Shown: positions 1 through 64,000 of the stretch, one piece after another | Layout of the letters: each line of letters starts with the position of its first letter | Numbering within the stretch: position 1 is the first letter of the stretch | NCBI GenBank assembly: GCA_964016885.1 | Contig: OZ024746.1 | Coordinates: forward strand, 60,388,001 to 60,452,000 | DNA length: 64,000 nt | From: Eledone cirrhosa | Lineage: Eukaryota | Reading direction: 5' to 3' | Notes under the pieces: model-generated | Seen by the model: the letters and a program-made list of their open reading frames with translations, nothing else | What the model was told of the DNA's origin: nothing | The model's database searches: none | Program-made: the position numbers and the translations under genes

Positions 1-2326
1 TCTTTCCAGGCCTGATTTTCAGCTTTTTGTTTATGGCTCTATTTACCCTATCATTCCACCACCATGTCACCTTCCATCTTACCTTGCTCCAGCCACAGAT
101 TTAGTCTGTAACTTTCAGCATGTTGTCTCATAGAAATTTTTCTCTATGCTATAGGTCTGCATCTTCTTTTCTTTTACTATCCTGTCAAGTAGGATTTCTC
201 TGAATTTGTTGCCAGCTGAGGGTGCCTTCAGTTTTTATGTCCTTTTACTCCAGATTAGCTATTGCCTCCAAGATCATTTGGCCTTTTCTCTAAGTTCACC
301 AATAACTAATTTTTGCATGAGTCCTGCAATACTCCATGCCAGAGAGACAAAGACCTTGATTGCAGAGAACCAAATGTAGTCTAGAAAGAAATCAAGCGAG
401 CATACTCTAGTGGATGTGTAATGTACATGAATGGCATATCATAAGTGAGCTGAGAGAAAAACTCTATAAGAGTGGTCTGATGCAATAGTATGGATTTATG
501 ATGTATATGGAAGATGATAACGGTATAAATAATTGCAGAGAAATCTCAGTGGATGGGACTGGTGCAAGAGGTAGACCTGGAAAGACACGGGGTAAAGTAG
601 TAAAGACTGACTTTAAGAAGCTGACAGTACCTCTAGCTCTAGTGTTGGTGATCTACATGATAAATCCACCCAGTTCACTCTGTAAAGAGATTTGTGATAA
701 GAAGACTTGCCAAAGAAAAGGTTGGGAAGACTCTTTAGTTGTATCAAAGATATGACAACTTCCCTACTGCTGGTGCCACTATAAAATGTACTTGGTAGAG
801 TGCAGTAACATATGTAAGCAAGAAGCAGGTCTCAAGCCCATCTGTGAAGGTGCCACCATAAAATGCACACCGTCCACTTGGTACAGTGTGGGAACTTATG
901 TAAGCAGGATGTGGAACCCCAATCCATCCAATAGGTCAGTAGCTCCACTTAAGTACTTAGTTAGAAAGTAGATATCAAATGATGATGTTTGGAGCATAAC
1001 TTAAAATAGGTTCTTACATAAAATTATGATGGATAGATAAATTAGTGCCATGACAAAAAAGCATCCAGTCTGCCCTGTTTGGTGGTTGTACTGCTGTGAC
1101 AACAAAAAAGCATCCAGTCTGTTCTGTAAAGTGGTTGTAGTGGTGTCATGATAAAAGCTCCCATTACACACTGTAATGTTGTTGGCATTAGGAAGTGCAT
1201 CCATCCGTAGAAAACACTAGCCAAAATCAGATCTGTACAAGCAAGACATGGTTATCTAACCCATGGAAGATGTACGTTAAATAGAGATGATGATCATAAA
1301 CACTTTTAGAATGACCATCATCATCAATTGATATCTGTCTTCCTGGCTAGCAAGGGTTGGATGGGTCTTCACAAACCATGACCATACTCAAGGGAAGCTA
1401 TTGACCCCTTGGACAGGGTGAGAGTGCCTACATCTCACTTACATACTTACATATATTCCTGTGCTCTACCAAATGCATTTTATCATGGCACCTGCACTAG
1501 AAAGGTTTTCAGTCATTAACTCCAATGTAGAGCCCTCTCTACCCTATGGGGGAGGATGATAAGTATGATGTCATGCATGTATGACACGTGTGAACACACT
1601 GCCTATTATTTTCACATAGTTTGAGAATAATCAAGGTAAGAGGTGGGTTGCGTTGGGGATAAATGAATATATTTTTTTCAAATCCATGCCAGCATGGAAA
1701 AGGGATGAATTAACTTTCTCGTTATTAAGCTGAAGTTTAGGGTGGTTGATTGGCTGAATCAGTAGAACGTTCAGCAATATGCTGTGAGGCATAGAGTTAC
1801 GTCCCTTTACATCTGAGATCAAAGTTAGCTTTGTCTTTCATCCTTACATGGTCGATAACTAAAGCACCAGTAATGCACTGGGATCGATTTTATTGACTTT
1901 CTTCTCCCAAAAAATTGTTATCCTTGTGCCTAAATGTAAAACCTTTATTAACCTTCTGGAGGCTCCAGGAGCATTAAGTCGCCGATAGAGTAATCTCCCA
2001 TTAATATATAACGCAGTGTCAAGGGAGGTAATACATAAAAATTTCTAGCGTGCTGAAGATTAAGCTGGAGTTTAAAACACAAAGGTTTGTATATAAAATT
2101 ATGATGGAAGGATTTTAGATAAATGTAGAAATTTTACAGTAAACAGTTTCATATCTTAGAACCATCAGTTTCAGACATTTTGGAATGGAAGGCATTAATT
2201 AACAGGCATGAAAGGCAGAAGAAATTTTGTGGTCCTTCATTATTGTGTTCAGGTACCACCATACCCAATCACAAAATCTAACCACTGTATTATACAATCT
2301 CTCTATTATATGACCACTATACTAAA

Positions 2327-2432
2327 TAACTGGCCACAATATCAGCTGACTATAACTACAACTGACCATAGCATTAACTGACCACAGCCTTAACTGACCA
2401 CAGCATTAACTGACCACAACCCTAACTGACCA
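2327..2432. repeat. 16-bp tandem repeat (taactgaccacagcat), ~6 degenerate copies
   Basis: Direct inspection. Confidence 0.85.
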
Positions 2433-2479
2433 TTGTTATTTTCTCTGTCTCCTCACCACCACCTCCACCATCACCAAAG

Positions 2480-2685
2480 AGTTCATCTAAATCCAATCGC
2501 AGCCACATTACCGTTGAGTTTGAAGAGACAAAGGAGAGCGACCCGGAGAGTGGTGATGGATGTGATGGGTGTAATGATCCTGGAGGTTGTGGCAGCCATC
2601 AACAGAACATCAGCTACACCGAGTGTGACAGATGTAATTGCTTTTGCAGTGAAGGAAACAATGGGAATGCATCTAAAAAACTGAG
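2480..2685 (+). CDS. BRIP1: FANCJ exon ([16 protein letters not shown]...[18 protein letters not shown]); acceptor position uncertain
   Basis: Open frame ending at donor AG|GTAAAT, phase 2 matching the next exon; weak AAG acceptor. Confidence 0.7.
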
Positions 2686-4128
2686 GTAAATTTGGGCCTT
2701 TTCTATATTTTGATCTACTTTATGCTTGTTCATCACTACTGCTGTTATTTTCTCATCTTTTTTGTTCAGTTCAACATTCTGAGCTCAACTTTCACCACTT
2801 CTGCTTGTTTTACTTGGTCTTCCGCTTCCCTGGTTTCCTTCCACTTGGATCTCCTGTTACCGTCACCCACTAATCATCATCTATACACATTACATACCCA
2901 TACCATCTCAGTTTTCTTGCTTGCTCATCACATCGTGTTTGTCTTAAACCCAATTTTTTTCTCAACTCATCTGTGCTGCATGTTTAATTATATATTTCTA
3001 GCCTTCACATTCAGTGCCCATATCTCACTACCATGCAGCATTGTACTACATATGCTGACATCATATAGTCTACCCTTTGCTCAACACCACACTACATACA
3101 ATATACAATATTACATTATGTACACAAACATATAATCTCCCTTTTACTCAGAGAGAGAACCTCTTTGTTGTCAGTCTTTTCTCATTCTCTTTTACCCTGT
3201 TATTTCAGAGTTCCCAAGATCTTCTTTGGTACACGAACACACAAGCAAATCAAACAGATTGTTGCAGAACTAAAAGAAACCCACTACAAAGATGTGAGGT
3301 ATGTGTTCTTAGAGAAATGTGTAGTGTATGTATGTCTGTGGGGTGTTGGTAGCTGTTATTATTTAGCCCCACGTATACTCTGATTGAGCAGGCTTGTGAT
3401 CAAAGGTATTCCAGCAATGACCATCTCATTTTTTAATCCTTTTCTTAACATATTTCTAATGAAATACATTGTAAATGTGTTTCATTTAATTTTGAAAATG
3501 ATAAAAAAAAATTGAGGAATTTGTTAAAATAACTTTCTCATTGTCTAAAAAGTATTACTTGACTAAAGGCTCTTACATAAAATTATGATGGAAGGCTTTT
3601 ATTATAAGTATGAATACTTTAAAATATAGCAGTTAGGGGGTAGTTTCAGGGGTGGGGGAGTATCAACAAGGTTAAGGATGTGTAGGATTACATTATCTAA
3701 CATGTCACATTATTATATTAAATATCAAGGTGTGTGCAACTATATATTCATAAATGGGAGATGTTAGTAAAATAAACTAAGAAGAATTAATGATACTCAC
3801 TCCAAATTCCCTTACTGCAGTTTCATAGTGTAAGACATCTTAACCAGCCAAGACATCTAACATTGTGAGAAGTCGATAATCATCAGGGAGCTTCTCATGC
3901 AATAAGAGAAATATTTTTTCATGTGGCTGCAATATATGTGTGTTCCAAACAAAAAACATCATGTGCATGATGGCTAGGATGAAAAACACAACAGGTGCAC
4001 GGGTAACCAGTTAAAAGGAGTGCTAGAAATAGCTCACTAACTAGCCTGTCAGTTTAATTCAACCACAGGAGTATAAAATAATTATCAGAGAACCCATGCA
4101 AGTGTGGAAAGCAGACGTAAAAATGATG

Positions 4129-4159
<31 letters not shown>

Positions 4160-7100
4160 GAATGACTTCACTTATAGTTCTAAACAATTTGATTTTATTT
4201 TATATTATGATTTTACAATTTGGTTTTACTAGATCTACAAAACCAAATTATAAAATTAAATTAAATAGTTTAGAACTACAAGTGAAGTCATTCTTTTCCT
4301 TTTTTTAAATATACCTAACTGTACCAAGGATTTCGCACATTTTCCAATATATATATATATATGAAATATCCAACAGTCACAGAGGTAGATCAGAGTATTA
4401 TGTGTTTGTAAATGGAAGACATGAGTGTGTATATATATATATATATATATATGAGAGCTGACCTCAAATTGCTGAAGCTCACGGAGGAGATGACGAAGGA
4501 CCGTGATGAATGGAGAGATGCTGTGCTGAATAGGACCCGTCCCACCCTTGCAAGCAGGGAAAAGCGGATGTAAAATGATGATGATATGTATATATATATA
4601 TATATCCAAACTTAACCTCCCTATTTCAGAATGTGTATCCTATCAAGTCGAGAGAACCTATGTATTAATAGTGAAGTCAGGCAAGCAGCATCTATCAATG
4701 AGGCCTGTAAAGACAAGATTGAGGTGGGTCATATTTAAATTTTTTTTTCCTTTAAGTTAATTACATGTTATAATTTGTTTTTAAGTGTGTTACCTATTGC
4801 ACCATCCAGTAAACATCTTTATTTTTTTTAACAATGTGTCTATTCTGACATTCTGTTGTACAGTACCAGAATTGTAGCTATGTTAACAATGTGTCTCTTC
4901 TTTCATTCTGTTGTACAGTACCAGAATTGTATCCACCTTAATAATGTGTCTATTCTGACATTCTGTTGTACAGTACCAGAATTGTAGCTATGTTAACAAT
5001 GTGTCTCTTCTTTCATTCTGTTGTACAGTACCAGAATTGTATCCACCTTAACAATGTGTCTATTCTGACATTCTGTTGTACAGTACCAGAATTGTATCCA
5101 CCTTAATAATGTGTCTATTCTGACATTCTGTTGTACAGTACCAGAATTGTATCCACCTTAATAATGTGTCTATTCTGACATTCTGTTGTACAGTATCAGA
5201 ATTGTATCCACCTTAATAATGTGTCTATTCTTTCATTCTGTTGTGCAGTACCAGAATTGTAGCCGCCTTAATGATGTGTCTATTCTTTCATTCTGTTGTG
5301 CAGTACCAGAATTGTAGCCGCCTTAATGATGTGTCTATTCTTTCATTCTGTTGTACAGTATCAGAATTGTAGCTATGTTAATAATATGTCTATTCTTTCA
5401 TTCTGTTGTGCAGTATCAGAATTGTAGCTACCTTAATAATATGTCTATTCTTTCATTCTGTTGTACAGTACCAGAATTGTAGCTACCTTAACAATGTGAA
5501 GAGCTTTTGTACCCAAGAAGATATAAAGGGTCATGGTTTAACAGAAGCATGGGACATAGAAGATCTTGTGGAAGTATGTCAGGGCAAAAAGGTAAGTCAA
5601 CTGATAATTCATATCCTTCTACTATTTCAACACGTATTGGGGTAAATTCAAAAGTTGCAGGTTCAACCTTTGGCTCTTTCTTTTTAATGTTGTTATTTTG
5701 CCTCAGGTCAGTCCTACTCTTGTAGGCCAAGGATCTGAGATTCCAGTCGTGACCATCCTGTCCTTTATTCTGACGGTGTATCTAGGATTACTTCTGTGTG
5801 CATCCAATTTAGAATAAGTACAGCATATCCTTGCACGTTGTACGAGGTGGCTAAAAAGGTTGGCACCAGGAAGGGTAATAGGCCATAAAACATTGCCTCA
5901 CAAAGGACCTCCATAATGTATATGAAATTTGTCATGGTGCCTACTAAGCTAACTCCTTGCTTTAGCAGGAAAAATGGCTTTAAAACATTTGCTACTATAT
6001 TCTATTCCTTTTCAATAGTAGCCCAGCAATTCCAAGTATTAAGAAAAACATATGCAAGTTTAGCTGGCCTTTTACCAAGTTACATTTATAGAAGGTTTAT
6101 TGGGTGTTTTAATGATAGCAGCCCCAGTCCTATCATGAAAACCAATGTGAAATAAAACATCTTGCTCAGTAACACAACATATAGTCAGGTCCAGAAATTG
6201 AACCCAGAATCTTATGGTTGTAAATCTAACACTCTAACCACTAGGTTACATGCCTTCAACAAATATTAACCCTTTAATATTTAAACCGACCATATCCAGT
6301 CAGAATATTCTCACCTCTCTCTCTTCAAACCAGACGTAACTGGCCTCTCATACCGATGTTAAGTTATTGTTCTCAAAATAGATATCAAAATCTCATAGAT
6401 TCGATATTATGTTAGATAATTATGTGAGGTAAAGCCTTTACCGTGAAAATACAATAGTAAATATAGAGTATATACGTGAACAGCAAAGCATAAAGGAACT
6501 AAGTGAGAAATTAGGTATAAGAGGGATCAGATGCTGTTTACTCGAGAGAAGACTACGTTGGTAGGATCACGTGATGTACATGAAAGACGACAGCTGTATA
6601 AAAAAGTGCAGGACGATCAAAATTGACGGAAGTTACGGAGTAGGCAGACCCAGAAAAACCTGGGGCGATTTGATAAATTCCGACCTTGCACACTTACACC
6701 TCTCTAAGACAATGTCGCTGGACCGAGATCTTTGGCGCTACGCAGTAATACAGAAAACCCGCCTTGCAAAACCTACAGTCAGTAGGCACCTCTTAATCAA
6801 ATATATACCCCTACTCCCCCCACCAACACCACCCCTTTCTCTGTAAAGTTATGTTGATACCACAACTTCCAGTCCTAAATAAATGAGGTCGTGTAGGTGT
6901 CACGACAAAAAAAAATACACAGTCCACGCTGTAATGTGGCCGTGTAGGTAACACAGTAAAAACCTCCCTGTCCACACTGTAAACGTGGTTGGTGTTAGGA
7001 AGGGCATCCAGCCGTAGAAAACCCTCCAGACAGTCCCATACGAGCGAGACAACCAATCTTGCCTCAAGTGGGACAATTCCCATCCAAACCCATGCTAGCG

Positions 7101-10100
7101 TGGAAGATAGACGTTAAACGATGATGATGATGAGAGTAATGTAAATGCTAAAGAGTTAAGGTGAGGGTGAGCTCTCACATAATAGCTTTATTTTTGTTGT
7201 TTTCATATTTTTCAGTTATATTTGTAATAATAATCTTTGTTTTTTTGTTTCTTCTCTTTTTCTTTGCTACTCATTACAGGTGAGAGCCTGTCCCTATTTC
7301 CTCACAAGATCACTAATGAAGGTGTCAGATATAATATTTTGCCCCTACAACTATCTATTGGACCCATCTATACGCCATATCGTAAGTTGAAAAGATACGC
7401 ACTTTATTATTATTATGCCTTTCATCCTTACGGGGTCGATAAAATAAAGTACCAGTAATACACTGGGTAATTTGCTGGCCTTGTGCCAAAAGTAGAAACA
7501 ATTATTATTCTAAGTATCGGTAAAGAGTCTGACGCCATGTTTTGCAGAAGAGAGTTACCTTTATTGTCTGAGTTCAACTTTGCCTTTCATCCTTACGGAT
7601 GCAGTAATACACTGGGATAATTGCTGGCCTTGTGCCAAATGTAGAAACAATTATTATTATTATTCTAAGGGCGGGCTATTGGCAGAATCGGTAGAGTGCA
7701 GGATACCCTGCTTTGCAACATAGAGTTACGACTCTTTATGTTCTGAATTCAAATCCCCCCAAGGTTAGCTTTGCCTTTCATCCTTACGGAGTCGATAAAA
7801 TAAAGCACTAGTAATTCACTGGGGTTGATTTAATCGACTTTCCCCTCCCCTTCAAATTCTGACCTTGTGCCTTAAGTAGGAACAATTTTTTTTTTTTTTT
7901 TTTGGTTGTCAAAATTGTTAGGACAATGAATTAAATATTATGTGCTGTTTATCTAGTTACATCTTTTTTAATTTGTAACCCTTTTGATATTAAAGTTCTT
8001 CACCTACTTATTCCTGTGAGGATCATGGGACAGAATCATCTCACATGCCTTCCAGAGGATCTTTTAGAAGCAAATTGTCTCCAAATGATCCTGATAGATC
8101 CCTAAATGAGATCAACTGAGCTCATGGATGTAATCCAACCATCTTGTTTGTGGTCAACAGCTAGGTCTCCTGCTGGTTGGCTTTGTCTGTAAAATCTGTC
8201 CAGTGATTATTTCCTTGTCAACCAGAGCTGTAATCTGTTTATGCAGAAAAATAGCAGCTCTACCTAGAGTGACTCCCTAATCTCCGAGCAATGCACCCTA
8301 TCAAGTAATTTTACTCTAAAAACCCTTTAGAGCAACCCCATTTTGGCTGCTTGAATTCTTTTGGTCATGACTCAAGAATCATGGCCACAGGTAAGGGTAG
8401 GCACAAATGATGAATTGAAGATAGCAAGTGTGGCTTTTACACCTACCTCCCTTGTTCTGATGACCAGGAGCATTATTGCACCATTCAGCCTGTTGCCTTC
8501 CATCATTCATGAAAACAGCTCCGAGACATTTGAACTTCTCCACCTGCTTCAGTGTAACTCCAGTCATATGTAAACTGTACTTTGCAGGCTTTCTCAAGAG
8601 AATGAGTGTCCCAGTCTCTGCAGCACTGATTTTCATTCCTGTCCTGTAGCACTTGGCAGTAAACCTAATCAGTACATGTCAGGGGTCACCTTCTGATGAG
8701 TTAAGTAGCACCATGTTGTCTGTAAATATCAGCCAACCGGTCCTACACCCGTCAGTTTTGATATCACTTCCAATCCAGCTGCATATGTTAATCCTGTTCA
8801 TGAAGATTATGAACAGGATACTAAACTGTTTATTTTAAAGTGTTATCATCATCATCATCAACGTTTAACGTCCGTGTTCCACGCTTGCATGGGTTTGGAC
8901 GGGGGTAGTCCCACTTGAGGCAAGAGTGATTGTCTTGCTCGCATAGGACTGTCTGGCAGGTTTTCTACAGTTGGATGCCCTTCCTAACACCAACCACATT
9001 TACAGTGTGGGTCTGGGAGGTTTTTACCGTGTTGCCTACAAGGCCACATTACAGCGTGGACTGTGTGTTTTTTTGTCGTGACACCTACACGATCTCATTT
9101 GTTTCGGCCTGGACGGGGTGGTGTGGATGGGTGGGGGTGGTGGCGGGACGGGGTGTATTTTGTTAGAGATGCCTACTGGCAAGGCGGGTCTTCTCTGTTA
9201 CTGAGTACCGCCAAAGGCCTCGGTCCAGTGACATTGTCTTGGAGAGGTGTAAGTGTGTGAGGTCGGAGTTTATCAGCTCGTCCCAGGTTTTTCTAGGTCT
9301 GCCTATTCCGTGGCTACCGTCTATCTTTATTGCCCTGCACTTTGTTATACAGCTATCGTCTTTCATGCGCATCACGTGTCCATACCAACGTAGCCTTCTC
9401 TCGAGTAAACAACATCTGATCCCTCTTATCTCTAATTTTTTCCTTAGTTCGTTTATGCTTTGCCGTTCACGTATATTACTGTTACACATCCAGCGGAGCA
9501 TGCAAGCTTCGTTCCTCTCTAGTCTGCGTATATCCTCTGCACACAATGCCCAGGTCTCACTGCCATGCAACATTGCTGTTCGTATGCAGGCATCGTACAA
9601 CCTGCCTTTCATTTTTAGGGAGAACCCTTTAGCAGCTAATAGTGGTATAAGTTCTCTGAACTTTTTCCAACCAGTTCTGACTCTAGCTACAGTACTTTCA
9701 GAGCACCCTCCCCCACTGCTGATTTTATCGCCCAGGTAACGGAAGCTGTCCACTATTTCTATAGAACCCTCTGCGCAATTGAAAGAGCTAGTATTTTGTG
9801 GGCACTTGCTGCTACTTATTGCACCAGAACACCGGCCACATGTAAAATCTATGTTCTTAGTTAGCTTACCTGTGATCGCCCAGGTAACGGAAGCTGTCCA
9901 CTATTTCTATAGAACCCTCTGCGCAATTGAAAGAGCTAGTATTTTGTGGGCACTTGCTGCTACTTATTGCACCAGAACACCGGCCACATGTAAAATTTAT
10001 GTTCTTAGTTAGCTTACCTGTGATCCCACTACATCTTTTATGCACCCATACTTTGCATTTAGGACATAAAATGGAGTTTCTACCTACGCCTTTCCTACAC

Positions 10101-13100
10101 ACCGAGCACGACCATTTCCCAGAAGGGACCGCCGCCTTGTTTTCTTTCCTACAAACTAGAACTTTGGTCTTAGCCAGGTTAATTTTAAGTCCTTTTGACT
10201 CTAGGCCGTGCTTCCATGTTTGGAATTTCTTCTCTAGCTCGGCCATTGATTCCGCTATGAGTGTCAGGTCGTCTGCGTATAGGAGTTCCCATGGGCAGCC
10301 TGTCTTGAACTCCTCTGTTATAGCCTGAAGGGCAATAATAAATAGTAGGGGGCTGAGAACAGAGTCCTGATGGACGCCAACTTTTACGCTAAACTCTTCA
10401 CTATATTCGTTGTTAATTCTAACCTGTTATATTTATCTAAAACCTTTCCATTATGGTTTTATGTAAGTACCATTGTTAAGTTATTTCCAAAACATTCCAT
10501 TTGCTTATCCAAGTAATCTTTTCATACGACACCACTTATATATAAAGCCTGTTAGTTTTTTACGCAAACTTGAAGTACGCAAAATCGCTTTAACGCCTCT
10601 TGAAAAAATATTATTAAATATTCACTTTACGCGAATAACACGTGTGGTTTTTTAATTTTTTTTATCAATCAGATATAATGTAACATTAGAATTGACAAAG
10701 GAAATCATCAGAAATAATAATATAGTATATATATTAGTTCATTTTTATTCAATTGTTTCTCTCTCTAGACTTGATTTATGTGCCGTGTTCTATGAACACA
10801 TCTTCGCGTAAAAAGCAAACAAACTGTATATTGTATATAACTCGTACCTGCATAGTATCTAGTCATATACTCAGTGTTCTTATGTAGTATGTCTTTTTGT
10901 TTACAGATGGAGATTAATTTAAAAGGCAACGTTGTGATACTTGATGAAGGACACAATGTGGAAGACTCTTGTCGTGAAACCATCAGCTGCAAAATAACAG
11001 TTTCCTTATTATCAAAGTTAATCACAGAACTAAAAAGTTTAAGTATGTTGTTTATTTGACTTGGTTATCTTACATGTTGTCATTGTACTTATTATGGTCC
11101 CTCTCCTTGTATCTACTGTTAATAAAGTTATAGAAGCAATTTTCATCAATAGCAAATGTGAATCACATGAAGCTGATTGGTAGTAACTGTACCAGTCTGC
11201 ATATCACCATCACCATTACACCCCAATTTCTTTTTAAAATGGGGTCCTATCTCCAAAATATAAGATAAAATGTAAATTGTTGTTTTGTTTTGTCTTATTT
11301 TACTTCCATTTTCACTCCTGTATTTCTAACTTTGTAACTGGCTTTACTAAAACATTGTACTGTAGCTTTCTTGAAACATTGTACTGTAGCTTTCCTGAAA
11401 CATTGTACTGTCGCTTTCCTGAAACATTGTATTGTAGCTTTCCTGAAACATTGTATTGTAGCTTTCCTGAAACATTGTACTGTAGCTTTCCTGAAACATT
11501 GTACTGTCGCTTTCCTGAAACATTGTACTGTAGCTTTCCTGAAACATTGTACTGTAGCTTTCCTAAAACACAATAGTTGCATTTGTAGGACATTTTAGTG
11601 ACTTTCTCAACCCTTTAGCATTTAAACCGGCTGTATCCAACCAGAATTCTCTCATCTCCTGTTTAAATTGGCCGTAACCGGCTGCTCATACTGATTTTAA
11701 AGTATTGTTCTCAAAATAGATAATATCGAAATCTCATAGATTCGATATTATAATGCGAAAATACAATAGTATATATAGAGTAATATAAATGCTAAAAGGT
11801 TACAGCATATTAATAGCGTTCATAAAACTATATTGACTTTCTTCAAACATTGTAGTGGCTTTCTTAAAACAATATATTGATGATATTTATGTCTCTACTG
11901 TTTCTATTCTTTTCCTGATGTGATGATGTTGATGATGATGACCTGATTAGCTGAGAAAAGCCACAGACCAGGCTACTTTCAGTATTTATTAGATTTGGTG
12001 AGTTTGGTGATGATGTAATAATAATTTTCAATAATTGCCGCTACATAACTTATTGATTTACAAACGGAATAAGTGATATTCGGTTTCTTTACCAAATTGT
12101 AACAAAACTGATGGATTGTATATATGCCATGTGTACCCCAGTTTTTAGAAAAGACACACCATATTCTTCTGTGTTATAAGAGGTGACTAAAAAGGTTGGC
12201 ATCAGGAAGGGATCTTGCCCGTGTTCAGTCGTTTGCGTGTTAAAATTATGTGCATTTTGAGCAATGCCTATTAAACGATGTCAGTTTTTTTAAAGAGGCT
12301 TTGAGCGAAGTTGATAAAAATAAAAATGTACTAGAAATCTACAATTTTTTTTGCAAATAATTACAACTTCACAACGGGTAAATAAAAAAAAATTAAAAAT
12401 CAACACATTTTATGGTAGAAAGAACTAAAAATTCACAATGTTTATAATTGAAAAAATTAATTCTAGAAAGAATAAAAAATTCAAAAAGTAATGTAGGCAA
12501 GGTGTCTAAAATAATCTGTAATTTCTAAATCTTCTCTTGATTCAACGGTGCTTTTAATTCTTTGTTCTAAGTTTACGTATGTCCTCTTCTTTTGTGCAGG
12601 TTCTCCTGAACAAATTCCAAAATATCTCATCCGTTGTAGGCTCACTTCCCTTCTTAACCCTTTAGCATTTAAACCGGCCATATCTGGCCAGATTTATCTC
12701 ACCTCTTTCTGTTGAAACCAGTTGTAACTGGCTGCTCATACCTACATTAAGGTATTGTTCTCTGTAGTTTGATATTATGTGAAATAATTATGTAAGATAA
12801 AGCCTTTACTGTGAAAATACAATAGTAAATATAGAATAATGTAAATGCTAAAGGGTTAAAGCCTTGATTAAGAGATTAATCTTCACTGAAATTACCGTTT
12901 GCTCTTAATGTTTCGCTTAAAATAACTTTGTTAAAAATTAACTTTGCTCAAAATAACTTCACTCAAAATGAATGGAACCGATTTTGGCTGTAGCACATTG
13001 TTCCAACCTATACCAACATGGAAAAGTGGACATCAAAATGATGGGGATGATGTGTGCATGTACACTTAGAATTTCTCATTCATCCTCTTCACTCTCACCC

Positions 13101-15094
13101 ACTATTCTCTCTATCTTATACATCAGGTTTACAGGCTGCGTTCCTTCATCCATAAGCGGTCAGCTGACCTCCAACAGAATGATTTCAACCAAGCCAGTCA
13201 CATCTGGTCAGGCTTTGAGGCTGTGGCTGAACTGGTTAATTTGAAGATTGGACCAAAGGACATTAGTGGCTTATCAGTAAGTATAGTAACATTGGTCTTA
13301 TTAACACAATAGTCAAGTTAGTATAGTAACATTGGTCCAGTTACTATAGTAACATTGGTCAAGTTAGTATAGTGGCATTCGTCCAGTTACTATAATAACA
13401 TTCATCAGTATAACAATTTTCAGATAGTATAATATAATTTTCAGTTAGTAATAACAATTATCAGTTCCTCCAAAATTCTGGTCTTGTAACTATGTCATAA
13501 ACAATTGTTTGGAGTGGCAGTGTTGTTAGAACACCAGAGAAATGTTTAGCAGTATTTATTCTGGCTCTTTATGTTCTGAGTTCAAATTTCATCATGATCG
13601 ACTCTGCTTATCATTCTTATGGGGGTCGATAAAATAAAGCATCAGTTAAGTCCTGGGGTTGATATATTCAACTTTCTTTTTTCCCTAAATTAGAAATCAT
13701 TATTAAGGGTAGTAAGTCTGGTAGATTGGTAGTATCAGTAGAGTGTGGGACAACATGCTTTGCAGCATAGAGTTATGGCCCTTAACATTCTGAGTTCAAA
13801 TCTCGCCAAGGTTAGCTTTGCCTTTCATCCTTCCTTATGGGGTCGATAAAGTAAAGCACCAGTCACTCACTGGGAGCAATTTAATCGACTTTCCCCTCTC
13901 CCCAAAATTTCTGGCCATGTGCCTAAATCAGAAACCATTTTTATAAGGGCTGTAAATTGGTAGAGCTTTGCAATATTTAGTTATATCTCTTTGTATTCTG
14001 TATTCAAATACCACCAAGGTCAATTTGATCTTTCATCTTCCTGGGTTGATAAAATATAGTACCAATCATGTACTACAGTTGATGTCATTGACTTTCCTCT
14101 CCCCACAGATTGTTGGCCGTGTGCCTAAATTAGAAACCATTATTATTAGTTTTATTTATCTTTTTTCTTCTTTTCATTTTCACACAACCGCTACTACTTC
14201 TACCATCAATACTACTACCACCTCCACCAATACCAACAACACCATCATCACCACAAACAACAACAATAACACCATCACTACCAATATCACTACCCACATT
14301 AAAAGAATTCCCTTAAATCCATACGAGAAGAGGCAGAAATCCGAAGAAAGAGGCACCAAAGTTACCCTAAATTGAGCAGTACTGCGTTTCAGATGTTTGA
14401 TCAGCTGTTGGTCTCTCTCACCTACTTCTATTTGAACGACTTGAAGAATGCAGAAGACTTTCGGTAAATACTTGTCAGTTTTTATTATCTTTGTTACTTG
14501 TTATTGTTGTTATAGTGAAGGCGCGTGGCTGAGTGGCTAGAGAATTGGATTCGCAATGGTGAGGTTGTGAGTTCAATTCCCGGACTGGGCGATGTGTTGA
14601 ACAAGACACTTTATTTCATGTTGTTCCTTCTGGCTGGATTTGCAATTGGTAGATAGTATTTCCTCAGTCCAATTTGATGAGGTCTGGGATCTTGTCGATT
14701 GTTGTTATTTAGCTCCCTGTTGAGACCTGGCATGGGTTGGACAGGGGTTACTCATAGCTGCTGTCCTCCTTGGAGTGGGTGGTATGGCTCACTCAATCCA
14801 TTCCATTTTTTGACATGACTGGATGCCCTTCTTAATGCCAACCACTTTACAGAGTGTACTGAGTGCATTTTATTGTAGCCCCAGGAGTAGAGAGGTTGTC
14901 AGATTATTGATGTAACTGTTTGATTGTCAGCCACTAAGAGAGTACAAGACTCCCAGGCCTATCATGAAAAGCAAGGTAAACTGAAGCATATTGCTCAAGG
15001 ACACAGCATACCACTTGATCATGAATTCAATACCCTATCCACTAGAACAGAGAAAGTAAGTGAAAGTAACATGGTTGATTGGTGTTGATTAGAC

Positions 15095-15131
<37 letters not shown>

Positions 15132-17391
15132 ACGTGTAATGTTTTCAACATCTGGTCTTTAAAAAAATTCTACCTCAATTGATAATTTTTTGTATATTTT
15201 TAGGATGGTTCTTCTCAGAAGTGTCTCATTTGGACCAAAAAAAGGTCCGGTAAGAAAATTTCTTCTTCTTTGTTCACTTATTCCTGAGAGGGTTGTTGGG
15301 GCAGAGTCTCTTTCTTTCTCTTTCAGCTGAAGCAGAAACTGCTGAGCTGAACAAGCTCCACTCTGTTTCAACATCTTCAGTTTACTCAGGGAGTTCTCTG
15401 AATTTGTTTGGAATAGTATCTGGTCCTGACTTCCTTATCCACTAAAGCTTCCCACTTTATCCTGTAGGTTGCCCTGGACCTTCCAGTTTTGTGGGCTTCT
15501 TTGGCTTTAGATAGTCTCAAGTTGCAGATAACTAGATGGTGATCAGTTGACAGCTCAGCTCCTCTCTATTCAGGTGTGGTGCCAGAAATGACTGCACAGG
15601 CGAGAAGGAAAAGAAAAATTAATTTTTATTTTAAACCAGCCGTATCCATCCCAAATTCTCTTGCCTCTTTCTGTTCAAACTAGCTGTAACTGGCCACTCA
15701 TACTTATGTTAAGCTATTGTTCTCAAAATAAATATAAAAATCATAGATTCAATATTATGTGAGGTAAAGCCTTTACAATCAAAATACAATAGTAAAGTTA
15801 GACTAATGTAAATGCTAAAGGGTTAATAAGGATTTTTAATCTTGGTACAAGGCCAGTAATTTCAGAGGGAGGAGAAAAACCAATCATATCAACCCCAGTA
15901 CTTTACTTTATTAACCTGAAAGAGGAAAGGCAAAATTGTCCTTAATGAGAATTGGACTCAGAACAAATACTTCACAGCATTTCCTCTGACACTCTAACAA
16001 TTCTGTCAGTCCGTCATCGCCAATGTTTATGTTAACAATAATAGTTATATAATGTGGAAAGTGATACAAAATGGACGATAAGATGAAGATAACGAAAAAT
16101 TTAGTTACCTGATAATCTTTTTTTTTTGGTTTTGTTGCTCTTGTTTCTTTTGTCCTAATATTTCAGGGCTTAAAATTCCCTTCTTCAGTGTATAAGGAAC
16201 TCAGAGAAAACTGTTCCAGTTTCTTCTCTTTGGAATTTAATTTACAACATTTTATTAATAATAGTTATAATATAGAAGCAGACATATGGTTAAGGAATTC
16301 ACTTTGCAATAATGTGGTTCCAGGCTCAATCCTAATGTGAGGGAACTTTGTTTTCTACTATGGGTTTATCAGGACATTGTGAGTGAAATTTGGTGGGCAG
16401 AAATTCTTCAGAAGCCTGTCAAATATGTATCTGTATATGTTTATAAGTTTAACACAACACTACCATTAGCTTTGTTGCTTGATAAATAGGAGTTGATAAA
16501 GTATGTACCAGACTGAAATAAATTCTGGGGTTGATATGCTTGACTAAAGCCCTTCAGTGCTGTGTCCCAGCATAACCACAGTTCATTGGCTAAAACCAGC
16601 TACTGTTTGGAACATATCTTAATAGAGGTTCTTACATAAAATTATAGTGGAAGGTTTTTAGATAAGTATAAATGTATGAGCATAAAGAAGTTTCTTCAAC
16701 CTATCTAGTTTCAAATCAGGACACCCATCCAACCAAGGAACAGAGACATAAAATGATAATGATAATGATTAGAATAAAAAGTTTTGTATCAAAAGGGTTA
16801 AGGCTCTATATAATTTTCCCAAATTTTCTTTTCCAACCATCATTATAATTCTGTTGTATTTTTTGTTATATCTTTCAGAGATCAAGATCAAAGTCAGATA
16901 ACCCAGGTGAGTCTAAATCTTCTGGTGAATTCTACCAGTTTTTTTGTGGGCTTTGGGTTTCTGTAATCTGGAATTAAACAACATTTTATACATCATCATC
17001 GTTTAGCATCCATCTTCCACGCTAGCATGGGTTTGTCCCACTTGAGGCAAGATTGGTCAAGTGACCATGTCTCGCTCGTACAGAACTGGTAGGATTTCTA
17101 TAGCTGGATGCCCTTCTTAACACTAACAGCATTCACAGTGTGGACTGGGTGCTTTTTGTCGTGTCACCTACACAACCACTTCACAGTGGACAGAAATGGG
17201 AGGATGAGTAGGGGGTATGGGTTGGGGTGTGTATTGGTTTAAGAGGTACCTACTGACTGTAGGTTTAAGTTTGTATATATCTGCAGCAGCAGTGAAAATA
17301 GATGTTAAATACTAATGATAATGTTGATGTGTGGAAAATGGACATTAAATGAGGATGATGTTGGTGTGGAAAACATGTTAATTGATGACGA

Positions 17392-17434
<43 letters not shown>

Positions 17435-17842
17435 GTGTGTCAATCACTATAAAGAAGAGTTTAGAAAATCAGGTAAAGTACACACACACATATAAACTAG
17501 TTCAAACTGAGTGAGCCTGGTAACCATATCATCATCATCATCATCATCATTTTACGTCCGCTTTTCTCTGCTTGCAAGGGTGGGACGGGAACTGATTCTG
17601 GCTTGATTTCTACAGCTGGATGCCCTTCCTAACACCAACCTCATTTACAGTGAGTGCTGGGTGCTTTTTTGCCATGGCACCTCCATGACCACTTTGCAGT
17701 GGAATGATAGAGACCCCAGTCCTATCATCTCATTTCTACAGCTGAGTAAACGGGAGCAATGTGAAATAAAGTGTCTTGCTCAAGGAAACAATACATCACC
17801 CGGTCTGAGAATTGATACCTTGTCCATAAAGAGTGAACACAC

Positions 17843-17878
<36 letters not shown>

Positions 17879-20800
17879 TCATCATCATCATCATTTAACA
17901 TTCACATTCCCTGCTAACAGGGGTGGATCAGGTCATATATGCTTGTGGTCAGGTCTTCATTATCACAGCATAGCGCTAGCCCTCACGGCCCTTTGTCATC
18001 ACTGATGTGAGGTTTAATTTCTTAAGGTTAGTCTTCACTATCTTGTCCCAAGTCTTCCTGGCTCTGCCTCTTCCACAGGTCCCAGACACTGGGATTTCTC
18101 TGCATTTCTTTATACAGCTGCCATCTTCCATACGCATCACATGTTCAAAGCAATGTTATCTTCTCTCTTGCAGACTACATCTAATTCTTCTAATGCCGAG
18201 TTTATCTTTCTGTTTGCTTATGCTTCATCGTTCATGCACACTAACATTACACAGCCATTAAAGCATACTCACTTCATTTCTTTCCAGCCTTTGCAGATCC
18301 TCTGCAGTCAAGCCCGCTTATTTTTTAACCCTTTAGCGTTTAAACCGGCTGTATCCGGCCAGAACTTTCTCACCTCTTTCTGTTCAAACTGGCCACTCAT
18401 ATTGATATTAAGGTATTGTTCTCAAAATAAATAATATCAAAATCTCATAGATTCGATATTATGTGGGATAAAGGCTTTACCAGGAAAATAAAATAATATA
18501 TATAGAGTAATGTAAATGCTAAAGGGTTAAAGTATGGTATTTATATACCAGGTTGAAACTGGCTAAGAAGAAGATTATTTATATTATTGATCTCATTTTT
18601 GTCAGACTGCTAAGTTATGGCACACAAACGCAGACATGTGTACACACACACACACATACATATATACATGTGACAGGGGTTCTGAAGTGTCCATCTAGTA
18701 AACTCCATTCATAGGTCATTGATCAACCCCAGTTAGAATCTTGACTTGGTATCAGGAAAAATTTTATATTGAAATTTATCTATATGCTGGCATCAAAATT
18801 GCGACATGTGTATCTGATAAAATGTTCAACTGCTGTTTCTAGCACATTTTTCAGACATTCCTAATCATTCACTTATATACAAACTCCCTACCTCTCTTAA
18901 CTCATATACAGTCACACACACTCACACTCATGCACTCATAGTATTATTTACCCAGTTTTGATCATTCTAATTATCATTACACATGTTCTACTAGAGTGTA
19001 ACTGGAGGCTTCAGATGAAAATAATTCCTGTGTATATAGATGCGTATGAAGGATGACAGCTGCATAAAAAGGTGCAGAGCACTAGAAGTCGATGGAAACC
19101 GCGGAGTGGGGAGACCCAAGAAGACCTGGGATGAGGTGATAAAAGCCGACCTTACCCATTTACACCTTTCAAAGGCGATGACACACGACCGTGACCTCTG
19201 GCGTCACGCAGTAATACAGAAGACCCGACCCCCCCCCCCCCCCCCCCCCCACAGGTACAAGCCGAAGCTGAAGCATTTAGACAATATGCACCCACACCCT
19301 CCCACTGCAAAGTGGTCGTGGAGGTGCCACGGCAAAAATAACCCAGCCTACACTGTAAAGTGGACATGTAGGTGCCACGGAAAAAAAGCACCCAGCACTC
19401 ACTGTAAATGAGGTTGGTGTTAGGAAGGGCATCCAGCTGTAGAAATCAAGCCAGAATCAGTTCCCATATGAGCAAGACAAGGTCAGCCGACCGGACACTG
19501 CCCACAACAGGACAACCCGTCTAACCCATGCTAGCGTGGAAGAACGGACGTAAAACGGTGTTGATGATGATGATAGAGGGTTAACCCTTTAGCATTTAAA
19601 CCGGCCATGTCCGGCCAGGATTCTCACACCTCTTTCTGCTCAAACCGGCTGTAACTGGCCACTCATAGAAATGTTAACGTATTGCTCTCAAAACAAATAA
19701 TATCAAAATCCCATAGATTCAATATTATGTGAGGTAAAGCCTTTACCTTGAAAATATAATAGTAAATATAAAGTGATGCAAATGCTGAAGGGTTAAACAT
19801 GTGTATGAGACAGTGGCGGTCAGTAATGAGGGTTATAATGGAGATGATTATAAGTTATTTTTTCAATTTTTATTAAAAGGTCCCAGGGAAGAACTAACTT
19901 TGCACATCTGGTGTCTGAACCCTGGTGTGGTAAGTACTTTCACCATATACTTTCCCTATATATTTTTCCATAAGTCACCTAAATCTGTATATAAAGTCTG
20001 TTTGTGTGTGTATGAGTATATATATATATATATTTATTTATTATTAAGGCTAAAAAGTGAGTTTTGTTACTCTCGAGTTTCACCAGTTTATCACAGGGTC
20101 ATCAGACTCACTTTTTAGCCTTAATAATAATGTATATTAAAACTCTACTTCAGTATTGAGTACTCCTTTCTCTCAGCCATCAACCACATACGGATATATA
20201 TATATATATATATACTAAAAGGAACACCAGAATGGAACATTGTTCAGGGCGGCGATGGCAGATCAATAACTCACCGACAACATGTAGGGCCTCTAGGCAT
20301 GTACCTATATTGAAAGCCAAAAGGTACAACGAGAATCGCCCTTTTTCCATTCTTTACTGAGCTTGTCCAATCACCAAGACATAATGTGTGTGTGTAGACA
20401 GTAACTGAATGGAAGACCACTGTATATGTTGTATACATGTGTCTCTGTGTTTATATGTCATGTCCCTTTGACCTGTAACATAACAGTCCGACAAATAGAG
20501 GTTGATAAAATAAGTACTAAACTGAAGGGAAGACCCTTCAGTTGTGTCAAGGGCATAACAACCTCCATAAGGTTGGTGTTTTACATGATAAACATACCCA
20601 GTACACACTGTAAAGTGGTTGGTGATAGGAAGAGCATTTAACCATAGAAATCTTGCCAAACATAGGGTTGAGAGGACTCTCAGTTGTGTCAAAGGCATGA
20701 CAACTTCTCCTAAGCACTCGATGGAACATGAGACCATACATAAGCGAGACACAGATCCCTGGCTTACTTGGTAGATCAGTGACTCAGCTTCAGTAGTGAC

Positions 20801-23800
20801 TTGGTCAATATAGACCGTCCAGCCCTTGCTAGCAGGAAAAGTGGACATTAAAATGACAATGATGATGACGTGTGTGTATTTTAGTTTGCAGCCACATATC
20901 AATCCAGTATATGACTGCTACTATTTTATGAACCGTAAATTCTGAATGATCTCAGGCATCATATGTTCTTGGTTGCTTTTGGTTTTGTTGTCTTTTGTGT
21001 GTGTTTCTTTCTTATTGTTGTTTTTCTCTTCTAATCTAGAACCTTCTGTATTCCACAGACATTTAGTGACTTTTCCGTTACCCGGAGTGTAATCATCACC
21101 AGTGGTACTCTCTCACCTATGGTGTCGTTCCAGTCAGAGTTGGAGTTTCCCTTCTCTATTCGAATGGAAGCAAGACATGTTATTCCACCTTCTCAGGTAA
21201 ATTTCATTATAATAAGGTTTGCCTTGAAACAATGTGTGTGTCCCCCTTCAAAAGTCTCCCTTGACCATCACTCTCCTCCCATGTTAATTCTTGATCACTT
21301 TGGCATTGGTATAAAGTGGTCTACTCTTAAAGTCCCCCTTGACCATCACTTTGGTCTTATTCACTTGATCATGCCTGTCTTGGAACAAGTTGTACACATC
21401 GTTCAGTAAAAAGTATTTGCTACGCTCTGAAATGTGGCTAACAATTGAAAGATAAACTATACAGGATTAAGAGGACTTTTTGGTCACATCCAGGACATGA
21501 CAATCTCTCTAGTGTTGGTGTCATGATAAAATACCCCCAGTGGTTGGTGTTTAAGAAGGGTATCCAGTTTTAGAAACCATTCCAAAAGGGCCAAAATGGC
21601 TTTTCAGCCATGTCAAGGACATTACAATCTCTCTAGTGCTATTATATTTTCACGGTAAACACTTTATCTCATAATTATCTCACATAATATCAAATCTACA
21701 ATATTTTGAAATTATTTATTTTTAGAACAATACCTTAACATAAGTATGAGCAGCTAGTTATGGCTGGTTTGAACAGAAAGAGGTGAGAGAAATCTAGCTG
21801 GATATGGCCGGTTTAAATGCTAAAGGATTAAATGAGAAGGACATTTGGAAGGGCATCCAGCTGTAAGAATCATGCTATACTGGAATTATTGTATTACAGA
21901 ATATGAGTAGAATTTGAGACAGTAGGGTGTGGTTTGTTGAATATTTGGCTATTATCTCTAACAGTTTGAGTGGCCATCTAAAGCAACAATACCAAAACAT
22001 TGACCCCAGGCACATACAAAAATAAATAAGTAAATAAATATACCAGTAAACAGAATATAAAATAATTAGACAATAAGAACTAATTATATATAAATCAGAA
22101 AGCTGTATAGGGTAATTATATTTTATTGTATTATCATCAACATTTAAGATCTTTTTTCCCTTCTAGCAAGAGTTGGATAGGACTTGACAGACCAAGTCAG
22201 TACTCAGGCAAGACTATTGATCTCTAAGATGGGCTGAGAACCTGCATCTCACTTAACCATTTAGTATTTACACTATTCTATATTTACTATTGTATTTTCA
22301 CAGTAAATGCTTTATCTCACATAATATCGAAGCTATGAGATTTTGATGTTATTTATTTTGAGAACAATACCTTAACATCAGTATGGGTGGCCAGTTACAG
22401 CTAGTTTAAACAGAAAGAGGTGAAAGAATTCTGGCTGGATGCGGCTGGTTTAAATGCTAAAAGGTTAATATGGTCCCGCGCTCAATCAATTGCATTTTAT
22501 CATAACACCGGCACTAGGGAGGTTGTCATGTCTTTGATACAACTGAAGGGTCCTTCCAACTCTTTGCAAGCTTTCTATGGTTGGATGTATCACCAATCAC
22601 TTTACAGCATGTACTAGGTGTGTTTATCATGTAGATCACTAAGACTAGGGGAATTGTCGTGCCATTGACACAACTGAAAGGTCTTCTCAACCTTTTTCTG
22701 GCATATTAGTTGGTGTATTTTCATTTCTTATACAAATGTTAGGTTTTGACCCAAAAGTTTGGCGATCCCTGATCTAGAGGCTGGTTTGTTGTCAGAGGTC
22801 AACAATATTGAGGTAAAGGGAGGAAATCTATTTTTAGTTCCTACCTTCGTTATATATTGGTTTGTTTATATTTCAGGTTTTGGTGAGGGCCATTGGTTGT
22901 GGACCTTCTGGAAGATCACTTGTGGCCACCTTCAAACATACTGAAACCTTCACCTTCCAAGATGATCTTGGTGATATTGTTTGTGATGTCTGTATGGTAA
23001 GTTCTAAAGACTGGATTTTTTTTCAATTGTCTTTGTTGTGGTGGTTGGAAGCTCTGATTGTGATGGGGGGGGGGGGGGGGGGGGGTATTCGACCAGACAT
23101 TCCTCTTCTGCTAACTTCTCAACAATTTTTTCAAGTTCCACTTGGAAAGAAAGATGGGGTTGGGGGGTGGAAAGGCAAGTGTTACCCCCTTCCTCTGTTA
23201 AAAGGTGGGTGTATACAATGAGAATGGACCTACTCTAAGCATGCGTGTAGGCTAGAAGGAATATCGTTAAGAGGGGCATTTGTCTATGGTGCCTTTCGCA
23301 ATCAGAGTGATCTCAGATCTATGGAGCTCTTAAGTAGCTCTGAATGGTGCTCTTTCTAATGAGGAAATCTGTTAAATTTGCTGTTATTTGTCCCCTATTT
23401 TCTCTCTCTCTCTTTGCACACGTATATGTAAATCACCACTGTCCCTGTATAAAGTGTACCCTTGGTATTTGCAGTCCCGGTTATTCACAGAATTTTCCTT
23501 AGAACCTAACTAATAGTTGTTCATGGAAACCATCGCATATTCACAGAATCGTAAATATCTTCCGTGATGTTTTTATGGCTTTTTTCATAGCAATATATAT
23601 TTTTACGCTTTTTTTTATCGCTAAATTATTAATAACAATTTACCATATATACCAGCCTATATTTTTGACATTATATTTTGACGTTGATATGCATTTTTAT
23701 GGACCATGTCCAATATTCACAGGTGCTATAGCAACGTAACCCCCACAAATACTGGGGGACAACTGTATTATATTGTCCTCAATGTTTCCATCCCAAATTC

Positions 23801-26800
23801 CCAATGAAGATTAAATTTTGTTTTTGTTTTATTTTACCAGAGAACACCTAATGGTGTGTTGTGTTTCTTGTCTTCCTACACTATGCTAGATAAACTTTGC
23901 AAAAGATGGCAGGTATGTACTTCACAATTGACACTGACTCTTGTGGTCCTCTTTTAAAATTATTATTATTATTATTAAATTGTTGACCTTGTGCCTAAAT
24001 TAGAAATCATTATTATTATAAGGTTATAATTAGGGCGGTGGATTGGCAGGCATAGAGTTACAGCTCTTTGCGTTCTAAGTTCAAATCCCATTGAGGTTAG
24101 CTTTGCCTTTCATCCTTACGGGGTCATTGAAATAAAGTACCAGATTTAATCAACTTTCTCCTCCCCCAAAATTGCTGGCCTTGTGCCTAAATCTGAAACC
24201 ATATATTAATATAATAACCTTGTGTATTTGTCTGTCACACACTAGAGATGACTGAAGAAGGAAGGGGTGATTACGTCGACTGAGGAAGGAAGGGGTGATT
24301 ACGTCGACTGCGGAAGGAAGGGGTGATTACGTCGACTGAGGAAGGAAGGGGTGATTAAGTCAACTGACGAAGGAAGGGGTGTCTAATTCACACACACATT
24401 TATGTGATGACTGAGGATGGTAGGGGTGAGAAACTACAGAAGTCCAGCATTCTAAGATTCGTCACAGCTGTGTGTTTGTATGTTTGTATCACTTGTGTAA
24501 GTGAATACGAAGGAAACAAACAAACAAATATCTCTTTTTTATATTATGTATAGATATTACAATTAACTGTCATTTGTGATGGCACAGAGCCAGCTAGTTA
24601 TTATTATAAGGACGGTGGATTACCAGAATCATTAAGGCATCAGACGATATGCTTTGTGGTATTTGTTCCAGTTCTCTAAGTACTGTGTTCAAATTTTAAT
24701 GAGGTCAACTTTGCCTTTCATCCTTAGGGTTCATTAAAATAAAGTACCAGTCAAATACTGAGGTTGATTTAATTGACTTAGCCCTCCTCCTTCAAATTGC
24801 TGGCCTTGTGCCTAGATTAGAAACTATTATGGTTGTTGGTAAGTTAGAAAAAGAGGGATATTATCCTCCTTGACCCTTTGCAAACCCACCTAAATTAGAA
24901 TGGTAAGGTCAATATGTATATAGTGGGACTGGAGGTGTATCACTATGTGGCTTATATTGTTGTTTATATTTATATTTGCTAACCTTTTTCAAGGCCACTG
25001 GATTATGGGAGAAAATTTGGAAACGGAAAATAATTGTGATGGAACCCCGGACTGGGAAAAAAGAAGACTTTACAGCAGCATGGCAAAAATTCAGAACATA
25101 TGCTCAACGAGAAATAACAGGTGAATTGCTACTATGTCGCTGTTCTCTAGTTTTACATTCTCATAAATGTATATATACACACACACAGGGTTTCCCCCCC
25201 CAAAAAAATGTGTACACACTTTGATTAGAATGCTATTGAAGTGTTTATACATTTTTTGGGACACCCTGTATATATGTATCATCATGATCATCGATTAACG
25301 TCCATCTGCCACACTAGCATGGGTTAGACGGGTCCTATTTTAAGGCAAGTTGTGTCGAGTGACCGTGTCTCGCTCAAATAGGGGTGTTTCTGGCTGGTTT
25401 TCTACGGCCTGATGCCCTTCCTAACACCAACCACATTTACAGTGTAGGTTGGGTGCTTTTTACCGTGTCTTTTACACGTCTCCTTTATATATATATATAT
25501 ATATACATTACCATCCAGTTTCTCAGAAGTATAAAATGGACGATCAAGATATCCTATTGTTAAGGCCGACTCAGGTCAGAGAGCATTTAAAACTCAAAAT
25601 TATAAAAAAGTCAAGGATATGAAATTATTATTTATTCTTTCATATCTTTCACTTTTTTATAATTTTTAATTATATATATATATATATCATCATCATCATC
25701 ACCATCTTTGGAAAATGGACGTTAAACGAAGATGATGATGATGATGATGATGATATATATATATATAATTAAAAATTATAAAAAAGTGAAGGATATGAAA
25801 GAATAAATAATAATTTCATATCCTTGACTTTTTTATAATTTTGAGTTTTAAATGCTCTCTGACCTGAGGATATCTTGATCGTCCATTTTATACTTCTGAG
25901 AAACTGGATGGTAATGTACATTGAACTTCTCTCATCCTACCAAAGAAAATAGTAAAGTGCTACACTATAATCACATATTCTATATATATCACCATCATCA
26001 TTACTGTTTAACATCTATTTCTATGCTTGTGATGGGCTGTCACAATATGAGGCTTGGTTTTCTATAGTTGGATGCCCTTCCTAACACCAATCACCTTACA
26101 GGGCAGATTGGGTACTTTTTGTCATGTCGCCAGCATGACCACTGTATAGGGGGGATTGATTGCTTTTTGTCACACCAACAGTACAACGTCTTTATAGGGT
26201 GAACTAGGTGCTTTTGTTGTCAAACCACCAGTACGTCTTTATAGGGTGAACAAGGTGCTTTTGTTGTGACACTACACAACCACTTTACAGGGTGGACAAG
26301 GTGCTATTGTTGTAACACTAGCACAACCACCTTAGGGTGGACTACGTGCTTTTGTTTTAGCGTGAGCACTACTACAGAATGGTACAGGATGCGATGGGTG
26401 CCTTTGTCACGGCACTAGTATGTCTTAAAAGGGTGGAATAGGTGCTTCTGTTGTGGCACCAGCACTGTGGGAGATCATGCACATGTCATGGGGATGTGTG
26501 TATATATTTATATATATAAATGCCGGTGCCCCCTCATAACCTCAGCCTATCGCCTGGAACATGTAATAGAGTAATATCATCATCATCAACATCATGGTTG
26601 AGCATTTATTTTCCATGCTTGCATGGATTAAACAGGCTACCATATTCTGAGACTAGGCAGTTCAGATGTCTGTGTGTCATTCATATATTCCATTCTAGGC
26701 CTTCATGGCTGGATGCCCTTCCTAATGCCAACCATTTCATGACGTGGTGTGAGAGAGGGAAGTGGGCTGCAATAGTGGTGGTGGGGGCATCCCACTTACT

Positions 26801-27640
26801 AAGTTGGTATGGTTGACTATGGGAATTGGGGACCTGATAGGGAAGAAGGAGTTAGTAGCATGTGGTTATGCCCTGCTGAAGGCACATCTGTCTCTATGTT
26901 GGCCCAAATTGGGTAAGAATGGAGGAATCAGAGATGTGGTTGGGAGGAGAAGACTGGAGTTGTGTTTCGTTCTGCTTGGGTAATAGGAGGTGGCAAACAC
27001 CACCTCAATTACCTTACAACCAACTTAACCATCACTGGCATTGTCATCTCAAGAACCATTACCATAGTCATCACTACCTCCTCAACCATCACCACCACTT
27101 CAACCACCATCACCATAACCATCATTACCTCCACCACCTCAATCATCACCACTGCCACCTCAAGAACCATGACCATAACCATCACCACCTCAATCACAAC
27201 CCCCACCATCTTAACCACCGCCTCCACCACCACAATTCACTCATCTATTTTCATCACCATCATCAACAACAATAACAGCTACAACTTATGTCCCTTCCTT
27301 TTCCTTTCAGATTCTCTGGAGAATGAAGAAGAAATCACACAAGATGGCGCTCTGTTCTTGGCAGTATGTCGAGGGAAGATCAGTGAAGGGATAGATTTTG
27401 CAGACAACAGTGCTAGGGCTGTCATAACGGTATTGTTTTTTTTCTCTCTCTCTCTTGGTATTTTACGTTCTTTAACTCTAATCTTCATAATACCAGGACA
27501 ATTTGTTAAGCCTTCATTACGTTTATTGATTGGTGACGCGTGTTTCACTATTGATCAGCTCAGGGTTCAATCTGTATTGATCTGGCCTGACTCTGGAATC
27601 AAAAGCTTGTCAGACCTCTGTTGTAGTAATGACAGACTCC

Positions 27641-27684
<44 letters not shown>

Positions 27685-30600
27685 TCCATTCGTTCCCCTG
27701 ATTCAGAGATTCAGATAAAGGCTTAACCCTATTGATACCAACCTAACCAAAACTGGCTCAGGTTCAATAAAACAAAACAATTCATATTAAAGAGTTCCTA
27801 TTTAAATTTGTTCCCTCTACCATAATTTTATATAAAAACATTTCATTAAGTTATGTTACAAATATCATCATCATCAATCATCCATTTTTCTTGCTAGCAT
27901 GGGTTGGACATACAATTTTGATAATGAAATAATTTTAATAGATCCCTCTAGTTCTTCATTAATTAATTGAAGTACAGTGTATGTCAATACAAATATGCTA
28001 ATGAAAAGGTTAACCCTTTAGCATTTAAACTGGCCGTATCTGGCCAGAATTCTTTCACCTCTTCCTGTTCAAACTGGCTGTAACTAGCTGCTCATACTAA
28101 TTTTAAGGAATTGTTCTCAAAATAAATAATATCAAAATCTCATAAATTCAATATTATGTGAGATAATTATGTAAGATAAAGCCTTTACCGTGTAAATATA
28201 ATAGTAAATATAGAATAATGTAAATGTTAAGCCATAAATTACTGCACTGGTACTCAAATCATTTCTTTATTTTAAATTGTTTAATCACTGGTCAGCAATA
28301 TAGTATTTTCAGTCAAGACCAAAGGAGATTTCATCTAATACATATATATATATATCTATTTCATCATCATTACTAATTAACATCTATTTCCCACCCTTGC
28401 ATAGGTTAGATGGGTTGTTACATTCTAAGACTAGACTGGTCAGGTGATCATATCTTGCTTATATATTCTGCTTTTGGCTTGATTTCTACAATGCCAACCA
28501 CTTTATAATATGTGCTGTAAGCATTTTATTATGACTCCACTTTACGAGGTGGACTGGGTGCTTTTTGTCATGACACCAACACTACTACCTTACAGGGTGG
28601 ACTGGATGCTTTTTATTGTGGCACCAGTACTACCACTTTACAGAGTGGGCTGGGTGCATTATATATATATATACTAGCTGGCCCCATGCTGTGAAAAATG
28701 ATGGCTAATTGTTATATCTATACATAATATAAAAAAAGAGATGTTTGTTTGTTGGTTGGTTCCTTCGCGCTCACAGACACAAGTGATACAAACACACAGC
28801 TATGACGAATCTTAGAACGCTAGACTTCAATAGTTTCTCGCCCTCTTCCTTCCTCAGTCATCTCTAGTGTGTGACGGGCAAATACACAAGTAGGTATTTT
28901 ATATATTCTGTTCTTTTCTTCACCAGGTTGGAATCCCCTACCCTAATGTGAAGGACATTCAGGTAAGTTGAAACCTTCAGCATTCATTAAACTTGACTAT
29001 CATATCTTGTGTGTGTGTGTGTCTCTCTGAATGTGTGTGTATGTGTACATATATATTGATGTTACAGTTACAATATCCTAAGATGTGGAGAGAGTTCAAT
29101 CTTGTGAGAAGAGTTATAATGAGTGTTATTACTGTCCAGAGTTTACACCATCATCATCATCATTTAATGTTCATTTCCCATGCTATCATGAGTAGGACAG
29201 GCTATCCCTTTGTGAAAGATCAGGTCGGAGGACTGTTTCTGACTTGGTCTCAACGGCTGGGCACTTTGTGTCAAAGGCATGACAACCTCTCCTGAGCACT
29301 TGATGGAACATGAGACCATACATAAGTGAGACACAGATCCCTGGCTTACTTGGGAGATCAGTAGTGACTTGGTCGATATAGATTCATCCAACCCTTGCTG
29401 GACATTAAAACAACAATGATGATGATGATGATGTGTGTTTAGTTTAGTAGTTTAGGGCACTTCCTAACGTCAACCACATTTACAGCGTGGGCTGGGTGCT
29501 TTTTGTCATGACACAACACAACCACTTTACAGTGTGGACTGGGCACTTATGTCATGACACCTACACAGGTTTTAAAGTTGGAAAGATATGCACAGATTTT
29601 CATCAGGTTCAATTTTCATAAATATAGCTGGGCCTGCATGAAAAGACTCAGAAGTGGTGTACAAGAGAGAAGACTGCGTTGGTATGGACATATAAGGCTC
29701 ATGGATGATAATTGCTGGGTGAAGAAGTGTCAGGAAATCCCAGTGGACAGAAGCTACAGTAGAGGTAGACTTGGGCAGAGTTGGTGAGAGCTGATCTCAA
29801 ATCACTGAAACTCACAAAGGAGATGACAAGGGGATGTGACAAGTTGAGAGATGGTGTGCTGAAATCGACATAAAAATGATGATGATGATATAGGTAAGAC
29901 ATAACTCCCTCAAGTCTCTCATTTCTCTCTATATATTTATATTCAGGTATCATTAAAGAAAGAATATAATGAATTACACAAAAGAACTAAGAACCTACTT
30001 CCAGGAAATGAGTGGTTGGAGATCCAGGCTTTCCGTGCCCTTAACCAGGCCCTTGGCAGATGTATTCGGCATAAGTAAGATTCTTTTTTTTTACAACTTT
30101 TCTTTAGGATTTTCAAATCATTTGTTTTAAAATATTCATGTTTAAATCTTTATTCATAATGATTTCTTATTTAGGCACAAGACCAGCAATTTGTTGTGAG
30201 GGGAGGAAATTAATTATATCAAACCCAGTATTTTACTGGTGCTTTATTTTATTGACCCTAAAAGGATGAAAAATTAAATTAAGCTTGGTGGGATTTGCAC
30301 TCAGAACGCAGAAGATTATATATATATATATATAAATGCTGCAAAGCATTCTGTCTGATGCTCTTACAATTAAGCCAATCAGCTACCCTTTAAAATACCA
30401 ATTTAATAATAAGCAAGGTATATTACTAATTCCCTCCAAATTCTTTAATATTTTCAAAATTTATTTGAAAAATGTTAACGGATTTGGCAGTGTCTTTCAT
30501 TAGAAATATAATGATAACAGGGTTTAAATGGTTGTTGATTGAATAGAGATAATATAGGCTAGAGAAGGCTCTTTTGTCATATTATGACTTTTTCACTCTT

Positions 30601-31580
30601 TCTGCAGAAATGACTGGGGAGCACTTCTATTGGTCGATTCTCGATTCCTACAAGGTAACAGATACCACAAAGGTGAGTGTTTTGTTGTTTTAGTAGTTGT
30701 GTTTTCTAGTTGTTATTATATTATTCTAGCTGCTATTGGAAATTTATAAAACTAAGAAATGCAATATGCAGTTACACACATAAAGACATATATATATGGC
30801 TGACTGAATACGCACATTCTTTTTTTCCTTGTTTTTTCCCAGTTCCTTCCTCTTATCACTCTTTACTTTCTATGTATCTTCTATTTCTAAGTCTATCTTC
30901 TGATGAAGGACTAGTGTCCAAAACGTTAAGACTCTCATCCTACTATTTCAAACATTCATCATCATCATCATCATCATCATCATCGTTTAACGTCCATCTT
31001 CCACACTTGCATGGGTTTGGACGGGAATTGTCCCACTTGAGGCAAGATTGGTTGTCTTGCTCGTATAGGACTGTCTGGCGGGTTTTCTACGGCTGGATGT
31101 CCTTCCTAACACCAACCACGTTTACAGTGTGAACTGGGAGATTTTTACCGTGTTACCTACACGGCCACATTACAGCGTGGACTGTGTTTTTTGTCGTGAC
31201 ACCTACACGACCTCATTTGTTTCGGACTGGATGTTGTGGTACCAACATAACTTTACATTGAAAGGGGTGGTGTGGATGGAGTGGGGGTAGTTAGACGGGG
31301 GGGGGGGGGGGGGGTTAGAGGTGCCTACTGACTAGGTTTCGCTTTGTACTTAGGCATGGAGGGTCTTCTGTATTACTGTGTAGCGCCAAAGATCTCGGTC
31401 CAGTGACATTGTCTTGGAGAGGTGTAAGTGTGTGAGGTCGGAATTTATCAAGTCGTCCCAGCTTTTTCTGGGTCTGCCTACTCCGTGGCTACCGTCTATT
31501 TTTATCGCCCTAAACTAATATGTTTCTTCCATGTACTGTGTTATTTATTTTGTTATTTCTGTTTACCTTTTACATACATA

Positions 31581-31612
<32 letters not shown>

Positions 31613-34600
31613 AGGAAGAGAAATTGAAAATGCAACCAGAGTCAATCTTTTAAGAATATTTATTTATTTACTTTACCAGTTTCACAGTTCTTATGATTTT
31701 CAAAAGTAAAATTGAGATGGAGGGTTTGTGTTTCTGTTGTGGTTTGTCTCGCATATATATATATGCACACATGAGTATTTTGGAATATATATGTATGTGT
31801 ATGTTTTCTATTTACTTTTGAAGGTTTATCAAAATGGATCCGTGACATGTTGAAGTCCCAGCCCAATTACAATGTAGCTATGCAGTCCCTGACAACATTT
31901 ATGAAAGATAAAACAAAGAACAGCTTACTACAGTAAGTAATCTTCCTATTTGCAGATGATGTCTTAGTGGGTTACCTTTTCTCCCATCAAATGGTATTGA
32001 GCATGGAAAAGTGTTGGAGTTGAAGGTTAACTATTGAGTCATTAACCTTTGTTCATACCAAACTTCCTAAAACTGACCTTGATTCTATGATACAAAGCTG
32101 TTTGTTTTAAAGTATTTATATTTATCTAAAAACCTTCCATCATAATTTTATATAAGAACCTGTTCTAAAATAATGTTCCAAACACCAGCTTAACCCTTTA
32201 GCATTTAAACTGGCTGTATCTGGCCAGAATTCTCTCACCTCTTTCTGTTCAAACTGGTTATAACGTGCCACTCATATAGATGTTAAGGCATTGTTCTCAA
32301 AATAAATATCAAAATCTCATAGATTCGATACTGATACTAACTTTTTTTAGTTCTTTATTCTAAACCAGATACACATCCTCAGTTAAACCCCTCCATGTTT
32401 TCACACACCCATAACTCTCATTTACTACCTACCTCCTTTCTTTGTGAATTATTTCTATATTTGGTTTAATTTCCACTCTTTTATTGGTTTTGTTTTAGGG
32501 AGAAATCTTCAAACAGTATTGAAAATAGCCACCCAGAGCCAGATAATTTACACATGGAACCCATCAAAGCCAGCACACCTATCACAAAGCATAGTTGTGG
32601 TGTTCATCCTGAATGTGAGCCTGATGTAAAGAACCTCACACCAGAAAGTGACTCGGGAAACCACAATGATAAACTTGTCCACAATATAGCGGAACTTTCC
32701 AGTGTTCTTGCTGTAGGTACTCCCAGTAGTAAGTCAGATGCAGACTTTGTTGAAACAGTACCGCCACACTCTACAGAACATCATAACTCTTTGACAGATC
32801 AACTAGAGGAGCTGGTACCACAGGGGACCGTACGATTAAATGAGGATGAGTCACAATCTCATTGTAAAACATCCAAAGATCAAAGACTAGCGACAATGAC
32901 ATCATCAACCGATTCCAAGCCGCAGCTTATGATAACAGGAGATTGCCACCAATCAAAGAACCTTCTGTTACCAACAGACAATAGTGAGGTCACCAATGAA
33001 TATCCTACTGTGTCACCAAAACGTCATTGTATTAAAGTTCACAATTCAGAAACTAAGAAGAACATAAAATTTAATAATACAGAGACCAATCTCAAATGTT
33101 CACAAAGTTCCTCTGTGAATGGCAGTCCTGTTTTATTCCATGACTTGAACGATTCTACTGACGATGCTGAGCTCTTATCAATGGTTGAAAGCGAGGCTGA
33201 AAAGAGCATCACGAAAGAATTTAACTGGTCTGATGAACTGTCAGAAACTTTGAGTTCCTTGCCATATCAAAGTGCTACCGAATGTGATTTGGATGAAACA
33301 ATAAAGTTATCAGACATGAAGAAACGTGCAATATTGAGGGCGCCACAGAAAGACAGTTCTTCTGAGTCCTCAACAGAAATTTTCACTGAAGACCCAGATC
33401 TGATGACCTTCATTGCAGACAGCAGCAAGATTGATTCTTTCTCCTCTACAGTGTCTTCTTCTTCACATAAGGGGCCAAAAGGTGACAGTATTAAAAAGGA
33501 AGACATGGGCAGTTCCACTGTGTTGAACCATAAACTGACAAGATGTCCCCTTTTCAAAGCAGCCTCCAAACATCCACATGGGACCTCCACACCAGCTAGT
33601 GCTGGTAAGAATGATCTAGATGTTCATAAACTGTCATCTGTTGAAAGAGATCCTTTTGCAGAGCTTCTGGCATTTGATTCCCAAGAATTGAAACTGAAAC
33701 GTTCAGTAGGACGGAAACGGCGACCCTCTGGTAACTACATGAGGTACAACAAAAAAACTAGAGGTGTTACGTATGATTCAACAGAAGAGGTTAGTTTTAT
33801 TGTTATTGTTGTTTGTGTCATTGTTGGTGATGCTGCTGTTGTTAGTGTTGTATCATTGTTGTTGTTGCCTTTATTAGTGTTGTGAATGGTGCTGGTGTTT
33901 ATAGAAAAATGGAATATGTGTGTGTTTGTGTGTGTTTGAACAGTGCATGTGTGTGTTTGTGTGTGTTTATGTATGCAAGGAGGAATGTGTGTTTATGTCA
34001 GAGAGAAACATGAAGAGAGAGATACAATGAGAGAGAGAGAGAAAGTGTGTGTGTGTGTCATTTTTAAATATGACTATATGTGTGACTTAAACAATAGAAT
34101 ATACATTATGAATGTTTCTGTATGAGTGTGTGTGTGTATCACTGTTAAATAGGACTATATGTGTGACTTAAACAATAGAATATACATTATGAATGTTTCT
34201 GTATGAGTGTGTGTGTGTATCACTGTTAAATAGGACTATATGTGTGACTTAAACAATGGAATATACATTATGAATGTTTCTGTATGAGTGTGTGTGTGTA
34301 TCACTGTTAAATAGGACTATATGTGTGACTTAAACAATGGAATATACATTATGAATGTTTCTGTATGAGTGTGTGTGTATCACTGTTAAATAGGACTATA
34401 TGTGTGACTTAAACAATAGAATATACATTATGAATGTTTCTGTATGAGTGTGTGTGTGTATCACTGTTAAATAGGACTATATGTGTGACTTAAACAATAG
34501 AATATACATTATGAATGTTTCTGTATGAGTGTGTGTGTATCACTGTTAAATAGGACTATATGTGTGACTTAAACAATAGAATATACATTATGAATGTTTC

Positions 34601-37600
34601 TGTATGAGTGTGTGTGTGTATCACTGTTAAATAGGACTATATGTGTGACTTAAACAATAGAATATACATTATGAATGTTTCTGTATAAGTGTGTGTGTGT
34701 ATCACTGTTAAATAGGACTATATGTGTGACTTAAACAATAGAATATACATTATGAATGTTTCTGTATGAGTGTGTGTGTGTATCACTGTTAAATAGGACT
34801 ATATGTGTGACTTAAACAATAGAATATACATTATGAATGTTTCTGTATGAGTGTGTGTGTGTATCACTGTTAAATAGGACTATATGTGTGACTTAAACAA
34901 TGGAATATACATTATGAATGTTTCTGTATGAGTGTGTGTGTATCACTGTTAAATAGGACTATATGTGTGACTTAAACAATAGAATATACATTATAATAAT
35001 AATAATGAATGAATGAAATTATTGTGTACAGTGCTCAGGTGCACTACAACTCATCAAAGGTGCATGTATAGTACATAGAATAATGTACAAATGTCAGAAA
35101 AATGAACAGTGTACGAGTCATGATATAATAACAATAACAATAATGAAATATTGTGTACAGTGCCCAGGTGCACCACAACTCATCAAAAAAGTGCATGTAC
35201 AGTACATAGGGCAATGCACAAACATCAGTAAAATGAACAGTGCACGAGTCATGATACACACATGTGTGCATGTGCATGGAAGGGGTACATCAGGTGTAGT
35301 TTTGGCGTATTTCGGGAAGCATGAGTGTCTTAAAGGATGCAGTGTCTCGGCAGCTAACAATTGACGCAGGCAGTTTGTTCCATGCTTCAGCAACTCTGAG
35401 CGTGAAAAAATGTCTACGAAAGTCATGGGAGCTGTGCTGTTTTCTGATCTTGTAGGCATGTCCACGTGTGTTAGACACATGGAGATCAAAGAGGCGCTCA
35501 GGGTTGCAATTGGCGAGATGGTTAAAAACTTTGTGGGTATTCACCAAGTCCATTGCCAGACGTCGGAGCTTCAATGAATCCATGCCCAATGAATGTTTCT
35601 GTATGAGTGTTTGTGTGTACCACTGTTAAATATGACTATATGTGTGACTTAAACAATGGAATATACATTATGAATGTTTCTGTATGAGTGTGTGTGTACC
35701 ACTGTTAAATATGACTATATGTGTGACTTAAACAATAGAATATACATTATGAATGTTTCTGTATGAGTGTGTGTGTGTATCACTGTTAAATAGGACTATA
35801 TGTGTGACTTAAACAATAGAATATACATTATGAATGTTTCTGTATGTGTGTGTATCACTGTTAAATAGGACTATATATGTGACTTAAACAATGGAATATA
35901 CATTATGAATGTTTCTGTATGAGTGTGTGTGTTTAAACTGCTATTTACTTTTTCTCTCTCTCACCACATCAACAGAAAGAAGAATTTGTCATTCTCTGCA
36001 AGACTTGTCATCGAAATCTGTTCTCTGTGCATAGCAGTAAGTGTCTCCATTCCACTATATTTTCCTCTCCTCTCTTTCATAATATTATGAAGGCATGTGG
36101 CTTAGTGTTTAGAATGTTGGAGTCACAGTCATGAGATTGTGAGTTCAATTGACAGAGTGGGCAACGTGTTGTGTCTTCAAGCAAGACACTTTATTTTACA
36201 TTGCTCCAGTACACTCAGCTGTAGAAATGAGTTACGGCATCACTGGTGCCAAGCTGTATCGGCCTTTGCCTTTTCCTTGGGCTACATCAGTGGCATGAAG
36301 AAGGGAGACCGGTATGTATTGGTGACTGCTGCTCTTTCACAAAACCACCTTGCATTGGTTGTGCCTCAAAGGGTAATTTTCTTGGTGCAAACCTATGGTT
36401 GTTCATGATCGAAGGGGTTCTTTATCCTTTTTACCCTATATATATAATATTAAACAATGACAGAATAAGAGAAACAAAGTGAGGTATTAATTAATCCATT
36501 TATGATTGTTTCACAGAGGAAAGTATCAATGTGCAATCTAACTGATGGTAGTTATGTAAGTCCACACCATCAGCCTCAAAATAACACATCTATACTGATC
36601 AACATTTTGCTTTAACATTTACTATATTTGTTCTAGTTTAACCTTTTAGCCTTTAAACCAGCTGTATCCAGCTAGAATTCTCTCACCTCTTTCTGTTCAA
36701 ATTGGTCATAGCTGGCTGCTCATACTTATGTTAAGATGTTGTTCTCAAAATAGATAATATTAAAATCTTGTAGATTTGATATTGTGTGAAATAATTGTGA
36801 GGTAAAGTGTTTACCATGAAAATACAATAGTATATATAGAGTAATATAAATGCTAAAAGGTTAAACTAGTCTGATCTGGACTGGTGTATTTGTTCCAATT
36901 TAGTCTGGCCTAGACTGGGTTTATTTAGATTAGTCACACTGTTTTATAATATAACTAGTCGTGTATCATCATCATCTTCATTTTTGCCTTCTTTTCTTTT
37001 TCGTCATCTTTATCCAGATATAGAAAAACGAAACAGAAAACCGCCACTGCTGAAAGATATTTTTACTGACAGTCAATGTGTGTTTCTGTATCTCGCGGCC
37101 AACACAAGTGACCAGCTTGACAGTGTGTCCACTGTGAAATATGTTATTGGCAACGGTCAGTTCACTTTGAAAATATTTCACTTTTATTTTCTGTTGCACC
37201 ACCAGACCACACAACACCACAGAATGCTACATCACCACCACATTACAACACTACACCATCACAGTACACCACACCACACCACTCTAACACACCATACCAC
37301 CACAATATACTACACCATCACAGTACACCCCACACCATACCACCACAGTATACTACACTACAACATCACATTACACCACACAACACCATACCATAGTACA
37401 CTATATCACCACCACTGTACACCACTACACCATCACAGTACACACCACCACACCATACCATACATTCACTGTATACTATACTACACCATCACAATGTACC
37501 ATTATTAATGTTTTTGTTTGTATTATTAGGTGCTGGATTAAACACTTGTTGGATACCAAAATATGGCTGTTGTGTGGAATATTTACAATGTATTTGTGGT

Positions 37601-38865
37601 CAAGGGAGTAAACATACTTTGGTTGGTGTCAGGGTGTTGTTAGGGTCAACTGATTACCCTACTGGTCAGGTAATACAGCAAATATTGCCATCTTTCTCTA
37701 TATCTATCTCTTGTCATTTCTCCCACTCACTCATATATTCATTCTTTCTCTCATGTTGTCTTCTCGTATTTTTCTCACATATTTTTCTCTTGCATTCACC
37801 CAGTACACTCTGTAAAGTGGTAGTACTAGTGCCACTATAAAATGCATTCAACTATTTTTGCCAAAAATTTGGTTCTTACAAGCAAGATATGGTTCTCTGA
37901 CTCTCTTCTCCCCACCATCTAAAACTGTGACAACCTTTCCAACCCATGTCAGCATGGGAAACAGACATAAAATGATAGCAATGACTGTGATGATAACACT
38001 GATAAGGATGGTGATATCATATAAATTAATATAGATGATGAGCATGTCCAGCTAACTTCAGTCTCCTCTGTATTACTTTCGAGCTGACTTTTGGGAGGCT
38101 CCCATACAGCTCTAAGTTCTTCATTCTCAGTGAGTACTAATTAATGTTCAGAGCCATCCTCAATATCCTCATGTAGCACCCATCCACCATCTCAGTGAGT
38201 TTCTTGGTCAGAGTCCAAGTCTCAGGCCCATACAGTAGCACAGACTCTACTGTAGCAACAAAGAGGCAGATATTCAGGTCTTTACAACATTCAAGTTGAC
38301 ACTGCACTCAGTGGTCATATGAGAACCCCTACACGGACACACAGGAAGAGGGAGACCAAGGATGACATGTTGATGCCTAAGAACAGACACTGGTCTCTGG
38401 GAGACATGGGACGTAGCAACGATGATGAAAGACAGAGACTGTTGTAGGATATGTTTTCATTTAATATCAACTACACTCTGTAGATTGCAAGAACATATGT
38501 AAGATGTGGTCTTTGACCAGTCTGTAGTTTCAATTAAGTACTGACTTGATCTGTGACAAACCTTGGTTAGCAAAGAAAACAATTAAAAGAGGATGGTGGT
38601 GATGGTGGTGGTAATGGATGATGTTTCTTAACTTTGTATAATATAACAATTGTTTGGAATATTTTAAATACTGTCCATACCACTTACTCATATTTACCCA
38701 CTCCTTTTGTCATCTGTTATATCTATCCTTACCCCACACTTGCCCTTACTCTCCTTGTCTATTACTCATCCTCACTGTCACTGTCTCATTTCTCTCTCAC
38801 TCTTATATTTCCCACAGCTATGGTTGTTAGATGAGGCTGTGAAAATCAACAGTGTCCATGACTGA
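2480..38865 (+). CDS. BRIP1: FANCJ/BRIP1 Fe-S cluster 5'-3' DNA helicase, spliced gene span (26 exons in window; N-terminus/motif I upstream of window)
   Basis: Spliced translation contains [16 protein letters not shown], four Fe-S Cys, [79 protein letters not shown] and GLSKWIR. All junctions are GT-AG and phase-consistent. Confidence 0.95.
3209..3298 (+). CDS. BRIP1: FANCJ exon, motif Ia ([22 protein letters not shown])
   Basis: tttcag acceptor, gtatgt donor, diagnostic motif. Confidence 0.95.
4630..4723 (+). CDS. BRIP1: FANCJ exon, Fe-S domain Cys1/Cys2 ([16 protein letters not shown]...EACKDKIE)
   Basis: tttcag/gtgggt, phases fit. Confidence 0.92.
4828..5498. repeat. 55-bp minisatellite, 12 copies, spanning the FANCJ intron/exon boundary
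   Basis: CAG ends at 4863, 4918, 4973 ... 5468 with exact 55-nt spacing. Confidence 0.97.
5469..5591 (+). CDS. BRIP1: FANCJ exon, Fe-S Cys3 ([10 protein letters not shown]...[15 protein letters not shown])
   Basis: tacag/gtaagt; WDIEDLV motif; exon start is the last unit of a 55-bp tandem array. Confidence 0.92.
6471..7133 (+). mobile_element. 5'-truncated RTE LINE (RT C-terminus plus 3' UTR, (GAT)n tail) nested in a TTAA MITE (6266-7159)
   Basis: GRPRKTW...RDLWR motif; the MITE resumes (gagtaatgtaaatgctaaagagttaa) after the tail. Confidence 0.88.
7280..7381 (+). CDS. BRIP1: FANCJ exon, Fe-S Cys4 (VRACPYF...[17 protein letters not shown])
   Basis: tacag/gtaagt; CPYNYLLD. Confidence 0.95.
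7669..7885 (+). mobile_element. tRNA-derived SINE with conserved central box gcctttcatccttacggggtcgataaaataaagtaccag (other copies ~1770, 7415, 13710, 24032, 24610, 42325(-), 50517)
   Basis: A-box tggcagaatcgg, B-box-like g(a/g)ttcaaatc, many dispersed copies. Confidence 0.8.
8000..8830 (-). mobile_element. Degraded RTE-type LINE RT fragment
   Basis: [11 protein letters not shown] and LTYGHDSW-like RT C-terminal motifs with frameshifts. Confidence 0.7.
8845..10423 (-). mobile_element. Young 5'-truncated RTE LINE: RT (LLYADD) with PHD-like Zn finger insertion, 3' UTR and (GAT)n tail; 148-bp internal tandem duplication
   Basis: ORFs 9866-10246 and 9163-9753; YADD at 10268-10279; [27 protein letters not shown]. 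Confidence 0.95.
10907..11042 (+). CDS. BRIP1: FANCJ exon, motif II ([16 protein letters not shown])
   Basis: tacag/gtatgt. Confidence 0.95.
11348..11568. repeat. 24-bp minisatellite (ctgaaacattgtactgtagctttc) x ~9
   Basis: Direct inspection. Confidence 0.95.
11951..11997 (+). CDS. BRIP1: FANCJ small exon ([16 protein letters not shown])
   Basis: tag/gtgagt; bridges phase 1 to phase 0 as required. Confidence 0.78.
12654..12859. mobile_element. piggyBac-type MITE (~205-225 bp): TTAA target duplication, TIR CCCTTTAGCATTTA
   Basis: ttaa-ccctttagcattta...taaatgctaaaggg-ttaa; at least 11 copies in the window. Confidence 0.85.
13127..13276 (+). CDS. BRIP1: FANCJ exon, Arch domain (VYRLRSF...[11 protein letters not shown]...ISGLS)
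   Basis: cag/gtaagt; IWSG as in FANCJ. Confidence 0.9.
14306..14463 (+). CDS. BRIP1: FANCJ exon (NSLKSIREE...[16 protein letters not shown])
   Basis: aag/gtaaat; AEDFR equals FANCJ ADDYK. Confidence 0.85.
15204..15249 (+). CDS. BRIP1: FANCJ small exon ([15 protein letters not shown])
   Basis: tttag/gtaaga; phases fit. Confidence 0.8.
16879..16906 (+). CDS. BRIP1: FANCJ 28-nt microexon (RSRSKSDNP)
   Basis: tttcag/gtgagt; needed to convert phase 0 to phase 1. Confidence 0.75.
18325..18530. mobile_element. piggyBac-type TTAA MITE copy
   Basis: Same TIRs and TTAA. Confidence 0.85.
19038..19573 (+). mobile_element. 5'-truncated RTE LINE 3' end
   Basis: [10 protein letters not shown]...GRPKKTW; 3' UTR; (GAT)n tail. 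Confidence 0.88.
19581..19796. mobile_element. piggyBac-type TTAA MITE copy
   Basis: Same TIRs and TTAA. Confidence 0.85.
19880..19929 (+). CDS. BRIP1: FANCJ exon ([17 protein letters not shown])
   Basis: aag/gtaagt; WCLNP motif. Confidence 0.92.
21059..21196 (+). CDS. BRIP1: FANCJ exon, motif III ([19 protein letters not shown])
   Basis: cacag/gtaaat. Confidence 0.95.
22877..22996 (+). CDS. BRIP1: FANCJ exon ([12 protein letters not shown]...[10 protein letters not shown])
   Basis: tttcag/gtaagt. Confidence 0.95.
23841..23912 (+). CDS. BRIP1: FANCJ exon, motif IV ([22 protein letters not shown])
   Basis: accag/gtatgt. Confidence 0.95.
24219..24556 (-). mobile_element. Helitron-like non-autonomous element with internal 28-bp tandem repeat; second copy 28715-28891 (+)
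   Basis: 5' end a|TCTATACATAATATAAA, (GTTT)n-like tract, 3' end resembling CTAG; two copies. Confidence 0.45.
24994..25120 (+). CDS. BRIP1: FANCJ exon (ATGLWEKIW...MEPRTG...)
   Basis: caag/gtgaat. Confidence 0.92.
25185..25270. mobile_element. Tc1/mariner-like micro-MITE (hairpin)
   Basis: cagggt..cccaaaaaatgt.tacacactt / aagtgtttatacattttttgggacaccctg-ta. Confidence 0.6.
25504..25918. repeat. Long near-perfect inverted repeat (~190-205-bp arms)
   Basis: Right arm is the reverse complement of the left apart from a 16-nt indel and few mismatches. Confidence 0.95.
27311..27429 (+). CDS. BRIP1: FANCJ exon, motif V ([29 protein letters not shown])
   Basis: tttcag/gtattg. Confidence 0.95.
28927..28962 (+). 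CDS. BRIP1: FANCJ small exon ([12 protein letters not shown])
   Basis: accag/gtaagt. Confidence 0.93.
29947..30074 (+). CDS. BRIP1: FANCJ exon, motif VI ([21 protein letters not shown])
   Basis: ttcag/gtaaga. Confidence 0.96.
30608..30672 (+). CDS. BRIP1: FANCJ exon ([13 protein letters not shown])
   Basis: tgcag/gtgagt. Confidence 0.95.
30955..31512 (-). mobile_element. 5'-truncated RTE LINE 3' end
   Basis: Close reverse complement of 6620-7133. Confidence 0.88.
31824..31932 (+). CDS. BRIP1: FANCJ exon ([10 protein letters not shown]...)
   Basis: gaag/gtaagt. Confidence 0.93.
32499..33789 (+). CDS. BRIP1: FANCJ large exon, Ser/Asp/Glu-rich disordered C-terminal region with basic NLS-like [12 protein letters not shown]
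   Basis: 1291-nt open exon, tttag/gttagt, phase 2 entry matches the previous exon. Confidence 0.88.
34065..35932. repeat. ~77-81-bp minisatellite with variable (GT)n, ~16 copies, interrupted by a CR1 insertion
   Basis: Direct inspection. Confidence 0.93.
34993..35590 (-). mobile_element. 5'-truncated CR1/L2-clade LINE 3' end
   Basis: SLKLRRL...NTRGHAYKI...[14 protein letters not shown]; (ATTC)/(ATT) tail. Confidence 0.88.
35976..36036 (+). CDS. BRIP1: FANCJ C-terminal domain exon ([20 protein letters not shown])
   Basis: aacag/gtaagt; phases 0 to 1. Confidence 0.8.
36638..36864. mobile_element. piggyBac-type TTAA MITE copy
   Basis: Same TIRs and TTAA. Confidence 0.85.
37018..37155 (+). 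CDS. BRIP1: FANCJ C-terminal domain exon ([12 protein letters not shown]...KYVIGN)
   Basis: tccag/gtcagt; phases 1 to 1. Confidence 0.78.
37530..37669 (+). CDS. BRIP1: FANCJ C-terminal domain exon ([24 protein letters not shown]...LVGVRVL...GQ)
   Basis: ttag/gtaata; phases 1 to 0. Confidence 0.8.
38041..38450. mobile_element. RTE-like LINE fragment with 5' inversion
   Basis: Minus-strand [13 protein letters not shown]...LAGHA followed by plus-strand LTLHSV...GRGRP. Confidence 0.75.
38818..38865 (+). CDS. BRIP1: FANCJ last coding exon ([15 protein letters not shown])
   Basis: Long pyrimidine tract plus cacag; TGA followed by AATAAA 170 nt downstream. Confidence 0.8.
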   Translation, partial: LWLLDEAVKINSVHD

Positions 38866-39034
38866 ACCTCATTCATCTGTTTGTGTTTTGATATTCACAA
38901 CACATGATTAAATTCAGTGTCAGACTCCACTTAACCATTCGGCCACACTCAGTATCACACAGCTATACTGAACAACACACTGCTACAAAATTGAACTACA
39001 CTTAATGACTCCTCGATGATGAAATATTTTAATG

Positions 39035-39040
39035 AATAAA
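39035..39040 (+). promoter_or_regulatory. Polyadenylation signal of FANCJ
   Basis: AATAAA followed by T-rich tract; a second AATAAA lies near 39108. Confidence 0.65.
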
Positions 39041-39305
39041 ACTGCATTTTTTAATTTCATTTTTAAGCTTTTATTTTTTATATATTTTTCAAATTTATTT
39101 TTGAAATAATAAATTTTTAAAGGATTTTTATTGCATCTTTATATTTCAAATTATAGCGTCATTGGGGGAGGTGTGTGTGCATTGACATGGAGAGCATCAT
39201 GTTGGTAATCGACAGTATAAGGTAGAGAGCACTCATTAATCTTGCCAAAGATATAACAACCTTTCTTTAATCCGGTACTCTAGCAACTGCATTGTATATC
39301 TTTAA

Positions 39306-41644
39306 CAGTGGTGGCTTGTGTAGAGGCACTGTGGTTTAACAGTGGTGTCTTGTGTATAGGTACTGTGGAACTGTAGCAGCTCCTACTTTCACTCAATATT
39401 ATCAATAACATTCAATAGAATGAGTCTTTTTTTTCTTTAATTCTTTCTTTATACTTGTACATTACATAATCTTAAAGCTTAATGTCAGTAGCCAACCCCT
39501 CATTCATGAAAAATTACGGAAATCCTTGTATGGAACTATGTGCTTCACAGTTCCAGTAATGCCTTGTTTGGCTGCTTTGCATATGTGCACATGTCCAAAG
39601 AAAGAAGCTGAACGCTAGTTAGAGAGAGCAGTCGTTCACGCAGTGCCAACCCTCCTATCCAAGTGTAAGGTAGTGTTTATTTTTGACTCAGCACATGTGC
39701 TTAAAAACTGTGTAACATATTCTTGAATGTGATAAACGATAGATGATTATCATGCTTCCAGCTATTCTATTAAATTCATTGTTTTGTTGTTGTTTTTTGG
39801 GGGGTTGTTTTATTGTATAGAAAATTTAATTAATTTAACTATGACCTTGTTGCATCTTGAAGAAATACGTTCTGTGACAGTAAGTGAACTTCAACAGCAT
39901 AAGTTTTCACAGTTGTCTCTCCATGAGAAAATTACAGTTAAGAAAAGATATTCAAATATCTCAGCCCAGGAATAAGCAACAAGAGGTATATTCGTAGTTC
40001 TAATTCTGGATGGTACCAACAGAAGAGTTGGCTCTGCAGTTGTGAAGTGAAAAATGCATTGTTTTGCTTTTCATGTTTGCTGATTGGAGGTGTTGTAACA
40101 TGGACAAAAGAGGGTTTTAAAAATATAAACCAAATGAAAGAAAAAACCGAAAAACATGAGAAGTCAAAGAAGCATGTTGAAAATGTGGTTTAGCTGTTAC
40201 TTTTAGGAAACGTAAACATTAAGGAGAAACCTGGGCATACAGACTTTCAATCAATAAGCATAACATGAAGGTTAAAAAGAACCATGAAATTTTATGCAGC
40301 AAGTATTACACGGAACGCAAAAATATTTTCCTCTAACATTTTGGCTATTCCAACATTCTTCTCAAGGTCACCACAATATGTATCCATTCTCAAGAAGCAT
40401 ATATACATCAGCATTCCACATCCATCCTCTACAAGGTGGAGGTTTAACACACAATTCATGAAAATTTGAAACCTTTTGAAACCTGCGTTACTGAAATGCA
40501 ATCAACATCAAATGCAGATCAACAAGAATTTTAAAATACCTGAATGATGATAATTTCATATTTTGGTTAGAGTTTTTTCATCAGTCTATGCCTCATGTTG
40601 AAGTAATTTACAACCAAATGCAATCTTGAGAAATTAGTGTGTTTAACCCTTTAGCATTTATATTACTCTATATATACTATTGTATTTTCATGGTAAAGGC
40701 TTTATCTTACATGATTATCTCATATAAAATCGAATCTATGAGATTTTGATATTGTTTATTTTGAGAACAATATCTTAACAGTATGAGTTGCAAGTTATTG
40801 CCGGTTTGAACAGAAAGAAGTGAGAGAATTCTGGCTAGTTACACCTGGTTTAAATGCTAAAGGGTTAAAGTCAATGAATATATAACAGATTTCAAAACTG
40901 TTATTTTAGAAATAAGAAACTCGAAGTACTGTGAGAATCCTTCAAAGACACTCATGGTAGAGGCAAAGAAAGTGTGCGATTGCATATGTGTTGATATAAT
41001 GGATAGATATTCTTCCACTAAATACTTAGTAGCTGCTAAATTGTTTTACAAGAAAGCTTCACTAGTTTTAAGGATGAACTGCATACAGAAGAGATGGTAC
41101 TGACCACTGAAGCATATCCCATGATTGACGAAGAAATGCTTAAAACTGAATTAAAAGTATTCTATTGTAGATCCGATATGCATGAATATTGCAAATTAAT
41201 TCAGTTGCTTAAATTTATCTTAAAAAATAATCTAGGCGGTGTTCTTAGTGAAATTACGAAACTGATAAAAATCCTCTTGACAATTCCCATAACTGTATCA
41301 GAACCAGAATGCTGCTTTTAAACACTGAAAAGAAAAACTGTTTGAAGGAGCACTATGAATCCTGAAAGACTAAATGCACTTGCAATGCTTTCAATGGAGA
41401 AAAATTTCCTCAACAGTCATCCAGAGTAAAACAAAAAGAATAGATTTCATTTTTAAATGAATGGATCAAGCTTGAACAGTAACAATTTATTAGTAAGTAA
41501 AAAAGTAATTTTTTCGTTTAGGATTTTATCAAGTTTATGTATAAATTTTCATTTTATGTTTGTTTCGTTTTGCACAATATTAAAACAATGGCTAAAAAAT
41601 TTTGAAGCAGCACCACCGCTAATTTTAGCCATGAGCCGCCACTG
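39306..41644 (+). mobile_element. Decayed hAT DNA transposon (TTF-type Zn finger, hAT dimerisation motif)
   Basis: TIR cagtggtggcttgtg / catgagccgccactg; WLCSCEVKNALFCFSC; ILLTIPITVSEPECCF...LRSTMNPERLNALAMLSME with stops. Confidence 0.82.
40643..40868. mobile_element. piggyBac-type TTAA MITE copy nested in the hAT remnant
   Basis: Same TIRs and TTAA, opposite orientation. Confidence 0.85.
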
Positions 41645-42671
41645 CCTTAAACTTAACCGTAATGTGAGGAAAAAAGTCGATTGTAAGTATCTAAAACAGG
41701 CATGGGCAACCTTTTTCGAGAAGCGGGCCGCATGAGATATGGCTCATCACCAGGCGCTAATTTACATTCGTGCCCACATTAAAAAAGGGGCGGTAACTCA
41801 GGTTGTTTTGATTTGTTTCTTCAGAATTCGTACACGTTGTTTTCCTCGACCGTAAAAATGATAGAAAGATAAAGTACGGGTTAAAAAATCAGAAAGATTT
41901 CTCTTGGGTGACTTGGGCAAGCCATTCAGAAAGCTTCGCGGACCGCGGATTGTCCATGACTGATCTAAAAGGTCCAGAAAAAACAAGGAAAGATTATTTC
42001 CCACCAAATGCGAGAGGTGTGTCGATCTGCGAAACTCCGATAGTCTACACTGAACTGTTCCACTCACCTTTTTCACCCTACTTTTTCTACAAACCTAGTA
42101 ATTTCCATTGGTTTAGAGGTCATATTCGTTGATAGCATGTAATAAAAAAAATACAGATGGAAAACTCCGAGGAGGAGGGGATCGACCCCTCCTCTTCCGT
42201 TCTCTGGGAAAGTTGATTGCCAGCATCCTGAAGGTTAGATTAGTTGATAGCACACGCACACAAAAGAAAGAAAACGAGGGGGAAAATGTTTATCTCTGAA
42301 ATCGAGTGGAGTATTCTTATATAATAATTGTTTCTATTTTGGGCACAAGGCCAGTGCATTACTGGTAGGCAAAGTTGACCTCGGCAGGATTTGAACTCGG
42401 ACCGTAAAGGGACCTAACTATGCTGGAAAGTATGGTGTCCGACCCTCTATCGATATTGCCAAATGTGTGCGTGTGTTAAAAAACACCCAGTACACACTGT
42501 AAATGTGGTTGGCGTTAGGAAGGGCATCCAGCTGTAGAAATCTAGCCAGAAATAGTTATGTATAAGCAGGATACGGTCACCTGACCCAACCTGCCTAAAA
42601 TGAAACAACCCATCTAACCCATGGTAGCGTGTAAGGTGGACGTTAAACGGCGATGATGATATATATATATA

Positions 42672-43393
42672 GGGCTGGTCAAATTCTCGAGATCCATGGA
42701 CGAGTTCTCTCTAGCAGTCTCTGTCCCTCATCATCGCTGCCATGTCCTGCGTCTCCAAGAGATCAGTGTCTGTCCTTAGGGCATATATCAACCTCGGTCT
42801 CCCTCTTCCAGTGTGTGTATGCAGGGACTCCCACAGGAGCACTGAGTGCAGTGTCAACTCTGGATGTCGACATAGTTTTGGTGACAAACACAGTGAAGGA
42901 GGCAGAGGAGTTGATGCATGAGGTGGAGGCTGTGTCGATGAGTGTGGGGTTGAGAATTAATGAGATTAAGACGAAGTATCTGGTAGAGAATATTAAAAAG
43001 CCAGAGAAGATTACTAATATAAGCGGGAAGCCACTAGAATTGGTTTAGGACTTCCTGTATCTGGGAGCGAAGATTGGGAATACAGATGATGTGATCGAGA
43101 GGAAGAGGAAAGCCTGGGCGGCGTGCCACAGTTTGAGATCGGTGTGGAAGTTGAACCTTCGTAAAGACCTGAAGATCCGTCTCTTCGTTGCTGTACGGGT
43201 CTGAGACTTGGACACTGACCAAGAAACGCACTCAGGTGGTGGATGGGTGCTACACGAGAATGCTGAGGATGGCTCTGAACATTAATCAGTATACACTGAG
43301 GATGAAGAACTCAGAGCTGTACGGGAGCCTCCCAAAAGTCAGCTCGAGAGTGGCACAGTGGAGACTGAGATTAGCTAGACATGCTGACCGACA

Positions 43394-43398
<5 letters not shown>
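42672..43398. mobile_element. RTE-like LINE fragment with 5' inversion, flanked by (TA)n
   Basis: Plus-strand RT C-terminus (DIVLV...FLYLG...LYGSETW...LARHADR) plus minus-strand continuation HPELTLHSVLLW...GRGRP. Confidence 0.82.
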
Positions 43399-43432
<34 letters not shown>

Positions 43433-43702
43433 TAAAGTTTAAGCAAAGAATCGCTGCTTTCACCCTTAACGGGATCTTCTGAAACTTTAATCTATTATTA
43501 TTACTATATATATATATATATATATATGTAAAAGGTAAACAGAAATAACAACACAATCGGTACAGTATATGGAAGGTATATATTAGGTTAACGCTTAATA
43601 TAGTAGGAAGAGGGTCTTAGTATATATATATATGTGTGTGTGTGAAGTAATTCCGTCGGAAAGGTCCAGGAAAAAAGAGTGCTCTATGTAGGTTACAGAG
43701 CT

Positions 43703-43764
43703 TATTAGTTATGTAATAAACAACATAAGATAATCATCTTATGTTGTTTATTACATAACTAATA
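43703..43764. repeat. Perfect 29-bp-arm palindrome, 4-nt loop
   Basis: tattagttatgtaataaacaacataagat-aatc-atcttatgttgtttattacataactaata. Confidence 0.95.
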
Positions 43765-44102
43765 TATATATATATATATAAATGAAAGGTATAGAAAATA
43801 TTGTAGCAAAAAGCCAACAGTATTCCATAATATATAAGTGACTATAGCGTCAAAATGGGAAAAATAGTTAACGTAAGATGTGGGAAAAATAATTCAAACT
43901 CAATATATATGTGTGTGTGAGTAAGAGAGAGAGAGAAACGTTACATAAATAAGCAAGTTAGATCAGAAAGATACCGACAGCAATTTCTCATTGCTATTCC
44001 TGTAATGAAAGGATCTGATCCGACGGATGACTATTAACGAGGTATTAATCTACTGTTACACCGCAGTATAATAATGTCAGTGTAGTTTCAACACTTCTTG
44101 CA

Positions 44103-44119
44103 ATGGAAAGCCTTACGGA
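44103..44119 (+). CDS. TTI1: Putative TTI1 first coding exon (MESLTE)
   Basis: ATG GAA AGC CTT ACG GA|GTAAGA gives the phase 2 required by the exon at 49879. Confidence 0.55.
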
Positions 44120-45070
44120 GTAAGAAACATTTTTATAATTAATTGTTATCTTCATTTAGTTTTAGTTTGTTTTATTCTGTTAGCAGTTATATTTGTACCT
44201 CTCTTAGTGTGTTTTTAGCATTATTTATCTTGTTATTGAAATATCACGAATTCACGTGCTCGAAAACAACAATGTTGACAAAATATCCTCTGAGGCAGGC
44301 ATGGGCAGGGGCCTCGTTTGCCTTAAAAATGTGAGGGGACAAACCAACATTTGTTGATTCTTAAAGGAGCATAAATTGCTTATGGTGCCTTTCCCGGACC
44401 CTATCACATAAGTAAAATTTTACGCTAATTAAATTTTATATATTAAAATGAAGTTCGGATATAAAAAAAAATTAAGCTTAAAAAGAATTTATTATACCAA
44501 ATAAACAAAAAATAAAATATAGACGTTTGAGAAAGTGGTTGGGGACTTGTCCCCTGGTACCCCCCTGAAACGAGGCCCTTATGCATGGGCAACCTTTTTC
44601 GAGCAATGGGCCGCACTACTCAAAAATCCAAGGCAATTTTGAAATTATATGTGCCATTCAGAAAGCCAAACGGGCTGCAGTTTGTAGACTGTTCTGAGGT
44701 GTTTAAAATAAAGCAATGGTTGTTATTTTTGTTCCTTGTTCCTTAAAGAGCTGACGTTTGACTACGAGGAAGCGTAGTTAGGTTTCAAAGAGGGCTTATA
44801 TAATAAAAAATAACTACAAAATTGATTATGTGGCACTTAAGGCAGATATCTTCTACCATAGCCTCGGGTTAACCAAGGTCTGGTGAGTGAATTTTGGTAG
44901 AAGGAAACTACAGAAGCCTATATGTTTATTATATACGCTTCTCCATTTCACTCTTAAGTATGAACAGGTGTCTGTGGAGGTTTGAGATGTTCCTTTGGTA
45001 CTCCACCGGCCTCTATGGTTTGTCCTGGCGTCTGAATGCTGGTCGCTTCACCCTCCACACCGAGCTAAAC

Positions 45071-45104
<34 letters not shown>

Positions 45105-47544
45105 CATAAAACATGTCTATAGAATCACCAGATAAAATATATACCATTTCCTCTCCCAACTAGCATAATTAACCATATAAAAAATCGAATAGACCAAGCT
45201 ATAAGAATAAGGCTTCTATGAAGAAATCTCCAACAAATAACCGAAACCAGCCCTTCGCGCCGGCTGCGACGGAATATTTATCGAATATTTCGACAGCGTA
45301 ATCGCCCAGATATACAGTCAATTAAACAGAATTAGGGGTAAAATAAACTAGGAGAAAAGAGAATACATTTATTTACCTTGACCATGGTTTCGTCCGCATT
45401 TTAAGATATCCGATAGCTTCGGAACCTTGAGCACCGGTCTCTTCAGGAGTTAGCTGAAATCTAGACAATAAATTTTCCAAAGTGATCGCGCCAAGAATAC
45501 ATTCAAAAATGGCTAAGAATCGTGACGTAGCAGCGGTCAGGTTGGAAGGAGTGTGGTTAGTTGCTTACGGCTGGTGGCTTTTTGCTAGGAAGCGCAGCAC
45601 AATACAGCCAAATTTGTATCTCAACCTAACGGGAGATTATTACATATAAAGGTTTACATATATACATATACGTGTTTTGCAATGGGTCACTTTGTGGCTC
45701 AATGAAAAGTTAATAAATTAAATAATCAGAGCTATATATCATAAAACATGTCTATAGAATCACCAGATAAAATATATACCATTTCCTCTCCCAATTAGCA
45801 TAATTAACCATATAAAAAATCTAATAGACCAAGCTATAAGAATAAGGCTTCTATGAAGAAATCTCCAACAAATAACCGAAACCAGCCCTTCGCGCCGGCT
45901 GCAACGGAATATTTATCGAATATTTCGACAGCGTAATTGCCCAAATATACAGTCAATTAAACAAAATTAGGTGTAAAATAAACTAGGAGAAAAGAGAATA
46001 CATTTATTTACCTCAACCATGGTTTCGTCTGCATTTTAAGATATCCGATAGCTTCGGAACCTTGAGCACCGGACTCTTCGGGAGTTAGCTGAAATCTAGA
46101 CAATAAATTTTCCAAAGTGATCGCACCAAGAATACATTCAAAAATGGCTAAGAATCGTGACGTAGCAGCAGTCAGGTTGGAAGGAGTGTGGTTAGTTGCT
46201 TACGTCCGCCATTCTGGACGCTGCTGCCTTGTAGATGTCCCAAATCGAAGTTGTGACACTCTCGTCCCCATCATTCAGCAGGGATTTTGCCAGGCAGCCG
46301 CATCATCTCCGATGGTTGGGCTTCCTTTGAGGAAATTGAAGGTGGGATTTACGTTCATGATCTTGTGGTGCGCGAACGGAACTTTGTAGATCCTGCGGAC
46401 CCTGATCTGCACACACAGCTCATAGAGAACACATGGAGCCGTACAAAGAAGAAGCTTCGTCGCCAGCATGTTTCGTTTAAACACACACACAAAATGTAAA
46501 CACGACGTTCGAAAATGAAAATAAATTTACTTTCATTATTGCGACCACTAAAAGTCATGTATGCCTATATATATATATATTATGTCAGGTCACCTGTTGG
46601 TGCTACTGGTAACATGTATCCCAGTACAACCTGTCTCATGGTCGGATCGTTGGCGACTAAACTGGCAACCCCACCAAGGTTTCTTGGGGAGGAGGGTGAC
46701 TTTGGACATCCTGCAGGACTAAAAACAAAACCTGTCAAAGGGAAAAGGAGCTCTTAAGAGTCAATGGCCATCCGAAATCACCGGGAGAGATGACCCCTTA
46801 GCCTTTGTCAAGGCAGAATTCTAGGAGAAGGAAAACTCTGATATAACACCTGCAACCCTGATGGTATCCAATGATGTTGACTTATTCTTCTTTTTGGTAA
46901 ATATCATCTTAGTTAAGAGAGTGGGACTGGCTTTGTGCAGAGCCTTTGCTCACTATAAAAGCTTCACGGCACAGGCATTGCTTTATATCTGGAGATCTCT
47001 CTGCACTTGTCGTCACATGTTACCATGGGCCCAGCACTATGTGTCAATAATTGTCAGAAGTGTAGTGTTTGTACCAGAGTTTTCAAGTCGCTGGCTGGAC
47101 TAAAAAGTCACACTCGTTCAGCGTATCGGTAGGGGTTCTCCTACATGGATATAAAGTAGTGGCCGTACTCGAAAACGAGTTGGCAGCCACCATATATATA
47201 TATATCCATAGATGGCGGCACATGGCTTAGTGGTTAGAGCATTGGCCTTGCAATCGAAAGGTTGTGAGTTCAATTCTCAGACCGGGTGATGTGTTGTTTC
47301 CTTGAGCAAGACACTTTATTTCACATTGCTCCAGTTTACTCAGCTGTAGAAATGAGATGAAAGGGACTGGGGTCCCTATCATTCCACTGCAAAGTGGTCG
47401 TGGAGGTGCCACGGCAAAAAAGCACCCATCACTCACTGTAAATGAGGTTGGTGTTAGGAAGGGCATCCAGCTGTAGAAATCAAGCCAGGATCAGTTCCCG
47501 TCCCACCCTTGCAAGCAGGGAAAAGTGGACGTAAAATGAAATGA

Positions 47545-47592
<48 letters not shown>

Positions 47593-50500
47593 TGAAATGT
47601 ACATTTCACACTTATGCATGTTTAGCTGTCCTGAGAAATTGAATCCCAGAAAGTTTTTTGGGTATTAGTAGGGGCCGCTACACTATCATGTGTGTCGAAG
47701 ATATGTTCTTAATTAGTTCATTGTTTTACGATCGGTATCCTGGATCCATCTCACAATCTTCTTCAGAAACAATTAGATTGGGTGTTTAAAATATCCAAAC
47801 ATCAAATAAATGAGCTTTTGATATTCGTAGGTAGAGCGTACATTTAATTTTCTGATTAGAAAAGTGATAGTGACTTCGAAATTTCCACTTCGCATCCATG
47901 TACTTCTGGGTTCAGTCTTACTGCATGGCACCTTGGGTATCTTCTGTTAAACCCTCAGGTATATCCAGTGCAGAAGCCCATCGTATATATGCATGTGTGT
48001 GTGAGTGGGGGGGGGGGGGTCCCGTAACTTCGCAGTTTGATAAATTGGGATCGATAAAATAAATACTTGGTTCAATATAATGGACTTATCAAGGCGGTGC
48101 CGATGTCTAATGATCAAAACCAACAAAAGAATATATATATGTGTGTGTGTGTGTGCGCGCGCGCTTGTAATTACGTTTGAGTCTGTCTCATTCTAGAGGC
48201 TCTACAAAAGGTGATCAATAAAGAATATGTTTAATTACTGGAACCAGTAAAAGAATAAAAACCCTTCAATAATTGCATCACCTCATTCATTCACTACAAT
48301 CTAACTTAGAAATGGAACCTCTACATTGTCGTCGAACTTGCTAGGAATAGCAAACCTACTTCAAATCACACCTCACTCTTATTTTTTAAAAATGGAGGAC
48401 CATAATATTAGTATAAATACACATGGCTGGAGCAACTTTTGACATAAGTCTGACATGGAGCTGGTCAACAATATAATAATAACAATAATGGTTTTTAATT
48501 TAGGCACAATGCCAGCAACTTTAGGAGAAAGAAGTCGATTATATTAACCCTAGTACTCGACTGGTACTTTATTTTATCGACCCCAAAAGGGTGAAAAGTA
48601 AAGTGGCTCTCAGAACATAAAGAGCTAGTACAAACCCCACAAAAAAATAACACCTAACAAGTGTTTTGTGATATTATTTCTAGTTCATTCCATTTTGAGA
48701 TCAACTATGTTGACATGGTTAACTTAGCCTCATACTTCTGAAGTTAATATAATCAACTTTTTCCTATCCCCAAATTCACTGTGCCTAAATTAGAAACATT
48801 ATCATCATCAACGTCACTGTTTACATCCATTTTCCATGCTTGTATAGATTAGACGAGTTGTTATATTCAGAGATTAGACATGTCAGATGTGCACAGTTTG
48901 ACCATATGTTCCATTGTGGCATAGTTACTACAGTTGGATGCCATTCCTAACACCAACCACTTCATGGCATATACAGGGTGTTTTATCGTGGCATTGCCAC
49001 TACTATATAACAGGGTGCTATTATCGTGGCACCAGCACTCTGACGTTATAGAGTGGGCTGTATACATTTTACTGTGATACCAGCACTACCACTTTATAGA
49101 GTGGGCTGTATACATTTTATTGTGATACCAGCACTACCATTTTATTGATACTAGCACTACCACTTTATAGAGTGGGCTGTATACATTTTATTGTGATACC
49201 AGCACTACCACTTTATAGAGTGGGCTGTATGCATTTTATTGTGATACCAGCACTACCACTTTATAGAGTGGGCTGTATGTATTTTATTGATACTAGCACT
49301 ATCACTTTATAGAGTGGGCTGTAAACATTTTATTGTGATACTAGTACTACCACTTTATAGAGTGGGCTGTATACATTTTATTGTGATACTGTTGTAGGGA
49401 AAAAACTTTAAATACCACCGGATAACTAAAAGTGGACTAGGCAAAATGTCTATAAAGTGAACTGTCAGTAGTGATCTCATTGGTGGTTCGAAATTACATC
49501 TGGTGAATACTTTGGTTTTACCCTTGTTTCGTATAGATATGCTATAACAGATACTAACTCTACTACTTTATAGATTGGGCTAGATACATTTTGTTGTGAT
49601 ACCAGCACTACTACTTTCCAAAACTAGGAAACTTGTTTTATCCTCAGCTCAACTTGGAAGGTAGTGGTGGGAGGCTGCATGTTGTTTACCATGGGAGAGG
49701 GTGAGCGAGCAAGGTGGCCTTCCAAAAGAGGGGGTGAGAGAGAGGGAGGGTTGCCTTAAAGAGAATGAGAGATGTGATGTCCTTGGTCAAGCTGGAAAGA
49801 TGATGATAATAGTACTAACAGCATAATACTAATAATAACATCGATTATATTATTTTCTTTAATTTATTTTAATCACAGAGATGAGAAACTCCAAAGGAGT
49901 TTGGCATTCCGGAACCTTCAGCCCCTCTGTGTGAATTTGGTGAAAGAACCAAGTGTTGATAAACTAGAATTATTGAAAAACCAACTGAAGACTGTTGACA
50001 GAGAGATTCTTGGAGAACTTTATGAATATGTGCTGTTTCCTCTGAGGTTGATCTTCAAACAGAATACTTGCAAGTAATGACAGCTTCGTGGTTTTAAATC
50101 TTACTCTTTTTAAACATCATGATCATCCTCATAATTTCTTAGTCCTCTTCATCTGTAGCTTCTTTCCACTTGGAATTCACAGAAGTTTTTCACCCACTGT
50201 CCATCAATTATACACATTACATATCCATACCAATGCAATCTTCTTTCCTGCATGCTACATATGACTCTTCTTATGCCTAGATTTTCTCATAACTAATGGT
50301 ACACATCCAGTGGAGCATTAGTTTGATTTCTTATATCTTTTTAACCTTTTTAACATTCAATGTCCTCATCTTACTACCATGTAACATTGCACTACATATA
50401 GAGACTTCATACAATCTACTCTTTACTTAGAGAGAGAATCCCTTCATTCACTAAACTTTACCCACCCTACTCTTATTCTGATACCTATGTGTTTAGGACA

Positions 50501-51562
50501 ACCTCTTCCACTGTACAGGTGGATTGGCAGTATCGGTAGAGGGTCGGAAGCCATGCTTTCCAGCATAGTTACGTCCCTTTACGATCTGAGTTCAAATCTC
50601 GCCGAGGTTGACTTTGCCTTTCATCCTTACGGGGTCGATAAAATAAAGTACCAGTAATGCACTGGGTAATTGCTGGCCTTGTGCCTAAAGTAGAAACAAT
50701 TATATCTAATACCCAGTTTTATCTCTCAACTCATCTGTTTCATCATTTATACATATTAACATTACATATCCATCAGATCATGCTATCCTCATTACATATC
50801 TATACCAGAGCATCCTCCTTTCTTACACACTACATGATTCCTCTTATTATAGATAGTAAACATTTACTAAAAGTTCACCATTTTTAATTTTATTTTTTAG
50901 AAAAGACACATTTCTGACCCTCCTTGCCCAATGTACAGCTGATGTCTTGAGCTCTGCAACTATAGAAAAATGGGACACATTTAAGGATCTCTTTGTCACA
51001 TTCACTGTGCTACTAGGGTCCCCAGAACAGTCAAACCAAAGTGAGTAAAGTCCTTTTTTACTGTTTAGTGTTTTTTTTTGCAATTGAGTCAGAAAGCGAC
51101 AGAGCATTGATCAGGGCACTTTTTGGGGTCTTTTATTCAGAAATAATAGATTCTTCATCAGTTTCAGCAATGAGCATTCAGTCATTTGATCAAGTGAACA
51201 CTCAACTCATGAATTAATATGTAAGTTGTTGAGTGTTTCACAGACACGTGTACCCTTAATGTAATTCTGAAGCTGAATCAGTTTCACACTGATATGTGAC
51301 AAGGCTTGAACATTTGCTAGCAGGAAAACTGCTGGTGTTAATAGTGATGATGATGTTGATGATATATAATCCATCTTGTATTATATTGTGATTGAGTATT
51401 CTACTGACACATGTACCCTTAATGTTAAAATGCTCCCAGTGCACACTGTAGAGTTTGGGAACACATGTAAGCTAGAAGCAGGCCCTCAGCCCATCTGATT
51501 AAGTGCTGTCTTACTAGCAGGGAAAATGGATGTTAACTACTGATGAAGATATATATATGAGT

Positions 51563-51605
<43 letters not shown>

Positions 51606-51628
51606 ATTGCCTTCTCTATTTATTTTTG

Positions 51629-51667
<39 letters not shown>

Positions 51668-54600
51668 TTTTGTTTTTTTTTCTAAATTTTGTCTTTCCAT
51701 CTCCTGGTTTTAGCTGCCTCCTCCTCCTATCTCTTTCTTTTCTTTCTTTTTTCCTCTCCATCTTATTCCTTTCACTCTTTCTCACAACATTCTATATATT
51801 TTAGATAATAATTTAAGTGAAGAACTCAAGCTGGTCATTGTTGAAGTCCTTTCCATCTTGTTGAAGAATTCAGATTATGAGTAAATATCACCTTTTTATA
51901 CTCTGTGTGTGTGTAGAGGGGTCAGCTTTTGAACTGTTAGACAGGAGTTTATCTCACTTTACCTACATATATAACAGGTACTACAGTCATTGTACTGTGT
52001 TACCACAGTCTACCTAGCTATATAACAGGTATCACTACTTTCTGTTTGAGCCACCATGTTGTGTCCCCTTAGACAAGACACTCTGCTTGCTACAGTTTAC
52101 CTAATTGTTTAATAGATACTACAGTCACTGTGTTGTGATATTTACCACAGTCTACCTAACTGTATAACAGGTACCACCACTTCCTGCTACAGCTACTGGG
52201 CCCTTAGACAAGACACTCTACACTCTATTTACCTCTGTTTGACTACTACTAATGTGCTATAACCTTACTGGATCAAGGTTGACTCAGGGCTATATTACAA
52301 CAACAACAACAACACTAGCACCATACACAATGTTAACAGTACATTTATCATTTCGAGATTTCTTGAGGAGACTCTCTAATTTTAACCTATGAAAGGGACT
52401 TTTATAAACATACTCCATCATCATCATTTTACATCTACACTCTTTAAATTGATAGTGCTGGTGCCACAACAAAATGTACCTAGTGCACTTTGTAAAGTGG
52501 TAGTGCTGATGCCAGAGTAAAATGTGCTCAGTACCTTCTATAAAGAGGTTGACATTAAAAAGGGCATCCAACCATAGAACCAAGTCAAATATAGGATATA
52601 TGAACAAGATGTGGTCTTCCAACCAATCTAGTCTTGGATCATGACAACCTGTCCACTCCATGCTAGCATGGAAAACAGACATAAAAAGTTGATTAAAAAT
52701 GATGATGACTCCATCTCTTATCTGTATCCACTGTTATTGCAGCAATGTTCTCATTCATCTCACCATTACCAAGAACATGACTTATCCAATCTGTTATCTA
52801 TTACTTCTGTTATTGAAGCAATGTTCTCATCTCTACATTGCCAAAAACATCACATATTTCATCTGTTATCTGTTATTGCAGCAATGTTCTCACTCATCTC
52901 TACATTGCCAAAAACATCGCAATTCTTGGTCATACAGTTTCCTCGTTACTGTCCCTAATTGAACATGAGAAGATGCGTAAACTCCGGGTGTCAGCAATAG
53001 ATTGCCTTGTTACTTTGAGTCTCTATGATAGTGGTAAGTGATTATTTAATATCTTGTACTTTTTCATCTTCATCATCATCATCATCCGTTTTATGTCCAT
53101 TGTTCCATGCCAGCATGGTTTGGGTATATCTTTTCCAGCACTGCTTCTTTCTACTTGTTCCATTCTTTTGTCATCTCCTCTGAGTGGTGCACAGCATTTT
53201 GAGATCCCCTTGCACCACCTCTGACCAAGTCTTCCTTGGTCTTCCTTTACTGCAGCTTCCTTCCACTGGGAACTCCTCACACTTCTTCGCTCAGCAATCA
53301 TCATCCATATGCATCACATGTCCATACCTGCACAGTCTTCTCTGTTGCACACTACATGTGATTCCTCTTATATCCAGTTTCTCTCTCAGCTTGACCATAC
53401 TTTGCTGCTCATGCATATCAACATCACAAATCCATTAGAACATGCTCATTTGATTTCTCTCCAGCTTTTACATATCAACTCCATTTACTGCTTGTACACC
53501 ACCCTGAAGGGTAAGATACTTTGTTACTTTAATGCATACACAACAAACCTTTATACACCCAAAACCCAAAACAGTTGTAAAACATGCACCAACATACAGC
53601 ATACCAAACACATACCCCAAATCATATATGACATCAAAGTGAAAGCTATCCGACTACAATTACCCCTTGACACTAAAGATTAAGCATACATCTCCATATA
53701 ACAATACACTAATATACCAACTATAATGCCAAAACCATTTCTATAGACTAACACCATCATAATGAAGTCTTGATACCACTTAACTAGGCACCAATTTTTA
53801 CTCACCACTGCAACAGCTAACAAAATAACACACAACTAAATACATATACCTTACACCCCACAATACAAACGCAATAACCCATGCCCCTCCTTTTAACATA
53901 TTCTACCTAACATAGAGAATTACCCCATTATGCAATGCCAATGCATCTATAGCAATTAATTTTGATGGTAGTGTTTGTGAGTTGATTGTGTTGTAGTGTT
54001 TATTCGTTTTCTGCGTGCATGCTCACTTGTAGCTTGCTGTGCGGTGTGCTGACTGTTGTGTGATACAGTGTGACCAGATGTTGCATGTGTGGTGTGGTCA
54101 CTGTTGTGTGATACAGTGTGACCAGATGTTGCATGTGCGGTGTGGTGACTGTGGTGTGATACAGTGTAACCAGATGTTGCATGTGCGGTGTGGTGACTGT
54201 GGTGTGATACAGTGTGACCAGATGTTGCATGTGTGGTGTGGTCACTGTTGTGTGATACAGTGTAACCAGATGTTGCATGTGCGGTGTGGTGACTGTGGTG
54301 TGATACAGTGTGACCAGATGTTGCATGTGTGGTGTGGTCACTGTTGTGTGATACAGTGTGACCAGATGTTGCTGTGCAGTGTGGTGACTGTGGTGTGATA
54401 CAGTGTGACCAGATGTTGCATGTGTGGTGTGGTCACTGTTGTGTGATACAGTGTAACCAGATGTTGCATGTGCAGTGTGGTGACTGTGGTGTGATACAGT
54501 GTGACCAGATGTTGCATGTGTGGTGTGGTCACTGTTGTGTGATACAGTGTAACCAGATGTTGCTGTGCAGTGTGGTGACTGTGGTGTGATACAGTGTGAC

Positions 54601-57600
54601 CAGATGTTGCATGTGTGGTGTGGTCACTGTTGTGTGATACAGTGTAACCAGATGTTGCATGTGTGGTGTGGTCACTGTTGTGTGATACAGTGTGACCAGA
54701 TGTTGCATGTGTGGTGTGGTCACTGTTGTGTGATACAGTGTGACCAGATGTTGCATGTGTGGTGTGGTCACTGTTGTGTGATACAGTGTAACCAGATGTT
54801 GCATGTGTGGTGTGGTCACTCTTGTGTGATAGAGTGTAACCAAATGTTGCATGTGCGGTGTGGTGACTGTTGTGTGATACAGTGTGACCAGATGTTGCAT
54901 GTGCGGTGTGGTCACTGTTGTGTGATACAGTGTGACCAGATGTTGCATGTGCGGTGTGGTCACTGTTGTGTGATACAGTGTGACCAGATGTTGCATGTGC
55001 GGTGTGGTCACTGTTGTGTGATACAGTGTAACCAGATGTTGCATGTGCGGTGTGGTCACTGTTGTGTGATACAGTGTAACCAGATGTTGCATGTGTGGTG
55101 TGGTCACTGTTGTGTGATACAGTGTAACCAGATGTTGCATGTGCGGTGTGGTGACTGTGGTGTGATACAGTGTAACCAGATGTTGCATGTGTGGTGTGGT
55201 CACTGTTGTGTGATACAGTGTGACCAGATGTTGCATGTGCGGTGTGGTGACTGTGGTGTGATACAGTGTAACCAGATGTTGCATGTGTGGTGTGGTCACT
55301 GCTGTGTGATACAGTGTAACCAGATGTTGCATGTGCGGTGTGGTGACTGTGGTGTGATACAGTGTGACCAGATGTTGCATGTGCGGTGTGGTGACTGTTG
55401 TGTGATACAGTGTGACCAGATGTTGCATGTGCGGTGTGGTCACTGTTGTGTGATACAGTGTAACCAGATGTTGCATGTGTGGTGTGGTCACTGTTGTGTG
55501 ATACAGTGTGACCAGATGTTGCTGTGCAGTGTGGTCACTGTTGTGTGACCAGATGTTGCTGTGCAGTGTGGTGACTCTGGTGTGATACAGTATGACCAGA
55601 TGTTGCATGTGCGGTGTGGTCACTGTTGTGTGATACAGTGTAACCAGATGTTGCATGTGCAGTGTGGTGACTGTGGTGTGATACAGTGTAACCAGATGTT
55701 GCATGTGCGGTGTGGTCACTGTTGTGTGACCAGATGTTGCTGTGCAGTGTGGTGACTGTTGTGTGATACAGTGTAACCAGATGTTGCATGTGCAGTGTGG
55801 TGACTGTTGTGTGATACAGTGTAACCAGATGTTGTATGTGCGGTGTGGTGACTGTTGTGTGATACAGTGTAACCAGATGTTGCATGTGCGGTGTGGTCAC
55901 TGTTGTGTGATACAGTGTGACCAGATGTTGCATGTGTGGTGTGGTGACTGTTGTGTGATACAGTGTAACCAGATGTTGCATGTGCGGTGTGGTCACTGTT
56001 GTGTGATACAGTGTAACCAGATGTTGCATGTGCGGTGTGGTCACTGTTGTGTGATACAGTGTAACCAGATGTTGCATGTGCGGTGTGGTCACTGTTGTGT
56101 GATACAGTGTAACCAGATGTTGCATGTGTGGTGTGGTGACTGTGGTGTGATACAGTGTAACCAGATGTTGCATGTGCGGTGTGGTGACTGTGGTGTGATA
56201 CAGTGTAACCAGATGTTGCATGTGCGGTGTGGTCACTGTTGTGTGATACAGTGTGACCAGATGTTGCATGTGTGGTGTGGTCACTGTTGTGTGATACAGT
56301 GTGACCAGATGTTGCATGTGCGGTGTGGTCACTGTTGTGTGATACAGTGTAACCAGATGTTGCATGTGCGGTGTGGTCACTGTTGTGTGATACAGTGTAA
56401 CCAGATGTTGCATGTGCAGTGTGGTGACTGTTGTGTGATACAGTGTGACCAGATGTTGCATGTGTGGTGTGGTCACTGTTGTGTGATACAGTGTAACCAG
56501 ATGTTGCATGTGCGGTGTGGTGACTGTTGTGTGATACAGTGTAACCAGATGTTGCATGTGCGGTGTGGTGACTGTTGTGTGATACAGTGTAACCAGATGT
56601 TGCATGTGCGGTGTGGTGACTGTTGTGTGATACAGTGTAACCAGATGTTGCATGTGCAGTGTGGTGACTGTTGTGTGATACAATGTGACCAGATGTTGCA
56701 TGTGCGGTGTGGTGACTGTTGTGTGATACAGTGTAACCAGATGTTGCATGTGCAGTGTGGTCACTGTTGTGTGATACAGTGTAACCAGATGTTGCATGTG
56801 CGGTGTGGTGACTGTTGTGTGATACAGTGTGACCAGATGTTGCATGTGCGGTGTGGTGACTGTGGTGTGATACAGTGTGACCAGATGTTGCATGTGCGGT
56901 GTGGTCACTGTTGTGTGATACAGTGTAACCAGATGTTGCATGTGCGGTGTGGTGACTGTGGTGTGATACAGTGTGACCAGATGTTGCTGTGCAGTGTGGT
57001 CACTGTTGTGTGACCAGATGTTGCATGTGTGCAGGTAAGTGAGTAAGTGTTCATTAAGATGATGATATGATAGTTCCTTGATCATACAGAAAATGAATAT
57101 ATATAAATGAACCACGATAACACCAAACCGCTATATTATTAATTTATTGATTATAACTCACACTGAAGCTTTATGAAAAATACACAAGAATTATGGACGT
57201 TATTTGTTTGTTTGTAAAAGTAGAATTAAAGTCATATTTACTAAGAAAACTTCATGAACTTCAGTGGCTGGGTTGTGAGAGAGACCAAGACATAGAGATT
57301 GAGTGAAAGTGAGAAAGTAAGACCCCAAAAGGGTCTGTAGAAAGCAATAGTCTAAGTGTCTAAAATGTCTGTGTCATGACCCTTTAGTATGTCACCAATA
57401 ATCTATAGGTATGTCATGACCCTTTAGTATGTCACCAATAATCTATAGGTAAATCATGACACTTTAGTATGTCACCAATAATCTATAGGTATGTCATGAC
57501 ACTTTAGTATGTCACCAATAATCTATAAGTATGTCATGACACTTTAGTATGTCACCAATAATCTCTAGGTATGTCATGACACTTTAGTATGTCATCAATA

Positions 57601-60600
57601 ATCTCTAGGTATGTGATGCCACTTTAGTATGTCACTAATAATCTATAGGTATGTCGTGACATGAAGTTAAACCCGATTAGTTGTTACCAATATTTAGCTG
57701 TGAAATATATTTTTCAGATCTGATAACTCTGTATACAATTAGACATGTGACTTTTATTCCGAGATAGTGTATCTAAGTCCAAATTTAGCAAATGTGTCAT
57801 TTGAAGAAGATTTGTTGTTTATTTCTAGCAAGTCAAAGGACCATGAAGGGGTTCTCTTATAAATGTTAGTATTGGTGACTACAGGTGTTGTTTAATTCAT
57901 TGTTAGCTATGATCAACAGCACTCCCACCATAACCATCCAGTCAAACAACATATCTAAGATTATATTATCTATTGTCTCCTTCTTTGCTTTTTAAGCGTG
58001 TGAATTGAGGGGAAATTTGACTTCTATTTCCAGTAGATTTTATCACCATGCACAGTTATCCTTTTTGTTTATTTCAAATATTTTTCTGTCTTTGTAGGTC
58101 ATTTGAAAAGCCGTGTGAAGTGTGGTAATATATTCTCCTCCTTTTTACCTCGGATCTCAATAGTTTTAAGTTCAGTCATCACTGGTGACCACATACAGGG
58201 TCATTTAGTTATCAAGGTAATCTCTTGTTTCATTTCTGGGATCACTAGAGCCCAGCTCTACCCAAAGGAATTGCCAGATCAATTTCATAAAAAAAATAGT
58301 GCGAACTTTTCAGAAAGTAGCCTTAAATGAACATTTTGCTAATTGATTGTGTGTGTGTGTGGGTGTGTTATGTTGCCCCAGCATGACCACAGGCCAGTGG
58401 TTTAACCCAATAAAAGGCTCTTCTGTACCTATGTCCTTCCCAATATGTCCCCTATACACAGCTATTGACCCATTTATCGTTCTATGTCCTTTATACACAA
58501 CTATTGACCCATCTGTCACACTATGTCCCCTATATACAGCTATTGACCCATCTGTCACTATGTCCCCTATACACAGCTATTGACCCATCTGTCACACTAT
58601 GTCCCCTATACACAGCTATTGACCCATCTGTCACTATGTCCTCTATACACAGTTATTGACCCATCTGTCACTCTATGTCCTCTCTATACAGCTAATGACT
58701 CCTCTATCATTTCTATTATGTAATCTCTAGGCAACTGTTGATACCTCTGTAGAATAGACTCACCCTACCTTCGGATGCACTAAGAAAGTGGATGTGCCTT
58801 GTTCATCCTCTGTCTGTGAATGATATTTTCATTGGATCATCATCATCACCATCACCGTTTTACGTCCATTCTTCCACGCTAGCATGGGTTAGACGGGTTG
58901 TCCTGTTGTGGGCAGTGTCCATTCGGCTGACCTTGTCTTGCTCATACGGGAACTGATTCTGGCTTTATTTCTACAGCTGGATGCCCTTCCTAACACTAAC
59001 CTCATTTACAGTGAGTGCTGGGTGCTTTTTTACCATGGTACCTACACGCCTACACGGATAAACATGCATATCAAAATTTTATATCCAACCCCTATAGTGA
59101 ATGTTCTAAAACTTTTTGGACATATAACCTGATGGAAATTTCACTTCTTCGAAAAATCTCCTAAATTTTTCCCAAATATATGTCAGTCAGATTCATATGC
59201 TACTCCGAGTATTCAAGACAACAATTTCTTTAAAATATGATGATGTGTTGCATGTTTTTTTGGAAACAAGAGAATTATGTTTCCCCGAGGTGTTTATCAT
59301 TTAGCCTAGCATTCATTAATAGTCACACAAAACAACTAAACATACTGCATTACATTATATTTATTGTAATTAATATTAGAGTTATTGTATATATTACTTT
59401 TTTTGCATAATTAGTTGACCTTATGAGGTGTAAAAAAGATTATAATTTGTATACAATTTTCTTTCTTATTTAATAGACTGTTTCTTTAGTCTTCTGAATT
59501 CTTCACATTTAAGCATTTCTCTTGCACACATCCTCTACACATCTCTCATTCCCATCTGTGTCCTCTCTAGGCAGCTATTGATGCTTTAAAGAAGATTGTA
59601 TTGTTAACTATGTCTGACAAGTTAATTGAAGAGAGTCAGAAAGTCACAGATCATCAAAATAACAGTGAGTAACCTACTTTAGCTTTTCACTTTTTAGTGC
59701 TATGGGGTATGTTCTACAAACACCCATTGAGAAGAATCCTTGGATGTTCTTGGTGACCAGTTATTCCAGTCTCTTGCTAGTGTTGTTGAGAAACATAGCA
59801 TTGAGTATCAGAGAATGTTTTGATGAGCTTCTGAGGTTTTCCTGATCTAAAGCTGCAGCCATGCTGCACTTCATTTCTATTGTTATATTTTAATCAAAGA
59901 ATGGTCGACCTGTTAGGCATGGATTTCTGTTTCATTGTATGGAACTCCACTAAGAAAGATGACCGAATGATCAAGGAATCATGATAGGAATCATGGACAT
60001 GAACTTGTGATTTTGCAAACTCAATTAGCTTCATTTTGTGCTTAGCTATTGCTACTTTGGTGATCACATCTGGATCTACAGATAACCAGTAAATGTTCAG
60101 TGATCACATCTGGATCTACAGATAACCAGTAAATGTTCAGTGATCACATTTGGATCTATTGTTAGTCAGGGAAGGAAGTGGGGGTGGTGGTCGTATTTTT
60201 ACAAACAGAAATTTCAAAAGCTTTTAAAACTTTCAGGTGTTGAGAATGAAAGACTTCATAATCTGATTGTGAACAGAGACCAAAGATGGGTGAAAAAGAC
60301 GGCTGAGAAACTGTTTGTGATTGTGAAACAAGTTGGGAGTGTTCGACAGCACTATCATTCAGGAGTGCGGCTCAGTTTAGTAGACTGGACTCATTCCATA
60401 CTCAACAACTGCACTAAGTGAGTTCATCATCTTAACATCGTTTATTTTTTACTGTTTTTTTTTACATCCTACTTCTCATATTTTATTTACACATGTGTAT
60501 ATAAGCATATGTATACATACACATGTATATGCATATATATATATTGACATATATACTTTGTATATATATACATGGGTACACAAACACATTTATGCACAAG

Positions 60601-60693
60601 CTTGAGGAATGTGAAGCAGCTGGATGGATGCTCAGGTATAAAACCTGATGGTAGCCTGTTGTGAAATATTATGTAAATATATGTATGCGTATG

Positions 60694-60725
<32 letters not shown>

Positions 60726-60850
60726 GGGGTGTGTGTATATGTGTGTGTGTGTATATATATGTGTGTGTGTATATATGTGTGTGTGTATATATATATATAT
60801 ACATGTGTGCGTGTGTGTATATATATACACGTGTGTGTGTGTATATAAAC

Positions 60851-60896
<46 letters not shown>

Positions 60897-62065
60897 ATAT
60901 ACACATGTATATGTGTGTGTGTATATATATACATATATATATACACACACAGTGTGTTCACTTTTTACGCGAAGATCCATTCGTGAACATGGCACGTAAA
61001 GCAAATTTGCGTAAATCAAGTCTATATTTCTGATAAAAATGAAAATTAAAAACCACATGTGTTATAGTGCATTATTCGCACAAAGTGAATATCTAATAAT
61101 AGTTTTTTCAAGCGGCGTTAAAGCAAATTCACGTACTTTAAGTTCGGGTAAAAAGCGAACAGCCTGTATATATTATAATTATTTTAACAGGGAGTTAACC
61201 AACCAGGGTTGTGCAATCCACACTCTGGTTAGTCAGCGGTGATACAAATATATCAATGCGTTGAACGACATGTAGAAATAGTACAAGTTGGAGCATTATA
61301 GAACATTAAATACGGTGAAGACCATAAGTGTGGAAGTTTATTTCTATATCCATATATTTTGTTGTGGGTTGACGACTAGGTAGTGTTATTCCTACCCAAT
61401 CTTTTGGCTTCTCTTGAGTAGGAATAGCACTATCTAGTTGTAGACCCACCGTATTATCATGGATATAGAAATAAGCTTATACACATATGGCCTTTGGTGT
61501 ATTTAATGTTTTCTCTCTCTCTCTCTATGTATATATATATATATATTGTAATAATAATAAATTTGAAGACTAAAATCCAAAGAGGGCTCGACAAGGATAA
61601 ATATATATCAAATATATAAGAAGGATATATATCAAATATATAAGAACCGTAGAGCAAATATTTATTAAAATAATATTTATTAAAACAGAAGATCCCGTTA
61701 AGGGTGAAAGCAGCGATTCTTTGCTTAAACTTTAATCTGTTATTTTAATATATATATATATATATATAAAATGAATAAATAAATAAATAACGAATGTTTA
61801 ATATATGTATATATATGACTAACTACAAACATGTTTACCTCCTGTCTAATTGTTTTCCTGTCTTTCGTCTATTTTTTTACTTTTTCTTTCTCTCTCAAAC
61901 ATCTTCACTCATTCTATTCTATCTTCCAATGAAGGACTAACATCTAAAACGTTAAGACTTTTTTTTCTACAATATCATTTTATTGTTGTATTGTTCTCTT
62001 GTGTTTTTCCTTGTTAACTTTTTTATGTATGTATATATATATATATGTGTGTGTGTATATATATA

Positions 62066-62100
<35 letters not shown>

Positions 62101-63080
62101 GAGACACATAAATATTTGTTTTCCAGGAGTATGTCCAGTAGTGTCCCTATTCTATTGGAAGTATTGGTGATACTCTCTTGTGATAAATACGCTAACGTGG
62201 CATCCAGGGGAGATAAATCACTGAAAGTGTTTCAACAAAGACAGGAGAAGGAACAATCTCGCACCCTGGTGGAGATTCTGGAAGAGAATTTACTGGCTCT
62301 TGTTACAACTCTTCCAAGGCAAATAAGAACATCAGGTGAGATTCTACATCATCATCATCATCATTTTACATCCATTTTTACATGCTGGTATTCGTTCAGC
62401 AGGTTGTTAATGATCTAGTTAGTACTTAATTGGAGCTTCTGTCCTCGACTGGCCAGGAGCCATGTCTTCCTTCACTTACATACATTCCAGTTATAGCTTG
62501 GTTTCTAAAGCTGGATGTTCTTTCTAATGCCAACCACTTTATAAAATGCACTGAGTACCACATTTTAATGTGGTACCAGCACTAGCAATACTGTCACATC
62601 CTTGACATAACTGAAGAGCCATCTCAGCCTTGTATGTCCCCTGTTCTGTGAAGTCCTCTTGCAAACTACCTTTATTGACATCATTATCTTGGCTGGTAAC
62701 TTTAATGAACATGTGAGGCAGCAACAGGATGAATTCCTTGATGTGCATGGAAGCTATAGCTTTAGTGTTAGGAATGAGATGCAAATGAGCTGCAATTTGC
62801 AACACAGACTTTGAGAAACCAGCCAAACACATGATCAACAACCAGTCAAGTGAACACAAAAACTAGAAAGATTTTATTCTCACCAGAACTCAGAATAGAT
62901 TGGTGGTGTAAATGTAAAGATTCTCCTTGGAGAAGAATGTATCACTCCTGTATAACATTGTACCTCCCCTCCACTATTATTCCTCAACATCAGTGTTTTA
63001 TGGAGCTATTTTAACTGTTTCAGCTGATGCCCAAAAATTGGATTTGATCAAAATTCTCTGTGGGTATCTCAAAATTTTAG
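44103..63080 (+). CDS. TTI1: TELO2-interacting protein 1 (TTT complex), 5' part, 10 exons; continues beyond window (window ends on a likely acceptor ...ttccag)
   Basis: Spliced translation AFRNLQPLCVNL, EYVLFPLR, SEELKLVIV, LGHTVSSLL, FSSFLPRIS...ITGDHIQGH, WVKKTAEKL, ILEENL...LPR, GYLKILG matches the TTI1 N-terminal HEAT region. Confidence 0.92.
44306..44581. mobile_element. hAT-type MITE with 8-bp TSD inserted in the terminus of another hAT-like element
   Basis: TIR caggggcctcgttt / aaacgaggccctta; flanks ggcatggg / tgcatggg; uninterrupted caggcatgggcaacctttttcgag at 41697. Confidence 0.75.
45377..45449 (-). ncRNA. Hammerhead ribozyme motif (type I), copy 1
   Basis: Minus strand: CUC-CUGAAGA-GACCG...CGGAC-GAAA-CCAUG-GUC-AAG. 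Confidence 0.7.
46012..46084 (-). ncRNA. Hammerhead ribozyme motif, copy 2 (core mutated)
   Basis: Minus strand: CUC-CCGAAGA-GUCCG...CAGAC-GAAA-CCAUG-GUU-GAG. Confidence 0.55.
46215..46480 (+). mobile_element. Merlin/IS1595(ISXO2)-family DDE transposase fragment
   Basis: LVDVPNRSCDTLVPIIQ / PGSRIISDGWASF...NFVDP...HTQLIENTWSRTK. Confidence 0.8.
47214..47548 (+). mobile_element. tRNA-head CORE-like SINE with RTE-derived 3' tail (partial copies 14520, 17530-17815(-), 36090)
   Basis: A-box tggcttagtggtt, B-box gagttcaattc, CORE-like ccttgagcaagacacttt; tail shared with the RTE 3' UTR, ending in (GAT)n. Confidence 0.8.
49045..49390. repeat. ~48-bp tandem repeat amplified from the RTE/SINE 3' UTR sub-repeat
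   Basis: gataccagcactaccactttatagagtgggctgtatacattttattgt x ~7. Confidence 0.88.
49879..50073 (+). CDS. TTI1: TTI1 exon (DEKLQRSLAFRNLQPLC...EYVLFPLRLIFK)
   Basis: cacag/gtaatg. Confidence 0.92.
50901..51040 (+). CDS. TTI1: TTI1 exon (KDTFLTLLAQC...)
   Basis: tttag/gtgagt; phases fit. Confidence 0.9.
51805..51880 (+). CDS. TTI1: TTI1 exon (NNNLSEELKLVIVEVLS)
   Basis: tttag/gtaaat; SEELKL. Confidence 0.92.
52882..53033 (+). CDS. TTI1: TTI1 exon (NVLTHLY...LGHTVSSLL...AIDCL)
   Basis: tgcag/gtaagt. Confidence 0.9.
54033..57033. repeat. 42-bp satellite array (~3 kb, ~70 copies) in a TTI1 intron
   Basis: tgtgatacagtgt(g/a)accagatgttgcatgtg(c/t)ggtgtggt(c/g)actg(t/g)tg. Confidence 0.98.
57373..57662. 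repeat. 40-bp minisatellite x ~7
   Basis: gtcatgacactttagtatgtcaccaataatctataggtat. Confidence 0.93.
58098..58216 (+). CDS. TTI1: TTI1 exon (GNIFSSFLPRIS...ITGDHIQGH)
   Basis: tgtag/gtaatc. Confidence 0.93.
58445..58700. repeat. 37-39-bp minisatellite x ~7 resembling the downstream TTI1 acceptor
   Basis: atgtcccctatacacagctattgacccatctgtcacact. Confidence 0.9.
59571..59664 (+). CDS. TTI1: TTI1 exon (AAIDALKKIVLLTMSD)
   Basis: tctag/gtgagt. Confidence 0.9.
60057..60158. repeat. 40-bp tandem repeat x 2.5
   Basis: gtgatcacatctggatctacagataaccagtaaatgttca. Confidence 0.85.
60237..60417 (+). CDS. TTI1: TTI1 exon (LIVNRDQRWVKKTAEKL...)
   Basis: ttcag/gtgagt. Confidence 0.92.
60949..61168. mobile_element. 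Tc1/mariner(Tigger)-like MITE; related copy ~10545-10828
   Basis: cagtgtgttcactttttacgcga ... tcgggtaaaaagcgaacagcctgta. Confidence 0.5.
62127..62335 (+). CDS. TTI1: TTI1 exon (VPILLEVLV...ILEENLLALVTTLPR)
   Basis: tccag/gtgaga. Confidence 0.93.
63024..63080 (+). CDS. TTI1: TTI1 exon (ADAQKLDLIKILCGYLKIL)
   Basis: ttcag/gtaagt. Confidence 0.9.
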
Positions 63081-64000
63081 GTAAGTTAACCTTTTGAGTT
63101 ATATTTCCTTTCTTCATTGGTTGTTGTTAGTGTTGGTTAGCCCCAGATCTGCCCTCATCTAGCAGGCCTATCTTCAAAACCATTTTAGCCATGACCATCC
63201 CATTTTTTCTTTTCTTTTATTAGGTATAGTGTATCAAAGGATGGTGTTATTAAATATGCCCTTACATTTCTAAGACAGTAAGGTGGCCTCTATTTCTAGC
63301 AGGTGACAACACCAATACCAGGATGTAGCATTTGTCTTGTTTGTTCTACAATATGGTGCATTGATTATATTCTGGTGAATTGGTAAAGTCATCAGATCAT
63401 CAGATTAAAATGCTTCACAATACTTGTTCCTGCAGAGGTCAACATTGCCTTTCATCTTTTCCAAGTTGATAAGGTTCTAATCCAAGCAGGTGGATTGGTG
63501 GAATTATTAAAGTAACAGGTGTGAGACCTTGTGGTATCTCTTTTAGATCTTTGCATTAACACTGGTGCCAAACTGTATTGGCTTGTCTTTCCCGTGGACA
63601 ACACTAGGGACATGGAGAGGGAAAACTGGCATGCATGGACAACAGCTGGCATTCCATAAAAAACTTGTTCAGGCTTGCACCTTGGAGATTAACTTTCTAG
63701 GTGCAAAACGAAAAGGATGTTGTGGGGGGGAAAAACCCTGAATACTCCTGTATAACTAAAGGTGGATTAGGCGAAACTGTATAAGAACTGAAGTGAACTG
63801 TCATGGGAACTGTGTGTACAGAGTCTCGTTGGTAGTTCAGAATTACGCCTGGTGAATACCTTGGGTTTTATCCTCGTTTCGTACAGATATACAAAAAATA
63901 TACAGATTATAATAAAGGGGCCTTACAAAAAGATGTGTTTGTTATATTCCAAGTAACAACAACATCAATATGTTGTTACATCTGTCCTGTTATATTCCAG

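What the first reader, a model, noticed from the sequence alone, without database searches (positions are those of the whole stretch)
4828..5498. Twelve stacked 3' splice sites: a minisatellite made of the FANCJ intron/exon junction at an Fe-S cysteine
Seen: the 55-bp unit is pyrimidine tract + (T/G)(A/G)CAG + the first ~29 nt of the exon ([10 protein letters not shown], holding the third Fe-S ligand Cys). All 12 units keep the CAG. Only the last (5468) gives an open frame: 55 is not a multiple of 3, and the nearest in-frame site (5303) hits TAG. The spliceosome must skip 11 near-identical decoys. Inference: array length could tune productive versus NMD-bound FANCJ mRNA, and unequal exchange could rewrite codons around the Cys.
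Basis: partly seen in the sequence, partly recalled or inferred. Interest (0 to 1): 0.75.

Follow-up and report, generated by a model that had tools for sequence, protein, structure and literature searches.

The report
Splice-acceptor "mirage" repeat in octopod FANCJ
A 55-base piece spanning the end of an intron and the start of the next exon of an octopus-type DNA-repair gene is repeated 12 times in a row, but the one spliced transcript found joins at the last, true copy, so it is likely a tolerated repeat of a kind already described in lancelets and humans rather than a control switch.

Summary
In detail: 12 head-to-tail 55-bp units (4828-5498) each carry a branch-like motif, pyrimidine tract, CAG and the first 29 nt of the FANCJ exon holding the Cys that aligns to human C310. 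All 11 upstream acceptors give premature stops. The array is real (DNA contigs, a second sample, a second species with about 4 units). The one spliced contig found joins 4723 to 5469, the last acceptor; contigs hide rare forms, so a minor leak is not excluded. The type is known: 'mirage' minisatellites of amphioxus, with donor-side human cases (F7, CBS). It is not rare here: 3 of 203 exon pieces examined have one, against about 3.5 expected by chance, including the neighbouring gene TTI1. Retention of all AGs is what chance gives (P about 0.5), and the repeated part of the exon is not more diverged than the rest, so neither NMD tuning nor codon rewriting is supported. Best reading: a neutral array seeded by an 11-nt direct repeat, skipped likely by exon definition. 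The scan noted this type before on other DNA, including many loci of this genome.

The parts
4630..4723 (+). Upstream FANCJ exon (holds the first two Fe-S Cys by alignment); donor GAG|GTGGGT
   Evidence: tblastn with P0001/P0002; spliced contig of X1 covers 4628-4721 and leaves at the donor
4724..5468 (+). Intron as spliced (745 nt; 140 nt if only one unit were present)
   Evidence: X1 contig joins the upstream exon tail to 5469 with 0 other letters; lengths
4828..5498 (+). 55-bp x 12.2 minisatellite spanning the intron/exon junction ('mirage')
   Evidence: TRF; unit table; single locus in G000; go-back-55 joints in X3 and X5
4828..4838 (+). 11-nt direct repeat, left copy (intron); likely seed of the first duplication; includes the yTnAy branch-like motif with A at -33
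   Evidence: sequence; branch motif scan; no difference listed here for species B
4862..5413 (+). Eleven decoy CAG acceptors (G at 4863, 4918, 4973, 5028, 5083, 5138, 5193, 5248, 5303, 5358, 5413), each followed by 29 nt of exon-like sequence and a premature stop
5433..5437 (+). Predicted branch motif (A at 5436, -33) of the used acceptor, supplied by the exon-like part of unit 11
   Evidence: motif scan; use as branch point is inferred
5443..5468 (+). Pyrimidine tract and CAG of the used acceptor (unit 12)
5469..5591 (+). True exon, 123 nt, 41 aa, same length as in Octopus and Argonauta orthologues; strong donor AAG|GTAAGT at 5592
5478..5480 (+). Cys codon aligned to human FANCJ C310 (third Fe-S ligand)
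   Evidence: PDB 9ej9 alignment via P0001; 105 of 105 aligned homologues have Cys; ligand list
5488..5498 (+). 11-nt direct repeat, right copy (inside the exon); end of the array
   Evidence: sequence
2495..38862 (+). Host gene, FANCJ/BRIP1 orthologue (first three exon hits lie upstream of the window)

Best explanation
This is a minisatellite that copies the intron/exon junction of an octopod FANCJ gene 12 times; the one spliced contig joins at the last acceptor, and the 11 upstream copies are likely neutral passengers left in the intron. [quoted passage not shown] Tolerance (shown from sequence): the last unit is always followed by the intact exon, so any copy number leaves the gene whole. 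Choice of the last site (inferred): exon definition; the acceptor nearest to the strong donor at 5592 and to the unique 93 nt of exon wins (123-nt exon against 178-728 nt), since the decoys have the same local signal but no good donor behind them. Any leak to a decoy carries a premature stop and would likely be degraded (inferred).
For: Spliced 4615-nt contig of X1, depth 17.8, runs previous exon > 4630-4723 > 5469-5591 > next exon with 0 other letters on unit 12. Local signal cannot explain the choice: unit 10 equals unit 12 over -26..+2, 12 of 12 units have a yTnAy A at -33, and predicted accessibility of site 12 is not higher. Array = 12 x 55 + 11 nt, the signature of origin at short flanking repeats (mechanism as reviewed in PMC6947457). 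Base rate: 3 of 203 exon pieces have a junction-spanning array (this one, TTI1, one kinase), about 3.5 expected from array density. AG retention P = 0.47-0.58 by chance. Copy number differs between species (12 against about 4). Amphioxus mirages are reported not to disturb splicing.
Against: RNA evidence is one assembled contig from one run whose kind is not on record; contigs drop rare forms and NMD would hide decoy products. The array has persisted across about 7-9% sequence divergence with YAG kept in every unit seen in both species, which neutrality allows but does not require. A 181-nt unspliced piece across decoy 1 is present at depth 2.6. Exon definition itself was not tested, and a plain 5'-to-3' scan would favour the first AG. 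The base rate rests on HMM/tblastn exon pieces of two genes and 60 kinase loci, not on a whole annotation.
Confidence: 0.8

Rival explanations
1. Regulated unproductive splicing: decoy acceptors divert part of FANCJ pre-mRNA to nonsense-mediated decay, and array length tunes the dose.
For: 11 of 11 decoys give stops more than 50 nt before the exon end; all keep CAG, and the array is shared with a second species; in human IFI6 and CBS two pseudo-donors are used besides the true one (PMC1557585 introduction).
Against: No decoy junction among the X1 records laid (2, 2); AG retention at chance level; such arrays occur at the chance rate in unrelated genes; any frameshifting acceptor copy gives a stop, so the stops need no selection.
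Confidence: 0.08
2. The array acts as a donor pool that rewrites codons next to the Fe-S Cys by unequal exchange or gene conversion.
For: The synonymous +3 letter is T in 5 of 5 species-B contigs and C in 9 of 12 units here including the coding one, so coding copy and decoys exchange or re-duplicate sequence (direction unknown; B's coding unit is inferred from contig overlap). Decoys hold non-synonymous variants at +14 to +28. L at Cys+3 is seen in 0 of 105 homologues.
Against: Cys codon invariant in 12 of 12 units. The repeated 30 nt differ from species B at about 2 letters, the unrepeated 93 nt at 12. N at Cys+5 occurs in 13 of 105 and V at Cys+6 in 86 of 105 homologues, and divergence from Octopus runs through the whole exon.
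Confidence: 0.06
3. Units serve as 27-nt in-frame micro-exons (CAG ... AAT|GTGTCT), adding or swapping a Cys-bearing nonapeptide.
For: Nine units have an in-frame, stop-free 27-nt stretch ending at a GT.
Against: The donors are far from consensus (sequence); the X1 contig has no such insert; units 10 and 11 have lost that GT; orthologue proteins have no insert.
Confidence: 0.03
4. The array is an assembly artefact.
For: None; the exact number 12 is not confirmed by long reads.
Against: Units differ at 13 of 55 columns; go-back-55 joints in X3 at depth 97.6 + 25.9 against 13.1 for the unique flank, about 9-10 junctions for 11 expected (rough, and sample S2 may be the assembly's source); unit 1-to-2 piece in sample S1; array in species B.
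Confidence: 0.02

Closest known systems
Amphioxus 'mirage' minisatellites (Adh3, globins BflGb6/BflGb9, troponin C, PGBD5); PMC3087553 and PMC3902484, passages read; the original Adh3 paper not read
   Same: Tandem copies of intron 3' end + exon 5' start (as BflGb6); unit inside the reported 10-160 bp range; splice signals kept; normal splicing seen; copy number varies.
   Different: Cephalopod rather than cephalochordate; 12 copies against 3-6 in BflGb6; all decoys keep the AG; shared between two species; lies on an Fe-S ligand exon.
Human junction-spanning VNTRs: F7 IVS7 (37 bp, 5-9 copies), IFI6/6-16, CBS IVS13, LMNB2, PDGF; PMC1557585, abstract, introduction and discussion read
   Same: One unit spans the junction, identical pseudo-sites are repeated in the intron, the site next to the intact exon is used; in F7 the pseudo-sites were shown to be functional but outcompeted.
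   Different: Those are donor-side arrays where the first site wins; here it is the acceptor side and the last site wins, against the order of transcription.
Human CBS 844ins68; seen only through PMC1334203 passages (primary paper not held)
   Same: [quoted passage not shown]
   Different: One extra copy, not an array; that it duplicates the intron 7/exon 8 acceptor is recalled, not read here.

Membership tests
Mirage minisatellite | Tandem repeat whose unit spans an exon-intron boundary of the host gene | tested here: met
   26 nt intron + 29 nt exon per unit; exon confirmed by homology and spliced contig
Mirage minisatellite | Locus-specific, derived from the gene itself rather than a dispersed element | tested here: met
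   All 6 matches in G000 lie in this array (the search skips very common words)
Mirage minisatellite | Normal splicing at the authentic site | tested here: met
   One spliced contig, 4723 joined to 5469; minor forms cannot be seen in contigs
Mirage minisatellite | Length instability between haplotypes or individuals | tested here: inconclusive
   About 4 units in species B against 12 here (rough depths); no within-species allele sizes; RAD runs X6 and X7 gave 0 and 3 reads
Mirage minisatellite | Concerted evolution of units | tested here: inconclusive
   Identical neighbours or alternates (1=3, 5=6, 8=9) and a +3 letter fixed in 5 of 5 species-B contigs, but B's array could not be ordered
FANCJ/BRIP1 (XPD-family Fe-S helicase) | Orthology and four Fe-S cysteines | tested here: met
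   Best hits named FANCJ; orthologue P0001 hits human FANCJ 9ej9 at E 5e-193 against 1e-47 for XPD; exon chain; third Cys 105 of 105
Regulated unproductive splicing (AS-NMD) element | Alternative junction creates a premature stop | tested here: met
   11 of 11 decoys
Regulated unproductive splicing (AS-NMD) element | The unproductive junction is used and rises under NMD block | not testable with these tools
   Only assembled contigs of one likely RNA run; no raw RNA reads listed
Regulated unproductive splicing (AS-NMD) element | Conservation of the decoy signal beyond chance | tested here: not met
   P(no variable column in AG) 0.58 with 13 columns, 0.47 with 17; low power

The most novel reading that the evidence does not exclude
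An acceptor-side VNTR, kept across two octopod species with every YAG intact, leaks a length-dependent share of FANCJ pre-mRNA into decay and occasionally converts the coding copy, so that repeat instability feeds back on a helicase that guards against repeat instability.
Probability: 0.07. Interest if true: 0.6.

Novelty: new member of a known kind. Interest (0 to 1): 0.17.

Why it matters
As it stands it is one more mirage, in a genome that has many. Its modest value is as a clean natural test of 3' splice-site choice: 12 near-identical acceptors, one identical to the used site over 28 nt, where the last-transcribed one wins; the tested human model (F7) is donor-side. It also warns annotators and read mappers, since a spliced read fits the first unit almost as well as the last. 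If decoy use under NMD block scaled with allele length, it would be a VNTR dose control on a DNA-repair helicase, which would matter more.

Tried and rejected
Searches translated the acceptor series in the wrong frame; one search is the valid one. PDB search with the 31-residue upstream exon gave only chance hits. The look-up of sequencing runs listed no holder on record as RNA: 'no RNA holder listed'; X1 is treated as a transcript assembly only because its contig is spliced at three junctions. RAD runs: X6 laid 0 reads (no test), X7 3 reads from at most one start. The whole array was never laid in one piece, so no bridging record and no copy count; both lay calls used one-unit stretches. RNA folding showed no accessibility advantage for site 12, rejected as the selector. 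The idea that the conserved Gly after the Cys was overwritten by intron sequence was rejected: Asn stands there in 13 of 105 homologues (121 proteins taken, 15 dropped for lacking anchor motifs and 1 for length). Of 151 kinase exon pieces 19 had a repeat within 15 nt; all 19 were viewed and 1 spans a junction. Paper searches for an acceptor-side or cephalopod case listed none beyond amphioxus; the library lacks most subscription journals and no supplements were read. PMC1914867 is not held. No orthologous intron of Octopus or Argonauta could be fetched, so the pre-array state is not seen.

Full report
Observation. TRF finds 4828-5498, period 55, 12.2 copies, 91% matches, no indels. Twelve CAG sites lie at 4863+55n. 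Each unit is 26 nt of intron end and 29 nt of exon start; 13 of 55 columns vary, none in CAG or in the Cys codon. The array is 12 x 55 + 11 nt: an 11-nt direct repeat stands at 4828-4838 in the intron and at 5488-5498 in the exon. A DNA search of the own genome with 5380-5600 gave 6 matches, all in this array.

Host gene. The long exon at 32470-33780 finds two proteins, named FANCJ of Octopus sinensis and Argonauta hians. These map as an ordered chain of 27 exon hits, with 4630-4723 and 5469-5591 as neighbours and no length difference. The O. sinensis protein matches human FANCJ (PDB 9ej9) at E 5e-193, far above XPD, and its Cys aligns to C310, listed as third of C283-C298-C310-C350 (PMC13255074, one table passage). 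The Cys is present in 105 of 105 aligned homologues. The animal is an octopod by these hits; I did not name it further.

Reading frames. With the right frame, 11 of 11 upstream CAG sites reach a stop 111-652 nt before the exon end; 5468 is open, and so is a non-unit AG at 5474.

Which site is used. Eight runs were listed, none on record as RNA. Run X1 holds a 4615-nt contig at depth 17.8 whose loose ends read the previous exon, which covers 4628-4721, continues on the unit with two letters unlike unit 1 and then into the unique exon, matches 5467-5593 with 0 other letters and goes on into the next exon. It is a spliced transcript that uses the last acceptor. The only other X1 record is a 181-nt unspliced piece from 4733 across decoy 1, depth 2.6. 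Contigs drop rare forms, so this shows the main form only.

Is the array real and how old. X3 shows go-back-55 joints at depth 97.6 plus 25.9 against 13.1 in the unique flank, roughly 9-10 junctions for 11 expected; the 25.9 variant fits the two units with A at +28 (depth is a rough guide, and this sample may be the source of the assembly). Run X5, another species label at about 92.5% identity by word share, also has the array: four contigs over the intron part at single-copy depth, a go-back-55 joint, the same variants at -17/-16 and -4, T at +3 in 5 of 5 contigs, and TAG for CAG in two. So the array predates the split, and its length differs (about 4 against 12).

Why the last site. Unit 10 equals the used site over -26..+2; all 12 have a yTnAy motif with A at -33, supplied in units 2-12 by the exon-like end of the unit before; predicted accessibility of site 12 is not higher than that of the decoys. 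Position must therefore decide. Site 12 gives a 123-nt exon closed by AAG|GTAAGT; decoys give 178-728 nt or must use poor donors. Exon definition is the likeliest selector (inference from established splicing knowledge, not tested); decay of any leak is also inferred, and NMD rules in molluscs were not checked.

Selection on decoys. The chance that both AG columns escape variation is 0.58 with this species' 13 variable columns and 0.47 with the 17 seen in both species: retention is unremarkable, though the test is weak. On codon rewriting: the synonymous +3 letter suggests exchange between coding copy and decoys, direction unknown, but the repeated 30 nt differ from species B at about 2 letters while the unrepeated 93 nt differ at 12, and the residues after the Cys vary across animals.

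Base rate. Among 27 FANCJ, 25 TTI1 and 151 kinase exon pieces (60 loci of 10 kb picked from the short-exon matches, fetched), 3 of 203 have an array across a junction: this one, a 48-bp x 3.7 array at a TTI1 acceptor starting at window 63940, and a decayed 38-bp x 7.9 array at a kinase acceptor in L054. Array density and unit length predict about 3.5. Leaving out the selected case, it is 2 of 202.

Comparison. Tandem repeats across exon-intron boundaries are termed mirages in amphioxus; BflGb6 repeats an intron 3' end plus exon start, 3 or 6 times, without disturbing splicing (PMC3087553, passages; PMC3902484, one passage). Human donor-side cases are F7, 6-16, CBS, LMNB2 and PDGF; F7 pseudo-sites are functional but outcompeted, and in 6-16 and CBS two pseudo-sites are used (PMC1557585, abstract, introduction, discussion). 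CBS 844ins68 is skipped by alternative splicing (PMC1334203, passages). Origin at short flanking repeats is reviewed in PMC6947457 (passages). PMC10078293 and PMC3265369 (passages) show that repeats can change splicing and make introns, but not this layout. Searches listed no cephalopod case; the library is partial and supplements were not read. The term 'mirage' came to me from earlier scan notes, and I then read the two papers; those notes report many such arrays in this genome, which I did not check.

Verdict. Real, correctly described, a new member of a known kind, at the rate chance predicts in this genome. Neutral tolerated repeat 0.8; regulatory dose control 0.08. Interest 0.17.

Noticed in passing
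window 63940-64000 continuing into L009:1-122: Second acceptor-spanning array in the neighbouring gene TTI1: 48 bp x 3.7, two decoys keep CAG, the first has CAA.
   Followed up: partly
L054:2844-3141 (minus strand): Decayed 38-bp x 7.9 array across the acceptor of a kinase exon.
   Followed up: partly
L097:4374-4862: 22-bp x 21 array of pyrimidine tract + TAG that ends about 35 nt before a real kinase acceptor without spanning it.
   Followed up: no
window 5499-5591: Against species B this exon part has 12 substitutions in 10 codons, 9 changing the residue, versus 3 substitutions (1 residue) in the 94-nt upstream exon (Fisher P 0.016, chosen after seeing it): fast change in the Fe-S domain tail, outside the repeat.
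   Followed up: partly
window 5469-5474: A second AG 6 nt inside the exon would give an open frame two residues shorter, with the Cys kept; the X1 contig does not use it.
   Followed up: partly
window 49880-63085: TTI1 (TELO2-interacting protein 1) orthologue downstream on the same strand, continuing past the window.
   Followed up: yes
window 54034-57013, 34044-34994, 35589-35932: Large intronic minisatellites (48 bp x 62.6; 81 bp x 11.8 and x 4.4 sharing one unit); none overlaps a mapped exon.
   Followed up: partly
window 9163-10426 (minus), 6565-6846, 19040-19411: Fragments resembling a LINE reverse transcriptase in FANCJ introns, with a 148-bp internal duplication at 9727-10025 (family not tested).
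   Followed up: no

Follow-up and report, generated by a model that had tools for sequence, protein, structure and literature searches.

Does the FANCJ helicase of the octopus Eledone cirrhosa end in a disordered tail, or does it go on into a further folded domain, and what might such a domain do? The FANCJ gene is implicated in Fanconi anaemia and in breast/ovarian cancer, and the tail of the protein is regarded as disordered throughout. In the 64,000-nucleotide stretch analysed here (GCA_964016885.1, contig OZ024746.1, positions 60,388,001 to 60,452,000 of the forward strand; hereafter the window), the original prediction placed beyond that tail four exons for an ancient zinc-binding domain of the Yippee/Mis18 type. 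Our results indicate that a real, conserved domain on FANCJ is close to certain.

The + strand of the window contains most of a FANCJ gene. In tblastn with the NCBI FANCJ proteins of Octopus sinensis (P0001) and Argonauta hians (P0002), the exons come out in order from about 2.5 to 38.9 kb (Table 1). The helicase exon series corresponds to residues ~160 to ~875 of both proteins, and the 5'-most exons were not located within the window. Pfam finds DEAD_2 and Helicase_C_2 in P0001 and P0002 alike. The best 120 of 2236 matches to the helicase region are FANCJ-named, called generically 'DNA helicase' or without a name, and one of these 120 scored 1421 bits against human FANCJ, 180 against CHL1 and 174 against XPD. 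By such sequence comparison, the window helicase is of the FANCJ/BRIP1 type, its XPD-family core being closer to FANCJ than to XPD, DDX11 or RTEL1. Elsewhere in the window, a FANCJ intron holds a fragmented LINE-type reverse transcriptase with a PHD-like finger (9166-10426, - strand). The downstream gene is TTI1, with exons at 49778-50074 and 58037-58327 (+) that match Pfam TPR_TTI1_N above cut-off, and a tandem repeat at 53959-57130 yields long Cys/His-rich open frames on both strands that are probably not genes.

Table 1. Features of the FANCJ gene in the window (positions count from the first letter of the window).
Feature	Position	Strand	Basis or remark
FANCJ helicase exons (DEAD_2, Fe-S/Arch region, Helicase_C_2)	2495..31933 (approximate bounds)	+	tblastn
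Large exon, 430 codons, 1291 nt	32499..33789	+	AG/GT bounded, in frame
SPVLF, conserved [ST]PxL[FY] motif	33124..33138	+	in disordered large exon
Read-through of donor: 31 hydrophobic codons, then stop	33790..33885	+	translation
Domain exon 1: first CxxC (Cys codons 35997 and 36006)	35976..36036	+	
Domain exon 2: helix and variable insert	37018..37155	+	74%/64% identity to P0001/P0002
Domain exon 3: LNxxW strand (Trp codon 37550), CxC (37589, 37595), GVRV strand, GQ	37530..37669	+	
Domain exon 4: last 15 residues and TGA stop	38818..38865	+	
First AATAAA past large exon, candidate poly(A) signal	39035..39040, 170 nt after stop	+	

The exon series was borne out as predicted, with the quoted motifs present. 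All four domain exons have an AG acceptor and the first three a GT donor; starting at the large exon's GT donor (33789/33790), the phases are 0/1/1/0, and together the exons give 128 codons and the TGA. Both octopod NCBI proteins terminate with the product of these exons, in the same order; the protein end had to be corrected, being slightly longer than the ...AVKI* first written. The domain shares 108/128 residues (84%) with Octopus sinensis P0001 and 96/128 (75%) with Argonauta P0002, against 266/430 (62%) and 210/430 (49%) for the large disordered exon, which points to purifying selection on the domain. The fourth exon (16 residues) is 100% and 88% identical to P0001 and P0002, respectively, and the third has a single match in the genome of Eledone cirrhosa itself. 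Taken together, the splice signals and the orthologous gene models make it likely that the four exons are spliced onto FANCJ. Four sequencing runs yielded unspliced genomic contigs and no junction at these exons, which weighs neither for nor against splicing. A FANCJ ending at the 33885 stop was considered and rejected: the read-through codons are a simple repeat (tandem array 33801-33883) with no counterpart in P0001 or P0002, and that stop is probably not a used ending. A candidate small exon near 36517 contains an in-frame stop and has no equivalent in P0001/P0002; it was rejected on inspection by eye. The intron ahead of the domain exons is filled by an 81-bp minisatellite (34044-34994, 11.8 copies; 35589-35932, 4.4 copies). 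Between the donor and the final stop there is no AATAAA where 2.5 are expected, a difference that is not significant, as 9.7% of simulations also gave none.

An alignment of 40 rows, in the numbering of a fixed 25-row profile (A1), describes the domain. Cysteines C7, C10, C86 and C88 are invariant (40/40), followed by N70 (32/40), an aromatic residue at 73 (97%), L84, G/A97, Q111 (33/40) and W113 (32/40), giving the signature LNxxW...LxCxxC...G[AV]x[VI]...GQxWL. The predicted CxxC...C-x-C layout stands as regards the four cysteines, whereas the C-x-C proves to be an octopod variant (window 37589-37597, + strand), since the second pair is CxxC in 38/40 rows; two sponge-group rows have the first pair shortened to CxC instead. 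No other Cys is invariant, no His or Arg is conserved, no Lys or Arg is invariant (the best K/R column reaches 53% of the 40 rows) and the net charge ranges from -6 to +7. The rows P0040, P0090, P0127, P0129 and P0131 and those of teleosts carry an insert of 25-30 residues with an extra CxC, which a starfish row shares, and vertebrate rows have further Cys, ahead of the first pair and close to the end; these extra vertebrate Cys could possibly form a second metal site.

No Pfam or NCBIfam family passes its cut-off for the P0001/P0002 tails, the window exons or the A1 members. PF03226 (Yippee-Mis18) gives 0 matches for these tails and exons and 3 sub-threshold ones among the 25 A1 members (best E 0.08), and PF11648 (RIG-I-like CTD) matches none of the 25. 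The best PDB match of the A1 profile is MsrB1 (E 0.015, positions 7-39 only); a single-sequence search of the PDB returned one match, taken as chance. Atlas feature scores are 0.87 for PF24046, 0.83 for Yippee-Mis18 and 0.81 for FAM72, all below 0.9 and a lead only. Given that no Pfam family reaches its cut-off, the domain is a family without a name, of known fold; on the predicted models it is a new beta-tent family on the known helicase FANCJ. In the full-text literature searched, FANCJ is not linked to the yippee or beta-tent fold, and InterPro, TED or the AlphaFold DB may list the domain nameless. The excerpts naming both BRIP1 and yippee come from unrelated tumour expression studies, a survey of the domains of genome maintenance, human and other, leaves FANCJ/BRIP1 unmentioned in its main text (PMC11377751), and the available portion of a study on Arabidopsis FANCJ shows no such domain (PMC6550410).

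The AlphaFold2 model of the octopus version of the domain is mostly beta (pLDDT 80.4, pTM 0.75), with the Cys pairs at the hairpins between strands 3-7/13-17 and 79-87/93-102. In VIA-align it was closest to Mis18 (5hj0; Z 8.8, 3.5 A, 97 residues), YPEL5 (Z 7.8, 3.2 A, 98 residues), Mis18a (7.8, 3.5 A, 89 residues) and bacterial cereblon (7.2, 3.4 A, 98 residues; a further cereblon 6.9). Lower rows held DUF427, MsrB1, TCTP, the CTDs of RIG-I, LGP2 and MDA5, and MSS4, with unrelated rows at a Z of about 3 or less. The Foldseek comparison proposed with the original prediction agreed in order, beta-tent proteins leading and Mis18a best (E 4.4e-3). A bird version, modelled with disordered ends at a mean pLDDT of 68.3, gave Mis18 (Z 7.9, 3.9 A, 97 residues), YPEL5 (7.8) and cereblon (7.7) in VIA-align and weak rows in Foldseek (best E 0.15). 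Each of the two wide searches returned 20 rows at a Z of at least 5, mostly named beta-tent members as defined in PMC4287342, including DRH CTDs; the beta-tent consists of two beta-meanders set at an angle, with a hairpin inserted. The highest Z scores are modest, with several beta-tent families level with one another, and no match to either model reached a Foldseek E of 0.001; the case for the fold is made by the whole family topping both lists together with the Cys positions, the Atlas scores and the weak MsrB1 match. On these models the domain very probably folds as a beta-tent, with Mis18/Yippee nearest as predicted, and its four Cys sit where zinc is held in that fold, so that it would bind zinc.

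The domain is widespread on FANCJ orthologues. Within the best 120 of 2236 FANCJ-like proteins, a profile built up iteratively from both octopod tails settled on 39, two of them N-terminal fragments only, and the fixed A1 profile (E<0.001) detects the domain in 37. It lies at the FANCJ C-terminus of 16 of the 19 named molluscs, the A1 misses being Nucella and Candidula (short models) and Tegillarca, and it is also present in FANCJ of the tunicate Styela, a chimaera, one shark and many teleost long forms. A1 found it in none of eight frog and lizard FANCJ models, nor in the lungfish model or the sole oomycete row among the 120. HMMER over 1.84 billion protein representatives gave 67 matches; names were looked up for 29 of the 61 new ids, none of which is named as mammal, plant or fungus. 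These matches add FANCJ of Lineus (nemertean), Acanthaster (starfish), Saccostrea, Mya and Solea, as well as helicase-less gene models from two corals, the sponge Ephydatia, sturgeon, coelacanth, sardine, eel, whitefish and the bird Morphnus. The latter are most likely split FANCJ ends, judging by the pairing of Ephydatia with P0091 and the SPxLF motif of the coral and sponge tails (both below), and as many vertebrate and cnidarian copies stand in such models, fusion is there inferred. Pfam on 22 of the HMMER matches finds helicase domains alone or nothing above cut-off; a word-index search with the domain, of limited sensitivity, returned the two octopod proteins only. In the domain tree, chondrichthyans, coelacanth with bird, teleosts, octopods and corals come out as starred groups, and the full-length FANCJ P0091 pairs with Ephydatia at 100/100; P0160, P0172, P0175 and P0179 are long branches to which the tree gives no placement. 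Where supported, the domain tree matches the species tree, consistent with vertical descent. The predicted antiquity thus holds within animals, from sponge to bird by profile matches, and P0172 and P0179 show a W...C..C...V[GA] layout similar to a signature that the original prediction ascribed to plant FANCJ C-termini. Of the proposed loss in mammals, the human part stands: A1 gives no match to the human FANCJ chain at E<=10, a result that covers human only.

In the case of vertebrates, the absence of the domain has a recurrent form. Of 126 FANCJ rows, 48 stop 7-36 residues past an RLSRS-like motif, without the domain, and the long forms carry on from that very point. The short models of Callorhinchus and its long model P0090 part right after RLSRSRNKG, and Solea X3 equals X1 over 1248 residues, followed by one residue and the end. 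In Podarcis raffonei isoform X1 (P0118), splicing after NKG leads into the KVQR exon, which in fishes precedes the domain, and the model then stops; either the domain is in the course of decay here, or the model is incomplete. The lizard tail NKG-V aligns with human K1242-G1243-M1244, and human FANCJ ends at K1249, seven residues past the point where long vertebrate forms go on toward the domain. K1249, the last human residue, is not conserved in chicken, and in a published primer G1243-M1244 are coded GGC ATG (PMC3390368); GC in place of the donor GT fits a decayed donor, without proving it. The protein models suggest that the short forms are splice-donor read-through and that human FANCJ is one of them, and some short or long vertebrate models may be prediction artefacts. 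Since read-through of one donor would give the short form, the domain would be optional in jawed vertebrates. We tentatively propose, at a little under an even chance, that ancestral FANCJ was a helicase with a beta-tent reader, that jawed vertebrates turn the domain on or off at one splice donor after RLSRSRNKG, and that human FANCJ fixed the truncation, in which case its final seven residues, with K1249, a regulatory acetyl-site, among them, are read-through of the old donor.

Between helicase and domain lie ~400 disordered residues in most rows; human residues 891-1249 are likewise disordered in cryo-EM (PMC13490418). The product of the large exon is likely a disordered, low-complexity linker with a basic patch at its end, and of 18 rows examined, 15 mollusc-like ones and one other have a conserved basic stretch, KR..G[VI]x[FY], ahead of the domain. 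The linker motif [ST]PxL[FY] occurs in 17 of 28 tails (invertebrate and unassigned rows) against 2.6% of shuffles; the SPVLF type is kept from sponge to molluscs, and the domain-bearing coral and sponge tails contain SPxLF too. SPVLF is likely homologous to the human T1133-PELY phospho-site, which presumably binds the TOPBP1 BRCTs. This conservation and likeness suggest that the BRCT-docking phospho-site is older than vertebrates.

If the domain exons were a separate small gene, FANCJ would end at the 33885 stop and the fusion would be an annotation artefact. The helicase-less models of coelacanth, sturgeon, sardine, eel, bird, corals and sponge would suit this, as would the many rows that stop past RLSRS; yet many independent annotations give full-length FANCJ models with the domain fused, as do the full-length records P0004 and P0091, and P0175 has a FANCJ-like helicase end ~70 residues ahead of it (best PDB match human FANCJ, E 0.012, weak). 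In the window itself, exon 35976 has no in-frame ATG-led start ahead of it, and the alternative ending at 33885 is the simple repeat described above. We consider a separate gene highly improbable. A shared fold does not in itself show what the fused domain does. It could bind nucleic acid (a fork junction, DNA end, G-quadruplex or RNA-DNA hybrid) and gate the helicase as the RIG-I-like CTD does: the architecture is that of RIG-I-like helicases, an SF2 helicase followed by a C-terminal beta-tent, the CTDs of RIG-I, LGP2, MDA5 and DRH match at Z 5.1-6.4, the conserved basic stretch lies just upstream, and Mis18/Yippee has been called a predicted DNA-binding module (PMC11377751). On the other hand, the domain is without invariant Lys/Arg and near-neutral with variable charge, in the octopus model Mis18, YPEL5 and cereblon all score above the RIG-I-type CTDs, the disordered linker separates domain from helicase in most rows, and human FANCJ, which lacks this domain, uses its Fe-S domain to recognise G4 (PMC13490418). 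On this balance nucleic-acid binding appears unlikely.

A main role in oligomerising FANCJ, as the MeDiY domain has in Mis18, is distinctly doubtful. Three of four fold searches place Mis18 first among the structures, Mis18 Yippee domains dimerise via beta-sheet I (PMC4818781) and dimerisation has been predicted for FAM72A (PMC11377751); but the cereblon, RIG-I and MsrB domains lack innate oligomerisation (PMC4818781), so this property is not fold-wide, and the last strand (119-120), where the Mis18 interface residue Y114 falls by approximate range matching, has no conserved aromatic. Two homodimer prediction runs on the domain scored 0.00, with the alignment unused and the fold uncertain, and so weigh neither for nor against dimers. 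We favour docking of a protein partner, at about an even chance: the conserved residues other than Cys are polar or aromatic rather than basic, the charge is variable, and the nearest structures are protein-binding modules, such as YPEL5 on WDR26 (from structure titles) and Mis18, with its pocket and dimer (PMC4818781). Beta-tent domains have a cradle-shaped groove for diverse ligands (PMC4287342). The whole of the proposal, that the four exons splice onto FANCJ and encode a four-Cys zinc beta-tent docking a partner via the flexible linker, is in our judgement evenly poised. The predicted zinc-held beta-tent would dock its partner from the end of the linker through a groove marked by N70, W73, Q111 and W113, and this ligand might help bring the helicase to stalled forks or crosslinks, beside the linker phospho-motif; in jawed vertebrates the arrangement would be optional, human FANCJ having the short form. 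Against this proposal, the domain is dispensable in humans and missing from all eight frog and lizard models.

Were the proposed ancestral reader real, the ligand of the domain would reveal a route of FANCJ recruitment replaced in humans. The behaviour of FANCJ differs between human, chicken and worm cells (PMC3390368), and a derived state of the human protein may bear on these differences. Fish and bird models would have an unannotated long FANCJ form, absent from short-form cDNAs. The beta-tent fold, which includes cereblon and YPEL5, would gain a new family, and the small size of the domain makes it suited to direct structural and pull-down studies.

Compared with known systems, the domain is closest to the MeDiY domain of Mis18 (5hj0/7sfz, PF03226): the predicted fold agrees over the whole domain, with two Cys pairs, about 100-130 residues and a nuclear chromatin context, although identity is only 11-25% and Pfam gives no match at cut-off. 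The Mis18 domain precedes an oligomerising helix, whereas that of FANCJ is fused to a helicase. Yippee/YPEL5 (8qbn_Y) and FAM72 (PF14976), alike in fold and Atlas scores, are small stand-alone proteins. The Yippee aromatic pair W82/Y84 after Gly (PMC4287342) corresponds, if the residues are equivalent, to Ala/Val in FANCJ; positions 98 and 100 are Ala/Val/Ile, with an aromatic in 3% and 0% of the 40 rows. Cereblon CULT (4v2y, 7bqu; Z 6.5-7.7) has in common with the FANCJ domain one conserved Trp, on the hairpin that leads to the second Cys pair; it has a LON domain, which FANCJ lacks, and a cage of W79/W85/W99/Y101 (PMC4287342), against one conserved aromatic in that region of the FANCJ domain. 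A cage of the cereblon/Yippee type appears not to be conserved, going by motif spacing. MsrB has a catalytic Cys/Sec with an Arg/His active site, conserved residues that the FANCJ domain is without. The CTDs of RIG-I, LGP2, MDA5 and DRH (PF11648) likewise end an SF2 helicase with a beta-tent, and in RIG-I-like receptors the RNA-end pocket of the CTD is basic; FANCJ differs in being an XPD-like Fe-S DNA helicase with a long disordered tether and no conserved basic surface residues, and the two fusions are likely independent. Human FANCJ/BRIP1 (PDB 9ej9) has the orthologous helicase core and a disordered tail with the TPELY motif, yet stops at K1249 without the domain; if most animals have a folded reader domain on FANCJ, the human protein would be the derived case.
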